Assembly (NCBI GenBank): GCA_905480575.1
Contig: CAJQQZ010000114.1
Coordinates: 308-64,307 of the forward strand
Origin: an uncultured Alphaproteobacteria bacterium
Lineage (GTDB): Bacteria; Pseudomonadota; Alphaproteobacteria; UBA7985; CAJQQZ01
Length of the DNA stretch: 64,000 nt
Reading direction: 5' to 3'
Shown: in pieces, positions 1 through 64,000 of the stretch
Layout: each line of letters starts with the position of its first letter
Position numbering within the stretch: position 1 is the first letter of the stretch
Program-made: the position numbers and the translations under genes
Notes under the pieces: model-generated
The model's input: only the letters and a program-made list of their open reading frames with translations
What the model was told of the DNA's origin: nothing
Databases searched by the model: none

Positions 1-75
1 AACCCCCTTGACGTGACAGACCTAATCTTTCTAATTGTGCTCTGGTAAAAGACAGCTTGCAGAGACATTTACGCC

Positions 76-201
76 ATGAAATCAAAGGCGGAAGCCAAAG
101 TAGAGAAAGCGGAACGTGTAGCCGCGGCCTTGCGTGCCAACCTGAAACGCCGAAAGGCCCAGTCCCGAGAGCGCAAAGCAGACGAAAAGAAGCAAGATTA
201 A
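76..201 (+). CDS. small (41 aa) lysine/arginine-rich hypothetical protein (MKSKAEAKVEKAERVAAALRANLKRRKAQSRERKADEKKQD)
   Basis: Short ATG-to-TAA ORF that is not in the supplied track because it is under 60 aa. Highly charged and helical in character. No obvious SD. The opposite-strand 82..276 ORF translates to low-complexity junk. Confidence 0.25.
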   Translation: MKSKAEAKVEKAERVAAALRANLKRRKAQSRERKADEKKQD

Positions 202-339
202 GCCAACCAAAAAGCCGTTAGATAGAGGTCCGGCCCACAAACTGTACCCACAACAGTGACTTCCCATTGTCTCCAAACAATAATTCCGCTAGAAATTCGC
301 GACTTTTTCTTAGAAACTCACACCTATAGGACTTCCATC

Positions 340-894
340 ATGGGCATTATGCCAGACACTTGGATTCGTGAAATGGCTCAAAAGCAGGGCATGATAGAGC
401 CTGTAGTTGAGAATCAGAAACGAGATGGCATGATTTCTTATGGTGTCTCCTCTTATGGTTATGATGCTCGGGTGTCTGACGAGTTCCGCATTTTTACTAA
501 TGTTGACAGCGCCGTGGTTGATCCTAAGGCTTTCGCAGACAACTCTTTTGTCGAACGCAAAACCGATGTTTGTGTCATCCCACCAAACTCTTTTGCTTTG
601 GCTCGCACGGTTGAATATTTCCGCATCCCTAGGGACACGCTTGTGATCTGTGTTGGTAAATCGACCTATGCGCGCTGTGGCATCATCGTCAACGTTACTC
701 CGCTGGAGCCCGAATGGGAGGGCCATGTGACGCTGGAATTCTCTAACACAACGCCGCTTCCTGCCAAGATTTATGCCAATGAAGGCGCTTGCCAGTTTCT
801 CTTCCTGAAAGGCGAGTCAGTTTGTGAGACTTCTTACGCCGACCGTGCAGGTAAATACCAAGGACAGACTGGCGTAACCTTGCCACGGCTCTAA
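340..894 (+). CDS. dcd: dCTP deaminase
   Basis: Translation [13 protein letters not shown]...[10 protein letters not shown]...[17 protein letters not shown] is characteristic of the Dcd/dUTPase-fold family. Start placed at the internal ATG matching the Dcd N-terminus. Confidence 0.85.
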
Positions 895-1001
895 TATATT
901 TCGGCGTTGCATCATATTTGCACAAATTCATCTTAGCTAGGTGATCTCTTTCAACTAGTTCCGTCTTTTGATCACGAACCTCATTCAAAGAAAATAAATC
1001 G

Positions 1002-2261
1002 ATGGCAAAAATTCTTGTCCAAGGTGGCAACCGATTAGAAGGCAAAATTACGATCTCAGGTGCAAAGAACGCCGCTTTGCCTCTGATCGCTGCTGCATTG
1101 CTGACCGACAAACCTCTCGTGCTGACAAACATGCCGGGCCTAGACGACGTTCAGACCATGTCGAACCTGATGAAAGGTTTGGGTGTATCAGTAGAACGGG
1201 ATCGCGATGCTGTTACCTTTGATGCCGCGCGGTTGAGCAGTACTAAAGCCCCGGAAGAACTGGTCCGCACCATGCGGGCGTCCGTGTTGGTTCTTGGTCC
1301 TCTCGTTGCACGCGAAGGCAAAGCTCAAGTCGCTCTCCCCGGAGGCTGTGCCATTGGCGCCCGCCCTGTTGATCTTCATTTGAGTGCGTTGGAGCAAATG
1401 GGCGCGGACATCACCATTCGTGACGGTTTTGTGGAAGCCGTGGCTCCAGATGGTTTGCGTGGCGCTTTCATTACATTCCCAAAAGTGTCTGTTGGCGCTA
1501 CCGAAAATCTTTTGATGGCGGCCACCCTTGCCAAGGGTGAAACCGTCCTCAACAATGCCGCTCAAGAACCAGAAATTACAGACTTGGCCGATTGCCTCCG
1601 GGCGATGGGAGCCAACATTACCGGAATAGGCACCAGCCGCCTAACGATACAAGGCGTTCCGTCCTTGCACGGGACCGTGCATCCAGTTGTGGCGGATAGG
1701 ATCGAAGCCGGCACTTTTGCTGTTGCAGCCGCGATGACGAGGGGCGATTTGTTGTTGGAAAATGCACGCGCCGACCACCTAACAGCACCGATCGACATCT
1801 TACGCCGCGTGGGTGCCACCGTATTGGAACAAGAAGGATCCATTAGAGTCCACTGTTCTGCAGATACATTGACTGCAACAGATTTCACGACAGAGCCTTT
1901 CCCCGCCTTTCCAACTGACCTGCAAGCCCAATTTATGGCGATGATGTCTATTGCTTCTGGAACAGCGGTGATCCGAGAAACGATCTTTGAAAATCGTTTC
2001 ATGCACGTGCCGGAACTGACACGAATGGGCGCTTCAATCTCAATCAACGACCGCTCTGCTATTGTTCGCGGGGTTGGTGGTTTGACCGGTGCACACGTAA
2101 TAGCGACCGATCTCCGTGCTTCGGTGGCCATGGTCCTTGCTGGATTGGTGGCTGAAGGACAAACGGAAATCGGTAATATCTACCACCTTGACCGTGGTTA
2201 CGATCAGGTTGAAGCAAAGCTTAGTGCCGTGGGCGCCTCCATTCAGCGTGTAGAAAGCTAG
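1002..2261 (+). CDS. murA: UDP-N-acetylglucosamine 1-carboxyvinyltransferase
   Basis: 419 aa with MAKILVQGGNRLEGKITISGAKNAALP...; full-length EPT-fold MurA signature. Confidence 0.95.
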   Translation: MAKILVQGGNRLEGKITISGAKNAALPLIAAALLTDKPLVLTNMPGLDDVQTMSNLMKGLGVSVERDRDAVTFDAARLSSTKAPEELVRTMRASVLVLGPLVAREGKAQVALPGGCAIGARPVDLHLSALEQMGADITIRDGFVEAVAPDGLRGAFITFPKVSVGATENLLMAATLAKGETVLNNAAQEPEITDLADCLRAMGANITGIGTSRLTIQGVPSLHGTVHPVVADRIEAGTFAVAAAMTRGDLLLENARADHLTAPIDILRRVGATVLEQEGSIRVHCSADTLTATDFTTEPFPAFPTDLQAQFMAMMSIASGTAVIRETIFENRFMHVPELTRMGASISINDRSAIVRGVGGLTGAHVIATDLRASVAMVLAGLVAEGQTEIGNIYHLDRGYDQVEAKLSAVGASIQRVES

Positions 2262-2274
2262 AATTGAGCTAAAA

Positions 2275-2775
2275 ATGGCTTTTAAGATTGTCGCCAAAGA
2301 TAAAGACGATTTGACTGTTATTTCGGCCCTGCTGCAAGACTCAATTGTGGCTCGGACTGACATGACGTTTTTGCCGGGCGAGCAACGCTTTGTCATGATC
2401 GTTAACCGATTCCGGTGGGAACAATCCGACTTGGACGACATGCTTGATGATGCACTGGTCGATAACAGGTCAAATGAAGATGCCTCATATTTGGACAATG
2501 ATAAAAATCTCACTGCCACTTTTTCTAGAGTCCAATCCGCGCTCCGCATTGAAAACGTTGAGGCTGCCCAAACGCGCAATCTTGAGCAATGCGCGGATTC
2601 CGTAGGTTTGTTGAATATTTTATCAGTCGGTTTAGAGCAAAACGTCCTGCTTATTACGCTTTCTAATCAAGCAGCCATTCGGTTAAATTTGGGCCAAATA
2701 GCCTGTTATCTTGAAGACATCAGCGAACCATGGCCAAGCCCCAGTAAGCCTGATCATAACGACGAGGATAATTGA
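2275..2775 (+). CDS. DUF2948-like conserved hypothetical protein (murA-downstream gene of alphaproteobacteria)
   Basis: 166 aa. Sits between murA and his genes as in many alphaproteobacteria. Its stop overlaps the hisG start region. Confidence 0.45.
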   Translation: MAFKIVAKDKDDLTVISALLQDSIVARTDMTFLPGEQRFVMIVNRFRWEQSDLDDMLDDALVDNRSNEDASYLDNDKNLTATFSRVQSALRIENVEAAQTRNLEQCADSVGLLNILSVGLEQNVLLITLSNQAAIRLNLGQIACYLEDISEPWPSPSKPDHNDEDN

Positions 2776-2777
2776 TC

Positions 2778-3464
2778 ATGAGTGGAAGTTCTTCCATTCG
2801 AAGAAAACATCTAACGATTGCCCTCCCGAAGGGACGTTTGTTGCAATCTGTTTTGCCGATTTTGCAGAAAGCAGGTTTGACGCCAGAGGATGAATTCTTC
2901 GACAGCAAGAGCAGGCGGTTGGAATTTGACACCTCGGATCCAAACGTTGGTCTGATCCCGGTTAAGCCTTTTGACGTCGCCACCTTTGTTGCATTTGGCA
3001 GTGCCGATCTAGGTCTGGTTGGTGCCGATGTTATTCACGAGTTTGGGTACGAGGAGATTTATATTCCGGTGGATTTGGGTCTCGGCCACTGTCGTTTGTC
3101 TGTTGCGGCTACCCCCGAAGTAGCAGACCAACCGATTGGACACCTTAGTCATTTGAGGATTGCAACCAAGTACCCGAACCTCACCCGAAACTTCTTTGCC
3201 CAAAAGGGCATCCAGGCAGAGTGTGTCAAACTCAATGGTGCGATTGAATTGGCGCCCAAGTTGGGGCTTTGTCCTTACATCGTCGATATCGTGACCACTG
3301 GCAACACGCTTAAAGCCAATGGCTTGGTTGAGATGGAGACCATTTTGGAGGCAACCTCCCGGCTGATTGTCAATCGCAATTCATTCAAAACCAAGTCCGA
3401 CTCTATCAACCATTGGATTACCGCCTTTCGCGAAGCAGTGGACGACAAAGCGGACGCGGCGTAG
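2778..3464 (+). CDS. hisG: ATP phosphoribosyltransferase (short form)
   Basis: LTIALPKGRL...KYPNLTRNFF...VDIVTTGNTLKANGL motifs. The track ORF begins at TTG 2772; ATG 2778 is preferred. Confidence 0.85.
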   Translation: MSGSSSIRRKHLTIALPKGRLLQSVLPILQKAGLTPEDEFFDSKSRRLEFDTSDPNVGLIPVKPFDVATFVAFGSADLGLVGADVIHEFGYEEIYIPVDLGLGHCRLSVAATPEVADQPIGHLSHLRIATKYPNLTRNFFAQKGIQAECVKLNGAIELAPKLGLCPYIVDIVTTGNTLKANGLVEMETILEATSRLIVNRNSFKTKSDSINHWITAFREAVDDKADAA

Positions 3465-3549
3465 GGTCTGTTGACTTTAACTATTCCTTGTTCGAAGTGT
3501 TAATCGACCATAGACTAGTGGCTTGAATTTGCAGGTAAGGATCAAATAA

Positions 3550-4047
3550 GTGGCGGACGAAGCGAACCATCGCATCGTACATATCTCTTTAGAAGGCGAC
3601 CTGGGTGCGCGTGGCAACCCAGAGGTCGAGCACGAGCGCAAGATCGCCGTGTTTGACCTCATTGAAGAAAACTTCTTTCGTCCAATTCGCAGTCCTCATG
3701 GGCCCTACACGCTTTTTCTTTCGGTCGCTGACAACCGTTTGTTGTTTGATATTCGCAACGAAGAGAAGGAAGAAATGGGTCAAATCATGTTGTCCCTAAC
3801 CCCCTTCCGTCGGATCATTCGTGACTATTTCAAAGTTTGCGATTCTTACTATGAAGCGATTCGATCCGCCCCTCCGTCAAAGATTGAAGCCTTGGATATG
3901 GGCAGACGTGCCTTACACAATGAGGCCTCTGAGTTATTGATCCAGCGTTTGGATGGCAAGATTGAGTTGGACGTTGATACAGCCCGGCGATTTATCACGC
4001 TGATTTCCAGCCTCTATTTCCAAGGTGGCGCTGGTCGTGACCTTTGA
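3550..4047 (+). CDS. UPF0262-family conserved hypothetical protein
   Basis: 165 aa with a GTG start. Resembles the UPF0262 family found next to his/arsC genes in alphaproteobacteria. Confidence 0.5.
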   Translation: MADEANHRIVHISLEGDLGARGNPEVEHERKIAVFDLIEENFFRPIRSPHGPYTLFLSVADNRLLFDIRNEEKEEMGQIMLSLTPFRRIIRDYFKVCDSYYEAIRSAPPSKIEALDMGRRALHNEASELLIQRLDGKIELDVDTARRFITLISSLYFQGGAGRDL

Positions 4048-4486
4048 TGAGAATGGGCCTAAATCTGTCCTTTTCGTCTGCACAATGAACTCCGTCCGCT
4101 CTCCAATGGCTGAGGTCTTGATGAAAGCCGCGTTGCAAAGATCTGGGGTCAGTGACGTCTTTGTCGATTCTGCCGGTGTTGAAACAAGGGATATAGACGG
4201 TTTCGCAATTGCAGTGATGGCGGAACTAGATCTTGACCTGGAACGCCATGGTGCCAAAGATCTGTTTGAAGCTGAATTTGACAGCTATGATTTGATCATA
4301 ACACTATCGACCAGGGCACATGGGGCAATAGAGCAGCAAATGAAGACCTCGTCTTTTGCTACCGAACACTGGCCAGTTCCTGACCCCAGTGACCAAGATG
4401 GCAAACGCGCGCTGCGTTTAGAGGCTTTTCGTGCGGCCCGGGACGATATCTCTGCCCGTATTGAGCAACGCTTTTTCGCGAAATAG
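4025..4486 (+). CDS. low-molecular-weight phosphotyrosine phosphatase / ArsC-like protein
   Basis: CX5R P-loop (VLFVCTMNSVRSPMAE) typical of the LMW-PTP/ArsC family. Overlaps the upstream gene by 23 nt. Confidence 0.7.
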   Translation: MALVVTFDENGPKSVLFVCTMNSVRSPMAEVLMKAALQRSGVSDVFVDSAGVETRDIDGFAIAVMAELDLDLERHGAKDLFEAEFDSYDLIITLSTRAHGAIEQQMKTSSFATEHWPVPDPSDQDGKRALRLEAFRAARDDISARIEQRFFAK

Positions 4487-4573
4487 CTTTATTCGCATTG
4501 AAGTCTTGGTGCTTTTCGAAAAAGACACTATATAGGCTCCGATAATCCCGCCTAAACACCTGAAAGGTAAGGA

Positions 4574-4792
4574 ATGGCCAAAGAAGACCTCATAGAATTT
4601 ACTGGCGAAGTTATGGAACTTCTCCCTAATGCTATGTTTCGTGTACGTCTGGACAATGATCATGAGATCCTGGCTCACACATCCGGAAAGATGCGTAAGA
4701 ACCGCATTCGTGTTCTCGCTGGCGACCGCGTCAACGTAGAAATGACGCCCTATGACCTGAGTAAAGGTCGGATTACTTTCCGTTACAAATAG
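4574..4792 (+). CDS. infA: translation initiation factor IF-1
   Basis: 72 aa reading [53 protein letters not shown]; S1-fold IF-1. Confidence 0.95.
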
Positions 4793-4802
4793 TCCTGAGA
4801 CG

Positions 4803-5402
4803 GTGGCGACCGACTTTCCTTTTATTCTGGCTTCCGCGTCGCCGCGCCGACTAGATCTGCTCGCGCAGATTGGACTTGTTCCCGATCTGGTACTCCCGGC
4901 TGATATTGACGAAGAGCCGGCATCCGAAGAACAACCGCGCCCTTATGCCTTACGGATGGCGACGTCTAAGTTGGAAGCTGTTCGCAGTCATCGACAAGAT
5001 GCAGTCATTTTAGCCGCTGATACAGTCGTGGCTGTTGGACGTCGGATTTTGCCAAAAACCGAGGATGAAACAGAGGCTCGACGCTGTCTAAATCTGCTAT
5101 CTGGTCGTCGCCACCGTGTCATCGGGGCCATTGCTGTTGCTAGCCCCAGTCGGAAAATTTCGACTCGATTGGTTTCCACGGTTGTGAAGTTTAAACGGCT
5201 CCACCCAGCTGAAGTCGATAGTTACATTCAAAGCGGCGAATGGAAAAGCAAAGCGGGCGGCTATGCCATTCAAGGGTTGGCGGCAAAGTTTATCCCCTTT
5301 CTTTCAGGCTCCTATACCAATGTCGTGGGGCTTTCCCTTCCAGAAACCGCAAACCTTCTGAACTCAGCAATGGCCAATAGTTCTAAAACCTTAGAGCCAT
5401 GA
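4803..5402 (+). CDS. maf: Maf-like nucleoside triphosphate pyrophosphatase
   Basis: ILASASPRR...LAADTVV...GYAIQG Maf/Ham1 signature. Conserved infA-maf-rng order. Confidence 0.85.
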   Translation: MATDFPFILASASPRRLDLLAQIGLVPDLVLPADIDEEPASEEQPRPYALRMATSKLEAVRSHRQDAVILAADTVVAVGRRILPKTEDETEARRCLNLLSGRRHRVIGAIAVASPSRKISTRLVSTVVKFKRLHPAEVDSYIQSGEWKSKAGGYAIQGLAAKFIPFLSGSYTNVVGLSLPETANLLNSAMANSSKTLEP

Positions 5403-6304
5403 CGTCCGAGCTTTGGTTACTTGATCGAGGCCCGACACAAATTGCTGCAATCATTAGAAACGGCGATTTCATAGACATCGCACGAAAAAATGAAAACCGT
5501 CGGACTACAACGGGCAGCCGTTTCATCGGTAAAATCGTTGAAAAGAACAGCAATTTACGCGCGCTATTTGTCGACTTAGGGCTTGCACGTCCAGGCTTTT
5601 TGCCGCTTTCCAAAACCACAAAACCACTGACGATCGGACAATCTGTCGACGTTACTTGTGTAAGCGAGTTGAGTGCGCTGAAAGGGCCATCACTTAAGCT
5701 GAATGCAATACCAACCGAGAAGGCAGAGACTCCAACCTTGATATTTGATGCCGATGATCCTGTCTCCGTCTTGAGGAATAGAAAAGAAGAGATCGACCTG
5801 GCGCTCTGTAACGAGCCAGCTTTGGTCGACTGCCTTCGTGCAAAGCTGCCAACCACACAAAAGATAAGTCCTGTTGCCAAGTCCAACTATTCCGACAATT
5901 GGCAGCAAGACCTTCTTGAATATTGCGAAGCTTTGGATGATCCTACCTGGATTTTTGATGCCTCAACAGGTGCTTCCTTGTTGTTTGAACCTGGCCAGAC
6001 CCTCTTGGCCATTGATGTCAATTCTGGCAGCGGTGCGGTTCGTGATGAAGAAGAGCGTCTGAAAATTAATCTGATTGCTGCTGAAGCTATTGCCAAGCAG
6101 ATAAAATTACGACAGCTATCAGGCCAAATCGTCGTTGATTTTTTAGGCCTCGAGCGTCGCGAGTCCCGTCAGTTAGTCACACAAAAAGTCGAAAAACGGC
6201 TCGCGATTTTACCCAATCGATTTGAGGTGGTGCCAATGAATTCATTAGGTCTCGTTTGTTTGTCACTTCAACGACTCTATCCAGCATTTCATGAAAGTAA
6301 GTAG
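5399..6304 (+). CDS. compact RNase E/G-family protein (about 300 aa; S1-like N-terminus plus DNase-I-like catalytic core, no C-terminal domains)
   Basis: N-terminus RFIGKIVEKNSNLRALFVDLGLARPGFLPL resembles the RNase G S1 region. C-terminus AIDVNSGSG...GQIVVDFLGLERRESR resembles the catalytic VDINTG...IIIDFIDM region. ATGA overlap with the maf stop. Only about 60% of RNase G length. Confidence 0.5.
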   Translation: MTSELWLLDRGPTQIAAIIRNGDFIDIARKNENRRTTTGSRFIGKIVEKNSNLRALFVDLGLARPGFLPLSKTTKPLTIGQSVDVTCVSELSALKGPSLKLNAIPTEKAETPTLIFDADDPVSVLRNRKEEIDLALCNEPALVDCLRAKLPTTQKISPVAKSNYSDNWQQDLLEYCEALDDPTWIFDASTGASLLFEPGQTLLAIDVNSGSGAVRDEEERLKINLIAAEAIAKQIKLRQLSGQIVVDFLGLERRESRQLVTQKVEKRLAILPNRFEVVPMNSLGLVCLSLQRLYPAFHESK

Positions 6305-6314
6305 GAGTAAGTCT

Positions 6315-6497
6315 ATGGCCAGCACCTTAGATGAAACCGCACCTTTGCCCAGCAAGTTTTGCCCAATTTGTGAACGTCAGGCGATTTATGCGTTCCGGCC
6401 TTTTTGCTCCAAACGTTGCGCTGACGTCGATTTGGGCAAATGGTTCCAAGAATCCTACGCCATACCGACTTCAATTGATGATGAGTCCGAATCATAA
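6315..6497 (+). CDS. yacG: DNA gyrase inhibitor YacG (zinc finger)
   Basis: CPICERQ...FRPFCSKRCADVDLGKW zinc-ribbon motif. AGGAG RBS lies 8 nt upstream of ATG 6315. Confidence 0.8.
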   Translation: MASTLDETAPLPSKFCPICERQAIYAFRPFCSKRCADVDLGKWFQESYAIPTSIDDESES

Positions 6498-6663
6498 AGT
6501 CTCGTTTTGAGACTAAATCGCAGTCGTTGCTCGCTTCATAACCTGAGTGGCACGTTATATCAGCGGCGGTTTTTGCAAATTAGGACACGTTTGTTGACCA
6601 TTTGGCGACGAGCAAGTAAAAAGCCCTTTCCTGTTAAGCAGTTTGGATCGGAAAGGACCGACA

Positions 6664-8106
6664 ATGTCGACATCAATGTTGAAGTTCGTCAGCAAAGATC
6701 AGAAGGGCCCGGATAAAAGAGCGGCCGATGATCGGCGTTTAGATTTCGATGAAATCTACCAACGGTTTTCTGATACCCAAGCCAAAGACCAAGCATCACG
6801 GTGCAGCCAATGTGGCGTGCCCTATTGCCAAGTTCATTGCCCTCTCAGCAACAACATCCCTGATTGGCTTATGCTGGCGACCAACGGTCGCCTGGAAGAA
6901 GCCTATCAGCTTTCTAGCGCCACCAACAACTTTCCTGAGATTTGCGGGCGGATTTGCCCTCAGGACCGTTTGTGCGAAGGCAACTGTGTCATCGAACAGG
7001 CAGGCCACGGCACAGTCACCATTGGTTCGGTCGAGCAATACATCACAGAAACAGCCTGGGAAAATGGTTGGGTTGAACCAATCAAACCCGCTGTGGAACT
7101 TGATCTCTCTGTTGGTATCATTGGTGCTGGACCAGCAGGCCTGGCTGCAGCCGAAGAACTAAGAAAACAAGGCTACCAAGTAACCGTCTATGACCGTTAT
7201 GATCGCGTTGGTGGATTACTCATTTATGGTATTCCGAACTTCAAACTCGACAAAGCCGTTGTTAATCGACGCACCGACCTGCTGGAACAATCCGGCGTTC
7301 AATTCAAACTCAATTGTGAAATTGGCAAAGACGTTTCGTTTGAAAAACTTCGGGCGCAACATGATGCCGTTTTGATCGCGACGGGGGTTTACAAAGCCAG
7401 GGAACTGGCTGCTCCAGGTTCTGGCCTCCCATCTATCGTCCCTGCTTTGGATTACCTGACAGCCAACAACAAGAATTCCATGGGTGATAGTGTTGAAGAT
7501 TTTGACGACGGCAGCCTCAATGCAAAGGGTAAATCCGTTGTTGTAATCGGTGGCGGTGATACGGCGATGGACTGTGTCAGAACCGCCATTCGGCAGGGTG
7601 CTAAATCCGTGAAGTGCCTCTATCGCCGCAACAAAGAAAACATGCCGGGGTCACAAAGGGAAGTAGCCAACGCGGTCGAAGAAGGCGTTGACTTCGTTTG
7701 GCAAACCGCCCCGGAAGCTTTTTTGGGTGATGATAGAGTGACAGCGGTACAGGCGGTCGCCATGCGTTTAGGCGCACCAGATGAGACCGGCCGGCAAATG
7801 CCTAAGGTGGTCAAAGAATCCTCTTATAAAATTGAGGCTGATCTGGTCATCAAAGCGTTGGGCTTTGACCCAGAAGACCTCAAGGAAAAACTAGATACGT
7901 CTGATCTTAAAGTCAGCAAATGGAATACGGTTCGGGTTTCTTGGACGTCAATGATGACCTCTATTCCCGGTGTTTTCGCGGCTGGCGACATCGTCCGCGG
8001 TGCAAGTCTTGTGGTCTGGGCCATAAAAGATGGCCGCGACGCCGCCGAACAAATCAATCTTTATTTGGAAAACAAATTGGCTGAAGCGCAGTCGTCTGCA
8101 GCATAG
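6664..8106 (+). CDS. gltD: glutamate synthase (NADPH) small subunit
   Basis: CxxCG...C Fe-S motif (RCSQCGVPYCQVHCP), ICPQDRLCEGNC, and GAGPAGLAAA FAD/NAD Rossmann motifs. Start at MSTSM behind the RBS GGAAAGGA. Confidence 0.9.
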   Translation: MSTSMLKFVSKDQKGPDKRAADDRRLDFDEIYQRFSDTQAKDQASRCSQCGVPYCQVHCPLSNNIPDWLMLATNGRLEEAYQLSSATNNFPEICGRICPQDRLCEGNCVIEQAGHGTVTIGSVEQYITETAWENGWVEPIKPAVELDLSVGIIGAGPAGLAAAEELRKQGYQVTVYDRYDRVGGLLIYGIPNFKLDKAVVNRRTDLLEQSGVQFKLNCEIGKDVSFEKLRAQHDAVLIATGVYKARELAAPGSGLPSIVPALDYLTANNKNSMGDSVEDFDDGSLNAKGKSVVVIGGGDTAMDCVRTAIRQGAKSVKCLYRRNKENMPGSQREVANAVEEGVDFVWQTAPEAFLGDDRVTAVQAVAMRLGAPDETGRQMPKVVKESSYKIEADLVIKALGFDPEDLKEKLDTSDLKVSKWNTVRVSWTSMMTSIPGVFAAGDIVRGASLVVWAIKDGRDAAEQINLYLENKLAEAQSSAA

Positions 8107-8128
8107 CCAATTGAAGGAGAGTAGAACC

Positions 8129-11100
8129 ATGGCAAAATTGAGCAAAGCTTCCTTGAACGCACCTTCCTGGAGAGAACGTCAAGCCGATCTCGAAGCAAAT
8201 GGTCTTTACGATCGCCGGGATGAAAAGGACGCTTGTGGTGTTGGCCTTGTCGCCGCTATCGACGGTAAAGCCACGCGCAAGGTTGTTGATTCGGCGATCC
8301 AAGCACTAAAGTCAGTCTGGCACAGAGGCGCGATCGGTGCCGATGGTAAAACTGGCGACGGAGCCGGAATCCGCCTCGCTATTCCTCAGGAGTTTTTCCG
8401 CAAGCACATTGGTAGAACAGGCCACGTACCTGGTCCGGATGCTGAGATCGCCGTGGGCATGATCTTTCTACCCCGCACGGATCTAGATGCAAAAGAACGC
8501 TGCCGTGTGGTGGTGGAACGCGAGATTTTGAATTTCGGCTACAAAATCTACGGCTGGCGCCAAGTACCGGTGGAAGAATCGGTCTTGGGTGAGAAAGCTG
8601 ACGAAGCTCGCCCCGAAATCGAGCAGATCATGATCGAGAAATCCGTAAACATCTCTAGCGAACAGATGGAGCGGGATCTCTACCTCATTCGCCGCCGCAT
8701 TGAAAAAGCAGTTCGCTCCTATTCAATTCCGGATTTTTACATCTGCTCCCTTTCTTTGAAGTCTGTGATCTACAAAGGCATGTTTTTGGCTGAAGACATT
8801 GATGTTTTCTTTCCTGACCTTCAGGACCCGGGATTCAAGTCTCATTTCGCTGTTTACCACCAACGCTATTCGACCAACACTTTCCCGACCTGGTGGTTGG
8901 CCCAGCCCTTCCGCGTCCTCGCTCACAACGGCGAAATCAATACGATCCAAGGCAATGAGAATTGGATGCATGCTCATGAGAGCCGCATGGAAAGCGAGTT
9001 TTTCAGCCCTGAACAACTGGTTGATATCCGACCAGCGGTACAGCCTGGCAGCTCTGACTCGGCTTCTCTGGATGCCGTGTTCGAACTCATGTCCTTGAAC
9101 GGGCGCAATCTGCCCATGGTCAAAACGCTGATGATTCCTGAAGCTTGGGAAGCCCGCAACATCAAGGCCGATCACCGCGATCTTTATGCCTATTGCGGCT
9201 CCGTCATGGAGCCTTGGGATGGCCCGGCGGCCATTTGCGCCGTTGCCGGTGACTGGGCCGTCGCGGGCATGGACCGAAATGGTCTGCGGCCCCTGCGTTA
9301 CAGTTTGACCAGCGACAACCTTCTCATCGCCGGATCAGAAACCGGGATGGTCCCTGTCGACGAACCTACGATCATCGAAAAAGGCCGTCTTGGGCCTGGT
9401 GAAATGATAGCCGTCGACTTTGCCGGTCAACGCCTGCTGAAAGATCAAGAAATCAAAGATGAATTAGCGGCAAGCCAGGACTTTTCCGGTTGGGGCAAAA
9501 ATATCAAGGTCCTCGATGATCTCATCACCCCAGCCAGAAGAGGCGGATCTACGGTTAACGAAGGCCCGGATCTACGCCGCCGTCAAATTGCAGCAGGAGT
9601 TACCCTTGAGGATTTGGAACTTATTCTCCATCCTATGGGTGAAACAGGCAAAGAAGCCATCGGTTCGATGGGCGATGATACGCCTCTTGCCGTCCTGTCA
9701 GAGCAACAACGCGGCATTCATCATTTCTTCCGCCAGAAGTTTTCTCAAGTAACGAATCCCCCCATCGATAGCCTGCGTGAAAAGCATGTTATGTCCTTGA
9801 CCACGCGGCTAGGCAATCTCGGCAACATCTTGGCCGAAGACGAATCACAATGCGATTTGTTCCAATTGGAATCTCCTGTACTGACCAACGGAGAGTTCGA
9901 GGCTTTGATCGGCCATATGGGCGACAGTGCCCACATTATCGATTGTAGCTACTCTGTGGCAGACGGCGATGAGGCCCTTCGGGAGGCTATCGATCGTATA
10001 AAATTCCAAGCGCAAGATGCAGTGCGTAAGGGCAGTGTCCATCTAGTTCTTTCCGATCGGGTGATTGATGCTGACCGGATGGCGATCCCAATGATCTTGG
10101 CAACTGGGGCTGTACACTCATTCCTTCAAAGTCAAAATCTTCGCACCTTTGTTTCGCTCAACGTCACCACCGGCAGTTGCTTGGATGTCCATAATTTCGC
10201 GGTGTTGATTGGCGTTGGCGCAACCACCGTCAACGCTTACATGGCGCAAGATTCTTTGATCGACCGGTACAAAAGAGATCTGTTCCCCGACCATTCACTC
10301 GATCAGGTGATTGAAAACTTTAAAGAAGCGATCAATCAGGGCTTGCTTAAGATTATGTCTAAGATGGGTATTTCCATCATTTCCTCTTATCGTGGTGGAT
10401 ACAACTTTGAAGCTGTTGGTCTTTCACGGACGCTTGTCGACGAATTCTTCCCAGGTATGGCCAGCCGGATCTCCGGCATCGGCCTCAGCGGAATTAGCAC
10501 GATCCTCAACGCCCGCCATGCAAAAGGCTACAAAGCTTCAAGCGCCGTCGTTCCTCTGGGTGGGCTTTATCGATACCGCAAACAGGGTGAGCACCATAGT
10601 TGGGAAGCGGGGCTGATGCACACCATGCAATCTGCGGTGGCCAAAGACTCCTTCTCAACGTTCAAGAAATATACAGACGCCCTTAACAACCAATCGCCGA
10701 CGGCGATTCGTGATCTATTGGGCATCAAGTACGATGAAGCCATACCCGTTGCCATCAACGATGTTGAGTCGATCACCTCGATCCGCAAACACTTTGTAAC
10801 GCCTGGCATGTCTTTGGGTGCACTCAGCCCAGAGGCTCACGGGACGCTGAACATAGCCATGAACCGCATCGGGGCGAAATCCGTTTCTGGTGAAGGCGGT
10901 GAAGTTCCGGAGCGCTATAAACCCAATCCAAATGGGGACAACGCGAATTCAGCCATCAAGCAAGTCGCTTCTGGCCGTTTCGGCGTCACTGCCGAGTATC
11001 TTAATCAATGTCGTGAGATTGAAATCAAGATGGCGCAGGGTGCCAAGCCTGGTGAAGGTGGACAGCTTCCAGGTTTTAAGGTCACGGCTGAGATCGCCCG

Positions 11101-12673
11101 CCTTCGTCATTCGACGGAGGGAGTTATGTTGATTTCTCCCCCTCCTCATCACGATATCTATTCGATCGAAGATTTGGCGCAGTTGATTTACGATCTGAAA
11201 CAAATCAATCCTGAGGCGCAAGTTTGTGTGAAGCTCGTTGCGCGCTCTGGTATCGGGACGATTGCTGCTGGTGTCGCAAAAGCCAAGGCGGACGTGATCC
11301 TTATCTCCGGCCATTCAGGTGGTACAGGTGCCAGTCCGCAAACATCGATTAAATATGTCGGCCTGCCTTGGGAAATGGGTCTTTCCGAAGTTCACCAGGT
11401 TCTGTCGCTCAATCGGTTGCGCCATAACATCAAACTGAGGACAGACGGCGGCCTTAGAACAGGACGCGATATTGTCATTGCCGCAATGTTGGGCGCTGAA
11501 GAGTTTGGCATAGGCACTGCCTCTCTGGTTGCCATGGGGTGCATCATGGTGCGTCAATGCCATTCCAACACCTGCCCTGTCGGTATCTGCACGCAAGACA
11601 CCGCTATGAGGGACAAGTTCACCGGCACACCAGAAAAGGTCGTCAATCTCTTCTCTTTCCTAGCAGAAGAAGTGCGCGAAATTCTGTCTGAGCTCGGCTT
11701 TAAAACACTCAACGAAATCATCGGCAGAACGGATCTCCTGACCCAAGTCAGCCGGGGTGCTGAACACCTGGATGATCTCGACCTTAATCCACTCTTGGCA
11801 AAGGCCGACGATGGCGGGTTGCCGAGCTATTGCACAAGAACGGAACGGAATCCTGTTCCGGATAGCCTCGATGCTTTGATGATCAAAGATGCGGGTACCC
11901 TATTTGACAAGGGCGAGAAGATCCAACTGGAGTACACGGTTAAAAACACCGACCGCGCGGTTGGTACGGCCTTGTCTTCAAGGATCGTGCGGAAATTTGG
12001 TATGAAGGAACTTGATCCTGGGCATGTCAAAATTCGCATGAGAGGGTCGGCTGGCCAGTCTCTTGGTGCTTGGGCCGTACAGGGTATGCATTTGGAAGTC
12101 CGGGGCGATGCCAATGACTATGTTGGTAAAGGCCTTTCAGGGGCAACGATTGTGGTCCGGCCTCTATTGACCTCAAACTTGCAGAGTCAAAAGAACACTA
12201 TTATTGGAAACACTGTTCTTTACGGTGCAACAGCCGGTCAGCTGTTTGCAGCGGGACAGGCAGGCGAACGCTTTGCAGTCAGAAACTCCGGTGCTACGGC
12301 GGTTATTGAAGGCTGTGGTACCAACGGGTGTGAATACATGACTGGTGGCACGGCTATCATTTTGGGTTCTGTGGGGCACAACTTTGGTGCAGGCATGACT
12401 GGCGGTATGGCGTTCATCTATGACCAAGAAGGTAACCTCCCGGGCTGCATCAATAACGAGACGGTCGTCTATCAACGGGTCGAGACAAAACACTATGAAT
12501 CATCCTTGAAGTCTTTCATCCGAGACCACGTCAAGGAAACGGATTCTGCTTTTGCCCAGCACTTGCTCGATGATTGGGAAGATGAAGGTCATAAGTTCTG
12601 GCAAGTCATTCCAAAAGAAATGTTAGAGCGATTAGAACACCCCTTAACAGAAGCCGAAAGTGCTGTTGCTTAA
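8129..12673 (+). CDS. gltB: glutamate synthase large subunit
   Basis: 1514 aa. N-terminal amidotransferase region (DACGVGLVA), an FMN/TIM-barrel domain, and a C-terminal GXGXG-repeat domain. GGAG RBS before ATG 8129. Confidence 0.95.
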   Translation: MAKLSKASLNAPSWRERQADLEANGLYDRRDEKDACGVGLVAAIDGKATRKVVDSAIQALKSVWHRGAIGADGKTGDGAGIRLAIPQEFFRKHIGRTGHVPGPDAEIAVGMIFLPRTDLDAKERCRVVVEREILNFGYKIYGWRQVPVEESVLGEKADEARPEIEQIMIEKSVNISSEQMERDLYLIRRRIEKAVRSYSIPDFYICSLSLKSVIYKGMFLAEDIDVFFPDLQDPGFKSHFAVYHQRYSTNTFPTWWLAQPFRVLAHNGEINTIQGNENWMHAHESRMESEFFSPEQLVDIRPAVQPGSSDSASLDAVFELMSLNGRNLPMVKTLMIPEAWEARNIKADHRDLYAYCGSVMEPWDGPAAICAVAGDWAVAGMDRNGLRPLRYSLTSDNLLIAGSETGMVPVDEPTIIEKGRLGPGEMIAVDFAGQRLLKDQEIKDELAASQDFSGWGKNIKVLDDLITPARRGGSTVNEGPDLRRRQIAAGVTLEDLELILHPMGETGKEAIGSMGDDTPLAVLSEQQRGIHHFFRQKFSQVTNPPIDSLREKHVMSLTTRLGNLGNILAEDESQCDLFQLESPVLTNGEFEALIGHMGDSAHIIDCSYSVADGDEALREAIDRIKFQAQDAVRKGSVHLVLSDRVIDADRMAIPMILATGAVHSFLQSQNLRTFVSLNVTTGSCLDVHNFAVLIGVGATTVNAYMAQDSLIDRYKRDLFPDHSLDQVIENFKEAINQGLLKIMSKMGISIISSYRGGYNFEAVGLSRTLVDEFFPGMASRISGIGLSGISTILNARHAKGYKASSAVVPLGGLYRYRKQGEHHSWEAGLMHTMQSAVAKDSFSTFKKYTDALNNQSPTAIRDLLGIKYDEAIPVAINDVESITSIRKHFVTPGMSLGALSPEAHGTLNIAMNRIGAKSVSGEGGEVPERYKPNPNGDNANSAIKQVASGRFGVTAEYLNQCREIEIKMAQGAKPGEGGQLPGFKVTAEIARLRHSTEGVMLISPPPHHDIYSIEDLAQLIYDLKQINPEAQVCVKLVARSGIGTIAAGVAKAKADVILISGHSGGTGASPQTSIKYVGLPWEMGLSEVHQVLSLNRLRHNIKLRTDGGLRTGRDIVIAAMLGAEEFGIGTASLVAMGCIMVRQCHSNTCPVGICTQDTAMRDKFTGTPEKVVNLFSFLAEEVREILSELGFKTLNEIIGRTDLLTQVSRGAEHLDDLDLNPLLAKADDGGLPSYCTRTERNPVPDSLDALMIKDAGTLFDKGEKIQLEYTVKNTDRAVGTALSSRIVRKFGMKELDPGHVKIRMRGSAGQSLGAWAVQGMHLEVRGDANDYVGKGLSGATIVVRPLLTSNLQSQKNTIIGNTVLYGATAGQLFAAGQAGERFAVRNSGATAVIEGCGTNGCEYMTGGTAIILGSVGHNFGAGMTGGMAFIYDQEGNLPGCINNETVVYQRVETKHYESSLKSFIRDHVKETDSAFAQHLLDDWEDEGHKFWQVIPKEMLERLEHPLTEAESAVA

Positions 12674-12829
12674 GGTCAATACCACGAGGCAAAACCTGAT
12701 TTTGGGAAGGAGTTTGAATCAAAACAACGTCTGTGAGCATTTAGACTTGAGATAGATGCCAGATTCGTTATTGATCAGGCTCCGTTTTCCCCTGGCTTAT
12801 CTTGAGCCGAGATCATTGATTGGTGACTT

Positions 12830-13480
12830 ATGCGTAGGCTTCATCACAGGCCGTTTGATGCCGCTTCACGAATGACGCGTATTCTCTTAGCCGAGAAGCG
12901 TCTTGAGTTCGAGTTGAGCGAGATTGCAGATGAAGATTTCGAGTCGGGGACTTTTGAAATTCCATTGCTCGAGGAAGAGAATGGCGATTCCATCCCATAC
13001 CTTCCTGTTATCATCGAATATTTGGAAGAAGCCTACCCAACCTTACCGATGCTGGGCGATTCGCTTCTCGACAAAGCAGAAGTCCGCCGTTTGGCCCATA
13101 TTTTTTCGTCTGGTTTTTCGCAGCGAGTAACGGAACCGCTAGTTTTTGAGAAGATTATCAAACCCTCTCGCAAGATTGGCCAAGCTGACCCTTCTGTTTT
13201 AAGAACAGGGTACCAAGAGCAAAAATCCTACTTGGACTACATATCCTGGCTTTACGATCAAAGGAATTGGCTGGCCGGCGGCAACCTTTCTATGGCGGAT
13301 ATAGCCGCGGCGGCGCAAGTCTCACTGCTCGACTACGCCCATGCCATCAACTGGGATGAATATCCAACTGTTAAAGATTGGTATATGCGGTTTAAGTCAC
13401 GCCCGTCCATGCGGGCTATCCTCACGGATTTTATCCCTGGAACCCGGCCACCATCCTATTATTCAGAGTTAGATTTTTAG
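12830..13480 (+). CDS. glutathione S-transferase family protein (N-terminally short)
   Basis: GST_C-like C-terminal half (ADIAAAAQVSLLDYA...WDEYPTVKDWYMRFKSRPSMRAIL). An in-frame stop immediately upstream prevents extension to a canonical beta-1 strand. Confidence 0.5.
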   Translation: MRRLHHRPFDAASRMTRILLAEKRLEFELSEIADEDFESGTFEIPLLEEENGDSIPYLPVIIEYLEEAYPTLPMLGDSLLDKAEVRRLAHIFSSGFSQRVTEPLVFEKIIKPSRKIGQADPSVLRTGYQEQKSYLDYISWLYDQRNWLAGGNLSMADIAAAAQVSLLDYAHAINWDEYPTVKDWYMRFKSRPSMRAILTDFIPGTRPPSYYSELDF

Positions 13481-13509
13481 GTTTTGGAATCCACTAAAAC
13501 CACGGGGGT

Positions 13510-14316
13510 TTAGTTTGTGCTGGATTGAAGCTGCTGCAACTTTTGCAAGTTTCTTTCAGCAATACTCGCCTGTGGTGTGCCTGGTCCCAAAGAAGTAACT
13601 TTGGTCCAATCTTCACGAGCACCTTCATGGTTGCCCTGGGAGCTTTTAATGTTCCCACGCTCAAGGAAAGCAGCCACAGAAATTGGATCCAGGCGTAATG
13701 CGCGTGCAATGTCATTGTTCGCGCGGTCCCACTGGTTTACATAACGATAGGCCGTTGCTCTCAGGACGAGAGTATCCACGTTCTTCGTATCTAAAGCATG
13801 GGAGAAATCTAAATCTTTGATAACCTGTTGCCACTGCTTTTGACGGGCATAAGCGATGGCGCGAGATTTCCAGACTTGAGGATTTTGCGGATCGATCTTC
13901 AAGCTTTCGCCATATGATTCGATTGCTTTGCTTAGGTCACCACCTTGTTCCCAGATTTGACCAGCCTGACCCAACAAAGCTGCTTTCCTTCCTAGTTGCT
14001 GAGCAGGCTGAACAGCAGCCAATTCAGTAATCAATCCGGCAGCCTCGCCGAATTGTCCCAGCTTTAGCTGCGCAGTTGCCAAGCAATGGATAGCAGCGCC
14101 ATTCTGCTGCTGAGCCATCCATTGATTAGCATAGTCAACAGCCTGGTTGGGATCGGCACCTGAAGCCAATGCCATACAAGTGTTGTAATCTGGAGCAACA
14201 CCGCCGTCGTTTGTTGTCTGTGCATAGGCTGACACTTCTTGAAACAAGAAAAGTGTCGTGCAAAAGGCAACAAAAACTCCCCAAATCAGGTTGGTTATGG
14301 AAGATGGCTTGGACAT
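13510..14316 (-). CDS. secreted tetratricopeptide-repeat protein
   Basis: N-terminal signal peptide (VFVAFCTTLFLFQEVSAYAQ) followed by TPR-like repeats (AIAYARQKQWQQVIKDL..., LRATAYRYVNQWDRA...). Confidence 0.6.
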   Translation of the reverse strand: MSKPSSITNLIWGVFVAFCTTLFLFQEVSAYAQTTNDGGVAPDYNTCMALASGADPNQAVDYANQWMAQQQNGAAIHCLATAQLKLGQFGEAAGLITELAAVQPAQQLGRKAALLGQAGQIWEQGGDLSKAIESYGESLKIDPQNPQVWKSRAIAYARQKQWQQVIKDLDFSHALDTKNVDTLVLRATAYRYVNQWDRANNDIARALRLDPISVAAFLERGNIKSSQGNHEGAREDWTKVTSLGPGTPQASIAERNLQKLQQLQSSTN

Positions 14317-14409
14317 TGAATTAAAGAGTCGACTTTCAGAACTTGCTAGACAAGATTGTTTTAAGCGCTATCAGATGATTGGAGTCTATTATCTAATATT
14401 TGAGTTTCT

Positions 14410-15288
14410 ATGTCGAGTCACGCGAATCGAAAAATCATCTGTTTTGGCTTGGGTTTCACCTCTTTGTCACTTTGTGATCGACTGCTTGATGCAGGATGGG
14501 AAATTGCAGGCACAGTCCGCACGGAACAAAAAGCGAATCTACTCCGAAGTAAAGGAATTAGAGCGCTCATTTTCAATGGACTCGAAGCGAATCCTGCGGT
14601 TGGTGAAGCGATTCGCGAATCGCATTTTGTGTTGAATTCCGTTCCGGTTCTTGATGCTGTGGATCCCGTTTTGGAAGAATACGGAGCAGAAATAGCAAAT
14701 TCGCCAAATTTGAAGTGGTTTGCTTATCTTTCGACAACGGTTGTATATGGCGATCATGACGGCGCCTGGGTAAACGAAGAAACAGATTGCGTACCCTCAG
14801 GTAAAAGAGGTCGCAATCGATTGGCAACAGAAGAGGCATGGGCCAAATTGAACCTTCCACTACATGTCTTTCGTCTAGCCGGAATCTATGGCCCTGCCCG
14901 CAACGCAATTGAGACAATTAAGGCCGGCAAAGCCAAAAGGATCGATAAGCCTGGCCAGGTTTTTAGTCGTATTCATGTTCACGATATAGCAAGCACTCTC
15001 ATCGCCTCCATGGATAATCCGACGGCTTCTCCGGGCCACCCTGAAATCTTCAATCTCTGCGATGACGAGCCTTGTGAACCACGAGCGGTTATCGAGTATG
15101 GCTGTGAACTCCTCAACGTTGCGCCCCCACCTTTGGTGCCTTACGAAGATGCAAACCTCTCACCCATGGGGCGAAGCTTTTACGACGACAACAAGCGTGT
15201 CAGCAATGATAAGATCAAAGAAGTTTTGGGAGTCAAACTGCGGTATCCCAACTACAGAATTGCTCTCGACGAATTAGTCCGCCAATAG
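14410..15288 (+). CDS. NAD(P)-dependent epimerase/dehydratase family (SDR) protein
   Basis: Rossmann N-terminus KIICFGLGFTSLSLCDRLL and an extended-SDR layout. Confidence 0.65.
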   Translation: MSSHANRKIICFGLGFTSLSLCDRLLDAGWEIAGTVRTEQKANLLRSKGIRALIFNGLEANPAVGEAIRESHFVLNSVPVLDAVDPVLEEYGAEIANSPNLKWFAYLSTTVVYGDHDGAWVNEETDCVPSGKRGRNRLATEEAWAKLNLPLHVFRLAGIYGPARNAIETIKAGKAKRIDKPGQVFSRIHVHDIASTLIASMDNPTASPGHPEIFNLCDDEPCEPRAVIEYGCELLNVAPPPLVPYEDANLSPMGRSFYDDNKRVSNDKIKEVLGVKLRYPNYRIALDELVRQ

Positions 15289-16053
15289 GCCATCGAGAAT
15301 AGCCGCAAGGCCACGAAGTTGATGTGGCTCCGACATTCTGTGATCCCCGTCCTTAACGAAGTGAAGCTCAACGTTATCTGATTCTAGCTGATCTGAAATT
15401 CTAAGGGCCGTTTGCCAAGGAACATCGGCGTCTTTCATACCCTGATAGAGGCGTACTGGGCAGGTTAGTCGGATTGGGTTGTCCAACAAAATATGGTCCA
15501 GACCGTCATCAATCAGAGCTTTGGTGATGATGTAGGGATCATCGCCATAATCTGTCGGTTGTTCAAATCGCCCGGTGTCTTGGATCAGTTGTTTGATCTC
15601 ATCAGAAAAAGATGCCCACATTAAGTCACGTGTGAAATCCGGAGCAGCGGCGATGCCGACGAGCGAATGCAATCGTTCTTTTCGCACAAGGGCGGCAAGC
15701 AGCATGATCCATCCACCCATAGAGGAGCCGATCAAAATGAGCGGGCCCGAGGTAAGTTGGTCAATCACAGCTAAAGCGTCATCCTTCCAATGACCAATCG
15801 TGCCGTCAGCAAACTCACCAGAAGATTGCCCGTGCCCGAAATAGTCAAACCTCACAAAACCCAACCCGCGTTCTCGGGCGAATTCTTCAAGGAAGATCGC
15901 TTTGGTTCCTGTCATGTCAGACATAAAACCGCCCAAGAATACCAGGGTCGGGGCTTGAGAATCCTCACTAGGTTCAATTCTGTGATACGCCAGACTTGCG
16001 CCGCCCTCTAAAGTTAGAGTATGGGCTTGTCTATCTTGATAATCTTCGCTCAT
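15274..16053 (-). CDS. alpha/beta-fold hydrolase
   Basis: GxSxG nucleophile elbow (IGSSMGG) and HGGGW-like region. Start set to ATG 16053 (MSEDYQ...); the track begins at TTG 16071. Confidence 0.7.
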   Translation of the reverse strand: MSEDYQDRQAHTLTLEGGASLAYHRIEPSEDSQAPTLVFLGGFMSDMTGTKAIFLEEFARERGLGFVRFDYFGHGQSSGEFADGTIGHWKDDALAVIDQLTSGPLILIGSSMGGWIMLLAALVRKERLHSLVGIAAAPDFTRDLMWASFSDEIKQLIQDTGRFEQPTDYGDDPYIITKALIDDGLDHILLDNPIRLTCPVRLYQGMKDADVPWQTALRISDQLESDNVELHFVKDGDHRMSEPHQLRGLAAILDGLLAD

Positions 16054-16172
16054 AGGACCTTTGTTCAACAATGGATCTTACATCCCACCCGGAAAGTCTT
16101 TTGGATCAATGGGCGGAAACTCTCTTTGCTAATGATACACTGGCTGGCCGCAGAGCGGAAGGGCTGGTTGTC

Positions 16173-17321
16173 ATGCAGGTTCTGCCCGAGCTAGACACAG
16201 GCGGTGTTGAAAGAGGTGCGGTTGACCTTGCCAACTTCATCGCAGCGGAAGGCGGATTGGCTTTAGTTGCTAGTGCGGGCGGCAGGATGGAGCAGAAGCT
16301 TAATCGTCAAGGATGCGTTCATATCACGATGCCGTTGCACAGCAAGAACCCTTTGGTCATCCTTAGAAACGCGCGGCGCTTAAAGAAGATCATCAAAGAA
16401 TACCGTGTCAATATTGTACACGCCCGTTCCCGAGCACCGGCTTGGTCTGCAGAGAGAGCTTGCAGGACATCCGGCGCTTTTTTTGTGACGACGGCGCACG
16501 GTCCCTACTCTTTCAAGAATCGATTAAAGAAAAAGTACAATGCGATTATGTCGGCGGGACAGCGTGTTATCGCCGTGTCTCATTTCATTTCGAATTACTT
16601 GCAAGAAAGTTACCAAACACCGCCTGAGAAAATCCACGTTATTCATCGTGGCGTTGATTTGGCAGAGTTCAACGAAGGCGCAATCACTTCCCTGCGAATT
16701 GCTAGAATGGTTCAGGCTTGGCGTTTGCCGGAAGATCGCCAGATCATCGTCCTACCGGGCAGATTAACCGGTTGGAAGGGCCAAAAGCTGTTCATTGAAG
16801 CAATCGCTAAACTAAAACACTTGCCGCTGTGCTGTTTGATGGTTGGCTCACATCAGGGCCGCCAGGAATACTTCGAAGAGTTGAGAGCGCTCATCAAAAC
16901 TCATGAACTGGAAGACACCATTTCCATTGTTGGTAACTGCGATGACATGCCAACCTTATACAAACTTGCTGACGTGGTGGTTTCTGCTTCTATTGAACCA
17001 GAAGCTTTCGGAAGAGTAGTTGCAGAAGCGCAAGCCATGGGAACTCTGCCGGTAGCTCCTGATCATGGTGGTGCAGTCGAGCAAATTGTACCAGGTGAAA
17101 ATGGCTTCTTGTTTTCATCAGGCAACTCTGATGAAATGGCGGACGCGATCGAAAAAGCACTGAATCTAGGTTTGAAAGAGAACACCGAAATGCGTGCTAA
17201 TGCCATTCGATCTGTTAACACATCTTTCTCGAAAACCAGAATGTGCCGCCTGACCCTAGCTGTCTATTGGGAGCTCATTCACAACGAGACCCCTTATGGG
17301 ACGGAAAACTACAACGAATAA
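16173..17321 (+). CDS. family 1/4 glycosyltransferase
   Basis: MQVLPELDTGGVERGAVDLA N-terminus typical of GT4, plus a C-terminal E-x7-E region. The track ORF starts at 16071; the internal ATG is preferred. Confidence 0.7.
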   Translation: MQVLPELDTGGVERGAVDLANFIAAEGGLALVASAGGRMEQKLNRQGCVHITMPLHSKNPLVILRNARRLKKIIKEYRVNIVHARSRAPAWSAERACRTSGAFFVTTAHGPYSFKNRLKKKYNAIMSAGQRVIAVSHFISNYLQESYQTPPEKIHVIHRGVDLAEFNEGAITSLRIARMVQAWRLPEDRQIIVLPGRLTGWKGQKLFIEAIAKLKHLPLCCLMVGSHQGRQEYFEELRALIKTHELEDTISIVGNCDDMPTLYKLADVVVSASIEPEAFGRVVAEAQAMGTLPVAPDHGGAVEQIVPGENGFLFSSGNSDEMADAIEKALNLGLKENTEMRANAIRSVNTSFSKTRMCRLTLAVYWELIHNETPYGTENYNE

Positions 17322-17372
17322 CGTCCGTAAGCCCAAACGAGCACCTTATCTCTCGAAAAAGAGGATAAGTCC

Positions 17373-18149
17373 TTAGCCCTCTTCAGCCAACTTCATGCCC
17401 ATCGAATGAAAACCACCATCAACATGCAGGATGGTGCCTGTGACACCCGAGGAAAGGTCACTGCAAAGATAGAGGCCAGCATCGCCAACTTCTTCCTGAG
17501 TGGCATTGCGTAGAATCGGAGCGGTATCAGCCGAACCGCGGAAAACTTTGCGCGCATCACCGATAACGGCACCAGCGAGCGTCCTCATTGGACCAGCGGA
17601 GATTGCATTGACGCGGATACCCTGCGGTCCAAGATCCACGGCCAAATAACGTGCACTTGCTTCCAGAGCAGCCTTAGCAACACCCATCACATTATAACTA
17701 GGCATCACGCGGCGGGACCCGATGAAAGTCAAAGTGATAATCGATCCACCTTCGCTCATCAAAGGAACAGCTTTTTGCGCCAAGGTCGTTAACGAATAAC
17801 AAGAAATCAACATGGTATCGCGGAAGTTTTCGCGCGAGGTATCAACATAGAGGCCTTTGAGCTCATCTTTGTCGGAAAAAGCCAGCGAATGGACTAGAAA
17901 ATCAAGTTTGCCCCATTTTTCGCTAAGAGTATCAAACAAGCCTTCAACCGAAGCTTCGTCTGTGACATCGCATTGTAGCAAGGTGTCACAACCAACTTGT
18001 TCTGCCAAAGGCTTCACCCGTTTGCCAAGCGCTTCATTTTGGTAAGTCAGGGCTACTTCTGCTCCTTGTTCAACCAAGGATTGGGTGATCCCCCAAGCGA
18101 TTGAATGGCTGTTAGCAACACCCATGATCAGGCCACGCTTACCAGCCAT
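17373..18149 (-). CDS. fabI: enoyl-[acyl-carrier-protein] reductase (NADH)
   Basis: MAGKRGLIMGVANSHSIAWGITQSL aligns with the E. coli FabI N-terminus. YxxxxxK region present. Confidence 0.9.
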   Translation of the reverse strand: MAGKRGLIMGVANSHSIAWGITQSLVEQGAEVALTYQNEALGKRVKPLAEQVGCDTLLQCDVTDEASVEGLFDTLSEKWGKLDFLVHSLAFSDKDELKGLYVDTSRENFRDTMLISCYSLTTLAQKAVPLMSEGGSIITLTFIGSRRVMPSYNVMGVAKAALEASARYLAVDLGPQGIRVNAISAGPMRTLAGAVIGDARKVFRGSADTAPILRNATQEEVGDAGLYLCSDLSSGVTGTILHVDGGFHSMGMKLAEEG

Positions 18150-18210
18150 TATTCCTTGACTGTTTTTCGCTATTTCACCCATGTTTAATCTCTTCTAATT
18201 TCTATTCTGA

Positions 18211-19428
18211 TCAATCTAGTTTGCTAAAAACCAAACAAGCATTCGTACCGCCAAAACCAAAGGAATTGGATAGAACGTGACGAATATCTTGGTTATCTTT
18301 TCGTTCAAGAAGCACGGGCGTGCCCGCGAATTCTTCATCTAGATTGTCGATGTGTGCTGAGGCGGCCAGGAAGTTGTTTTGCATCATAATAAGACTGTAA
18401 ATGGCCTCGTTCGATCCGGCTGCGCCCAATGCATGACCCGTGAGAGATTTCGTTGAACCAATGGCTGGAATATCATCACCGAACACAGCCCTGATGGCTC
18501 CCATTTCTCGGGAGTCACCCACTTTCGTGCTAGTGCCATGCGTGTTGATGTAGTCGATCTTTTGATCGCCTAAGGTCTTCATCGCCATACGCATACAACG
18601 TTCAGCACCCTCGCCAGAAGGCTGTACCATATCGTATCCGTCGGAGGTTGCGCCATACCCTGTTACTTCAGCATAGATCTTGGCACCGCGGGCCTTAGCG
18701 ACTTCCATTTCTTCGAGCACGAGGATCGAACCGCCACCGGAAATCACAAAGCCATCACGATCAGCATCATAAGCTCTAGAAGCAACGGAAGGGTCATCGT
18801 TGTATTTTGATGACAAAGCGCCCATCGCGTCGAATGTTACCGTTAACGACCAATCAAGCTCTTCACCACCACCAGCGAAAACACGATCCTGCTTCCCAAG
18901 CTGGATCAGTTCCATCGCATTACCGACACAATGAGCAGAAGTTGAACAAGCCGAAGTGATGGAGTAATTGACGCCTTTGATTTTGAAAGGTGTCGCCAAG
19001 GTTGCGGAACAAGTCGAGGACATGACCTTTGGAACCGCCAAAGGGCCAACCTTCTTTGGGCCCTTTTCACGCAAAGTATCTGTCACCCAAGTTTGGCTCT
19101 TGGTCGAAGGGCCGCCAGAACCGACAATCAAACCTGTCTCGTTGTTTGAGACCTGTTCATCTGTGAGACCCGCATCATCAATCGCTTGCTTCATGGCTAG
19201 GTAGGCATAAGCTGCACCATCACCTAAGAATCGACGCTCCTTGCGATCCAATGCTTCTTCGATATCGATCTTCAAAGTACCAGCTACATGGCTGCGGAAC
19301 CCCCATTCTTTCTGGTTGGGTTCAATCTCGATGCCAGATTTACCCTCCAGAAGAGATTGAGTTACCTCGGCAACATTATTACCGATACTGGATACGATCC
19401 CTATGCCGGTGACAACAACTCGACGCAT
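18211..19428 (-). CDS. fabB: 3-oxoacyl-ACP synthase I
   Basis: 405 aa with a KAS active-site Cys region (SACSTSAHC) and a His/His region. Sits in fabA-fabB order. Confidence 0.9.
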
Positions 19429-19461
19429 GTCTTTATCCTTTAGAGAAGTCCGGGGAAAGCC

Positions 19462-19980
19462 TTAGCTTTCGCCTTGATTGTCTGAAAATAGACCGACTTT
19501 CAGGTCCTTTGCTTGATATATAGGTTCACCGTCGGCCAATACAACGCCTTCAGCGATACCCAAAACAAGCTTGCGGTTTATGACCCGTTTAAGGTCGATT
19601 TCATAACGCAAGTTTTTCGTCTCTGTCGTAACCATACCCGTCAACTTAACTTCACCAACGCCAAGGGCGCGACCGCGGCCTTTACCGCCGATCCAACCCA
19701 GGAAGAAACCTGTCAATTGCCACAGCCCATCAAGTCCCAAACAACCAGGCATCACAGGGTCACCAACAAAGTGGCAATCGAAGAACCATTTGCTTGGATC
19801 GATTGCAAAGTCTGCTTCAATTCGACCTTTACCATAGGCACCACCGTCAGCGCTGATGTGGGGAATTGAATCAACCATCAACATGGGAGGCATGGGTAAC
19901 TGTGGATTGCCAACACCGAACATTTCGCCGCTGGCACAATGTAGGATATCGTCATAAGAAAAGCTGGCGGAAGAAGACAA
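19462..19980 (-). CDS. fabA: 3-hydroxydecanoyl-ACP dehydratase/isomerase
   Basis: [24 protein letters not shown] FabA hotdog signature. Confidence 0.9.
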
Positions 19981-20207
19981 GGAGCTACTCCTGTTAGGTA
20001 TAAAAGAGTTCGCCGTGTTTTGCCCTTATCCAGAAACAAAGGCAAGCGGGATTCTACTTCTTACATCAGCTATTCACGGCAAAACTAAGGTGTTCATCAC
20101 TAGAATTGTGGAAATCTACTATCTTGTCCTACTATTGGCTTGCAGCGGAAAAAATTCTGCGATTAATAAAAGGACGAATTTCTTGGCTGCAAAAATTGAC
20201 CCATACG

Positions 20208-20630
20208 ATGAATCAAGATGCTCTTACTGACAAATTGAGGCTCTCAGGCTTACGGCCGACACCTCAACGACTGGCGATTGGCACCTTGCTGTTTGATGGT
20301 GTTAACCGACATGTGACCGCTGAATCACTTTACGACGAAGCCAAAGAAAACGATTGTAAGGTTTCTCTAGCAACGGTCTACAACACCCTTCACCAATTTA
20401 CTGAAGCAGGGCTGTTAAGACAGATAATCGTCGATCCGAGTAGGGCTTATTTCGATACAAATACAACGTCCCACCATCATTTCTTTCATGAAGACACACA
20501 CGTTCTAGAAGACATCCCGGGCGAACGCGTATCGGTGCGGTTAGATGGCGATAGTCCTTTTTCAGCAAAAGCGCCGGAAGGGAAGAAAATCACCGACGTG
20601 GGTGTGATTATCCGGCTCTCATCAGAGTAA
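20208..20630 (+). CDS. irr: Fur-family iron response regulator (Irr-like)
   Basis: Fur-type winged helix (TPQRLAIGTLL...VSLATVYNTLHQFTEAGLL) plus an HHH heme-binding-like motif (TSHHHFFHED). Divergent from fabA as in Rhizobiales. Confidence 0.7.
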   Translation: MNQDALTDKLRLSGLRPTPQRLAIGTLLFDGVNRHVTAESLYDEAKENDCKVSLATVYNTLHQFTEAGLLRQIIVDPSRAYFDTNTTSHHHFFHEDTHVLEDIPGERVSVRLDGDSPFSAKAPEGKKITDVGVIIRLSSE

Positions 20631-20671
20631 GAATTCCTCTTTGTGGACTTGAGGAGCTAGAAAAGCGAATG

Positions 20672-20944
20672 TTAGATTTCTTCTCCGAAGCGCTCTGAAA
20701 ACAGCTGTTGAATGGCTTCAACAGCACACGCTTCGTCTACGCCGTGAGCTTTTATGTCGAGCTGGCTTCCGATAGCAGCACCAAACATCATCAGCCCCAT
20801 GATAGAAAAAGCGGAGACGAATTGTCCCTGGAAGCCAATTTCGATTTCCGACTCGAACTTTTCGGCCAAAGCAACCAACTTAGCGGCGGCGCGAGCATGG
20901 AGTCCTTTTTGGTTTGTAACCGTTACTGAATTTTGCGTTGTCAT
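20672..20944 (-). CDS. ptsH: HPr-like phosphocarrier protein
   Basis: 90 aa with His15 region GLHARAAAKLV and Ser46 region (VSAFSIMGL). Confidence 0.8.
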   Translation of the reverse strand: MTTQNSVTVTNQKGLHARAAAKLVALAEKFESEIEIGFQGQFVSAFSIMGLMMFGAAIGSQLDIKAHGVDEACAVEAIQQLFSERFGEEI

Positions 20945-20953
20945 GAGGGGTTT

Positions 20954-21352
20954 TTATTGAGACAGAGTCTTGGAAGCAACTGTAATATATTTTTTGGCCG
21001 CTGCTTCGATGGCTTCAACCGCTTGTCCTAAGGTCATCGAACCACGCACCGAAGCGAGTTTGACCATCATCGGCAGATTTACACCAGCAATGATATCCAC
21101 TTCCCCTGTTTTCAAGGTCGAAAGCGCTAGGTTTGACGGTGTTCCACCGAACAAGTCTGTCAGCACAATGACCCCCTTGCCAGTGTTTACTTTTCGTGTC
21201 GCAGCAAGAACGTCTTGTCGGCGTTCTTCAATGTCATCATCGGGTTCGATTGCCAAAGTCTCCATCTGACTTTGAACACCAACTATATGCTCAACCGCCT
21301 TTTTCAACTCTGTCGACAAAGCACCATGGGTTACAATTACTACGCCTATCAC
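20954..21352 (-). CDS. PTS EIIA component, mannose family
   Basis: MIGVVIVTHGALSTEL... EIIA-Man fold with the phosphorylatable-His motif (VTHG). Confidence 0.8.
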   Translation of the reverse strand: MIGVVIVTHGALSTELKKAVEHIVGVQSQMETLAIEPDDDIEERRQDVLAATRKVNTGKGVIVLTDLFGGTPSNLALSTLKTGEVDIIAGVNLPMMVKLASVRGSMTLGQAVEAIEAAAKKYITVASKTLSQ

Positions 21353-21388
21353 GATTGATACTTCATTGATTTGTGTTTTCGCACTTTG

Positions 21389-22312
21389 TCAGCCACTGAC
21401 ATGATCCAGTTCACGATGAACCAGGCTAACAACTCTTGTTCCATAATTTAGTTGTTCAGCCAACCTTTCAGCGGTGAAAACAGAGCGATGCTGCCCGCCG
21501 GTGCATCCGATTGCTATGGTAAGATAGGATTTTCCTTCTTCTTCAAAAGCTGGGATCAGCTGGTTGAGCATTTGGCGAAGATTCGCGAAGAAAATAGTGA
21601 AGGCTGGGTCATTTTCTATAAATTCAGCCACACCCTGATCTCGACCTGTGCATTCTTTCAGCTCTGGGACATAGTGAGGATTGGCTAGGAAACGCACGTC
21701 AAAGACCAGGTCTGCGCTGCGCGGCAGCCCTTTTTTATAGGAGAATGAAACGATGGAAATCGTCAGTCCGATACGATCATCAGCGGCAACACGTTCTTGA
21801 AGAATGCCGCGCAGACCGGGCAAGCTTGTCCTTGAGGTGTCAATCAGCAGATCGGCGTGGGCTCTCAGAGGTGTTAACCGACTGCGTTCAACACGAATAC
21901 CGTCCATTACTGCCCGGTCCGGCGCCAGAGGGTGCCGCCGTCTTGTTTCATTGAACCTGCGCCTTAAAACGTCATCTTCACAATCAAGAAAAACAAAGAC
22001 GATTTTGATGTCAGGATTGGTCTTCAGAGCTTTCAAATACTCCGAAAATATCTCGACTGTAAAACCACGGGTCCGGACATCAACACCAATTGCCAATCCG
22101 CGGCGATTGTGGGATTTGGCTTCATAAAAATCGGCAATTGTTTGCGACCAGAATTGTAAGGGCAAATTGTCGATTGCCTCATAGCCGCTGTCCTCTAACG
22201 CTCTAAGCGACGACGATCGGCCAGCACCAGACATCCCCGAAACAATGACGATTGGCAGCTTATTTTTTTGATCACTATTTTTATTATTGATGATTAAGCT
22301 CCAATTGATCAC
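21389..22312 (-). CDS. rapZ: RNase adapter protein RapZ (YhbJ-family P-loop NTPase)
   Basis: Walker A GMSGAGRSSSLRALED, and a C-terminal GCTGGQHRSV motif. Confidence 0.8.
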   Translation of the reverse strand: MINWSLIINNKNSDQKNKLPIVIVSGMSGAGRSSSLRALEDSGYEAIDNLPLQFWSQTIADFYEAKSHNRRGLAIGVDVRTRGFTVEIFSEYLKALKTNPDIKIVFVFLDCEDDVLRRRFNETRRRHPLAPDRAVMDGIRVERSRLTPLRAHADLLIDTSRTSLPGLRGILQERVAADDRIGLTISIVSFSYKKGLPRSADLVFDVRFLANPHYVPELKECTGRDQGVAEFIENDPAFTIFFANLRQMLNQLIPAFEEEGKSYLTIAIGCTGGQHRSVFTAERLAEQLNYGTRVVSLVHRELDHVSG

Positions 22313-22363
22313 CTAGGGCAAGAATCCTATTCCAACTCTTTTGCCTGTCGTTGTCAACAGATC

Positions 22364-22798
22364 CTAGAGAGCTAATTTGGAAAGGGCTAGCTTGATCAGA
22401 GGAACCGTACTTCCCGCAAAAGGCCAGATTTCTATCGCGGGAATTTTTCTATCAAGCAAAGTATAACTCCGGGCTTCTGGCATTCGAACAACATCATTTG
22501 AATTTCGTACCAACTGTACCACTATGTCGATAGAGCAACGTGCACGGGCGGGTATCTTAACCAGTCCCAACCCTCTGACCTCAAGCAAACCTTTTAGGTT
22601 TTCAGGTGCTGACGCTGTGAGCTCCCCTTTTGATCCGACTTCCAGTTCACAACGATCATCCGCGACCAAAATTCCGCCTTGATCGATTAATCGTAATGCG
22701 AGGTCGGACTTTCCAGAGCCTGGAGGACCGAGAATGAGCAGTCCCTTGTCTTCAAAGAAAACGGTCGTCGCATGAAGATTTCTTTTCTGAGTATCCAT
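22364..22798 (-). CDS. hprK: HPr kinase/phosphorylase, short alphaproteobacterial form
   Basis: 144 aa containing only the kinase C-domain, with P-loop GPPGSGKSDLALRL and LEVRGLG. Confidence 0.75.
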   Translation of the reverse strand: MDTQKRNLHATTVFFEDKGLLILGPPGSGKSDLALRLIDQGGILVADDRCELEVGSKGELTASAPENLKGLLEVRGLGLVKIPARARCSIDIVVQLVRNSNDVVRMPEARSYTLLDRKIPAIEIWPFAGSTVPLIKLALSKLAL

Positions 22799-22805
22799 CG
22801 AATAC

Positions 22806-24488
22806 TTAAAGCGATGGTAAACGGATGATAAAGCAAGCGCCCAGCACCTCGCCCTCTGGAGAATAAAGATTTGTCGCTTTTATTGTACCACCATGCGCTT
22901 CTACAATCTGTTTCGAGATCGATAGGCCCAAACCGGAATTATTCCCAAAACTCTCTGGTTCAGGGCGATCAGTGAAGAACCTGTTGAAAATCTTATCCAG
23001 TTTGTCCTCCGGAATCCCCGGGCCCTGATCACAAACCTGAATTTCGACAAAACCGCTCCTGCGTTCTGCAATGAGAGATATCGTGGAATGAGCTGGTGAA
23101 AACGACAAAGCGTTGCCGATTAGATTGCGCAAAACTTGGCCCAATCGACCTTCTATACCCTGAACCCACAATTGATCTTGTTCAGGCAAACCTAGTGCAA
23201 AGTTGACCTGATGCTCTTGACCAATCAGCTCCTGCGTTTCGACCAAAGCGCCGAGGAACTCATGAACATTCACAACCTCTTTACCGGCACGGGACAGCTC
23301 AGCATCTAGCCTCGACGCGTCGGAAATATCGGTGATCAATCGGTCTAATCGCTGGACATCTTGGTTCATGATTGCAATCAGTTTCGTTTGCTTCTCTGGA
23401 TCTTTGATGAGCTCTAGTGTCTCCAGCGCGCTTCTAACCGACGTAAGTGGGTTTTTTATCTCGTGGGAGACATCAGCTGCAAACCGCTCAATCGCCGTCA
23501 TCCTTGCCAACAAAGTCGCGGTCATTTCACGCAAAGCCAGTGAAAGGTCCCCGATTTCATCACGGCGATGGGTGAAGTCCGGAATTTCGACTTCTTGAGC
23601 ATTCCCCAGACGCACCTGATCGGCCGCGCGTGCCAGCCGTCTGACCGGGTAGGCAATTGTGCCAGAGAGATAGAGAGAAAGAACAATGGTGATTGTGAGT
23701 GCTACAAAGAAAATTTGTAGAATCACTTTGCGGATGTTCTGCACTTCCTCGTCAATTTCCCTTGTGACGCGAGAAAGCATGAGCGCGCCCAAAACCTGCC
23801 TGTAACGTTGAACCGGTATACCAACAGAGAGCATGAGGTGGCTGTTTTTGGTGATCCGAACACTATGGCCCACATCACCATAGAAGGCCCCGGATACTTC
23901 GCTATAGTGATCGGCTTTTTGACTAAGTGCTTCACTGTACAACGGCAGCTTCCGTTGAGACCGTCCAAAAAATGACCACCAATTGACATCATCAGGCACA
24001 TCAACGGTTGGTTTGATTGGTGGTGGTCGTACTGGCAACTCTTCCACAAAAATCGGACCACCTGGGCTCTTTAACTCACGGCTATCCGCAATGATTGCAC
24101 CATTTGGCTGGAAAACACGGACCCGAGTTGAGGTTTCTTTAGTTAAAAGCTGCACCAGAAAGTTGGTCTGTGTTGGCCTCAGAAACTCATTGCCGTTTTG
24201 ATCCTGGGCAACGGAAGCCGTTCCGAGAGCTACCGCTATTATCTTGCCTTCTGATTCTAGCGATGAAATCTCAACGTCAATCAACGATTGACGATATTGG
24301 TCGATCCAAAGAAACCCAAACAAAGGAATTAAGAGCGCCCCAACATTAATGACCAGGATTCGAATAGTTAAGGCAGAAAATCTCGGACGTCGACGATGGA
24401 TGGAATTCCAAAGCGGACGCACCAGCGCGATTAGGAACCGCAGTCCAGTGGTTAGGGTGTTGGCAAAATTTCTGACGAAATCAATCAC
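22806..24488 (-). CDS. chvG: sensor histidine kinase ChvG/ExoS-type
   Basis: Two transmembrane segments flanking a periplasmic domain, then HAMP, then the H-box [13 protein letters not shown], and N/G boxes. Overlaps the chvI stop. Confidence 0.8.
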
Positions 24489-25186
24489 GCATCTTTGTAG
24501 CGATAACCAACGCCATACAGAGTTTCGATCTGATTAAAGTCATCATCTGCTGCTTTGAACTTCCGGCGCAGACGTTTGATGTGACTGTCGATGGTTCTAT
24601 CATCCACATAGATATGTTCACCGTAGGCCGCATCCATTAATTGATCACGGGTCTTCACATGACCAGGTCTCATGACCAAAGATTTGAGGATGAGAAATTC
24701 GGTTACCGTTAGCGTCAGGTCTTTATCTTTCCAACGGCAAAGGTGTTTATCAGAATCTAAAGAGAGCTCGCCTCGGGATAGAACATCTGTGCTTTGCTCT
24801 TTCTCCTGACTTTCCTTGATCAGCTCCTGGCGTCGCAAAATAGAACGTATTCTCTCAATCAAAAGACGTTGTGAAAAGGGCTTCGTGATGTAGTCGTCTG
24901 CCCCCATACGCAGGCCCAAGACCTGGTCAACTTCATCATCTTTTGACGTTAGGAATATGGCGGGCATTGCCGATTGAGCTCGAATTCGAGTCAGTAACTC
25001 CATGCCATCCATACGCGGCATCTTTATGTCCAAGATAGCCATATCGGCGGGCTTGGAAGCCAACGAGCGAAGCGCTTCGGAACCATCGGTAAAACTGCGC
25101 ACGTAAAATCCCTCGGCCTCCAATGCCATAGATACTGAAGTTAGAATGTTACGGTCGTCGTCGACGAGAATAATGGACTGCTGCAC
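24485..25186 (-). CDS. chvI: OmpR-family response regulator ChvI-type
   Basis: Receiver domain (ILVDDD...MAILDIKMP) plus a winged-helix domain. Precedes chvG. Confidence 0.85.
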
Positions 25187-25335
25187 TTATGGCTCCTCCG
25201 CCTTGGTTACTGGCTTAAATGCCTTCCTCTTGCTTACAATATCTGGCGAATACAAGGCAAAGAATCACCAATTAAGGCAAAATGGGGCTAAGCGTAGTTT
25301 ATTTCAACTAAGTTTGAGAAAAGGAGGCAACAATT

Positions 25336-25485
25336 ATGGTCTTTTTTCTCAATGAAGGTTTGATCTTGACCAGGAATAGTTTAGGAATCGGCCCAATAAT
25401 AAAATCGCCATATTCCCAGCGTAAAGACAAAGGGTGCAAGGCGACAATCTGCGGCGACAAACGTGAAAAAAATCAAAGCTATTGA
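25336..25485 (+). CDS. candidate upstream small ORF (49 aa) with strong Shine-Dalgarno, overlapping the start of the EAL gene
   Basis: AAGGAGG sits 8 nt before ATG 25336. The ORF runs in a different frame into the first codons of the downstream gene. Function unknown; could be a leader peptide or coincidental. Confidence 0.2.
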   Translation: MVFFLNEGLILTRNSLGIGPIIKSPYSQRKDKGCKATICGDKREKNQSY

Positions 25486-26533
25486 CCAAGGCCATCCGTT
25501 TGTATCGGCAATTCTGGTTGAAAAATTTCAAGGTCAAGAACAAGCATTTGTTAAAGCCCTAAGGTCTAGTTACGCCTGCGTTGATAGAGAATTGGCGATT
25601 GGCGATAGCCATACAGCCTTTCTGATGCGAAACTCACAGGACCTATCGACGATCGTTTCCGGTCTAACGAAGTGCAACGAGCCTTCAGCAACTATCGAAG
25701 TTATCCCTTTTCTCTGCTCAGACGACCCAAATGCCTACCTCGGAGAGCTCGCTCGAAATCTAACTTTGGAAACCAGCCGGTCTGATCAATTCATTGCTAG
25801 ATTTTGGAACGAAGAAGTCGCTTTCGAACAGGCCATAACAAGCCATATTCCATCCCAATTCCAGCCTGATCAATCGGTGGCATTCCAAGCCATTATCGAT
25901 CAGTCAAACAAAGAGACAGCATTCTTCGAAACATTCACGAGGTGGCCAGACTTTGGATCATCTGACGTCAACCAACCTCTTTTTTCAGAAGACAGCGACT
26001 ATCAAACGCTGTCCACTGCTTTATCGGTGTTGGAATCCGAACCCGATCTTCAGCTTTCGGTAAACTTCCCACGACAAAGGTTCCAGAAAGATTTCTTGGA
26101 CAAGGCGTTACAATTGCTAGGTGACGCGGGCCCTTTTGTGCGTAAAAGGCTGATCATCGAAATCGTGGAAGTTTGGGCAATAGCCGATTTTCTTCCCATC
26201 AAACAATCCGTGAAAGCATTGAAAAACCTCGGCTGTCAAATTGCTTTTGATGACGTCGGAGCCGGAATTTTACCTTTGGCAGATATTTTCGATTTACAAC
26301 CTGAGTACCTCAAACTGGACCGTATTTTTGTTCAGCATTCTGTTGGTTCGCCTGAGCAAAATGGCCTTTTGAAGGGGTTTGTCGAACTCGCTGAAGAACT
26401 CAAAACTTGTTTGGTTGCGGAAGGCGTCGAAACAGAAGAACAGTCCGAGAAGCTTCTAGATCAAGGTATCTTCTTACAACAAGGCTACTTTGTTGCTCGG
26501 GAACAAAACCACCCCAAGCGCCAAACTGCTTAG
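25463..26533 (+). CDS. EAL-domain protein (putative c-di-GMP phosphodiesterase) with uncharacterised N-terminal region
   Basis: C-terminal motifs FDDVGAG, KLDRIF, AEGVETEEQ and QQGYF match EAL-domain signatures. The EAL triad is degenerate (ETFTRW) and 'EIVE' replaces E(L/I)TE. Confidence 0.65.
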   Translation: MKKIKAIDQGHPFVSAILVEKFQGQEQAFVKALRSSYACVDRELAIGDSHTAFLMRNSQDLSTIVSGLTKCNEPSATIEVIPFLCSDDPNAYLGELARNLTLETSRSDQFIARFWNEEVAFEQAITSHIPSQFQPDQSVAFQAIIDQSNKETAFFETFTRWPDFGSSDVNQPLFSEDSDYQTLSTALSVLESEPDLQLSVNFPRQRFQKDFLDKALQLLGDAGPFVRKRLIIEIVEVWAIADFLPIKQSVKALKNLGCQIAFDDVGAGILPLADIFDLQPEYLKLDRIFVQHSVGSPEQNGLLKGFVELAEELKTCLVAEGVETEEQSEKLLDQGIFLQQGYFVAREQNHPKRQTA

Positions 26534-26548
26534 AACTCAATTCGACCT

Positions 26549-27805
26549 TTAGATTTCTAGCCCTTGCAAGAGCCTGGGTTGATTGACGGACTTCCCGCTG
26601 GCCTTTTCAATCAAAAAGGCTTTCAACGAGTCCAGACGATTAACTGAGGGCAAGCCCACAGATGTCAACATGCGAGCCGGACCCGCGGAAGTCGAAAAAA
26701 CGCGATTAAGGCCATCCATCAAACCCAGTGTCAGAGCCGAATCAAACCGCCGCCGCCGTTGATAGTTGTCGAGGCTTAGATCGTCTCCGAAATCCAATCC
26801 CAGTCGGCGCGCCTCAACCAAAACTTCGGCCAAAGCCGCGACGTCTCGAATACCTAAGTTCAACCCTTGGCCGGCGAGAGGGTGAACATGATGCGCTGCA
26901 TCTCCAACCAAAACAAACCGATCTTTAGCGAAACAATCCGCTATTCCCGCCGCAAGCGGAAAGGACCAGCGCTTTCCTTGCAGTTTTAGTTTGCCCAATC
27001 TGTTACCGAACCGCCTTTGCATTTGGGTCGTGAATTCTGTCTCATCTAGCTCCATCATCACCTTAGCGAGTTCTCGTTTTTCCGACCAAACGATCGACGA
27101 CAAATGAGGATGGGTAGCGTTGCCGGGCAAGGGCAGCACTGCAAAAGATCCGTTCGGTAAAAACCATTGATAGGCCAAACCTTCATGGGCAAATTCATGT
27201 GAAACGGTGCAGACAAGCCCCGCCTGATCATAGTCGGTCGATTGCGTCTTTATTCCGGCCAGCCCTCGCAAAACTGAACCACGTCCCTCTGCCGAGGCCA
27301 ACAAACGCGTTGTTAGATTTTCACCCGTTGCCAGTTCGCAATCGACGACAGATCCGGTCTTTCGGAAACTCAAAATTCTATTTTTTGGCAGAAACTGAAC
27401 TTGGCTGGTCTTTTTGAGCGCCTGATTCAAAGCGGTCATCAAACGCTCATTTTCAACCATGTGACCCAGAAGCACTTCAGCATTTGCGTCGAAGTTCAAC
27501 GCGAAGTCCGTTTCCTCATGATCCACAACAGCTTCACCAATGCGCATACCGGTGATTTGTTGGCTGCCCAAGGAAGAGGTTAAACCCAACAGTTCAAGGC
27601 AACACCAACAATCTTCTGCGATGGCACTGGCCCGACCATCAGAAACAGCGGTTTCGTCAAACCAATCTCGTTGATCAATGAGGGTTACCTTGAATCCGTA
27701 ACGATCCAAAACCAGAGCCAAAAGACCGCCTACCAATCCAGCGCCGGAGATCACCACATCAGAGATCGGCGGCTGTTTCTCCTGTAAAATTGGTTTTTCT
27801 GTCAT
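26549..27805 (-). CDS. UbiH/UbiF/VisC/COQ6-family FAD-dependent ubiquinone biosynthesis hydroxylase
   Basis: GAGLVGGLLALVL FAD motif and DRFVLVGDAAHHVHPLAGQGLNLGIRD signature. Confidence 0.8.
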   Translation of the reverse strand: MTEKPILQEKQPPISDVVISGAGLVGGLLALVLDRYGFKVTLIDQRDWFDETAVSDGRASAIAEDCWCCLELLGLTSSLGSQQITGMRIGEAVVDHEETDFALNFDANAEVLLGHMVENERLMTALNQALKKTSQVQFLPKNRILSFRKTGSVVDCELATGENLTTRLLASAEGRGSVLRGLAGIKTQSTDYDQAGLVCTVSHEFAHEGLAYQWFLPNGSFAVLPLPGNATHPHLSSIVWSEKRELAKVMMELDETEFTTQMQRRFGNRLGKLKLQGKRWSFPLAAGIADCFAKDRFVLVGDAAHHVHPLAGQGLNLGIRDVAALAEVLVEARRLGLDFGDDLSLDNYQRRRRFDSALTLGLMDGLNRVFSTSAGPARMLTSVGLPSVNRLDSLKAFLIEKASGKSVNQPRLLQGLEI

Positions 27806-27991
27806 GGTGACTATGGCTTCCCTTTTTTATTCATTCGAACGCTCAGAAAAAAAGGTCGCTCGAGTCTTATCAAATGCTTTGGAGTCTGTTATAGAAAGAT
27901 AGGTCATTTAGGGCCTCTATTTAAATAGCCTTTTTGGCACAGCGAAATTTTTATTGCCCAGACATATTTTTAGGGTGGAGTTTATAGATCG

Positions 27992-30742
27992 ATGCTGTCT
28001 TCTTTTTTGCGAAAAAAGAAACCCGTTAGCTTGCAGTACACCTATGTGAGCGGACCTGACTATCTTTCAGAGAAAAGTGGTTCAACACCTACGACTCTTT
28101 TCCCGCAATTCCTTGTAGACGCTTTCAAAAAACGGCTCGGGCAGTTTCTTGGTCTAACCTTATTTGGGATCGGTCTTTTCGTCCTTCTTTCGTTGTTAGG
28201 TTACTCACCGAAGGATAATGCCGCCAATTTCGCTGGATACCATGAGACCTCGAATTGGTTCGGACCATTCGGGGCATACACTTCTGATTTTCTCTTTCAG
28301 CTATGGGGCTGGGCAGCATTCATCTTGCCGCTAATTTTGCTCGTTTGGGCCAGCGTCGTTTTCTTTATCGGTAGCCTTAGAAAACCCTGGCGTCGAGCAT
28401 TGGCAGTCTTTTTTGGAAGCTCGTTCTTTGCTGCATTCCTGTCTACACTGCCAGCAAAACCGGATCTATTAGCGAGTGAAACTCTCGGTGGTGCCGGTGG
28501 AGAAATTTTTGCCAATGCGATTGGGTTTGTCCTACCCCTGCCTACCTTTCTTTTTGTTGTTGTCAGTTTTGGTCTTGGTTGCCTCTTTACTGCACTCGCC
28601 CTGCCACTGCGCATTTCGGAGTGGCGGCAGCTGGGCCAGAAAATCAGTGCTGGGATTGGTTGGATTTCAACCCTTGTTTTTACAACCAAGAGAGAAGATG
28701 AGGAATTTTTGGACCGACAAGAACCCGCTTTCTCTGAAACAGCCCATGAGTCCGAACCGAAGATCTGTGAAGATGTTGTTTTTGACCCCTTAGAACAATC
28801 TGCCGTCGTGCTCGAAGAGTCGGAAGAAGAAGGTTTAGGAAACCGCACGTCGCAACTCACGATCCATGACGCAAACTTTGAAAACACAGCTACATCAGAT
28901 AATATTGAGTTTTCTCAGGTTGAGGAATTTGACGAAGACGATGAAGCACATGGAGAAGATGAGGCCGACGGCTCCTTCGATGCAGAAGAAGAGTTTCGCT
29001 CGATCTATGATGATCTTGAAGATGACATTGATAAGTTCAATGGCTCTGATCAAGACCTAGACACCGCACCCTTCGATGATGACTTCGATGCTCTGGATGA
29101 GACTGATGAAACCGAACAATTCATGGCAACTCCGGCACCAGCGCCAGTCTCTCCAGCTAGGCCTGTACCAGGCAAACAATCTGCGTCAGTCAGCAAAGCA
29201 ACCAAAGCAAAACCGAAGGCGACGAGCTATGTAGCTCCGAAAATTGACTATCTAACAAAGCCGGACCCCCTGGCTCACCAAGGAAAACTGACCAAAGAGC
29301 AGATGCGTGAAAACGCCGAAATGTTGGAATCGGTCCTGAAAGATTTTGGCGTCAAAGGCGAAATCGTAAATGTCTGGCCTGGTCCAGTTGTCACGCTTTA
29401 CGAACTGTTACCATCTCCAGGTACAAAAACCGCTCGTGTCGTAGGGTTGGCCGATGACATCGCACGATCTATGTCCGCACTTTCCGCGCGTATAGCGGTT
29501 GTACCAGGACGCAACGCTATTGGAATCGAGCTACCCAATGAGAACCGCGAGACAGTCTACTTGCGAGAAATTCTCTCATCAGACACATTCCAAAAAGGGA
29601 CGCTGAAACTGCCATTGGCGCTTGGGAAGGACATCGGTGGTAAGCAGGTTGCCGTCGATCTAGCCAAGATGCCGCACCTTCTTATCGCTGGTACGACGGG
29701 TTCGGGTAAATCAGTGGCCGTTAACACGATGATCTTGTCACTGCTTTACCATCTGAGCCCGGAGCAATGCAAATTCATCATGATCGATCCGAAGATGTTG
29801 GAACTTTCCGTATACGATGGCATTCCACATCTGCTGTCTCCGGTCGTCATTGAACCGGGCAAAGCGATTGTCGCCCTCAAGTGGGCCGTGCGAGAAATGG
29901 AAAATCGCTACAAGTCCATGTCTTCGATTGGTGTCAGAAACATTGACGGTTTCAACAAACGTCTGGAGCAAGCCCGCAAAAATGGTGAAGTTTTAACGAG
30001 AAAAGTCCAAACAGGTTTCGACGTCGAAACCGGTCATCCGGTTTATGAAGAGCAAGAGATGGATCTGTCTCCTTTGCCTTTCATCGTTGTTGTTATCGAC
30101 GAAATGGCTGACTTGATGTTAGTTGCGGGTAAAGAAATTGAAGCGACGTTGCAAAGGCTCGCGCAAATGGCAAGAGCGGCAGGTATTCACCTCATTATGG
30201 CCACACAACGGCCATCAGTTGACGTCATCACTGGAACAATTAAAGCCAACTTCCCGTCAAGGATTTCGTTCCACGTGACATCAAAGATCGACAGTCGAAC
30301 AATTCTGGGAGAGATGGGCGCGGAACAATTGCTTGGCCAAGGTGATATGCTGTACATGCCAAGTGGTAGCCGTATCAAACGTGTTCATGGTCCTTTCGTG
30401 AGTGACGATGAGGTCGAAACAATTGTTACGCACCTTAAGGAACTTGGTGAACCGGCCTACATCGAAGGCCTTACCGACGAGGCAGAATTGGCAGCGGACG
30501 GACCATCAATTCCTGGGATGCCGTCGGCAGAGCCAAGTGGTGATGACCTTTACGATCAAGCCGTGGCCCTCGTCCTGCGGGAAAAGAAGGCATCGACGTC
30601 TTTTGTTCAGCGCTATTTGCAGATTGGTTACAACCGCGCCGCACGACTAATTGAGAAAATGGAAACAGAAGGACTGATTTCAGCGGCTGACCGCGTTGGC
30701 CGCAGAAAGATATTGGTTGGAAATGAAGGCGAAGAAATTTAA
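27992..30742 (+). CDS. ftsK: DNA translocase FtsK
   Basis: N-terminal polytopic membrane domain, an acidic linker, and a C-terminal motor with Walker A GTTGSGKS, Walker [11 protein letters not shown] and a gamma winged-helix domain. Confidence 0.9.
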
Positions 30743-30772
30743 GTTGATTCGAGATAGATTAAGGAAATCTCT

Positions 30773-31408
30773 ATGAAAATGCTCCGGTCTCTTTTTAAGA
30801 CTCTAGTTGTAGGCACATTGGGCCTGTCCTGCTTTGTTGCTGCCAACGCTGCTGCTTTGACACAAGATCAAAAGCATACGGTTTGGCAAATCGAACAGGT
30901 TATTAATACTCTGTCTACCGCTCAAGGGCGGTTTATGCAGATCGGTGCGAATGGGGGCATAGCACATGGAAACATTTTCATTTCCAGACCGGGACGCATC
31001 CGATTTGAATACGATCCGCCCAGCCCTTTGATGATCGTGGCCGATGGCAAGTATGTGGCTCAAGTCGATAAAGACTTACAGTCCGTTTACTTCAAACGTT
31101 TATCAAAGACACCGTTGAACTTTATTTTGGCTGACCGGATTTCTCTGAATGAATCCGTAAAAACCCAAGATGTCCAGTTCAGTGGCAATTCGATTTTGGT
31201 TACTGTCCGCAATCGCAGAAATCCAGGCGAAGGCACGCTAACGATGATCTTCGACAGTCACACAAAGGAACTCCACGCTTGGCAAGTGGTCGACACTCAG
31301 GGTCAGATGACAACGGTAAGATTACAACAGATGTCATATGGCCTGCCTCTTGATCCCTACCTTTTTGCGCGTCCCGAAGGCTACAAATCTCAAAACGTCA
31401 GGGACTAG
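30773..31408 (+). CDS. lolA: outer-membrane lipoprotein carrier protein LolA-like
   Basis: Signal peptide plus a LolA-like beta-barrel sequence. Conserved ftsK-lolA adjacency. Confidence 0.7.
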   Translation: MKMLRSLFKTLVVGTLGLSCFVAANAAALTQDQKHTVWQIEQVINTLSTAQGRFMQIGANGGIAHGNIFISRPGRIRFEYDPPSPLMIVADGKYVAQVDKDLQSVYFKRLSKTPLNFILADRISLNESVKTQDVQFSGNSILVTVRNRRNPGEGTLTMIFDSHTKELHAWQVVDTQGQMTTVRLQQMSYGLPLDPYLFARPEGYKSQNVRD

Positions 31409-31414
31409 TCGAAC

Positions 31415-32170
31415 ATGGCAAAACCGATTGTTGGTGTAACGTCCTGCGTTAAAGTTCTCGATGGTCAAAACTACCATCACGTAGGCGAAAAGTATCACCG
31501 TGCGATAGCTGAATGTACCTCTGCCCTGCCATTGGCCATTCCTTCGATAGCAGATATTTTGGACAACGATGCATTGCTTGATACAGTTGATGGTCTGCTT
31601 TTTACTGGCAGCCCGTCCAATGTTTTCCCGCCTCGTTACGGTGTTGGTGAAAGTGCAGAAGCAGAACCCTATGATCCTGTTCGCGATGCAATGACTCTGC
31701 CCTTGCTAGAGCAGGCCATCCAGCGTGGTATCCCAACGTTGGCCATTTGCCGAGGATTTCAAGAGTTAAATGTCGCCTGTTCCGGCACTCTGCATGCTCG
31801 AGTTCATGAACTAGACGGCCGGCAAGATCATCGCCGACCTGAAAATCCTGATTTGGATGTTCAGTACGGGACAAAGCACTCTATTTCCCTCCTAAAAGAC
31901 GGCTTACTTTCTTCAATTCTTGAAACAAGAGGTCCAATAGAAGTGAATTCGCTTCACTGGCAAGCGGTCGATAAGTTGGGCGTGAGCCTTCAGATCGAGG
32001 CATGGGCTGATGATTCAACCGTTGAAGCCATTTCGATGCCGAATTCTAAAGGCTTTCTTTTAGGTATCCAATGGCACCCAGAATACAAAGCCAAAGAGAA
32101 CCCGATTTCGGCGGCCATTTTCTCAGCTTTCGACCAGGCTATTCAGGACTATCGGCATTCAAAACAATAG
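31415..32170 (+). CDS. class I glutamine amidotransferase / gamma-glutamyl-GABA hydrolase (peptidase C26) family
   Basis: Catalytic Cys (LAICRGFQ) and His (IQWHPE) motifs. Confidence 0.75.
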   Translation: MAKPIVGVTSCVKVLDGQNYHHVGEKYHRAIAECTSALPLAIPSIADILDNDALLDTVDGLLFTGSPSNVFPPRYGVGESAEAEPYDPVRDAMTLPLLEQAIQRGIPTLAICRGFQELNVACSGTLHARVHELDGRQDHRRPENPDLDVQYGTKHSISLLKDGLLSSILETRGPIEVNSLHWQAVDKLGVSLQIEAWADDSTVEAISMPNSKGFLLGIQWHPEYKAKENPISAAIFSAFDQAIQDYRHSKQ

Positions 32171-32299
32171 GGTGCCAAAATCTCACGGCTATTTGAGTAA
32201 ACGTTTCTGGTTCCATTTCTGAATCTTCTTATATCAAAGGAGCCAAGTTTTTCTTGGTAGTTTCGTGCTGCGTCCCCCGCTACCAGCACTGAAATTTTG

Positions 32300-32336
32300 A
32301 GAGCGCTCACCCTTATAGGTTGGGCGCTCTTTTTTA
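32300..32336 (+). terminator. Rho-independent terminator hairpin (AGAGCGC...GCGCTCT plus T6)
   Basis: Perfect 7-bp stem with a 17-nt loop followed by TTTTTT. Preceded by further stem-loops (CCAAG-ttttt-CTTGG, and alternative GGTAG/CTACC versus GTGCTG/CAGCAC). Confidence 0.5.
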
Positions 32337-32398
32337 TGGTCTGCGCGTCAAAAATCGTTAGGTTAGGCATCTGATGAATTTGGCTAAGGAAACACGCA

Positions 32399-33196
32399 AT
32401 GGCTCTCAAAATCGTAACATGGAATATCAACGGCATTCGCCCTCGTACGGAGAACCTTTGCAGATTTTTAACGGAATATCAGCCTGATGTAATCTGTCTT
32501 CAGGAAATCAAAATTCAAACGGATGCCTTTCCTGGTGATCCCTTCCGAGAGCTAGGGTACGAGCACCAAGCCATTGCCGGTCAAAAAGCCTATCACGGTG
32601 TGGCCATTCTCTCAAAACTTCCCTTTGCCGATCAGTTTTCATGCCCTTGGGGTGGCGAAAGCGACGCTCGCCATGTCGCTGTCAAACTTGCCAATGATCT
32701 TGAAGTTCATTCAATCTACATTCCCGCCGGGGGCGATGTCCCAGATCCCAGCGTCAATGTGAAGTTTGACCATAAACTGCGCTTTTGGAACGATATGAAA
32801 GATTGGTTCGCAAAAGAGCGTTCAACCGATCAAATGATCCTCGCCAACGGCGACTTTAACGTTGCTCCGCTTGAAACGGACGTTTGGAATCATAAACGGT
32901 TGGTTAAGTCAGTGGGCCATAGCCCTATCGAGGTTGAGCATTTAGAAGCGGCAAAGGCTTCTCTCGATTGGACCGATCTACCCCGTGAATATGTGCCATC
33001 GGACCAATTCCTCTATAGCTGGTGGGGCTACCGCTACAAGCTGGCAGTAGAAAAAGATTATGGCTGGCGCTTGGATCACAGCTGGGCAACACCGGCCCTA
33101 AAAGAAAGAGTCACCAATTCTGAAGTCATAAAGCCAACAAGACTTTGGGAACGGCCCAGTGATCATGTGCCTATTTTGACAGAAATCGATTTGTAG
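32399..33196 (+). CDS. xthA: exodeoxyribonuclease III
   Basis: MALKIVTWNINGIRPR...VICLQEIK...SDHVPI ExoIII/APE signature. Confidence 0.9.
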   Translation: MALKIVTWNINGIRPRTENLCRFLTEYQPDVICLQEIKIQTDAFPGDPFRELGYEHQAIAGQKAYHGVAILSKLPFADQFSCPWGGESDARHVAVKLANDLEVHSIYIPAGGDVPDPSVNVKFDHKLRFWNDMKDWFAKERSTDQMILANGDFNVAPLETDVWNHKRLVKSVGHSPIEVEHLEAAKASLDWTDLPREYVPSDQFLYSWWGYRYKLAVEKDYGWRLDHSWATPALKERVTNSEVIKPTRLWERPSDHVPILTEIDL

Positions 33197-33198
33197 AA

Positions 33199-33702
33199 AT
33201 GCCGACTGAGACAAAATCCTATCACTATCATCGTCCAGGGCTTCACGGAGATTTGGTCTTGGGCATATCCGGGCTTTGTGCTGGACTAGTCTTTACCTTT
33301 GCCGCTCTCGAGACAAGGTTTCTTTTCTTTCTCTTTTTGGTTGTTACGACCTTGGCTCTTTATTTTAGCGCCAACAGCTTGCGTCGTTATTGGATTGAAA
33401 TTCAGACTGATGACAAAGGGATAAAGCTGTTATCTAGAGGCAGCGAAAAATGTCTTATCAAATGGTCAGAAGTAAAATCCATTAAACTTCGGTTTTTTGG
33501 CAGCAAGTCTCAGCGTGAAAAAGGCAAAGGCACTTTGTCTTTGACAATGACGGATCAGAACAAGGCCAAGATAGCCTTTGAATCTGGTTTAGTTGATTTC
33601 GACGAATTAGCGCGATTATGCTTCGAACAAACTCAGGACTCTTCGGTTGAGATGGACGCTGTTTCTGTCGGGAACTTCGAGGCCGTTGGAGTACGGCTTT
33701 GA
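33199..33702 (+). CDS. hypothetical membrane protein (2 TM helices plus a PH-like soluble domain)
   Basis: Two hydrophobic helices (GISGLCAGLVFTFAAL, LFFLFLVVTTLALYF) followed by about 100 charged residues. ATGA overlap with the downstream MFS gene. Confidence 0.4.
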   Translation: MPTETKSYHYHRPGLHGDLVLGISGLCAGLVFTFAALETRFLFFLFLVVTTLALYFSANSLRRYWIEIQTDDKGIKLLSRGSEKCLIKWSEVKSIKLRFFGSKSQREKGKGTLSLTMTDQNKAKIAFESGLVDFDELARLCFEQTQDSSVEMDAVSVGNFEAVGVRL

Positions 33703-34883
33703 CAACCAAGTCAGACGGAACCAATTGGAATCTGTTCTTCTTCGGATTTTTTATTGCCGTTTACGCAGCTTTTTTGCAGTTTAAGCTGACTCCAGCCCTG
33801 CCTGAAATGATGCAGCTCTACAGCTATGATCCAGCGGTCGCTGGAGCATTCATGTCCGTTTATGCGATCATAGGGTTTTTCTTGTCACCTTTGATTGGCC
33901 GGTGGTTATCGGGGCAGAAAGTAAAACAACTCATATTGGCGGTGTTGGTTTGTTCCTTTGTCGCCCAGGGCGTAGCCATTTTTGCAAGCCATTCTAGTGT
34001 GATCATGTTGGCGAGTCGGACCATGGAAGCCATAACTTTCGCTGTTTTCGCCATCGGCGGCCCGGTTATCGTTGGGCAAGCCGCCAGTGAAAAATTCCGT
34101 CCTCTCGGTATTGGAATATCCTCAACGTGGATGCCAAGTGGTATCCTTATCTCGTCAGTTGCTTACTATTGGTTCGCAGATGATTTCGGATGGTCTGTTC
34201 TATGGTATTTTGGCCTGGCTGGTGCTTTGTCACTCCTTCTTTGGACGGTGCTGTCCAATTTCAACAAACCTCAAGCAGCCACTACTGCCGGAAAGCCGAG
34301 TTTAAGTCTCACAAAAGCAGAAGAAATCAGCCTCTTGCTGGCCACGTCGATATTTTTGTTATGGTCCATTCAATTCAACGCTTACATGACTTGGTTCACA
34401 ACCTACGTCACTGACACTTTAGGCTATCATCCGGTGGATGCTGTATGGGTTTTCATGTTACCGGTCATTGTGATCATTTTCGCAAATGTTCCCGTTGGGC
34501 TCGCGCAAACCACAGGCCGAATTACATTGATTCTATTGACGGTAGGTTTGGTTATTCAGGCTTTGTCCTGGGTATTGGGCCTCTACAAGAATGAAACCTT
34601 CCAGGTTATCGCCCTTATCGCTTATGGGATTGGTGCGGGGATTGTTCCTGCTGCTTTATTTGGCTGTCCCAAAGCGATCGTTGGCAGTGAAAAATACGCG
34701 ATGGCTTTCTCCCGGATGATGACAGGGCGCTACATCGGCGTGTTTTTGGGACCAATTCTAATCGGAATCGCCATCCGGCAGGATATTTCCTGGGATTTGG
34801 TCATGGGGATAGCCGCCATTATGACCGCTATCCCACTTATCTTTGCTGGCTTACTTTACAAGCGTCTTTACTCAAGAAGCTAA
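33699..34883 (+). CDS. MFS transporter
   Basis: About 12 predicted transmembrane segments with an MFS motif-like G-R-W-L-S-G loop. Confidence 0.75.
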   Translation: MTTKSDGTNWNLFFFGFFIAVYAAFLQFKLTPALPEMMQLYSYDPAVAGAFMSVYAIIGFFLSPLIGRWLSGQKVKQLILAVLVCSFVAQGVAIFASHSSVIMLASRTMEAITFAVFAIGGPVIVGQAASEKFRPLGIGISSTWMPSGILISSVAYYWFADDFGWSVLWYFGLAGALSLLLWTVLSNFNKPQAATTAGKPSLSLTKAEEISLLLATSIFLLWSIQFNAYMTWFTTYVTDTLGYHPVDAVWVFMLPVIVIIFANVPVGLAQTTGRITLILLTVGLVIQALSWVLGLYKNETFQVIALIAYGIGAGIVPAALFGCPKAIVGSEKYAMAFSRMMTGRYIGVFLGPILIGIAIRQDISWDLVMGIAAIMTAIPLIFAGLLYKRLYSRS

Positions 34884-35570
34884 GCGGTAACCACCTGCTT
34901 CTGTCACCAAAATTGCTGCGTTCGAAGGATCACGTTCGATTTTTTGGCGCAGCCGGTAGATATGTGTTTCGAGTGTGTGGGTGTTAACGCCAGCGTTGTA
35001 GCCCCACACTTCATTCAGTAAAGTTTCCCGGCTGACAACCTGTGTGCCTCTGCGATAGAGATATTTGAGAATGGCTGTTTCTTTTTCTGTTAATCGGATC
35101 TTTTTATTCGTTTCATTGTCTTGAAGAATTTTGGCACTTGGTTGGAACGAATAGGGTCCCACCGTGAAAATCGCATCATCACTTTGCTCATGCTGACGCA
35201 ATTGAGCACGGATTCTGGCCAGCAACACATTGAGACGAAAGGGCTTCGCGATGTAGTCGTTTGCACCCGCATCCAACCCAAGGATCGTATCCGCGTCACT
35301 GTCGGCGCCAGTCAACATAATGATCGGCGCCTTTAGCCCGTTTTTACGCATAAGGCGACAAGCATCGCGGCCATCCATGTCTGGCAAACCTACGTCCAAC
35401 AAAACGATATCAAAGTTTTCGTTCTTTGCGGACTCGACCGCGTCAGATCCTTTATCGTTTTCAACGATTTGGTAGTCTTCATGAAGAACGAGCTGCTCGG
35501 AAAGCGTTTCGCGTAGACTTTCGTCATCATCGACCAACAATATTCTGCGTGTACCCGCTGTATCGCTCAC
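34872..35570 (-). CDS. OmpR/PhoB-family response regulator (no cognate kinase adjacent)
   Basis: Receiver domain ILLVDDDESL...VLLDVGLPDMDG...IMLTG and winged helix LTEKETAILKYL...YRLRQKI. Confidence 0.8.
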   Translation of the reverse strand: MSDTAGTRRILLVDDDESLRETLSEQLVLHEDYQIVENDKGSDAVESAKNENFDIVLLDVGLPDMDGRDACRLMRKNGLKAPIIMLTGADSDADTILGLDAGANDYIAKPFRLNVLLARIRAQLRQHEQSDDAIFTVGPYSFQPSAKILQDNETNKKIRLTEKETAILKYLYRRGTQVVSRETLLNEVWGYNAGVNTHTLETHIYRLRQKIERDPSNAAILVTEAGGYRLAS

Positions 35571-35620
35571 TCAAATACCCCTTTTGAACAATAGAATTCG
35601 TATCTTTACCAATATAGGTA

Positions 35621-35692
35621 ATTCACACAGCGATGTGAATAGATAGGCGGGCTGTTCACAGATGTTCGTCACTTTTGTGAGCGGTTGTGAGC
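35621..35692. promoter_or_regulatory. cluster of TTCACA/TGTGA(A/G) motifs: 7-bp inverted repeat ATTCACA-N6-TGTGAAT, then TTCACA, then tandem TGTGAGC-N3-TGTGAGC at 10-bp spacing
   Basis: Read directly in the divergent intergenic region between the response regulator and the ribA-like gene. The periodicity is typical of OmpR-family binding sites. Confidence 0.3.
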
Positions 35693-35729
35693 ACTAGTGC
35701 ATGGCTGAAAGATCGCTGCCGGGTACAAA

Positions 35730-36911
35730 ATGACGCTTGACAGGGCTTTGGCTTTATCCCAAACGTCCGCCGTGTTTAATTGGGGTACCTACCCATTTGT
35801 TTGTCAAAAAGAAATTCCAGCATTTATGACCACTGAGAGCCAGGAAGCCATTTATCAAGTTGATCGTGCCATCGGCCAGATCAGACGCGGCGGTCAGGTT
35901 TCTTTTGAAACAAGATCTGGCGAGCGATATCTTTTTTGTGCTGCAGAGTTTTTGGATCGTGATTCAGAAGATTATTCGGCCGCTTCTTGTTTCTTCGCCT
36001 TACCGGAAAACCGGTACCTTTTTTTGAAGCATGGGCAGTACGATTTTTCGAAGTCTTATGATTCAGCGGTCAGACTATCATCATTTGACGATGTCCAATT
36101 GGCGGCTGAACAGTTAACGACTGATAAAGACAGTTCTCTCGGTGATGACTTTCCGGCTTGTGATCTTTCTCACGAGTTGAAGCCTGTTTTGCGCTTATTG
36201 AAATGGGCATATGCTTTGCCGGTTGCATTAATGAAGCCTTTAGCTTCTGAAGAAAAAGCGCCTGCTTCTGTACCTTGGCTATCTGAAGATTTGTTGGAAA
36301 CTTACTTATTCAGTTTACCTTCGTCGATAAAACTTATTTCCAGTGCAAAACTGCCGATCGCCGCAACGGAACAGGCTGAAATTTTGGCCTATGGCTCCAG
36401 ATCTTCCGCCCAGGAACATTTTGTTCTTCGTATTGGCCACCCAAACAAAAACAAATCTGCACCCCTTGTGAGAATGCATTCGGAGTGTTTCACTGGCGAT
36501 TTGTTGGCAAGTCTGCGTTGTGATTGTGGTTCACAATTGCACAGCGCCATTGATCTTTGTGTTGAAGCAGGTTTTGGTCTCATTCTCTACCTTCATCAGG
36601 AAGGCCGCGGTATTGGACTGGCAAACAAAGTCCGTGCTTATGCTCTGCAGGATCAAGGGTTGGACACCGTTCAGGCCAATGCCGTTCTAGGTTTTCACCC
36701 CGACGAACGAGATTTTGCGGTAGCGAAGTCTATTCTTGAATCCCTTGGCATCAACAAGTTGCACCTCATTTCCAACAATCCCTACAAAAGGGAAAGTTTG
36801 GAGAAAGAGGGTTTTAACGTCGAGCGACTCGTGCCGTTAAAGATCGCAGCGACGAGCCATAGCAAAGCCTATCTCGACACCAAAGTCGAAAAAATGGGCC
36901 ACAAGCTTTAG
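35730..36911 (+). CDS. ribA: GTP cyclohydrolase II with N-terminal degenerate DHBP-synthase(RibB)-like domain
   Basis: The C-terminal about 195 aa align to E. coli RibA (RMHSECFTGD...SLRCDCG...HQEGRGIGLANKVRAYALQDQG...ERDF...YLDTKVEKMGH). The N-terminus has RSGERYLFCAAEFL in place of RibB's DRENEGDLIFAAE. An alternative start exists at ATG 35826. Confidence 0.75.
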   Translation: MTLDRALALSQTSAVFNWGTYPFVCQKEIPAFMTTESQEAIYQVDRAIGQIRRGGQVSFETRSGERYLFCAAEFLDRDSEDYSAASCFFALPENRYLFLKHGQYDFSKSYDSAVRLSSFDDVQLAAEQLTTDKDSSLGDDFPACDLSHELKPVLRLLKWAYALPVALMKPLASEEKAPASVPWLSEDLLETYLFSLPSSIKLISSAKLPIAATEQAEILAYGSRSSAQEHFVLRIGHPNKNKSAPLVRMHSECFTGDLLASLRCDCGSQLHSAIDLCVEAGFGLILYLHQEGRGIGLANKVRAYALQDQGLDTVQANAVLGFHPDERDFAVAKSILESLGINKLHLISNNPYKRESLEKEGFNVERLVPLKIAATSHSKAYLDTKVEKMGHKL

Positions 36912-36925
36912 GATTTCATTTTGCC

Positions 36926-37597
36926 CTAGGTTATCGGTGGTCGGCTACCGAAAAGCGCACTGCCCACACGGACATGGGTAGCACCAAGTTCAACCGCGAT
37001 TTCAAAGTCTGAACTCATTCCCATGGACAAGGATTTCAAGTTCAATCGATCAGTCCATTTGTGGAGCAACGCAAAGTGTGGACCAGGATGATCATCAACT
37101 GGCGGAATACACATTAGGCCTTCTACTTTGAGAGTGTTTTCCATGCAGTGGTCAAAGAGCTGTTGCAGATCATTGAGTTCAACGCCGGCCTTTTGAATCT
37201 CGCCACCTGTGTTAACCTGAATAAAGCAAGACAAGTTGCGTTCTTGTTTCTCCATTTCTTTGGATAACGCGGTCACCAGTTTTGGGCGATCAACCGTTTG
37301 AACGACGTCGAAATTCGCGACAACTTCTTTCACCTTGTTGGTTTGCAGGGGACCGATCAGATGTAGCTCAAGATTTGGGTTGTCATCTCTCAACTGGGGG
37401 AATTTTTGTAGAGCTTCTTGAACTCTGTTCTCACCAAAAACTAACTGACCAGCTGCTAGGGCGGCTTTAACTTCCTCAACTGGTTTGGTTTTACTAACCG
37501 CAATCAGCTGAACATCACGCGGCGATCGACCGGCTTTTTCGGCAGCTTCAGCGATTTTGGCGTTGGTCTCGTTCCAAGTGTCAATAGAGAACATCAT
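36926..37597 (-). CDS. yggS: YggS-family pyridoxal-phosphate homeostasis protein
   Basis: LIAVSKTKP (PLP lysine), HLIGPLQTNK and GLMCIP motifs. Confidence 0.85.
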   Translation of the reverse strand: MMFSIDTWNETNAKIAEAAEKAGRSPRDVQLIAVSKTKPVEEVKAALAAGQLVFGENRVQEALQKFPQLRDDNPNLELHLIGPLQTNKVKEVVANFDVVQTVDRPKLVTALSKEMEKQERNLSCFIQVNTGGEIQKAGVELNDLQQLFDHCMENTLKVEGLMCIPPVDDHPGPHFALLHKWTDRLNLKSLSMGMSSDFEIAVELGATHVRVGSALFGSRPPIT

Positions 37598-37787
37598 ACC
37601 CTCAATTTGTCTATATGAGTGTCCTTTAATTCAATGGCGCGTTCTAAGCAATCCAGTCAGGCCATTTGATTAGAGGAATTCTCCCCGATTTGCGGGGAAA
37701 TTTCATTCTCTGCTGGCAGTTTTCTGACAGAAAATTTATAAGCAGCACCATATTCTAGGCTGATTTTTGTTTTAAAGAGCCAAATAG

Positions 37788-38378
37788 ATGAAAAATACGG
37801 ATAAAGACATGCCTATTATTGTGCGATGGCTCCTTGTACTCACTGTTGTTTTTGCGACTGCTGCTTGCGGCGGTAATCGCGATACGGATGAGGACGGCAA
37901 AAGAAAAAGCAGAGTTCAAACGAACCAAACATCAGATGAGAATGGTGAAGGTATTGTCATCATCGGTAAACGTAAGAACAAGAATCAACTGTCTGTAGCG
38001 CGCTTTTTCGGCGGTGGTGATGATGGGTACGACACCAGTTCAGACCTGAATGTCAATCAACATCTATGGCGCGCGTCTGTGACAACACTTTCCAAGTTGC
38101 CTTTGAAAACCGTAGATCCTTATTCAGGGATCCTTGAGACGGAATGGTATACGCCTGCTGGTGGCAAAAACGAGCAAGTCAGAACATCTGTGTTTATCCT
38201 TGGCCCGCAATTGCGTACCGAAAACATTCGAGTATCTGTTTTTGTAAGAGAGCGTGATGACACTGGCGTGTGGTCGATCAGACCGGGCAACCCTTCCACA
38301 GCTACAAAAGTGGAAAATGTAATTTTGAAGGCCGCACGACGTTCCCGAGTCGCCGCCAACGAACAATCAGAATCTTAA
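37788..38378 (+). CDS. lipoprotein (possibly DUF3576 family, found upstream of leuS in alphaproteobacteria)
   Basis: Signal peptide with lipobox LATAAC|GG. Conserved position ahead of leuS. Confidence 0.4.
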   Translation: MKNTDKDMPIIVRWLLVLTVVFATAACGGNRDTDEDGKRKSRVQTNQTSDENGEGIVIIGKRKNKNQLSVARFFGGGDDGYDTSSDLNVNQHLWRASVTTLSKLPLKTVDPYSGILETEWYTPAGGKNEQVRTSVFILGPQLRTENIRVSVFVRERDDTGVWSIRPGNPSTATKVENVILKAARRSRVAANEQSES

Positions 38379-38458
38379 TATCAATCAAAAATGTTATCGA
38401 CGACGCCCCAGCCTACTTGGCTGGGTTTGGTTGTTGAAACGAAAATAAAGAAGAAGTT

Positions 38459-41008
38459 ATGGATCGCTATAACGCAAAAACGACCGAGCAAAAGTGGCAG
38501 AGCTTTTGGGAAGAAAATGGTTCTTTCACCGCCGCCAAAGACACCAGCCGACCGAAATATTATGTTTTGGAAATGTTTCCTTATCCCAGTGGTAACATCC
38601 ACATGGGGCATGTCAGGAACTATACACTGGGCGATGTGGTCGCGCGATACAAGCGCGCTAAGGGTTTTAACGTATTGCACCCGATGGGTTGGGACGCATT
38701 TGGCCTACCCGCGGAAAACGCAGCCTTTGAAAGGAAAATTCATCCAGCTGCTTGGACCTACCAAAACATAGCTTCAATGCGCGGTCAGCTTAAATCGATG
38801 GGTTTGTCTTTGGATTGGTCGCGCGAGTTTGCGACTTGTGATCCGACTTATTACCGTCACCAGCAAGCCATGTTCAATAAGATGCTGGAAAAGGGCCTGG
38901 TTTACCGCAAAGAGTCTTGGGTTAACTGGGATCCAGTCGAAAACACAGTTTTGGCCAACGAGCAAGTTGAAAACGGCCGTGGGTGGCGCTCCGGCGCTTT
39001 GGTTGAAAAACGTCGTTTATCGCAATGGTTCTTTAAAATCACGTCCTACGCTGATGATTTGTTGGAAGCGATTGGAGGGTTAGAACGTTGGCCAGCCAAA
39101 GTACGGTTGATGCAGGAAAACTGGATCGGTAAGTCTTCTGGTGCCTACATCGATTTCGAAATCGAAGGTCAGTCAGATCGGCTGAAAGTTTTCACTACGC
39201 GTCCCGATACGCTTTTTGGTGCCTCCTTCTGTGCAGTGTCGCCGGAACATCCTATCGCAGAAAAGTTATCTAAAGATAATGCTGCACTTTTGGAATTCGT
39301 TCAGGAATGTCAACGTAGTGGTACCAGTGAGGCCGTTATTGAAACCCTCGAGAAGAAAGGTTTCGATACAGGTCTGAAGATCAAACATCCTTTGATCGAA
39401 GGTAAAACGCTTCCTCTCTACATCGCTAACTTTGTGTTGATGGATTATGGCACAGGCGCGATTTTCGGCTGCCCGGGTCATGATCAGCGAGATTTGGATT
39501 TCGCTCGAAAGTATGATTTGCCAGTCGTCGCCGTGGTCAGTCCAAAAGGCAAAAAGGATTTCGCAATCGATGACGAAGCCTACACTGGCCCTGGCGAAAT
39601 CATTAATTCTGAGTTCTTGAACGGACTTGCAATCGAAGATGCAAAGAAAGCCGTCATTGAACGGCTGGAGAAGACTGATATTGGTCAGGGGGCAACTGTA
39701 TTTCGCCTTCGTGACTGGGGTGCTTCCCGCCAACGCTACTGGGGTTGCCCCATTCCGATTATCCACTGTGATGATTGCGGTGCGGTGCCGGTGCCTGAGA
39801 AGGATCTACCAGTTCAATTGCCTGAAGACGTTGAGTTCGACAAACCTGGCAATCCCTTGGATCATCACCCAACTTGGTCCCATGTTAATTGCCCAAGTTG
39901 TGGGAAGGCTGCGCGCCGTGAAACGGATACGCTTGATACTTTCGTAGATTCCTCTTGGTACTTTGCTCGGTTTTGTTCACCGCAAAGCGGCGAACCAGTG
40001 GAACGCGATGAGCTCGACTATTGGATGTCGGTGGATCAATACGTCGGTGGCGTTGAACACGCCGTATTGCACCTTCTTTATGCACGCTTCTTTACACGTG
40101 CCATGAAAGAAATTGGTTATGCCGGTGTGAAAGAACCCTTCGACGGTCTATTCACTCAAGGCATGGTTTGCCATGAGACCTATAAAGACACTGACGGGAA
40201 ATGGTTGTCACCTGACGAAATAGAGAAGAATGCGGACGGATCGCACAAGGCTCTGAGAGATGGTTCCTCGGTGGAAACCGGTCGCGTCATTAAAATGAGT
40301 AAATCAAAGCGAAACGTCATCGACCCCGCTGTCATCATTGATGTTTATGGAGCAGATACCGCCCGTTGGTTCATGCTATCTGACAGCCCACCAGAGCGGG
40401 ACATGGAGTGGACTGAATCTGGCATCGAAGGCGCTTGGCGTTTTACTCAGCGCTTGTGGCGTCTTGTTCAGGAAAACCTCGCAACGATTAATGCGACAAA
40501 CCGCATTGACAGCCCTGCCGGAAAAGCTCTTCGGGCTAGTTTGCACAAGGCGATTGATTCGGTCTCAAAAGATATCGAATCATTCCAATTCAACCGCGCG
40601 GTAGCTCGTATTCATGAGTTGGCAAACGACATATCTAAGGCCTTAAAAGAAGCCGATCAGGTCAGTCCGGCAACTCTGAAAGAAACATTCTCTACTTTGG
40701 CACAGTTAATCTGCCCAATGATGCCACACCTGTCCGAAGAAATTTGGCAGGTTTTGGGTAACAGTCGTTCCCTCACAGAAGTCGAATGGCCAACAGCCGA
40801 TCCCTCGCTTTTGGTCGACGATTCGGTCACTATTGCTATTCAGGTTAATGGAAAAGTGCGCGGCACCATTGAAATTGCCCGTGATAGCGAGGAAAAGCTT
40901 GTTCAAGAACAAGCCTTGGCGTTAGAATCGGTTCTGAAATTTGTTGATGGCAAGCCTTTGCGCAAGGTCATCGTCGTCCCGAATCGGATTGTAAATGTTG
41001 TCGTTTAA
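38459..41008 (+). CDS. leuS: leucine--tRNA ligase
   Basis: HMGH ([15 protein letters not shown]) and KMSKS motifs. 849 aa. Confidence 0.95.
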
Positions 41009-41522
41009 CCTGTTTAGGGGTTCAGTTCAGAAAGTCGCTCTTATTCTTGTGCTCGGTTTGGGCGTTGGAACGCTATCGAGCTGCGGATTCGAGCCACTAC
41101 ACGGGTCTGCTAACTCAGTGGATAACAGTCTCGGTTCGACTAGGATCCAGATTATCTCTGAACGTAACGGCCAGATGTTGCATAATCATCTTCGTGATAA
41201 ATTAAATCCTGAGGGCTTGGCCCCAAACCCTTTGTACGGGTTGACGGTTGCGCTCAAAACAAAGACACGCACAACTGGCTTCACGAGTGAGCAGAGTGCG
41301 ACTTATGCGACGATCATTGCCACAGCCGAATACTCGCTTTTCAAACAGAGCGACAAGGAAGAAGTTTACTCTGGAACTGCGGAAGCTGTGACTTCTTACA
41401 ACAAGTTCGTGATGCCCTATACCAACCGTTATACGGAGCGTGATGCTACAGAGCGAGCACTGGCGGCACTGAGTGAAGACATCTACAATGGGCTCAGTAC
41501 TTACTTCGCGACAAACCATTAA
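40995..41522 (+). CDS. lptE: LPS-assembly lipoprotein LptE
   Basis: Lipobox GTLSSC|GF. Conserved leuS-lptE-holA order. Confidence 0.65.
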
Positions 41523-41534
41523 TCGAGTGTAGGC

Positions 41535-42566
41535 GTGAAAGTTGCAGCCAACCGATCGGAAGCTTTCTGCCGAAATCCCGATCATTCGATCAACCTTTTT
41601 CTGCTTTACGGCAGTGATAAAGGAATGGTGAGAGACCATTTGCGTTTCATCATCAAGGCCTACAAGGGCCGTGCAAATACAAACTTAGCTGTCACTAAAC
41701 TTGCCATCGAAGAAGTTCGCTCTAACCTTAGCCTGCTGTATGATGAAGTTCTGGGGTTTTCTTTGTTGGCTGAGCAAAGGCTGATCACTATTGAGGAAGT
41801 CACGGACACCGACAAAACCCTGGTGCAGAGTCTACTTGAGGATAGTTCAAAGCTCACGGCTCCGTTGGTCATGTTAGCTGGAAGCTTGACGGCGAAATCT
41901 CAGCTGCGGAAACTGTGCGAAAAACACGATGCAGTTGCCGCTATCCCTGCTTATGCGGACGATCAGCGTTCATTACCGAACTTTGTCCGCACTTTCTTCC
42001 AAGAAAACAACAAAATGATATCGCAGGACGCCGTTTTCTTCCTAAGCCAACAGTTAGGGGTCGACAGAGGCGTTACCAGGCAGGAACTCGACAAAATCCT
42101 GACTTTTGCGGGTGATAAGGCTTCAATCGAGTTGGAAGATGTTCAGGCGCTAAGCGCAAGTGAGTCGGGATTCTTCCTCGACGATTTACTTTACGCTGTT
42201 TTTGATGGAAAAGTGCATGACGTTGAACGGCTTTATAGCTTGGCTGTGGAAAATGCTGTTCAACCTTCGATCATTGTACAACAGTTATCAAAGCATGCGT
42301 TGAGGCTTCATGGCGTTAAGGCGTTGGTGGAGCAAGGAACCGCTGTCGACAGAGCAATTATGATGACGGGTGGCCCGCTTTTTTGGAAGGTGGGTGATCG
42401 ATTTAAGCAACAAGCCAGAACTTGGCAACTTGGGCAATTGCTTGATACTTTTACTAAATTGGCTGAAGCAACCAAACAAAGCCGCAGCAATCTAGGAGTC
42501 GATGAAGCACTCTGTCATCGTGCTCTATTATCAGTGGCGGCGCAATCACCGTTAAGAAGACGTTGA
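41535..42566 (+). CDS. holA: DNA polymerase III delta subunit
   Basis: 343 aa sitting after lptE. Helical C-terminus matching the delta-subunit layout. Confidence 0.7.
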   Translation: MKVAANRSEAFCRNPDHSINLFLLYGSDKGMVRDHLRFIIKAYKGRANTNLAVTKLAIEEVRSNLSLLYDEVLGFSLLAEQRLITIEEVTDTDKTLVQSLLEDSSKLTAPLVMLAGSLTAKSQLRKLCEKHDAVAAIPAYADDQRSLPNFVRTFFQENNKMISQDAVFFLSQQLGVDRGVTRQELDKILTFAGDKASIELEDVQALSASESGFFLDDLLYAVFDGKVHDVERLYSLAVENAVQPSIIVQQLSKHALRLHGVKALVEQGTAVDRAIMMTGGPLFWKVGDRFKQQARTWQLGQLLDTFTKLAEATKQSRSNLGVDEALCHRALLSVAAQSPLRRR

Positions 42567-42577
42567 TCTTGAAGTTT

Positions 42578-43471
42578 TTACTTCTTTAGCTTTTCCACGA
42601 TGTTTTCAAGCTGATCCAAGTTTTGATAATGAAAACTTACAACGCCTTTTGCACCTTTAGATAAAACGTCGACTTTTAAACCGAGTAAAGCCTCTAGATC
42701 TTTTTCAAACTGTCTAATGTTCGGATCTTTTGCTTTATCCTCATTTGCCTTTTTGTCTTTGGAGCTCGGTTCTTGGCCCTCTTTTTTGACCAAAGCTTCC
42801 GTCTGTCGGACGTTAAGCGATAGATTCACGACCGCTTGTGCCAGCTTTTCTGGATTGATTGCAGGTAGCAAAGCTCTCGCGTGGCCGGCGGATAAACGTC
42901 CATCCAGCAACATATCTTTGACGCCAGCGGGCAACTGTACCAAGCGCATCATATTGGCGATATGTGGTCGGCTTTTACCTGAAATCTCAGAAATTTTCTC
43001 TTGGGTGTAGGAAAACGCCTCTGCCAAGCGCAAATAGCCTTCTGCTTCTTCCAATGGGTTGAGATCTTCCCGTTGAATATTCTCAACGATGGCGATCTCT
43101 AGGGTTCTTTGATCGTTTAACTCCCGAATTAGAACGGGAACTTCATGCAATTGCGCTAACTGAGCCGCCCGCCATCGCCGCTCGCCAGCGATAATCTCAT
43201 AAGTATCCGCTGAATCGCCTGTGCTACGGACCAAAATTGGTTGGATAACACCGTTGGCTTTGATTGAGTCGGCTAGATCTTGAAGAGCTTGCGCATCAAA
43301 TTCTCGTCGAGGCTGGAATTTCCCGGCTTTTATCTGCTCGATAGCGATGGTTTGAGGACCAGTAGGTGCTAGTGTCGCCTCTTCAGTGGACAACGTCGCC
43401 GCAATCCCTTCTTCGCCCAGGAGAGCCGCTAAACCCTTTCCCAGAGCTTTCTTCTTTGGTGCTTTAGCCAT
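42578..43471 (-). CDS. parB: chromosome partitioning protein ParB
   Basis: MAKAPKKKALGKGLAALLG N-terminus and a ParB box (IIAGERRWRAA), with a helix-turn-helix. Confidence 0.9.
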   Translation of the reverse strand: MAKAPKKKALGKGLAALLGEEGIAATLSTEEATLAPTGPQTIAIEQIKAGKFQPRREFDAQALQDLADSIKANGVIQPILVRSTGDSADTYEIIAGERRWRAAQLAQLHEVPVLIRELNDQRTLEIAIVENIQREDLNPLEEAEGYLRLAEAFSYTQEKISEISGKSRPHIANMMRLVQLPAGVKDMLLDGRLSAGHARALLPAINPEKLAQAVVNLSLNVRQTEALVKKEGQEPSSKDKKANEDKAKDPNIRQFEKDLEALLGLKVDVLSKGAKGVVSFHYQNLDQLENIVEKLKK

Positions 43472-43481
43472 TGTTACTCTC

Positions 43482-44240
43482 CTAGCGTTTCAACATTTCA
43501 GCAGCGAGTTGAATATAGGCCTTCGCACCTGACGACTTCAGATCATAAAGAATAACAGGTTGACCAAAACTTGGCGCTTCGGAGATCCGAACGTTCCTTG
43601 GAATTACTGTTTTAAAAACTTTATCACCCAGAAAAGCCCGAACATCATCTTCAACCATCACACAGAGGTTGTTCCGGCGATCAACCATGGTGAGAACAAC
43701 ACCAAAAATTTCCAATTTGGGATGAATGGCCTGTTTTATACGCTCGATTGTCTTCAGTAGGTGCGTAAGTCCTTCCAATGCATAAAATTCAGCCTGCAAA
43801 GGGATCAAAACAGATTGTGCAGCGACGAGCGCGTTAATTGTCAACAAGCCTAAGGCAGGTGGGCAATCAATCAGAATATAGTCATAAGCCTCACTAACAG
43901 TCGCAAGGGCGTTTTTCAGACGAAATTCTCTCTTATCAAAATCTGTCAGTTCGATTTCAGCGGCTGCCAAGTTCACATCTGCTGCAACAAGGTCCAGACC
44001 CTCAATGCCTGTAGATTGGATAGTTGTTTTTAAGTCAGATTCGCCCAGCAAAACCTTGTAAAGGTTCTGTTCGCGTTCATCTTGTTCAAAACCAAAGCCC
44101 GTTGTTGCATTTCCCTGTGGGTCCCCGTCAACGATGAGGACTTTTTTCCCACAAGCCGCTAAACCAGTGGCCAGATTCACTGCTGTTGTGGTTTTGCCAA
44201 CTCCGCCTTTTTGGTTTGCGAGAGCAATGATTTTAGCCAT
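43482..44240 (-). CDS. parA: chromosome partitioning ATPase ParA
   Basis: Deviant Walker A KGGVGKTTT. 252 aa. Confidence 0.9.
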   Translation of the reverse strand: MAKIIALANQKGGVGKTTTAVNLATGLAACGKKVLIVDGDPQGNATTGFGFEQDEREQNLYKVLLGESDLKTTIQSTGIEGLDLVAADVNLAAAEIELTDFDKREFRLKNALATVSEAYDYILIDCPPALGLLTINALVAAQSVLIPLQAEFYALEGLTHLLKTIERIKQAIHPKLEIFGVVLTMVDRRNNLCVMVEDDVRAFLGDKVFKTVIPRNVRISEAPSFGQPVILYDLKSSGAKAYIQLAAEMLKR

Positions 44241-44877
44241 TTACGGAGTTACCTTGTTGGGGTTTTAAATTTGATATCTCAAGAATCAAACCTGAGTCGT
44301 CGCTAAGGCTTTTATGGCGAAGACAGCTAAATTGCCACCCTGTTTTCGAGTCGTTTATCTCTTCTTCTGCCTTTATTCCTTTTGGGAAAATAAAGGTCGT
44401 ATCTTCTTTGGAAATGGGGTGGGCAAGATCAAACAATTTGGGAAGCGGAGCCAACGCACGGGCCAGGATAACATCAAAATCCTTACCCACTATTTTTTCT
44501 ATCCGGTTGTTTTCTAATGTTATTTTTACTTCTGTCACTCGAGCTACTTCGCGAAGAAAGCCAGATTTCCTGATGTCCGATTCCACCAAGGTCATGTTCT
44601 CTACACCAGCAAGCGCGAGAAGTAGTCCAGGAATACCTGCGCCTGTTCCCAGATCGGCGATTGTCGTTTGAGGGTTGTCGGTCGTGAATTTCCTAATCAA
44701 GGTTAGTAGTTGCAGCGAGTCGAGCAAATGACGGTCCCAAAACTGATCCAATGTCCTCGGGCCGACGAGGTTAACCGTCTTCTGCCATTTAAGAAGAAGA
44801 TCGTAATAGATTTTCAAACGCTCTAGCGATTGAAGATCTAACCGCTGTGGCAGTGAAGAGAGGTTAGATTCTGACAA
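44233..44877 (-). CDS. rsmG: 16S rRNA (guanine527-N7)-methyltransferase
   Basis: SAM motif DLGTGAGIPGL. Sits after mnmG. Confidence 0.85.
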   Translation of the reverse strand: MSESNLSSLPQRLDLQSLERLKIYYDLLLKWQKTVNLVGPRTLDQFWDRHLLDSLQLLTLIRKFTTDNPQTTIADLGTGAGIPGLLLALAGVENMTLVESDIRKSGFLREVARVTEVKITLENNRIEKIVGKDFDVILARALAPLPKLFDLAHPISKEDTTFIFPKGIKAEEEINDSKTGWQFSCLRHKSLSDDSGLILEISNLKPQQGNSVNG

Positions 44878-44880
44878 AGT

Positions 44881-46767
44881 CTACGCCGCAAAATTAGATG
44901 TGGAACCGCTCTCACGTTTCACAAAACGTAACAAAGCCATAACAGCTGCTGGCGTCATACCAGTGATACGTGAAGCAGCTCCAAGAGTATGGGGCTTAGC
45001 AGCGTTTAGTTTCTCAACGGTCTCATTAGAAAGTGACCCTATCTTGCTATAGTCCATGTCTTTTGGAAGCTTTAGTGCTTCATCCCGTCGTAGCGCTTCT
45101 ATATCAGCGTCCTGGCGACCTAAATAGCCAGAATAGAGCGCGTCGATCTCTAATTGTTCAATGACATCTGATCTAAGATCCGACAATTGAGGAAAGCTTT
45201 TAGACAGACCTCCAAAAGTAACGTTAGGAAATGCCAACATATCGGCTGCTGAGCGTTTTTGACCATCTTGGTTAACCTTGTAACCCCTCTTGGACCATTC
45301 ATTGGGCGAGAATGTCAAAGCAGCCATGGCGGCTTTAGCCTCATTTATGGCATGCACTTTGGTTTTGTGAAATTCTTCGCGCTCTTTGCCAACACAGCCG
45401 ATAGCAATTCCTCGGTCCGTCAAACGGAGGTCTGCGTTATCGGCCCTCAGTCTTAATCTGTACTCCGCTCGGCTGGTGAACATTCGGTAGGGCTCATTAG
45501 CACCTCTCGTGATCAAATCGTCGATCATAACGCCGATATAGGCCTCTGCTCGATCTAACACGAAATCTTTTTTGGAACCAGAAGCCTTCAGAGCAGCATT
45601 AATACCTGCAATCAACCCCTGCCCTGCCGCTTCTTCATAGCCGGTTGTGCCATTAATCTGCCCCGCTAAGTAGAGGTTTGGGAGCTTTTTAGTCTCCAAC
45701 GTCGGTAATAATTCTCTTGGGTCAATGAAATCATATTCGATCGCATAACCAGGTCGAATGATCCGTGCGTTCTCCAGTCCAACAATCGACGTTATCATTT
45801 GCTCCTGAACGTCTTCGGGTAATGACGTCGAGATACCGTTTGGATAGACCGTGTAATCGTCGAGGCCTTCTGGCTCTAAGAAGATCTGATGGCGTTCTTT
45901 TTCAGCGAACTTGACGACTTTATCTTCAATCGAGGGGCAATAGCGTGGACCAACGCCATCGATTTGCCCAGAATAGAGTGGTGCGCGGCTGATGTTATCG
46001 GAAATAATCTTATGCGTTTGGGGGTTTGTGTAGGTGATATGGCAATCGATCTGTGGCACTTCTACCTTGCTTGTAAGCAAAGAGAAGGGCACCGGGGGAT
46101 TATCTGCCTGTTGAGCCTCGAGAATATCCCAGTTAATTGTACGGCCATCCAACCTCGCTGGCGTGCCTGTTTTAAGACGGCCCATGGCGAACCCAACGGC
46201 TTCTAACCGCTCAGATAATTTGACAGCTGGCGCTTCATCAACACGACCAGCCGGAATTTGCTTCTCGCCTATATGAATCAATCCGCGTAGAAAGGTTCCT
46301 GTGGTTAGAACGACGGTCTTGGACTTGATTGCTTCACCGTTGTCTAGAACGACACCGCGAAGGTTTTGCTCATTATCAAAGTAGAAATCGTCCACGGCCC
46401 CGGCGATTAGAGTTAAATTCTCTACATTTGATAGAGCTTCCTGCATAGCTTCACGGTAGAGTTTGCGATCAGCTTGGGCTCTGGGTCCTCTGACAGCTGG
46501 TCCTTTGCTGGCGTTCAACATTCTGAATTGAATACCTGACTGATCAATGACTTTGGCCATGAGCCCGTCTAGGGCGTCAATTTCACGAACGAGATGGCCT
46601 TTGCCTAACCCCCCAATAGCGGGGTTACATGACATTTCGCCAATTTTGGACAAATCATGGGTAATGAGTGCTGTGTGTGCTCCCATGCGTGCGCTTGCTG
46701 CTGCTGCATCGCAACCGGCATGGCCTCCACCAACTATTATAACGTCATAGGCTACATCGTGATTCAT
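44881..46767 (-). CDS. mnmG: tRNA uridine 5-carboxymethylaminomethyl modification enzyme
   Basis: FAD-binding N-terminus [13 protein letters not shown]. 628 aa. Confidence 0.95.
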
Positions 46768-46782
46768 TCGAATTTCCTGGAT

Positions 46783-46798
46783 TGTTTCACGTGAAACA
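46783..46798. promoter_or_regulatory. parS centromere site (TGTTTCACGTGAAACA, perfect consensus)
   Basis: Exact 16-bp palindrome read in the mnmG-mnmE intergenic spacer. Confidence 0.8.
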
Positions 46799-46824
46799 AT
46801 GGCTCAAAACTTGGTCAGTCTTTA

Positions 46825-48162
46825 TTACTTTCCGATGCAAAAATCACCAAAAATGCGGTCTAACAAATCTTCAACATCAACTTGCCCAATCAATCTCCCG
46901 AGTAGTTGCGATAACTGACGCAAATTTTCGGCAAAAAGTTCAGGTGTTTCCGTCCTCATCGCCTGGTCAATCACTTCCATCGAATCGTTCATGATCTGGA
47001 TGTGACGTTCCTTTGCAACAATCTGATCCGTGCCATCGAGTGCGAAGTTCTGAGTTACCCATTCTTCTAGACGGGATAACAGATGATCTGTTCCCAAACC
47101 TTGCTTAACAGAAACAAGAAATTCTAAATTGATTGTATCTGTGCTTAAGTCAGACTTGTTGAATACTTTCCAAACTTGATCTTCTCTAAAGAAACCGTAA
47201 TCGTCGTACGCCGATTGACTGGTTACCATGTCGGATAGATCGAAAAGGAAAAGGACTAAATCAGCCTTGGAAATTTCGTCGAGGCTCCGTTGGACGCCAA
47301 GATTTTCTATTTCGTCGCCACTAGCTCGTAATCCCGCAGTATCTGTGAGTGTCACCGGCAATCCGGAAAGTTCTAATGATACCGAGATGGAGTCTCTCGT
47401 CGTACCAGCAATATCTGATACAATAGCTCGGTCTTCTCTAGCCAAGAGATTCAGCAGAGAAGACTTTCCAGCATTCGGAGGCCCCGCAAGAACAACCTTC
47501 AATCCAGACTCGAGCTTTACCGCTTTTCTTCCGTTATCCCTCTGAGTTTCGAATTCACTGCGCAGAATTTTGAGCTGATCCTGGGACTGTTTCCAAAGAT
47601 CATCTGGTAGATCCTCGTCGGGAAAGTCAATATAGGCCTCGACAAACGCAGCTGATTTGATCAGTTCCTCTCGCCACTTCGACACCTTCTCTGCCGCGGC
47701 TCCACCAATCTGTTTCAGAGAAAAATCCAGTTGCCGCCTGGTCTGAGCATTAATGAGATCTCCAAGACCTTCGATTTGGGCAAGATCCATCTTGTTGTTG
47801 TCAAAAGCATGCCTGGAAAACTCACCGGGTTCCGCCGGTCTCAAGCCTTTTCTGGTCGAAAGATCTTCCAGTATCGCCTTGATAACAGCCAGGCTACCAT
47901 GGCAATGAATTTCCCCACAATCCTCCCCTGTAAAGCTCTCTGAGCCAGGAAAGTAGACCACTAAAGTTCTATCGATCATACCTCCCAGTTGATCCCGCAA
48001 CAGACGATAGAACATCTGGCGAGGCTTAAATTCCGATACAGACAATCCGGTTAAGACAGACAATGTTGCTAACACTTCTGGGCCCGACAGACGGATAACA
48101 GCCACCGCGGACCGACCCGCAACAGTGGAAAGCGCAAATATTGTATTTTTGTTGACAGCCAT
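46825..48162 (-). CDS. mnmE: tRNA modification GTPase
   Basis: G-domain motifs GPPNAGKSSLLN and DTAG, plus a C-terminal CIGK. Confidence 0.9.
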   Translation of the reverse strand: MAVNKNTIFALSTVAGRSAVAVIRLSGPEVLATLSVLTGLSVSEFKPRQMFYRLLRDQLGGMIDRTLVVYFPGSESFTGEDCGEIHCHGSLAVIKAILEDLSTRKGLRPAEPGEFSRHAFDNNKMDLAQIEGLGDLINAQTRRQLDFSLKQIGGAAAEKVSKWREELIKSAAFVEAYIDFPDEDLPDDLWKQSQDQLKILRSEFETQRDNGRKAVKLESGLKVVLAGPPNAGKSSLLNLLAREDRAIVSDIAGTTRDSISVSLELSGLPVTLTDTAGLRASGDEIENLGVQRSLDEISKADLVLFLFDLSDMVTSQSAYDDYGFFREDQVWKVFNKSDLSTDTINLEFLVSVKQGLGTDHLLSRLEEWVTQNFALDGTDQIVAKERHIQIMNDSMEVIDQAMRTETPELFAENLRQLSQLLGRLIGQVDVEDLLDRIFGDFCIGK

Positions 48163-48173
48163 AAAACCAAATA

Positions 48174-48189
48174 TGTTTCACGTGAAACA
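48174..48189. promoter_or_regulatory. parS centromere site (TGTTTCACGTGAAACA, perfect consensus)
   Basis: Second exact 16-bp palindrome, in the rho-mnmE intergenic spacer. Confidence 0.8.
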
Positions 48190-48241
48190 AAAAAGGGGGG
48201 AACAAACTCCCCCCAAATTACAAACAGATAACCAAAGAAGT

Positions 48242-49513
48242 CTACTGATTCATAGAATCAAAGAAGTCCTGATTCGTTTTCGACGTCCTTAACTTCTCCA
48301 AAAGGAACTCCATTGAGTCCACAGCACCCATGGGCATGAGAATACGACGTAACACCCACATCTTGGACAAAGTGCCCTTATCAACAAGAAGCTCCTCTTT
48401 ACGAGTACCTGACTTGCCAATGTCGATCGCTGGGAAGGTTCTCTTGTCAGAGAGCTTACGATCCATAACAATTTCCGAGTTACCTGTACCCTTAAATTCT
48501 TCGAAGATAACTTCGTCCATGCGACTGCCGGTATCAATCAGCGCTGTACCGATGATCGTCAATGACCCGCCCTCTTCAATATTACGAGCAGCACCAAAAA
48601 ACCGCTTAGGACGCTGAAGCGCGTTGGCATCCACACCACCAGTTAAAACTTTGCCAGATGAAGGAACAACAGTGTTATAGGCACGAGCTAGACGTGTGAT
48701 GGAATCCAAAAGAATGACAACGTCATGTTTGTGTTCCACCAAACGCTTTGCTTTTTCGATCACCATTTCACTCACTTGAACGTGGCGGGTCGCTGGTTCG
48801 TCGAAAGTGGAAGATACGACTTCGCCGCGCACAGAACGCTGCATGTCGGTTACCTCTTCGGGGCGTTCGTCAATGAGCAGAACAATCAAATAACAGTTTG
48901 GGTGATTTTCGGCGATCGACTTAGCGATCGACTGTAACATCATTGTTTTACCGGTTCTCGGTGGCGCTGTCAGCAAAGCGCGTTGACCTTTCCCAAGCGG
49001 CGATACAAGATCGATAACACGTCCGGTGCGATCCTTTACCGTAGGATCGGGATTCTCCAGCCGAAATCTTTCTTCTGGGTAGAGTGGCGTTAAGTTATCA
49101 AAATTCACCCGATGGCGGGCCTTTTCAGGCTCGTCAAAGTTAATCTTAGTAATTCGGACAAGCGCAAAATAGCGTTCATTATCTTTCGGCGCACGAATTT
49201 CACCTTCGATTGTGTCACCAGTACGAACGGCGAAACGTCTTATCTGGCTCGGGCTGATGTAGATATCATCTGGGCCCGGTAGATAATTTGACTCTGGAGA
49301 GCGAAGAAACCCGAACCCGTCCTGCAGAACCTCCAAAACACCATCGCCAAAAATGGCTATGTCATTCTCAGCCTGTGTTTTCAAGACCGCAAACATAAGT
49401 TCCTGCTTACGCATAGAACTAGCATTTTCAATTTCCAATTCTTCTGCAACTTGCAGCAAATCAGCAGGCGTTTTAGCCTTTAGCTCGTGTAGGTTCATAT
49501 GTGGGGCTGACAC
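48242..49513 (-). CDS. rho: transcription termination factor Rho
   Basis: N-terminal RNA-binding domain, Walker [11 protein letters not shown], and Q/R loops. 423 aa. Confidence 0.95.
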
Positions 49514-49636
49514 TCGAATGAGTTAGGAGGTGAAATAGTCTAGGAAAAGAAGAAAGTTCCAGCAAGAATAGCCGTTAAACAACTTATCCATCGTCTACCC
49601 TGCCATCAAAATAGTGTCAAGCGCAACTTGAGTCGA

Positions 49637-50071
49637 TTAAAACGGCCGCATAACAATCATAACAACAATAACAATCATCAAAACCGCCGGAACTTCATTA
49701 ATAATCCGGAAGAATTTCTCACTGTGTCTATTGCTATCGGAAGCAAAAGCGCGTTGGCATTGACCCAAAAAGACATGAACATAGATCATGATGAACAAAG
49801 ATAACAATTTGCACCACAACCAAAAAGAGCCCCAATCAACATTACCAAAGTAAAACAACAACAAAAGCCCGCTCAAAAAAGCCACAACAAAGGCTGGTGT
49901 CATGATGGCTGTTAACAAGCGCCGTTCCATCACTTTAAACGTTTCTACGGCGTCATTATTGTCTCTCAGCTGAACATGATAGACAAACAAACGCGGCAGA
50001 TAAAGCATTCCCGCCATCCAAGATATGACGGCAATAATATGAACGGCTTTGGTGAGAAGATAGAAATCCAC
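49637..50071 (-). CDS. hemJ: HemJ-family protoporphyrinogen IX oxidase (UPF0093 membrane protein)
   Basis: N-terminus KAVHIIAVISWMAGMLYLPRLFVYH is typical of HemJ. About 4 TM helices. Sits next to hemE. Confidence 0.55.
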   Translation of the reverse strand: MDFYLLTKAVHIIAVISWMAGMLYLPRLFVYHVQLRDNNDAVETFKVMERRLLTAIMTPAFVVAFLSGLLLLFYFGNVDWGSFWLWCKLLSLFIMIYVHVFLGQCQRAFASDSNRHSEKFFRIINEVPAVLMIVIVVMIVMRPF

Positions 50072-50074
50072 GCT

Positions 50075-51112
50075 CTAATCTCGTCTTACCAACTCAATCA
50101 ATCGGCTCACATGGTCTGGGTTAGTATACTGGATGATGCCATGTCCCAGGTTAAAAACAAAAGGGCCATCTTTAAGATTGCTGAGAATAGCAGCCACAGA
50201 ACTCTCTAGATGTTCACCGCCAACAAGTAGAGACACTGGATCCAAGTTACCCTGAACTGTTTTCTTCCTCTGTAAATTGTCCCGCGCCCAAGATAAAGGC
50301 AAAGACTGATCCAAGGAAAGACAATCAAGCTGCTCCGATTCAGCGAAAGAAAGATAGCCTAAACCCACGCCCCGCGGGAAAACTATGATTGGCACAGAAG
50401 GATGAACCGTCTTCACTTTATCAACGATGCGCAAAATAGGATCTAAAGACCAACGTTTGAGATCTCCTGCAGGTATAACACCTGCCCAAGAATCAAAAAT
50501 CTGAAGCGCTTCTGCGCCGGCGTCTAATTGCTTAATCAAGTAATCCGCTGTTGCATCCACCAACAAATCTATCAACCGCTGAAACAACTCCGGCTGACCA
50601 AATGCCCACTTTTTCAACTTCATGAAATCTTTAGTGCCGCCACCTTCAATCATATAGGAGGCGACGGTCCAAGGCGCACCAGCAAATCCAATGAGAGCGG
50701 TCTCACTTGGCAAAGACTCTTTTAGTCGACCGACAGTTTGGTAGACAGGACCAAGCGCCTCGTGAAGCTTATCGACAGATAAACGGTCCAGATCAGCTTC
50801 CCCTGTCAGGGCATCCAACTTCGGGCCTTCACCTTCGGCGAACCAAAGTTTTTGTCCAAGAGCGTGGGGAATGACCAGAATATCTGAAAACAAAATCGCA
50901 GCATCAAAGCCATAACGACGGATCGGCTGAAGAGTCACTTCACAAGCCAATTCCGGATTAAAACAAAGATCAAGAAAGGAACCAGCATCTCTCCTGACTT
51001 CTTTGTACTCTGGTAAATAGCGACCTGCTTGTCGCATTAACCAAATGGGTGGACGACTAGTCTTTTGTCCTCGCAAAGCTTGGATGAAAAGTTTTTCTTC
51101 CGAACGCATCAA
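50075..51112 (-). CDS. hemE: uroporphyrinogen decarboxylase
   Basis: PIWLMRQAGRYLPEY signature. 345 aa. Confidence 0.9.
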   Translation of the reverse strand: MMRSEEKLFIQALRGQKTSRPPIWLMRQAGRYLPEYKEVRRDAGSFLDLCFNPELACEVTLQPIRRYGFDAAILFSDILVIPHALGQKLWFAEGEGPKLDALTGEADLDRLSVDKLHEALGPVYQTVGRLKESLPSETALIGFAGAPWTVASYMIEGGGTKDFMKLKKWAFGQPELFQRLIDLLVDATADYLIKQLDAGAEALQIFDSWAGVIPAGDLKRWSLDPILRIVDKVKTVHPSVPIIVFPRGVGLGYLSFAESEQLDCLSLDQSLPLSWARDNLQRKKTVQGNLDPVSLLVGGEHLESSVAAILSNLKDGPFVFNLGHGIIQYTNPDHVSRLIELVRRD

Positions 51113-51546
51113 ACACTCTTATTAATTAAAAGAAAGATATAAAGAATCTTTAGTTGTTGTTGTAGGTCATGTTGAACATGGGGATACTATTTTATCCACA
51201 TTTTGTCTCCTAAATCCACGCGGCGCTTTAACACTGTGAGTAAGATCGAAGAAAAATAAAAAATACCGTTTATTTACAATAGGTTACACAATAATAGGTA
51301 AATCGAAAAACGTCGTTGCTCTACTCTACTGTTCAGCACTGTTAAAAACTTATCCAGCCAAAATAACTTTAGGATAGAAAATAGGCTTTTACAGTTTCTG
51401 ACGAGAATTTCGAATTTTACTCACAAACCACAGAATTCAATCCCGACCTATTCACAGCTTTTTCCTCATGCAAAGATCTCCATCTGGGAACTCGAATGAG
51501 GGTGTGATAGGAAGAACCAATTGCAATCTGACTCTAGAGCCAAATT
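51113..51546. other. candidate chromosomal replication origin (oriC): AT-rich 434-bp gap between divergently transcribed hemE and the RP001-like gene
   Basis: Perfect DnaA box at 51192..51200. Degenerate boxes at 51349..51357 (TTATCCAGC) and 51448..51456 (CTATTCACA). AT-rich tract around 51249..51310. Strand switch: all genes from 42.5 to 51.1 kb are on the minus strand and all from 51.5 to 55.6 kb are on the plus strand. Conserved hemE/RP001 synteny. Confidence 0.6.
51192..51200 (+). promoter_or_regulatory. DnaA box TTATCCACA (perfect consensus)
   Basis: Read directly in the sequence. Confidence 0.6.
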
Positions 51547-52380
51547 ATGGAAAATGAAAAGTTTAATCTGCATCTCGTGTCAGACTCGACTGGAGAAACA
51601 ATTATCTCTGTTGCAAGAGCTTGTTTAGCTCAGTTTGAAAACGTCGCCGTGGAACATCATGTTCACACGCTAATTAGAACTTCAGCGCGTATGGACCGAG
51701 TCATATCCGCCATTGAGGCTCACCCTGGCCCTGTTCTCTACACCTTGGTTGATGATGAACTTCGAACAAAGTTGGACGAGACTTGCCGTCAGTTGGCCGT
51801 GCCTTCCATACCACTTCTAGACCGGGCTATTCATATGATGGCGAACTTCTTTGGTGTGGATGCAAGGGCACAACCTGGTCGTCAACATGCGCTGGATAAA
51901 GACTATTTCTCCCGTATTGAAGCGATGGACTACACTCTGGCGCATGACGATGGCCTTTGTCCGGAAGAGTTCGAATCAGCCGATGTGGTTTTGATTGGTG
52001 TTTCACGATCGTCCAAAACGCCAACCTCTGTCTACCTTGCAAATCGTGGCGTAAAAACGGCTAATATACCCTTCGTTCCAGGGCAAAAGTTGCCAGAATC
52101 CGTACTAAATTTATCTCGGCCTTTGGTGATAGGTTTGACGAAAGATCCAAAACAGCTGGTGCAGTTGAGGAGAAATCGCCTGCGTTCTTTGGGCGTAATC
52201 AATGAAACAACCTACACTGATATCGATGCAATCAAAGCTGAAGTGGCTGAAGCACGACGACTATTCTCCGAAAAGAACTGGCATATGATCGATGTGACAC
52301 GACGATCAATTGAAGAAACAGCCGCGACCATCATTAATCAGCTGGAAAAGAAACGACAGCGGGAAAAAGAAGATGCCTGA
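51547..52380 (+). CDS. pyruvate,phosphate dikinase / PEP synthase regulatory protein (DUF299 kinase/pyrophosphorylase; RP001 homologue)
   Basis: AMDYTLAHDDG and P-loop LIGVSRSSKTPTSVYLA align to E. coli PpsR (YdiA). Confidence 0.8.
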   Translation: MENEKFNLHLVSDSTGETIISVARACLAQFENVAVEHHVHTLIRTSARMDRVISAIEAHPGPVLYTLVDDELRTKLDETCRQLAVPSIPLLDRAIHMMANFFGVDARAQPGRQHALDKDYFSRIEAMDYTLAHDDGLCPEEFESADVVLIGVSRSSKTPTSVYLANRGVKTANIPFVPGQKLPESVLNLSRPLVIGLTKDPKQLVQLRRNRLRSLGVINETTYTDIDAIKAEVAEARRLFSEKNWHMIDVTRRSIEETAATIINQLEKKRQREKEDA

Positions 52381-52969
52381 CCTTATTTTGGCGTCAGCTT
52401 CGAAAGCACGTCAGACATTGCTTCACCAAGCCGGTGTCAAATTCCGAACACAGGTATCTCAACTTGATGAAGCCTCATTCAAAGCATCCCTCAAAGCGGA
52501 AGACGCGACCGCTCAAATGGCGGTGGAAGCTTTAGGAGAACTGAAAGCGCGAAAAGTCGCCCAACAAATCCCAGAATCTCTTGTTATTGGCGCTGATCAA
52601 ATACTCTCAATCAATGATATTTGGTTTGATAAACCCGTAGATCTTGAACACGCGAGGGCACATTTGGCAGCCCTGTCAGGGAAAACGCACTTTCTCCACA
52701 CATCAGTCTCTGTCCTACGTGGCGAGCAGGTCCTTTGGCACCATAACGAGACTTGCGAGATGACGATGCGTGATCTCAGTGCAGACTTTATTGACGCCTA
52801 TCTCGCCCAGGAAGGCGAGGAGGTTCTTTACTCAGTCGGTGCTTACAGATTAGAAGGACTCGGCGCACAGCTGTTTTCGAAAATCTACGGTGACTTTTTC
52901 ACAATTCTCGGCCTCCCACTTCTTCCCTTATTGGAATTCCTTAGAAACAACCAGATACTCAAACGATGA
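52373..52969 (+). CDS. Maf-like protein (second paralogue, YceF-like)
   Basis: ILASASKAR...GADQI...GAYRLEG Maf signature. ATGA overlap with the upstream stop. Confidence 0.75.
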   Translation: MPDLILASASKARQTLLHQAGVKFRTQVSQLDEASFKASLKAEDATAQMAVEALGELKARKVAQQIPESLVIGADQILSINDIWFDKPVDLEHARAHLAALSGKTHFLHTSVSVLRGEQVLWHHNETCEMTMRDLSADFIDAYLAQEGEEVLYSVGAYRLEGLGAQLFSKIYGDFFTILGLPLLPLLEFLRNNQILKR

Positions 52970-53628
52970 AAGTTCTAGGCCTCACTGGTTCTATCGCCAT
53001 GGGTAAGTCTACCGTCGCTAAAATGTTGATGCGGCGTGGCATATCTGTTCATGATTCGGATGCAACCGTCCACCGTCTGATGGCACCCGGTGGTGCTGCA
53101 TTCAAAAAAATTGCAGAAGTTTTCCCGACTGTCATCCAGGAGGGTCATATTGATCGCCAAGCGCTTGGAACGATCGTTTTTGGTCAGCCCGAAAAACTAA
53201 AAGTTTTAGAAGGGATTAGCCACCCTTTAGTGGCAAGGGAAACGAGACGATTTCTCGCTCGTCAACAATCAAAGGGAGCGGATCTCGTTGTCCTAGATAT
53301 CCCCTTGCTTTTTGAGACAGGCGCAGAAAACCGCTGCGACTTTATTGCCTGTGTTTCCGCGCCTGCATTTATCCAGCAGCAAAGGGCATTGGCGAGATCG
53401 GGTATGACGCTAGAGAAGTTTTTGTCCATTAAAGCGCGCCAAACCCCAGATTTTGAAAAGCGAAGGAACTCGGACTTCGTTCTCTCTTCTGGCTTGGGCC
53501 TAGCGGTTACGGACCGCATGGTAACGTCCATGTTAGTTAGCATCGGCGAGAACTCTAGTCGTCGTCCTTTTGCCTGGCCGCCAACTCCTCTCAAAAATAA
53601 AGCTTTTAAAGGCTCGATCTATGCGTGA
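52966..53628 (+). CDS. coaE: dephospho-CoA kinase
   Basis: Walker [13 protein letters not shown]. 220 aa. Confidence 0.85.
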
Positions 53629-54313
53629 AATTGTTCTTGATACAGAAACCACTGGCCTTGATCCCTACGATGGTCACCGTGTGATTGAAATCGGTTGTGT
53701 CGAATTGGTCAATCACTTGCCAACGAACAATCACTTTCATGTCTACATCAATCCGGAGCGCGAAGTGCCGGACGACGCCATTCGCATTCACGGCATTACA
53801 AACGATTTTCTCGTTGGCAAACCATTGTTCACGGCGGTGGCTGATGCATTTATCGACTTTATTGGTGATGCAACCCTCGTCATTCATAATGCCGAGTTCG
53901 ATATCAAATTTCTGAACTATGAACTCGAGAAAGTAAAAAAAGAGCCGCTGACGTTTGACCGGGTGATAGACACCCTGGCAATTGCACGGCGAAAATTTCC
54001 CGGGTCACCTGCGAGCCTTGACGCCCTTTGCCGCCGATACAACATCGACAACTCCAATCGAACTTTGCACGGCGCCCTCTTAGATTCGGAACTGCTGGCA
54101 GAAGTATACCTAGAACTGATTGGCGGGAAACAGCGTGGTTTTGGTTTTCAGGCTGACAATGATGAACAAGAATCGACCGCACTAAATCCCCTCCAACTAA
54201 CAAAACGGCCAAAACGAGAGGCCCGACCCCATCTGGCTAGTGACGAGGAAAAAGCGGCCCACTTGGCATTTATGGATAAAATCAGTGATCCACTTTGGAC
54301 AAAAAAGGAATAA
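53621..54313 (+). CDS. dnaQ: DNA polymerase III epsilon subunit (3'-5' exonuclease)
   Basis: Exo I motif VLDTETTG, Exo II (HNAEFD) and Exo III ([14 protein letters not shown]). Confidence 0.85.
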
Positions 54314-54367
54314 ATCAGGCCGAATCCTACAATAAGGAGATTCTGATACCCTTTTACCGAGATTCTA

Positions 54368-54392
54368 ATTGCAAATGAGAATGAGTTGCAAT
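54368..54392. promoter_or_regulatory. inverted repeat ATTGCAA-N11-TTGCAAT upstream of the membrane permease gene (candidate metal-regulator operator)
   Basis: Perfect 7-bp arms read directly. The internal sequence AATGAG-AATGAG is repeated. Confidence 0.3.
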
Positions 54393-54421
54393 AACTGACA
54401 AGAAACCATGAAAGTCATCGC

Positions 54422-55591
54422 GTGTCAGTTGCCGCAACTCAAAATCGGAAGACTTCTCCTTCGAAGTCACTAGATCCACGGATCATACGGCTAGCTGTTT
54501 TGATAGGAATAGTTGCGTTGGTTGCCTCTGTCCCTGATTTGCGGGAAATGGCGATCCAACAAATGGCCGATGCCTATCTTCAGGTAACCGTCTTCGTCGC
54601 GGCCACACTGATATTTTTCCATGTTGTCGAGCGCTACTTCGCAATTGATACCGGAGAAGTCCTTCGAAAAAATCGCAATCTCCAGGTACCGATTGCTGCC
54701 TTTCTCGGCGCCCTACCTGGATGTGGCGGCGCTGTCGTCGTGATGACGCAATATGTTCAAGGGTCGATCTCGTTTGGTGCTGTGGTTGCCGTCCTGACCT
54801 CGACAATGGGGGACGCTGCCTTTCTTCTGTTGGTTAAAGAACCTACAACCGGATTGTTGGTTATCTCTATTTCGATCGTAGTCGGAACCTTGTCTGGATA
54901 CATCGTTAACTGGACACATCCTGAAGGTTTTCTCGAGATCAAAAGAGATGAAGCAAATACAGGTGATGAATATTGCGAACCAACACCACCCATCGCCGTT
55001 TGGAAAACGACGATTTGGTTTGGCCTTCTCGTACCCGGCGTTGTTCTCGGTCTCCTAATCGCTTTCCAAGTTGATACTACTGGTTGGATTGGCACTTGGT
55101 TCGGCTTCGATGGCATTCTTTTGGCGGCTGCCCTAGCTGCACTTTTTTCCATGTTCTTTTGGGCCTCGGAATCGTCTCTGTTGACCTTTTCACAAAACCA
55201 TTTGATTGGGGGCAGTCGATCCACGGCTGTCATGGCCGACACAAACTTTATTACGCTTTGGGTCGTCGCTGGTTATATGGCTTACGAATTAGCGGTTCAC
55301 TACGCTGGGCTGGATATCCGGAGCTTCTTTGGGACCTGGGCGGTGCTTGCACCACTCATTGGTACGCTTGTTGGGTTCCTGCCGGGCTGTGGCCCCCAGA
55401 TAGTCATGACGACACTCTATTTGAATGGAGCAATCCCATTTTCTGCTCAGCTGGCGAATGCGATATCGAACGACGGCGATGCCCTCTTCCCAGCGATTGC
55501 AATTTCGCCAAAAGCGGCGATTATTGCTACGGCTTATTCAGCAGTACCAGCCCTGATTATTTCCTACGGGTACTTTTTCTTGTTTGAATAG
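54422..55591 (+). CDS. polytopic membrane protein with internal two-fold repeat, each half carrying an (A/F)LPGCG(G/P) motif (putative ion permease)
   Basis: About 10 TM helices. Motifs GALPGCGGAVV (first half) and GFLPGCGPQIV (second half). Confidence 0.45.
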   Translation: MSVAATQNRKTSPSKSLDPRIIRLAVLIGIVALVASVPDLREMAIQQMADAYLQVTVFVAATLIFFHVVERYFAIDTGEVLRKNRNLQVPIAAFLGALPGCGGAVVVMTQYVQGSISFGAVVAVLTSTMGDAAFLLLVKEPTTGLLVISISIVVGTLSGYIVNWTHPEGFLEIKRDEANTGDEYCEPTPPIAVWKTTIWFGLLVPGVVLGLLIAFQVDTTGWIGTWFGFDGILLAAALAALFSMFFWASESSLLTFSQNHLIGGSRSTAVMADTNFITLWVVAGYMAYELAVHYAGLDIRSFFGTWAVLAPLIGTLVGFLPGCGPQIVMTTLYLNGAIPFSAQLANAISNDGDALFPAIAISPKAAIIATAYSAVPALIISYGYFFLFE

Positions 55592-55609
55592 GACGCTTAA
55601 GCACTATTC

Positions 55610-56497
55610 CTATTCGGCCGGCCGGATCCAAGTACCAGCGCCTGTCTCAGTAAAGACCTCCAGCAGCATGGCGTGTTCTTTACGACCGTCCATGATTGTT
55701 GCCGCACGGACTCCGTGATTAACAGCATCGACACAGGTTTGAACCTTAGGGATCATACCACCCGATATGGTTCCATCCTTGATGAGATCTGGAACTTCAT
55801 CGGCTTTGATAGCCGTCAACAAAGTGCCTTCTTTATCCAAAACACCGGCCACATCTGTCAGCATATAGAGGCGTGTTGCGCCGATAGCGCTGGCGATAGC
55901 ACCTGCCGCCGTATCGGCGTTAATATTGTAGGTCTCACCGTCCGCGCCCATTCCAACAGGTGCGATCACAGGGATCATTCCGGTTGTCTCAAGGGCGGTC
56001 AGAACACGAGGGTTAATGAATTCGGGTTCTCCAACAAAACCCAGATCGATTTCGGTTTCTTCGCCTGTCTCAGCGTCAATCCGCGTCTTCACGACCTTTG
56101 AAGCGCGAATAAGGTTACCATCCTTGCCGCAAAGACCAATCGCGTTGCCACCGACTTGATTAATGTTCTTCACGATTTCCTTGTTGACGGATCCCGCCAA
56201 CACCATCTCGACAACTTTAACCGTCTCCGAGTCCGTTACCCGCAAACCATCAACGTAAGAGCTTTCCACGTTGAGTTTCTTCAAAATGGCACCAATTTGT
56301 GGCCCGCCGCCGTGTACAATGACGGGGTTAATACCGATCTGCTTAAGCAGAACAACATCACGAGCAAACAAAGTGGACAGCTCTGGGCTTTCCATGGCGT
56401 GGCCGCCAAATTTGATAACAAAAGTGTGGCCAGCAAACTTCCGCATGTAGGGAAGCGCTTCGACAAGTGTCCGAGCTGTTGTTAAGGAGTCCATCAT
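55610..56497 (-). CDS. argB: acetylglutamate kinase
   Basis: VIKFGGHAM...VIVHGGGPQI amino-acid kinase motifs. Confidence 0.9.
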   Translation of the reverse strand: MMDSLTTARTLVEALPYMRKFAGHTFVIKFGGHAMESPELSTLFARDVVLLKQIGINPVIVHGGGPQIGAILKKLNVESSYVDGLRVTDSETVKVVEMVLAGSVNKEIVKNINQVGGNAIGLCGKDGNLIRASKVVKTRIDAETGEETEIDLGFVGEPEFINPRVLTALETTGMIPVIAPVGMGADGETYNINADTAAGAIASAIGATRLYMLTDVAGVLDKEGTLLTAIKADEVPDLIKDGTISGGMIPKVQTCVDAVNHGVRAATIMDGRKEHAMLLEVFTETGAGTWIRPAE

Positions 56498-56524
56498 TTC
56501 AAAATCACCTCTTTTTGCTTTGGC

Positions 56525-57187
56525 TTAGCTCTTTTCGACGAACTTTCCAATTTCAGAGCGTAGCTGCTCGATCCCATCGCCTTTTTCTGCTGAGGTCAGC
56601 AAGACAGTTGGATGAGCGGCCATCTGTTTCTTGAGCCGAGCTTGAGTATCGGCCAACACAGCGTCTAGATGGGTTTTCTTACATTTGTCGGCTTTTGTTA
56701 GAACGATTTGATAAGAAACCGCAGCGGTATTCAATTCTTTCATCAAATCTTCATCACTGGGCTTCAAGCCATGACGAGAATCGACGAGCAGATAAACCCG
56801 CATCAGTGATGGACGACCTTGCAGGTACCGCCGCGTGAGCTTTGTCCACTTTTCTACCAGCGTGCGGGTCACTTTGGCATAGCCGTAGCCCGGAAGATCA
56901 ACCACATAGAGGCGCTCCTGAATTGTGAAATAATTCAGTTCCCGTGTCCGGCCAGGTGTATTCGAGGCCCGGGCCAGTGCCTTCCGACGGAAGAGCGCAT
57001 TGATCAAACTGGACTTACCGACGTTTGAACGGCCAGCGAAAGCTACTTCTGGGCGGTCAGGTGTTGGCAGTGAAGCGAGATCGACCACACCTTTGAGAAA
57101 GTCCACGCCGGACGCGAAGAGTTTGCGCCCAAACTCCATGTCTTCCGGTGATTCTTCTTCTACGATCGGTGCGGACGGGTCACTCAT
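56525..57187 (-). CDS. engB: ribosome biogenesis GTP-binding protein YihA/YsxC
   Basis: G1 motif GRSNVGKSSLINAL, and DLPGYG. Confidence 0.85.
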   Translation of the reverse strand: MSDPSAPIVEEESPEDMEFGRKLFASGVDFLKGVVDLASLPTPDRPEVAFAGRSNVGKSSLINALFRRKALARASNTPGRTRELNYFTIQERLYVVDLPGYGYAKVTRTLVEKWTKLTRRYLQGRPSLMRVYLLVDSRHGLKPSDEDLMKELNTAAVSYQIVLTKADKCKKTHLDAVLADTQARLKKQMAAHPTVLLTSAEKGDGIEQLRSEIGKFVEKS

Positions 57188-57190
57188 TGT

Positions 57191-58969
57191 CTACGTGGAC
57201 TCTTTCTTCTTCTTACGATCACTTGGATCGGAGAGTTTTGTGCCTCTCATAATAATCCACTGCTGTGCAACGGATAGAATATTGTTCCAGGTCCAGTAGA
57301 TCACAAGACCAGCAGCGAACCCACCAAGGATGAATGTGAAGACCAAAGGCAGGAAGCGCATAATCTGAGCCTGAGTCGGATCGGTTGGCTGAGGATTAAG
57401 CAATTGCTGTCCATACATTGAGATACCCATGAGGATCGGCCAGATACCGATGGAGAATATCGCAAGGATACCAGCTGTAGGCACATCATAAGGCAGCAAA
57501 CCGAAGAGATTGAGGATGGATGTTGGATCAGGCGCGGACATATCTTTGATCCAACCAAAAAATGGCGCGTGGCGCATCTCGATGGTTACATAGAACACCT
57601 TGTAGAGAGCAAAGAAAACTGGAATCTGAACAACAATGGGCAAGCAACCAGAAAGGGGGTTAGCGCCTTCCGATTTATAGAGCGCCATCATCTCTTGCTG
57701 GAGTTTTTGACGATCATCCCCGACTTTCTTTTTGATCTCCTCGATCTTTGGCTGCAACAAGCGCATTTTCGCCATGGAGCGATAGGACTTGTTGGCGAGT
57801 GGGAACAAAATCAGTTTTACGATAACCGTCAGGATCAATACAGAAACGCCAAAGTTACCGATGATGCCGTAGATCCACTGCAGGACCACGAAAATCGGTT
57901 TGGTTAGAATGTAGAACCAACCAAAATCTACGGCACGGTCAAAGTTGTAAATACCGTACTTCTCCGCATAATCATCTAAGATCGAAATCTCTTTGGCGCC
58001 CGCGAATACCCGGGTTGTTTCTTCAACGGTACTGCCAGCGAGCAGCGGACGCGACTCATGTTTCAAATTTGCCTGGTAGACGTCTTGGTTGTTACGAGGC
58101 TGGTATTGGAACCCGGCTGTAATTGTGTCTTCGGTCTCCGGCATCAAGCTAACCAACCAATACTTGTCGGTGATGCCTAACCAACCGCCTGTTGAACTGA
58201 AGGATAGGTTGCCGTCATCCTGGAGGTCATCATAATCGACTTCTTGGAGTTTTTCGCTGAGAACGCCAACCAAACCTTCATGCAAAATATAAAGCTGAGA
58301 AACTTCAGGGGTGCCTGTGCGGTTGATCAACCCGTAAGGAGCGACTTCCAAATTGAGATCGCTATTGTTCTCGATCGATTGTTTAACCGTGAACAGGTAG
58401 TTGTCGTCCATGCTGAATGTACGATGGAAGACGAGGCCTGCACCATTGTCCCAGCTTAGATCTACAGAATTCCCAGGAGTGAGCTCTGATGCGCTAGAGG
58501 TCCAAACCGTGTCTGATTTAGGTGTTGGAACAGAGGCATCGCTCAGCAACCAACCAAATGAGGCGAAGTAAGGATTGGCAGTCCCGACCGGTGACATCAA
58601 TGAAACGTCTGGGCTGTCCTCTGCAATGGTTTCGTTATAGTTGGAAAGGATCAGATCATCCAGGCGACCACCGGTTAGATTGATCGATCCTCTGATGTTT
58701 GAATTTTGAAAAGGTACACGAGAGGATTCCGCAATGGCCTGTTCACGAGGAATTTCAACAACGAGCGCTTCTCCCAACTTCGGCAGGGTTCCAAGGTCGT
58801 TAGAACCCCTCACGCCTTCCTCTCCAGAAACACCGGCAGTTGCAGCGCGCTCGGTTTGCAGCTGTCTTGCTTTTTCATCTGCTGGAGCAACGAAAAAAAC
58901 CTGCCAGCCCAGTAAAACAACAAGCGATAGAGCTATCGCTATGATCATGTTTTTGTTCTGATCTTCCAT
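57191..58969 (-). CDS. yidC: membrane protein insertase YidC
   Basis: 592 aa with a large periplasmic domain and a C-terminal 5-TM core (PLANKSYRSMAKMRLLQPK...). Confidence 0.9.
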   Translation of the reverse strand: MEDQNKNMIIAIALSLVVLLGWQVFFVAPADEKARQLQTERAATAGVSGEEGVRGSNDLGTLPKLGEALVVEIPREQAIAESSRVPFQNSNIRGSINLTGGRLDDLILSNYNETIAEDSPDVSLMSPVGTANPYFASFGWLLSDASVPTPKSDTVWTSSASELTPGNSVDLSWDNGAGLVFHRTFSMDDNYLFTVKQSIENNSDLNLEVAPYGLINRTGTPEVSQLYILHEGLVGVLSEKLQEVDYDDLQDDGNLSFSSTGGWLGITDKYWLVSLMPETEDTITAGFQYQPRNNQDVYQANLKHESRPLLAGSTVEETTRVFAGAKEISILDDYAEKYGIYNFDRAVDFGWFYILTKPIFVVLQWIYGIIGNFGVSVLILTVIVKLILFPLANKSYRSMAKMRLLQPKIEEIKKKVGDDRQKLQQEMMALYKSEGANPLSGCLPIVVQIPVFFALYKVFYVTIEMRHAPFFGWIKDMSAPDPTSILNLFGLLPYDVPTAGILAIFSIGIWPILMGISMYGQQLLNPQPTDPTQAQIMRFLPLVFTFILGGFAAGLVIYWTWNNILSVAQQWIIMRGTKLSDPSDRKKKKEST

Positions 58970-58999
58970 TGAGAAGAGCCTTCTTATGTTATTCTAGTT

Positions 59000-59275
59000 T
59001 CAATTTTTGTTGGGCGGGTGACAAGTACGGCCAGAGTCAATCCTCTCCGGCACCGGGTCAAATCCACTTCCACCCCAAGGATGGCAACGCATTATCCGTT
59101 TTAGGGCCAAAAGACCACCGTAAAATGGTCCATGCGCGGTCAAGGCCTCCATGGCATATTCCGAACAAGTCGGCTGAAAGCGACAACGGGGAGGAATAAG
59201 TGGAGATATGCAATAGCGATAAAACAGAATGAGCGCTTTGAACAACCAAAGAAAAGGCGTTGTGAGCCAACTCAT
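59000..59275 (-). CDS. yidD: membrane protein insertion efficiency factor YidD
   Basis: [23 protein letters not shown] signature. Confidence 0.8.
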
Positions 59276-59652
59276 TTTCGTTTTCCTTTTGTCGCTATTA
59301 ACCCTGGCAGTTTCTTGAATGCCCGTTCGGTTTCGCTCGTCAACTTAGCGAAGTCGTAGTCGACAGTGGAATGCCGCGCGACTAGCACAAAGTCCAAACT
59401 TTGATCGACATTGGCTTCCAATTCGCGGACTAAGGACCTTAATCGTCGTTTAGCTTTGTTGCGGGCAATTGCATTGCCGACCTTCTTGCTCGCTGTAAAA
59501 CCAAAGCGTGCTATATTCTCCTCATCATCAGACAAAGACTCAGAACGCAAAACGGGCCGTCTCATGGCTTGAACTATCAAACCTGGACTGACCCATTTTT
59601 GACCTTGCTTAGCGATCCGAACAAATTCGACGCGCTTTTTCAAAGTAATCAT
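59272..59652 (-). CDS. rnpA: ribonuclease P protein component
   Basis: 126 aa basic protein containing [23 protein letters not shown]. Confidence 0.85.
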
Positions 59653-59666
59653 CTGGCTGCTCCTAA

Positions 59667-59801
59667 GAGCAAAACCCTAAGCAGAAAGACGCTTACGACC
59701 TTTTGCCCGACGATTTGTAATAATCCGACGACCGCCTTTTGTGGCGATGCGAGAACGAAAGCCATGACGGCGTTTGCGAACCAGCACGGAAGGCTGATAA
59801 G
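59667..59801 (-). CDS. rpmH: 50S ribosomal protein L34
   Basis: Manual translation gives (V/M)[43 protein letters not shown] with a GTG start. Not in the supplied track because it is under 60 aa. Confidence 0.85.
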
Positions 59802-59903
59802 TGCGTTTCACGATTGAATCTCCGATGAAATGAGAGAGAAGTTGTTCACTGGCCGCGTGATATAAGCCCCAGGCTGGTGTGAGTCAATGATAAGTCACTG
59901 GAT

Positions 59904-62051
59904 TTATGCGGCTTTTTGAACCGCAGACCGCAGCTTTTCCAATGCCTCCTCTTTTACATCGAACCGAGGCCCGTAAAGCTCCGCCAATTCCTTGGCTCGA
60001 GCTGCAAATTTGTCGATTCCCACGCCATGAATGAAGCGGATAGCACCACCAGTGTGGGCAGGGAAGCCAATGCCGAAAATCGATCCAATATCGGCTTCTA
60101 TTTCGGACCTCAAGACGCCTTCGTCTAAACACCGTAGAGTCTCAATTGACTGTCGATAAATGATTCGGTCTTGGATGTCCTTCATGGAAACTCCACCATT
60201 GCCTTTGGCAAATTGGCGAACACCGCCCCAAAGGCTTTTGCTACCATTAGCGTGGTAATCATAGTAACCACCGCCATAAGCCCGGCCACCGCGATTCATC
60301 GCCACCATTTCATGGCTAACTGCTTTTGTTGAAATCCCTTCAGCAGGGAAGCCATTTTCAACACCCAGCCGCTCGTCAAGCACTTGGTGTGTGTCGTAGA
60401 CCCTTTTTTGCAGAACTTGGCTCACTTCATCCATTACCGCCAAAGGCCCCACTGGCATGCCTACCATCCAAGCAGCTCTTTCAATGACCACCGGATCAAT
60501 ACCATCAACAATCAAACTAGCGCCCTCATCACAGAAAGTGCCAAAGACCCGAGAAGTGAAGAAACCTCGCGCATCATTCACAACAATAGGAATTTTGCCG
60601 ATTTGTTGCACGTAATCGTATGCCTTGCGCAGAGTGTCGTCAGAAGTCTCTTTACCGAGGATGATTTCAACCAATTTCATTTTGTCGACGGGCGAAAAGA
60701 AATGAATACCGATGAATCGATCTGGTTCGGGACAAGACTTGGCTAAGAGGGAAATGGGTAGCGTCGAGGTGTTAGAACCGTAGATCCCCTGGTCCCCGAG
60801 CTGACTGAAGGTTGTTGGAATGACTTTTTCCTTGAGGTCGATATCCTCAAATACAGCCTCGATGATGATATCCGTACCCTGATAATCGCTGTCTTCTTTG
60901 ATGGGTGTGATTTGGCTCAAGAGCTGGTCTTTATCGGCATCTGACATTTGCTTTCGGCTGATTCGTTTGTCGGCCAACATTTCTGAATAGGCTTTGCCAT
61001 TTTCTGCTTTCGCCAGTTCTTGATCTTTCAGTTTTGTTGCGATGCCTCGAGAGGCGTGTGACCAAGCAATGCCCGCGCCCATCATACCGGCACCAAGAAT
61101 GGCAGCGTTTTTGGCTTTCCATCGAGGTCCTTCAGGCCGAAACTCACCATTCTTGATTCGGTTCATTCCGAAGAAAAATGAAGATATGGCAGCTCGCGCT
61201 TGAGGCGTTGTTACCAGAGAGCAAAAGCCGCGACTCTCGTTGCGCAGCGCGGAATCGAAACCCATCCGCATTGAGTTAACAGCTATGTCTGCAATCTTCT
61301 CGGGCGCAGGCAAGAGACCGCGTGTCTTCTTCACCAGCATGGTTGGCGTAACGGTCGCTATCATGCGGACCTTTTCATTCTTGGCATTGCCGCCAGGATG
61401 CACAAAGCCCTTCTTGTCCCAAGGCTGTGTGTGTGATTCTGGGTTGGCCTTAATCCATGCTTTCGCTCTTGGCACAAGATCTTCGACTGTTGAGATGATT
61501 TCGTCGACCATTCCTGCTACTAGCGCTTTCTTTGGAACTACTTGTTTGCCTTCCAACAAAAACGGCAGCGCTTTTTCCAGCCCGAGTAGAGCTGTCAAAC
61601 GAACAACACCTCCCGCGCCGGGCAACAATCCGAGCGTTACTTCAGGGAGGCCAACTACGGCTTTCGGATCATCGACGACGATGCGATGATTGGAAGCTAA
61701 GCAAATCTCATAGCCGCCCCCTAAAGCGGCGCCGTTGATAGCCGCCACAACAGGAGCTGGGAGTTTCTCTAATCGGCGGAGAAAGCCTTTGTTTTCTTCG
61801 ACATAATTAAAAAATTCTTCTGTGACTTTTTCTAAAGCCAAAAATGACTTGAGATCGCCCCCAGCAAAAAAAGTTTTTTTGGCAGATGTTATGACGACAC
61901 CGGTCAGGCCTTCTTCTTCCTCCAATTGAGCGACCGTCGCGGCCATCAAAGGACTGAAGGCAGCATTCATGGTGTTGGCGCTTTGGTCGGGCATGTCCAT
62001 TGTCACAACTACAATGCCATCGGAGTCCTTTTGATAATCAAACATTGCCAT
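59904..62051 (-). CDS. fadB: fatty-acid oxidation complex alpha subunit (enoyl-CoA hydratase / 3-hydroxyacyl-CoA dehydrogenase)
   Basis: N-terminal crotonase fold and a C-terminal NAD Rossmann motif (AILGAGMMGAGIA). Start at MAMFDY. Confidence 0.85.
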   Translation of the reverse strand: MAMFDYQKDSDGIVVVTMDMPDQSANTMNAAFSPLMAATVAQLEEEEGLTGVVITSAKKTFFAGGDLKSFLALEKVTEEFFNYVEENKGFLRRLEKLPAPVVAAINGAALGGGYEICLASNHRIVVDDPKAVVGLPEVTLGLLPGAGGVVRLTALLGLEKALPFLLEGKQVVPKKALVAGMVDEIISTVEDLVPRAKAWIKANPESHTQPWDKKGFVHPGGNAKNEKVRMIATVTPTMLVKKTRGLLPAPEKIADIAVNSMRMGFDSALRNESRGFCSLVTTPQARAAISSFFFGMNRIKNGEFRPEGPRWKAKNAAILGAGMMGAGIAWSHASRGIATKLKDQELAKAENGKAYSEMLADKRISRKQMSDADKDQLLSQITPIKEDSDYQGTDIIIEAVFEDIDLKEKVIPTTFSQLGDQGIYGSNTSTLPISLLAKSCPEPDRFIGIHFFSPVDKMKLVEIILGKETSDDTLRKAYDYVQQIGKIPIVVNDARGFFTSRVFGTFCDEGASLIVDGIDPVVIERAAWMVGMPVGPLAVMDEVSQVLQKRVYDTHQVLDERLGVENGFPAEGISTKAVSHEMVAMNRGGRAYGGGYYDYHANGSKSLWGGVRQFAKGNGGVSMKDIQDRIIYRQSIETLRCLDEGVLRSEIEADIGSIFGIGFPAHTGGAIRFIHGVGIDKFAARAKELAELYGPRFDVKEEALEKLRSAVQKAA

Positions 62052-62053
62052 GA

Positions 62054-63262
62054 TTAAACCCTTTCGATGATAGAAGCGATGCCCATACCGCCGCCAACAC
62101 ACATGCAAATCAAGGCCCGCTTTAGACTTCGGCGCTCCAATTCATCGAGCATTGTGGAGACGAGGCAGCCGCCGGTTGCGCCAAGGGGATGGCCCATAGC
62201 AATGGCCCCGCCAACAACATTCAGTTTTTCATCTGGAACGTTGAGGTCTTTCTGCAAACGTAAAGCCACAGAAGCAAAGGCTTCGTTGATCTCAACCAAA
62301 TCGATATCGTCGATTGTCAAACCCGCTTTTCTCAAGGCTTTTTGAGACGCAGGTCCAGGTCCCGTTAACATGATGGTTGGGTCAGTAGAAGTGAGTGCGA
62401 TAGAAACAACCCTGCCTCTTGGATCAAGACCCAGATCTTTCCCAGCTTCCTCATTGCCAACAAGAATAAGGGAGGCACCATCAACGATACCAGATGAATT
62501 GCCCGCAGTATGAACGTGGTTGATGCGCTCAACATGGGTGTATTTCGTCAAAGCAACGTCGTCATAGCCCATACCACCAGGCCCAGCGAAGGATGGTCGC
62601 AGAGCACCGAGTGCTTGCATATCTGTATTGGCTTTTATGAAATCATCCCGCCCCAAAATCATAAAGCCGTTCTCATCTTTAATCGGAACAACAGAACGAT
62701 CGAACCATCCAGAATCCCGTGCCTTGGCTGCCAACTTCTGAGAACGCACTGCGAACGAGTCAACATCATCACGAGACCAGCCCTCCAAAGTGGCGATCAA
62801 ATCGGCCCCGATACCTTGCGGGACAAAATCTGTGGCGATCACTGTCTCAGGGTCTTCGAAAAAAGCACCGCCGTCGACACCCAAAGGCACCCTGCTCATG
62901 GACTCGAACCCGCCGGCACAAACCAAATCCTCCCACCCGCTGGCGACTTTTGCTGCCGCGGTGTTGAAAGTGTCCAAACCAGAAGCGCAAAAACGATTCA
63001 CCTGCGCGCCAGGAACAGATTGATCCCACCCTGCTTTCTGGAGGGCAATCTTGGGCAGCACTGATCCTTGTTCGTGGACCGGCATAACACAACCCAACAT
63101 GACGTCGTCCACTCTGGAAGTATCCAAGTCATGACGTTCCTGCATCTCTTCCAACAAGGTTGTCACTAAGGTGATAGGTTTGACCTCATTCAAGCTGCCG
63201 TCAATTTTCCCCTTAGATCTCGGCGTGCGGATCGCGTCATAAATGTAGGCTGCTTCAGCCAT
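62054..63262 (-). CDS. fadA: acetyl-CoA C-acyltransferase (3-ketoacyl-CoA thiolase)
   Basis: Active-site Cys (NRFCASGL) and a C-terminal thiolase signature (GGGMGIA). Start at [15 protein letters not shown]. Confidence 0.85.
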
Positions 63263-63372
63263 GCTTAAACTCCTGTGTTTAATGTGCAGACAACTATAGG
63301 CCAACAGACTTCTATGACAAGCGTCGATAGGTTAGTGGAGTTGGCGGCGATCACGGAAAGTTTATAGCTTGC

Positions 63373-63396
63373 TAACGTCATCGTTAACGACTGTTA
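63373..63396. promoter_or_regulatory. two overlapping palindromes TAACG-tcat-CGTTA and TTAAC-gact-GTTAA about 110 bp upstream of fadA (candidate repressor operator)
   Basis: Read directly in the sequence. Confidence 0.3.
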
Positions 63397-63438
63397 AGGC
63401 TTTGCGATTTACGGGGTCAAGTGAAGCGCCTATGGTCG

Positions 63439-64000
63439 ATGGAAAGCGTGACGAAAAGTGAGGACAATCTTTCAGTGAAAAAGTACCTGCCGATTCTTGT
63501 GATTTTGGCGACGACAATCATCATCTTTGCTTCTGGTCTCCACCATCATGTTAACTTTGAGACATTGGCGAAGCATAGAGCGTTCCTGACCACTTTCGTG
63601 ACAGACAATTTTGTATTCGCTTCCCTGATTTTCATTACCATCTACATCACAGTCACGGCGCTTTCTGTGCCTGGTGCTTCAATTATCTCTATCACGGGCG
63701 GGTTTCTCTTCGGGACTTTTGTGGGTGGCTCCTGGATCTTGATTGGTGCAACCATCGGTGCCTCGATTCTCTTCATCGCCGTCAAAACCGCTTTTGGCGA
63801 AACATTGCGGGAGAAGGCGGGGCCTTGGGTCGCGAAAGTCCAGGATGGATTCGATAAAGATGCTTTCTCTTATCTTCTATTTTTACGCCTAGTTCCCGCA
63901 TTTCCGTTTTTTGTGGTCAACATTGTACCGGCGTTGTTGAACGTAAAGTTTCGCACTTATGTGATTGCGACTCTGTTGGGAATATTGCCGGGATGTTTTG
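63439..64000 (+). CDS. DedA/TVP38/TMEM64-family membrane protein (3' partial, runs off the window)
   Basis: Manual translation MESVTKSEDNLSVKKYLPILVILATTIIIF...LFLRLVPAFPFFVVNIVPALL shows the DedA-like core. No stop before the window end. Confidence 0.55.
   Translation, partial: MESVTKSEDNLSVKKYLPILVILATTIIIFASGLHHHVNFETLAKHRAFLTTFVTDNFVFASLIFITIYITVTALSVPGASIISITGGFLFGTFVGGSWILIGATIGASILFIAVKTAFGETLREKAGPWVAKVQDGFDKDAFSYLLFLRLVPAFPFFVVNIVPALLNVKFRTYVIATLLGILPGCF

Follow-up and report, generated by a model that had tools for sequence, protein, structure and literature searches.

A compact RNase E/G-family protein in the alphaproteobacterial maf-yacG slot, probably a domain-reduced RNase G orthologue

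The RNase E/G family contains a naturally reduced form in alphaproteobacteria that, judged by profile alignment, consists of the 'large domain' of these enzymes (E. coli residues 1-400) minus its 5′-sensor subdomain. We describe it here from an open reading frame (ORF) of 301 codons, running from ATG to TAG at 5399..6304 on the forward strand of the window, by which we mean the whole 64-kb stretch of DNA that was analysed. The ORF was found in the ORF listing and is backed by a PF10150 match, a family profile, an AF2 model and Foldseek comparisons. Its product is a member of the RNase E/G family (PF10150, COG1530), and we consider it probable that the gene is a lineage-conserved, domain-reduced orthologue of rng/cafA encoding an auxiliary endoribonuclease that would neither sense 5′ ends nor form a tetramer.

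RNase E/G enzymes are central endoribonucleases of many bacteria, and the extent to which they depend on 5′-monophosphate sensing and on a Zn-linked tetramer has long been debated. To our knowledge, both questions have so far been approached through engineered E. coli mutants and truncations. In the protein described here, both modules have been lost in evolution, while selection has maintained the active site, the S1 clamp and the RNase H-like scaffold. The result is a new architecture within a well-known enzyme family, one that has been present, unremarked, in databases.

Genomic context

The gene is part of a block on the forward strand. Upstream lie a UPF0262 gene (3550..4047), a low-molecular-weight phosphatase gene (LMW-PTP), infA, encoding IF-1 (4574..4792; PF01176, E 1.9e-26), and maf, encoding a nucleotide pyrophosphatase (4803..5402; PF02545, E 2.6e-53). 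Directly downstream is yacG (6315..6497; PF03884, E 1.8e-16), of the zinc-finger DNA gyrase inhibitor family, and gltD and gltB are further neighbours on the same strand; the UPF0262, LMW-PTP, gltD and gltB genes were each assigned from strong Pfam or NCBIfam hits. As a reading of the sequence alone (hereafter the sequence-only reading) had recognized, a compact RNase E/G gene of about 300 codons thus occupies the infA-maf-rng slot; its ATG start and the TGA stop of maf share the ATGA at 5399-5402. For yacG, an AGGAG at 6303-6307 precedes the ATG at 6315, and gene callers on six contigs gave a 60-residue product; the start of yacG is probably this ATG.

The sequence-only reading had also named an ORF on the reverse strand (5383..5886) as the only alternative. 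That ORF exists in the ORF listing and would encode 167 residues, but it matches no Pfam family at E ≤ 0.1, and the strand opposite it encodes a protein with homologues, a confident fold and a pN/pS of 0.32. Because it lies wholly within this conserved coding region, we rejected it as a true gene and regard it as a non-coding shadow ORF. A scan of 3300..6900 for promoters and terminators returned no more sites than were found in shuffled sequence, and no tRNA genes or Rfam families were detected in the window. The LeuS encoded in the window has relatives at 88-90% identity only among metagenome proteins, and it is about 63-66% identical to that of the named genera Telmatospirillum, Dongia, Magnetospirillum, Ferrovibrio and Fodinicurvata, which points to an uncultured, Rhodospirillales-like alphaproteobacterium as the source.

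Family membership

PF10150 (RNase_E_G) matched residues 189-292 of the protein with 87.2 bits (E 1.6e-24) against a cut-off of 25.5, bearing out the family assignment that had been proposed for checking with this model. The match covers profile positions 164-269 of 270 and leaves positions 1-163 unmatched. A phmmer search of PDB sequences gave a similar picture, with a match to residues 287-399 of E. coli RNase E and a weak one to residues 34-74, the start of the S1 domain. Against the NCBIfam model TIGR00757 (Rne/Rng) the protein scored 99.5 bits, below the cut-off of 325.95, as is expected because about 40% of the model is absent from it.

Scores did not distinguish between the two branches of the family. 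The RNase G equivalog NF008689, whose cut-off is 594 bits, gave 52.3 bits and the RNase E model NF008074 gave 50.6 bits, both far under their cut-offs; with the family profile, E. coli RNase G reached 213 bits and RNase E 1-529 reached 223 bits. Sequence scores therefore do not tell which of the two enzymes this protein is closer to, and its orthology to rng rests on synteny, namely its slot between maf and yacG, the overlap with maf, and the adjacent, overlapping yhdE-rng pair in E. coli. Database labels for the protein and its relatives read 'ribonuclease G' or 'ribonuclease E/G'.

Two modules are missing from the RNase E/G large domain and C-terminus

We aligned the protein with 14 relatives and searched PDB sequences with the resulting profile. 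A single continuous match to E. coli RNase E spanned residues 1-401 (E 3e-65), ending before C404 and C407; on the family side, about 17 residues are missing within the S1 domain and a single block of about 75 is missing after the conserved K112-G113 pair. Comparison of the family with E. coli RNase G by hhalign gave a probability of 100% and an E value of 4e-43. In a three-way alignment of the family, RNase G and RNase E, with both E. coli sequences taken from the K-12 genome, residues 1-103 correspond to RNase E 1-120 and residues 104-301 to RNase E 196-400. Absent from the protein are about 121-195 and 401 onward of RNase E, equivalent to about 124-197 and about 402-489 of RNase G.

The published limits for RNase E are 1-35 and 215-279 for the RNase H subdomain, 36-118 for S1, 119-214 for the 5′-sensing region, 280-400 for DNase I, 401-414 for the Zn-link and 415-510 for the small domain (PMC2631609). 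On this scheme, the protein begins with the N-terminal strands of the RNase H-like subdomain (residues 1-35; 5399..5503), modelled as strands at residues 3-9, 13-20 and 23-31, followed by an S1 (OB-fold) RNA-binding domain that is about 17 residues shorter than in E. coli RNase E (residues 36-103; 5504..5707). A short linker then stands in place of the 5′-sensor, appearing as a single gap block in the alignments (residues 104-112; 5708..5734), before the second part of the RNase H-like subdomain (residues 113-188; 5735..5962), which corresponds to RNase E about 205-279. The DNase-I-like catalytic subdomain (residues 189-301; 5963..6301) completes the protein and ends at RNase E residue ~400, before the Zn-link. 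The S1-like N terminus and DNase-I-like region anticipated by the sequence-only reading are therefore both kept, but its suggestion that the RNase H subdomain had been lost is refuted: the profile alignment and the model both place this subdomain, enclosing S1, in the protein.

Residues central to the activity of the E. coli enzymes are present. The RNase E S1 residues F57, F67 and K112 have equivalents in F57, F67 and K95 of the protein. The motif AIDVNSG carries D206 (codon 6014-6016) and N208 (6020-6022), and VVDFLGL carries D247 (6137-6139); these align with D303, N305 and D346 of RNase E and with the VDINTG and IDFIDM motifs of RNase G, so the two aspartates singled out beforehand as catalytic do match the catalytic positions.

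The 5′-sensor is missing, including the equivalents of V128, R169 and T170, and the same gap appears when the protein is aligned to sensor-bearing orthologues from the same genomic slot. A 387-residue relative that has the missing block (P0025) matches PF10150 positions 1-269, whereas the matches of sensor-less relatives begin only at about position 80-108. At the other end, the Zn-link motif CPxCxGxG is absent from the protein, whose C terminus corresponds to RNase E residue ~400, and the small domain has likewise gone, with no match to its Pfam family PF20833 and zero residues after the DNase-I-like subdomain. The sequence-only reading had foreseen that the sensor, the Zn-link and the small domain would be absent. 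The idea that the missing residues might form one block holds for the sensor gap, which is single, but not for the loss as a whole, which comprises the block of about 75 residues plus everything after residue ~400.

The predicted structure agrees with this inventory. An AF2 model computed from the same alignment is a single compact body with a mean pLDDT of 91.2, a pTM of 0.85 and no residue below 50. Its best Foldseek matches are all RNase E catalytic domains (E 5e-24, TMq 0.74-0.76), with isolated DNase I and S1 domains ranking lower, so structure prediction, proposed earlier as a check, points to the same family. The model lies nearer to RNA-bound, closed RNase E structures than to apo ones (TMq 0.52-0.59), although this likeness to the closed form may be a predictor bias.

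The short form is conserved and under selection

The identical 301-residue protein occurs on 22 independently assembled contigs from different samples (Logan, ENA and JGI), the longest being 423 kb and 605 kb, and all 22 share the order hisG, UPF0262, LMW-PTP, infA, maf, the gene described here, yacG and gltD. Two orthologues of 303 and 309 residues have 61% and 56% identity over their full length, and a further clade of about 20 clusters (312-328 residues, about 32% identity) has the same boundaries. In all, orthologues with these boundaries were found at 61%, 56%, 47% and about 32% identity, with yacG directly downstream. The short ORF is thus a real gene and a natural minimal form, as the sequence-only reading had allowed; its other proposal, an internal in-frame or assembly deletion, is contradicted by the 22 contigs and the orthologues at 61%, 56% and about 32%. 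An assembly or recent-deletion artefact is ruled out by these identical contigs together with diverged orthologues of equal architecture.

Compared with the 61% orthologue (L001), pN is 0.27 and pS 0.82, and the resulting pN/pS of 0.32, obtained with saturated synonymous sites, indicates purifying selection that is weaker than on the neighbouring genes (pN/pS 0.03-0.21). The gene is the fastest evolving of its block, with 61% identity between the two orthologues compared with 78% for Maf, 85% for GltD and 100% for IF-1.

One genomic slot houses four architectures

To place the protein among its relatives, we scanned for the motif [TS]LT[AV][IV]DV[ND]SG, taking one genome per species, which yielded 80 loci. 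In 35 of the 80 the homologue lay between maf and yacG, and all 35 were alphaproteobacterial by gene content, usually with UPF0262, LMW-PTP and infA upstream. Of the 17 related loci checked, 12 showed the maf stop and the homologue start overlapping by 4 or 8 nt; in E. coli K-12, yhdE (maf) adjoins rng with an 11-nt overlap.

This single alphaproteobacterial slot, infA-maf-X-yacG, houses four architectures. Full-length proteins of 462-487 residues occur in Baikal and other metagenome-assembled genomes (MAGs). Proteins of 393-426 residues with the sensor but without the small domain occur in Reyranella, Virgifigura and Hypericibacter, those of Virgifigura and Hypericibacter retaining a CxxCxGxG Zn-link. 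Proteins of 379-406 residues without the sensor but with the C-terminal domain are found in Fodinicurvata, Algihabitans and Kiloniellales, and proteins of 301-327 residues without either in this window, L001, and Dongia and Dongiaceae MAGs. Intermediates in which only the sensor or only the C terminus has been lost, or in which the Zn-link is kept without the small domain, therefore exist in the same slot, forming a natural series of 300-490-residue enzymes for dissecting the contribution of each module.

Searching 1.84 billion representatives exhaustively with HMMER brought up 8,524 relatives at E ≤ 1e-3. We sorted 251 well-aligned proteins from the motif scan and the HMMER search into canonical (165, of which 147 have the Zn-link motif), sensor-less with a C terminus (36, of 349-418 residues), C-terminus-less with a sensor (28) and doubly reduced classes (22, of 289-337 residues, with the Zn-link motif in 1). 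The sensor-less relatives of 349-418 residues keep a C-terminal domain of ~85 residues that the 301-residue protein does not have. The equivalents of D303 and D346 are invariant in 251 of 251 homologues, and the N305 position is N or D throughout, including in every sensor-less homologue. The K112 equivalent is invariant in 58 of 58 sensor-less proteins, with F57 nearly so.

In a neighbour-joining tree of the shared core, built without support values, the clade of the 301-residue protein stands apart from the Dongiaceae-like reduced clade, whose branch also takes in a protein that has the sensor but lacks the C terminus. We take this as a hint, and a lead only, that the sensor and the C terminus may have been lost independently and more than once.

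Proposed function and alternatives

The domain content suggests an active, Mg2+-dependent endoribonuclease for single-stranded RNA, in which the S1 domain would hold RNA over D206, N208 and D247. The protein has no 5′-monophosphate pocket and would therefore cleave by direct entry only; RNase E itself can cleave fast without 5′-monophosphate stimulation, as reported in PMC2948425. A Zn-linked dimer of dimers would likewise be impossible, so the protein is expected either to be monomeric or to dimerize weakly through the hydrophobic DNase-I interface, DNase I subdomains being known to dominate the RNase E dimer interface (PMC2631609). Its role would be an auxiliary one, supplementing a full-length RNase E encoded at another locus, and it would be made together with Maf, which hydrolyses modified nucleotides from RNA turnover; m5UTP, pseudo-UTP, m5CTP and m7GTP are the Maf substrates named in PMC3899018. 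That co-expression with Maf ties the nuclease to the turnover of modified stable RNA is speculation.

A more far-reaching version of this proposal, which we put forward tentatively as somewhat short of an even chance, is that the protein is a minimal catalytic unit, a monomer or zinc-free dimer acting independently of 5′ ends, and the end point of repeated, stepwise module loss in one locus. In that case, a useful RNase E/G enzyme would have no intrinsic need of 5′ sensing or of quaternary structure, and the locus would be a natural deletion series separating those functions.

The best-surviving alternative, which we consider unlikely, is that the protein is catalytically weak or inactive and serves as an RNA-binding or regulatory protein, for example by binding RNA through S1 or by pairing with the DNase-I-like subdomain of RNase E and so modulating or poisoning the tetramer. 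E. coli RNase E deprived of the Zn-link and small domain has sharply lower activity (PMC7849360; PMC2631609), the main dimer interface, between DNase I subdomains, is kept, making hetero-pairing conceivable, and the gene evolves faster than its neighbours. Against this, sensor-less homologues show no change at the D303, D346 and K112 equivalents, almost none at F57, and only N or D at N305; such constancy across lineages only ~30% identical is expected of an active site under selection.

It is less probable still, and in our view improbable, that this protein is the organism's only RNase E/G-type enzyme and plays the central role in mRNA decay in minimal form. A tblastn search of the window with six family proteins found no second RNase E/G gene, the sole locus being 5399..6304, which fits that idea, but the rapid evolution of the gene is unlike that of an essential hub enzyme, and its position is the rng slot beside maf, as for the non-essential RNase G of E. 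coli. A published gene table bears on both sides: the KEGG-based table in PMC5436854 lists only a 344-residue homologue for Magnetospirillum magneticum, whereas the other cultured alphaproteobacteria that it lists with a short homologue also have an RNase E of 553-949 residues.

Finally, the protein is about 190 residues shorter than E. coli RNase G and falls far under the TIGR00757 cut-off, as might be expected had it arisen through a recent in-frame deletion, through decay into a pseudogene, or through faulty assembly or binning, but the recurrence of the exact protein across several projects on contigs of up to 423-605 kb, diverged orthologues with the same boundaries and yacG next to them, the pN/pS value, and a compact, confident model together make any such origin extremely improbable.

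We thus favour a domain-reduced, auxiliary RNase G orthologue. The effect on annotation is small, as the gene is already correctly placed in the RNase E/G family, but the protein belongs to a widespread alphaproteobacterial type of predicted nuclease that automatic annotation labels merely 'ribonuclease G'.

Comparison with known systems

E. coli RNase G (rng/cafA, 489 residues) shares with the 301-residue protein a location directly downstream of maf (yhdE) with a stop/start overlap, the N-terminal RNase H-like strands, S1, and a DNase-I-like subdomain with the VDINTG and IDFIDM aspartates; neither protein has a long C-terminal scaffold. RNase G prefers 5′-monophosphorylated ends, takes part in maturing the 5′ end of 16S rRNA and is non-essential in E. 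coli. Unlike RNase G, the 301-residue protein has no 5′-sensor (about 124-197), and hence no 5′-monophosphate pocket, and no CxxC Zn-link or small domain (about 402-489).

E. coli RNase E provides the best structural match and has the same order of subdomains (RNase H, S1, RNase H, DNase I), with equivalents of D303, N305 and D346 and of F57, F67 and K112 found in both proteins. The 301-residue protein differs from it in having no 5′-sensing region, Zn-link, small domain or degradosome scaffold. Archaeal FAU-1/RNase W (PDB 8rza) is more distant: the match is much weaker and partial, and that protein belongs to another lineage, has 465 residues and shows no synteny.

Among cultured alphaproteobacteria, the KEGG-based table of PMC5436854 lists short second RNase E/G homologues beside an RNase E of 553-949 residues, including those of Asticcacaulis (Astex_1195, 336 residues), Brevundimonas (342 residues), R. 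sphaeroides (RSP_0624, 347 residues), HIMB59 (375 residues) and Granulibacter (381 residues). RSP_0624 is named 'RNase G' once, in an expression cluster in PMC10064930. Our literature search found no description of a sensor-less RNase G or of its domain losses beyond this table of lengths and that single mention. The short homologues resemble the protein described here in being alphaproteobacterial, far shorter than RNase G and, in these organisms, coexistent with a full-length RNase E. The 301-residue protein is shorter still, and the comparison is one of length.

The nearest engineered counterpart is Rne-395 (Caruthers et al. 2006), which has no Zn-link or small domain and forms no Zn-linked dimer or tetramer, as described in PMC7849360 and PMC2631609. 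According to PMC7849360, it keeps its cleavage-site specificity and supports growth with sharply reduced activity. As a counterpoint, Rne-395 shows this sharp reduction while still having its 5′-sensor, and losing both modules may harm activity more. Both proteins end just ahead of the Zn-link, at almost identical positions. Rne-395, however, is artificial and keeps the 5′-sensor pocket, whereas the 301-residue protein is natural, conserved and sensor-less as well.

Variation among slot genes

Beyond the four architectures already described for the slot between maf and yacG, genes in Virgifigura deserti and Hypericibacter (approximately 5914-7164 of locus L027 and 2679-3920 of locus L022) retain the 5'-sensor together with a Zn-link motif of the form CxxCxGxG, present as CAACAGSG and CEACESTG, and have no small domain, the proteins ending shortly past the motif. 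This combination of sensor and Zn-link without the small domain is a fifth, intermediate slot architecture.

Two other sensor-bearing slot genes, at the related loci L023 and L062, are altered at the positions equivalent to R169-T170 of Escherichia coli RNase E, the pair that binds the 5'-phosphate, where this region reads VDRAAP and IARSRAA, compared with VLRTAAA in Reyranella. This orthologous group may have relaxed its 5' sensing earlier than it lost the sensor subdomain.

Four further loci (L004, L007, L019 and L024) carry the typical alphaproteobacterial block of UPF0262, LMW-PTP, infA, maf, rng and yacG, and their IF-1 proteins are 87-89% identical to that of the window. These loci are labelled as Acidimicrobiia, Udaeobacter, Cybelea and Binatia MAGs, and the contigs are probably mis-binned.

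Gene boundaries around the slot

The longest ORF for the low-molecular-weight phosphatase spans 4025-4486 of the window, beginning with GTG at 4025 and overlapping the end of the UPF0262 gene by 23 nt. On related contigs, the product reported by gene callers has 121 amino acids and starts approximately 96 nt further in, so that GTG 4025 is only a candidate start.

The longest yacG ORF (6291-6497, + strand; 68 amino acids from ATG 6291) begins inside the RNase G-like gene, overlapping its 3' end. The ATG at 6315 lies downstream of an AGGAG at 6303-6307 and gives the 60-amino-acid YacG found in the gene calls of six contigs; 6315 rather than 6291 is probably the true start. Immediately 3' of the yacG stop codon lies a perfect 6-bp hairpin (6498-6514; AGTCTCGTTTTGAGACT). 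As no T-run accompanies it on the + strand, this hairpin falls outside the simple intrinsic-terminator pattern for this operon.

Wider genomic context

L082, a 423-kb ENA contig, encodes the identical RNase G-like protein. Between its gltD and gltB, at 5731-6415, two small ORFs are called (60 amino acids on the + strand and 143 on the - strand), and gltB starts later than in the window (compared region, window approximately 8030-8800), where it is a single ORF of 1,547 amino acids. This discrepancy may reflect variation between strains, or else faulty assembly of gltB or a frameshift in it.

The cumulative GC skew of the window falls steadily from approximately 16 kb onward. On the - strand, mnmG, mnmE and rho, with yidC further on, lie together at 44881-58969, a set often found close to the chromosomal replication origin.

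Follow-up and report, generated by a model that had tools for sequence, protein, structure and literature searches.

A candidate hemE-type chromosomal replication origin in an uncultured marine alphaproteobacterium

Does the AT-rich gap between hemE and the DUF299 gene contain the origin from which the chromosome of an uncultured marine alphaproteobacterium is replicated? The gap lies within a 64-kb stretch of DNA (the window) that was analyzed in full, and a preliminary description had proposed it as a probable chromosomal origin. This interpretation is supported by the clustering of DnaA boxes, the unstable DNA that flanks them, a conservation footprint, the synteny of the locus, a 27-fold class-wide enrichment of boxes and the proximity of parS sites. 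Judged from its sequence and surroundings, the gap is highly likely to be the oriC of the main chromosome and to belong to the hemE-type alphaproteobacterial kind.

The hemE/DUF299 gap and its neighborhood

The hemE start codon is most likely the ATG at 51109; the ATG-start protein is present in public assemblies and the TTG-start version is absent. The gap therefore spans 51110-51546 and measures 437 bp rather than the 434 bp (51113-51546) given originally, and the accompanying claim of AT-richness holds, with 35% GC in the gap versus 48% in the window. The gap is the longest of the 18 window intergenic regions of at least 80 bp and contains the lowest 60-bp GC minimum among them (0.22), and its GC fraction of 0.35 is the lowest among window gaps longer than 100 bp. 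Searches for RNA families returned no Rfam match, either in the whole window at gathering thresholds or in the gap at E ≤ 1, and no tRNA gene was found to explain the gap. Small ORFs were rejected as gap content, only chance ORFs of 21-35 aa being present. A promoter and terminator scan of the gap gave one promoter-like match, fewer than the shuffle expectation. The repeats in the gap are short two-copy families only, besides the inverted copies of TTACTCACA.

Table 1. Features of the candidate origin and its neighborhood, with positions in the window
Feature	Positions	Strand	Description
parB and parA, chromosome partition genes	42578-44240	-	parB, TIGR00180 (42578-43471); parA, ParA-family matches
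Perfect parS palindrome TGTTTCACGTGAAACA, 16 bp	46783-46798		mnmG/mnmE gap, 4.3 kb from the candidate origin
Perfect parS palindrome TGTTTCACGTGAAACA, 16 bp	48174-48189		mnmE/rho gap, 2.9 kb from the candidate origin
hemJ, between rho and hemE	49637-50071	-	NCBIfam gene-order check
hemE, uroporphyrinogen decarboxylase, left boundary gene	50075-51109	-	TIGR01464, E = 7.6e-124
Candidate oriC, whole hemE/DUF299 intergenic region	51110-51546		437 bp, 35% GC
AT-rich stretch 1	51119-51179		Second least stable 60-mer of the window, z = 3.9
B1, DnaA box-like GTATCCCCA, 7/9	51179-51187	-	Inverted, 4 bp from B2; within invariant block 51180-51204
B2, perfect DnaA box TTATCCACA	51192-51200	+	Identical in L174; TTATCCACT in L175
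B3, weak box AAATCCACG, 6/9	51212-51220	+	Same direction as B2, 20 bp start to start; identical in L174, TAATCGACG in L175
Conserved GC cluster CGCGGCGC then TTTAACACTGTG	51219-51238		Nearly invariant in three species; between two DnaA boxes
B4, DnaA box-like TTACTCACA, 7/9	51235-51243	-	TGCTCCACA in L174; TTATCTACA (8/9) in L175
AT-rich stretch 2	51249-51309		Least stable 60-mer of the window, z = 4.0
DnaA box-like TTATCCAGC, 7/9	51350-51358	+	TTATCCTCC in L175; absent in L174
DnaA box-like TTACTCACA, 7/9	51417-51425	+	Inverted copy of B4 (inverted repeat I4); identical in L174
DnaA box-like CTATTCACA, 7/9	51448-51456	+	TAATCCACA (8/9) at the aligned L175 position
DnaA box-like TTTTCCTCA, 7/9	51460-51468	+	TTTTCC core conserved
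DUF299/PpsR-like kinase-phosphorylase (RP001, COG1806, yqfL homologue), right boundary gene	51547-52380	+	NF003742, E = 5.1e-98; Pfam PF03618

NCBIfam assignments place parB, parA, rsmG, mnmG, mnmE, rho, hemJ and hemE on the minus strand to the left of the gap, and the DUF299 gene, maf, coaE, dnaQ and an ArsP-type permease gene on the plus strand to its right. They agree with the neighborhood described earlier (rho-mnmE-mnmG-rsmG-parAB / hemE / RP001-maf-coaE-dnaQ) and with its divergent flanks, hemE on the minus and the DUF299 gene on the plus strand, and add hemJ between rho and hemE. Core housekeeping genes all around the gap indicate that the replicon is the main chromosome. The complete gene-strand switch that had been claimed at the gap exists locally, where minus-strand genes run for 8.5 kb to the left and plus-strand genes for 4 kb to the right, but it does not extend further. 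The genes left of parB (27992-42566) are mostly on the plus strand, and to the right of 55610, beyond the plus-strand block, argB, yihA, yidC, yidD, rnpA and rpmH are again on the minus strand. The strand switch at the gap is a pair of divergent operons and not a replicon-wide switch.

A search for dnaA found none in the 64-kb window, where all ORFs of 400 aa or more proved to encode other proteins. The rpmH-rnpA-yidD-yidC-yihA cluster adjoins dnaA and oriC in many bacteria. Here it lies on the minus strand at 57191-59811, 6-8 kb to the right of the gap, and the genes upstream of rpmH are fadJ and a thiolase gene, not dnaA.

Both parS palindromes are located 2.5-4 kb from the parA start, and parS and parAB together fall within 9 kb of the gap. 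The chance of a perfect parS match is about 1e-5 per site, and the two sites mark the predicted chromosomal centromere. In bacteria generally the centromere is located near the origin, as cited in the preprint on Azospirillum (bioRxiv 10.64898/2026.09.14.751567).

The gene order is a property of the class. Alphaproteobacterial loci were taken from GTDB species representatives and fetched through HemE, and about 70 of the 80 have the arrangement dnaQ-coaE-maf-DUF299 divergent from hemE-hemJ-rho. The median length of the homologous gap in these ∼70 loci is 418 bp, and the GC content of the gap is below that of its own locus in every case. The density of DnaA boxes with at most one mismatch is 4.12 per kb within the gaps versus 0.15 per kb in the flanks of 70 loci, which is the 27-fold enrichment, and perfect boxes occur at 0.72 versus 0.010 per kb in the same loci. 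In L001 (3617-6003), a locus from a Kiloniella sp. MAG, a 562-aa GGDEF-type (diguanylate cyclase-like) gene is inserted between the DUF299 gene and hemE, so that two segments of ∼230 and ∼470 bp replace the usual single gap.

DnaA boxes, conservation and unstable DNA

The perfect DnaA box previously reported at 51192-51200 on the plus strand reads TTATCCACA and is the sole perfect match in 64 kb. It is presumed to be the high-affinity anchor of the cluster, a putative role. One-mismatch boxes occur at 14 other sites in the 64-kb window, no more than expected by chance. The two additional 7/9 boxes of the preliminary description are an undercount, as seven were counted on the two strands, which brings the gap total to eight boxes with at most two mismatches (one perfect and seven 7/9) spanning 290 bp. 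The expectation from 5000 dinucleotide-preserving shuffles of the gap is 1.58 ± 1.22 boxes (P = 0.0002), and a perfect box arises in the same shuffles with P = 0.0046. A sliding 437-bp box count has a single window maximum of 9 at the gap, with 5 as the next best value, and in a ranking of the 64-kb window no other gap of at least 80 bp contained more than two boxes of at most two mismatches. Only one box in the gap is strong and the remaining boxes match at 6-7 of 9 positions. The second-highest density of DnaA box-like sequences, 5 per 437 bp, occurs at 42454-42890, where holA and parB meet at their 3' ends; this density lies within coding sequence and is probably due to chance.

Relatives of the source organism were used to trace a conservation footprint. 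The nearest named HemE relatives belong to the Kiloniellales (Pelagibius, Denitrobaculum and Kiloniella; 61-66% identity). Three relatives with 77-83% HemE identity came from a large protein collection, GTDB genomes and JGI metagenomes reached at most 63%, and a second search with the DUF299 protein added nothing new. L174 (HemE 82% identical) and L175 (77%) carry the whole gap, and both gaps contain eight boxes with at most two mismatches and have 33% GC versus 45-46% in the locus. The contig of the third relative, L173 (83%), ends 137 bp upstream of hemE, and of its positions 1-137 only the last 10 bp can be aligned with the other three gaps, which points to a rearranged origin region in L173 or to a misassembled contig end. 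Metagenome contigs of up to 436 kb match the window at 98.9-100% identity, and these strain-level contigs are 100% identical across the gap and therefore uninformative for footprinting.

Three-way alignment of the window with L174 and L175 shows that the block 51180-51204 (GGGGATACTATTTTATCCACATTTT) is invariant and that the block 51211-51237 (TAAATCCACGCGGCGCTTTAACACTGTG) is nearly invariant, the comparison covering three species only. The segment 51142-51166, with the GANTC at 51144, is also conserved in this alignment. The rest of the gap diverges among the three species and its central AT-rich part remains AT-rich. Binding-site positions are better conserved than the remainder of the gap, as the invariance of 51180-51204 illustrates. 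Several weak-box positions hold a better box in one species than in another, for example TTACTCACA at 51235-51243 and its counterparts TGCTCCACA in L174 and TTATCTACA in L175. This variation fits selection that acts on DnaA binding and not on one particular sequence.

In the set of 175 fetched loci, the GC cluster is confined to this clade. The contigs of this species and L174 are the only ones with the exact 14-mer GCTTTAACACTGTG, and L175 differs by one base. The cluster may be a binding site for a further factor. An imperfect inverted copy, CACTGTTAAA, is found at 51337-51346, across the AT-rich stretch from the cluster.

The stability of 60-mers over the whole 64-kb window was calculated from nearest-neighbour stacking energies. 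The two least stable 60-mers bracket the box cluster at 51179-51243, and in both L174 and L175 stability is likewise lowest in a pair of 60-mers at these positions, ∼30-40 and 160-170 bp upstream of hemE. The two stretches differ in what is conserved. AT-richness is kept across the three species in 51249-51309 and the sequence is not, and this stretch is the likelier and preferred candidate unwinding element. The sequence itself is conserved in 51119-51179, including AAGAATCTTT (the GANTC site at 51144-51148) and TTGTTGTTGTAGG; this stretch is probably the hemE promoter and leader, and it is the alternative candidate for unwinding. A scan of the window for DnaA-trio (BUS) modules by published rules, a DnaA box with at most two mismatches followed within 0-16 bp by at least three DnaA-trios (NAN on the trio strand), found none at the conserved boxes (PMC8287927). 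The window matches the pattern only once, at 51448, where the box is weak and not conserved, and the matches in L174 and L175 are elsewhere, the pattern being loose and prone to chance matches.

The CtrA motif TTAA-N7-TTAA is absent from the gap with zero or one mismatch and from the window as a whole, so the earlier statements that no full CtrA sites were seen and that CtrA control is not evident are both correct. The absence is expected because CtrA sites have not been seen in alphaproteobacterial origins outside Caulobacter and possibly Rickettsia (PMC4468827). IHF sites were scored in the strict form of a degenerate consensus, WATCAANNNNTTR, and the gap has no match on either strand. Raw GC skew follows gene orientation and continues to fall to the right end of the window without a turn at 51.3 kb. 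Third-codon-position skew regressed on gene orientation and side has the expected sign at 51.3 kb (+0.037), and splits near 11-15 kb fit better within the 64 kb covered. All three KOPS-like GGGNAGGG sites, a sample of three only, have the polarity expected for an origin at the gap.

A model for initiation and its alternatives

How bacterial origins work, applied to the anatomy, statistical significance, conservation and synteny of this gap, suggests the following mechanism. DnaA-ATP would bind the consensus box at 51192-51200, and the weaker boxes at 51179-51187, 51212-51220 and 51235-51243, together with the distant ones at 51350-51468, would then be filled cooperatively. The DnaA oligomer would melt one of the flanking AT-rich stretches. 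The likelier one is 51249-51309 because its AT-richness is conserved and its sequence is not, and the alternative is 51119-51179. Helicase loading would follow, with forks departing in both directions, and ParAB acting on the parS sites 2.9 and 4.3 kb to the left would segregate the duplicated origin region. The hemE gene and the DUF299 operon are transcribed divergently out of the one gap, as in Caulobacter.

The gap could instead be a divergent promoter region only, with DnaA serving as transcription factor for hemE, the DUF299 operon or both, and the origin could lie elsewhere, for example beside dnaA. The best-conserved stretch, 51142-51204, does sit in a promoter or operator position 35-95 bp upstream of the hemE start, the GC skew lends no support to an origin inside the 64-kb window, and dnaA is absent from the window. 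Eight boxes over 290 bp and the two least stable stretches in 64 kb nevertheless exceed the needs of an operator, parS is 2.9-4.3 kb away, and other alphaproteobacteria have their mapped or predicted origin in the homologous gap (PMC1914354, PMC6393856, bioRxiv 10.64898/2026.09.14.751567). Promoter and origin functions also coexist in Caulobacter (PMC6393856), which makes promoter activity compatible with an origin, and a promoter-only gap is improbable. Still less probable, indeed very unlikely, is a DnaA-titrating or reactivating locus (datA- or DARS-like) that is near the origin and is not the unwinding site. A DnaA-box cluster dominated by one strong site and the lack of a DnaA-trio module at the conserved boxes would suit such a locus, whereas the conserved AT-rich flanks and the class-wide synteny with mapped origins favor an origin. 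Loci of the datA and DARS type are known from E. coli and are not known to have a conserved linkage to hemE, which also counts against this explanation.

The DnaA box is itself AT-rich and 7/9 matches are common in the window (2.7 per kb), so that the cluster might be a chance by-product of AT-rich intergenic DNA. Dinucleotide-preserving shuffles yield 1.58 boxes where 8 were observed, it is the boxes that are conserved within the gap, and the homologous gap is 27-fold enriched over 70 loci; a chance origin of the cluster is scarcely credible. None of these alternatives explains the combination of box clustering, unstable flanks, conservation, synteny and parS proximity as well as a replication origin does.

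Within the origin interpretation, a more specific possibility is that this Kiloniellales-related lineage has a hemE-type origin with a control logic unlike that of Caulobacter. The consensus box would work within the invariant inverted pair TGGGGATAC-TATT-TTATCCACA in an origin with no CtrA or IHF sites or DnaA-trios, an origin regulator would bind CGCGGCGC-TTTAACACTGTG (51219-51238), and the box cluster would have unwinding elements to its left and right. This fuller proposal is speculative and, taken as a whole, unlikely.

Comparison with known origins

The arrangement at the Bacillus subtilis oriC BUS is TTATCCACA-AATCCACAG-GCCC. The gap bears a superficial likeness to it, with a consensus box followed by a same-direction weaker box (AAATCCACG) and then the GC cluster. 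The boxes here are 11 bp apart versus 0-3 bp in B. subtilis, and there is no run of at least three trios within 16 bp.

The origin of Caulobacter crescentus, Cori, is experimentally mapped between hemE and the DUF299/COG1806 gene (CCNA_00001) and shares with this gap its boundary genes and their divergent transcription; in Caulobacter the hemE and duf299 transcription starts are inside the origin (PMC6393856, PMC1914354). Multiple DnaA boxes, an AT-rich region, GANTC sites and parS/parAB a few kilobases away are likewise common to both (PMC6393856, PMC1914354). Cori differs in having five CtrA sites, an IHF site and DnaA boxes that are moderate or weak only (G- and W-boxes), whereas the box here is a perfect consensus, CtrA sites and a strict IHF consensus are absent, and there is no sequence homology to Cori. 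A consensus-strength DnaA box, compared with the deliberately weak boxes of Caulobacter, and the clade-specific motif CGCGGCGC-TTTAACACTGTG make the present gap mildly unusual.

The hemE/COG1806 boundary also marks the predicted origin of Rickettsia (PMC1914354). Predicted origins of Rickettsia prowazekii and other Rickettsiales (hemE-COG1806 or hemE-COG1253) resemble this gap in the hemE boundary, a length of ∼400 bp, AT-richness and the presence of a few DnaA boxes (PMC1914354). They differ in that the predictions include CtrA and IHF sites, and a rearrangement in Wolbachia has removed the COG1806 partner. In Azospirillum baldaniorum, of a Rhodospirillales-type lineage, the chromosomal oriC (a DoriC/Ori-Finder prediction) occupies the interval from yqfL, which is the DUF299 gene, to hemE. 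It contains six DnaA boxes of mixed orientation, and parAB and two palindromic parS sites of 16 bp are nearby (bioRxiv 10.64898/2026.09.14.751567). The present locus shares this gap and has two 16-bp parS palindromes and parAB in its vicinity as well; parS is ∼10-12 kb from oriC in A. baldaniorum versus 2.9-4.3 kb here.

For an uncultured marine alphaproteobacterium, the analysis locates on its contigs a likely replication start and, close to it, the centromere (parS). The positions can be used for orienting assemblies, for estimating growth rates from coverage (peak-to-trough ratio) and for comparing origin control among Alphaproteobacteria, and a consensus DnaA box without CtrA sites is a case for such a comparison. 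The lineage is poorly sampled. What is known of origins is unchanged, as the hemE/DUF299 position is already textbook knowledge for the class and hemE serves as an indicator gene in Ori-Finder (PMC2275245). The gap is very probably an origin of the standard kind known already from Caulobacter, Rickettsia and Azospirillum.
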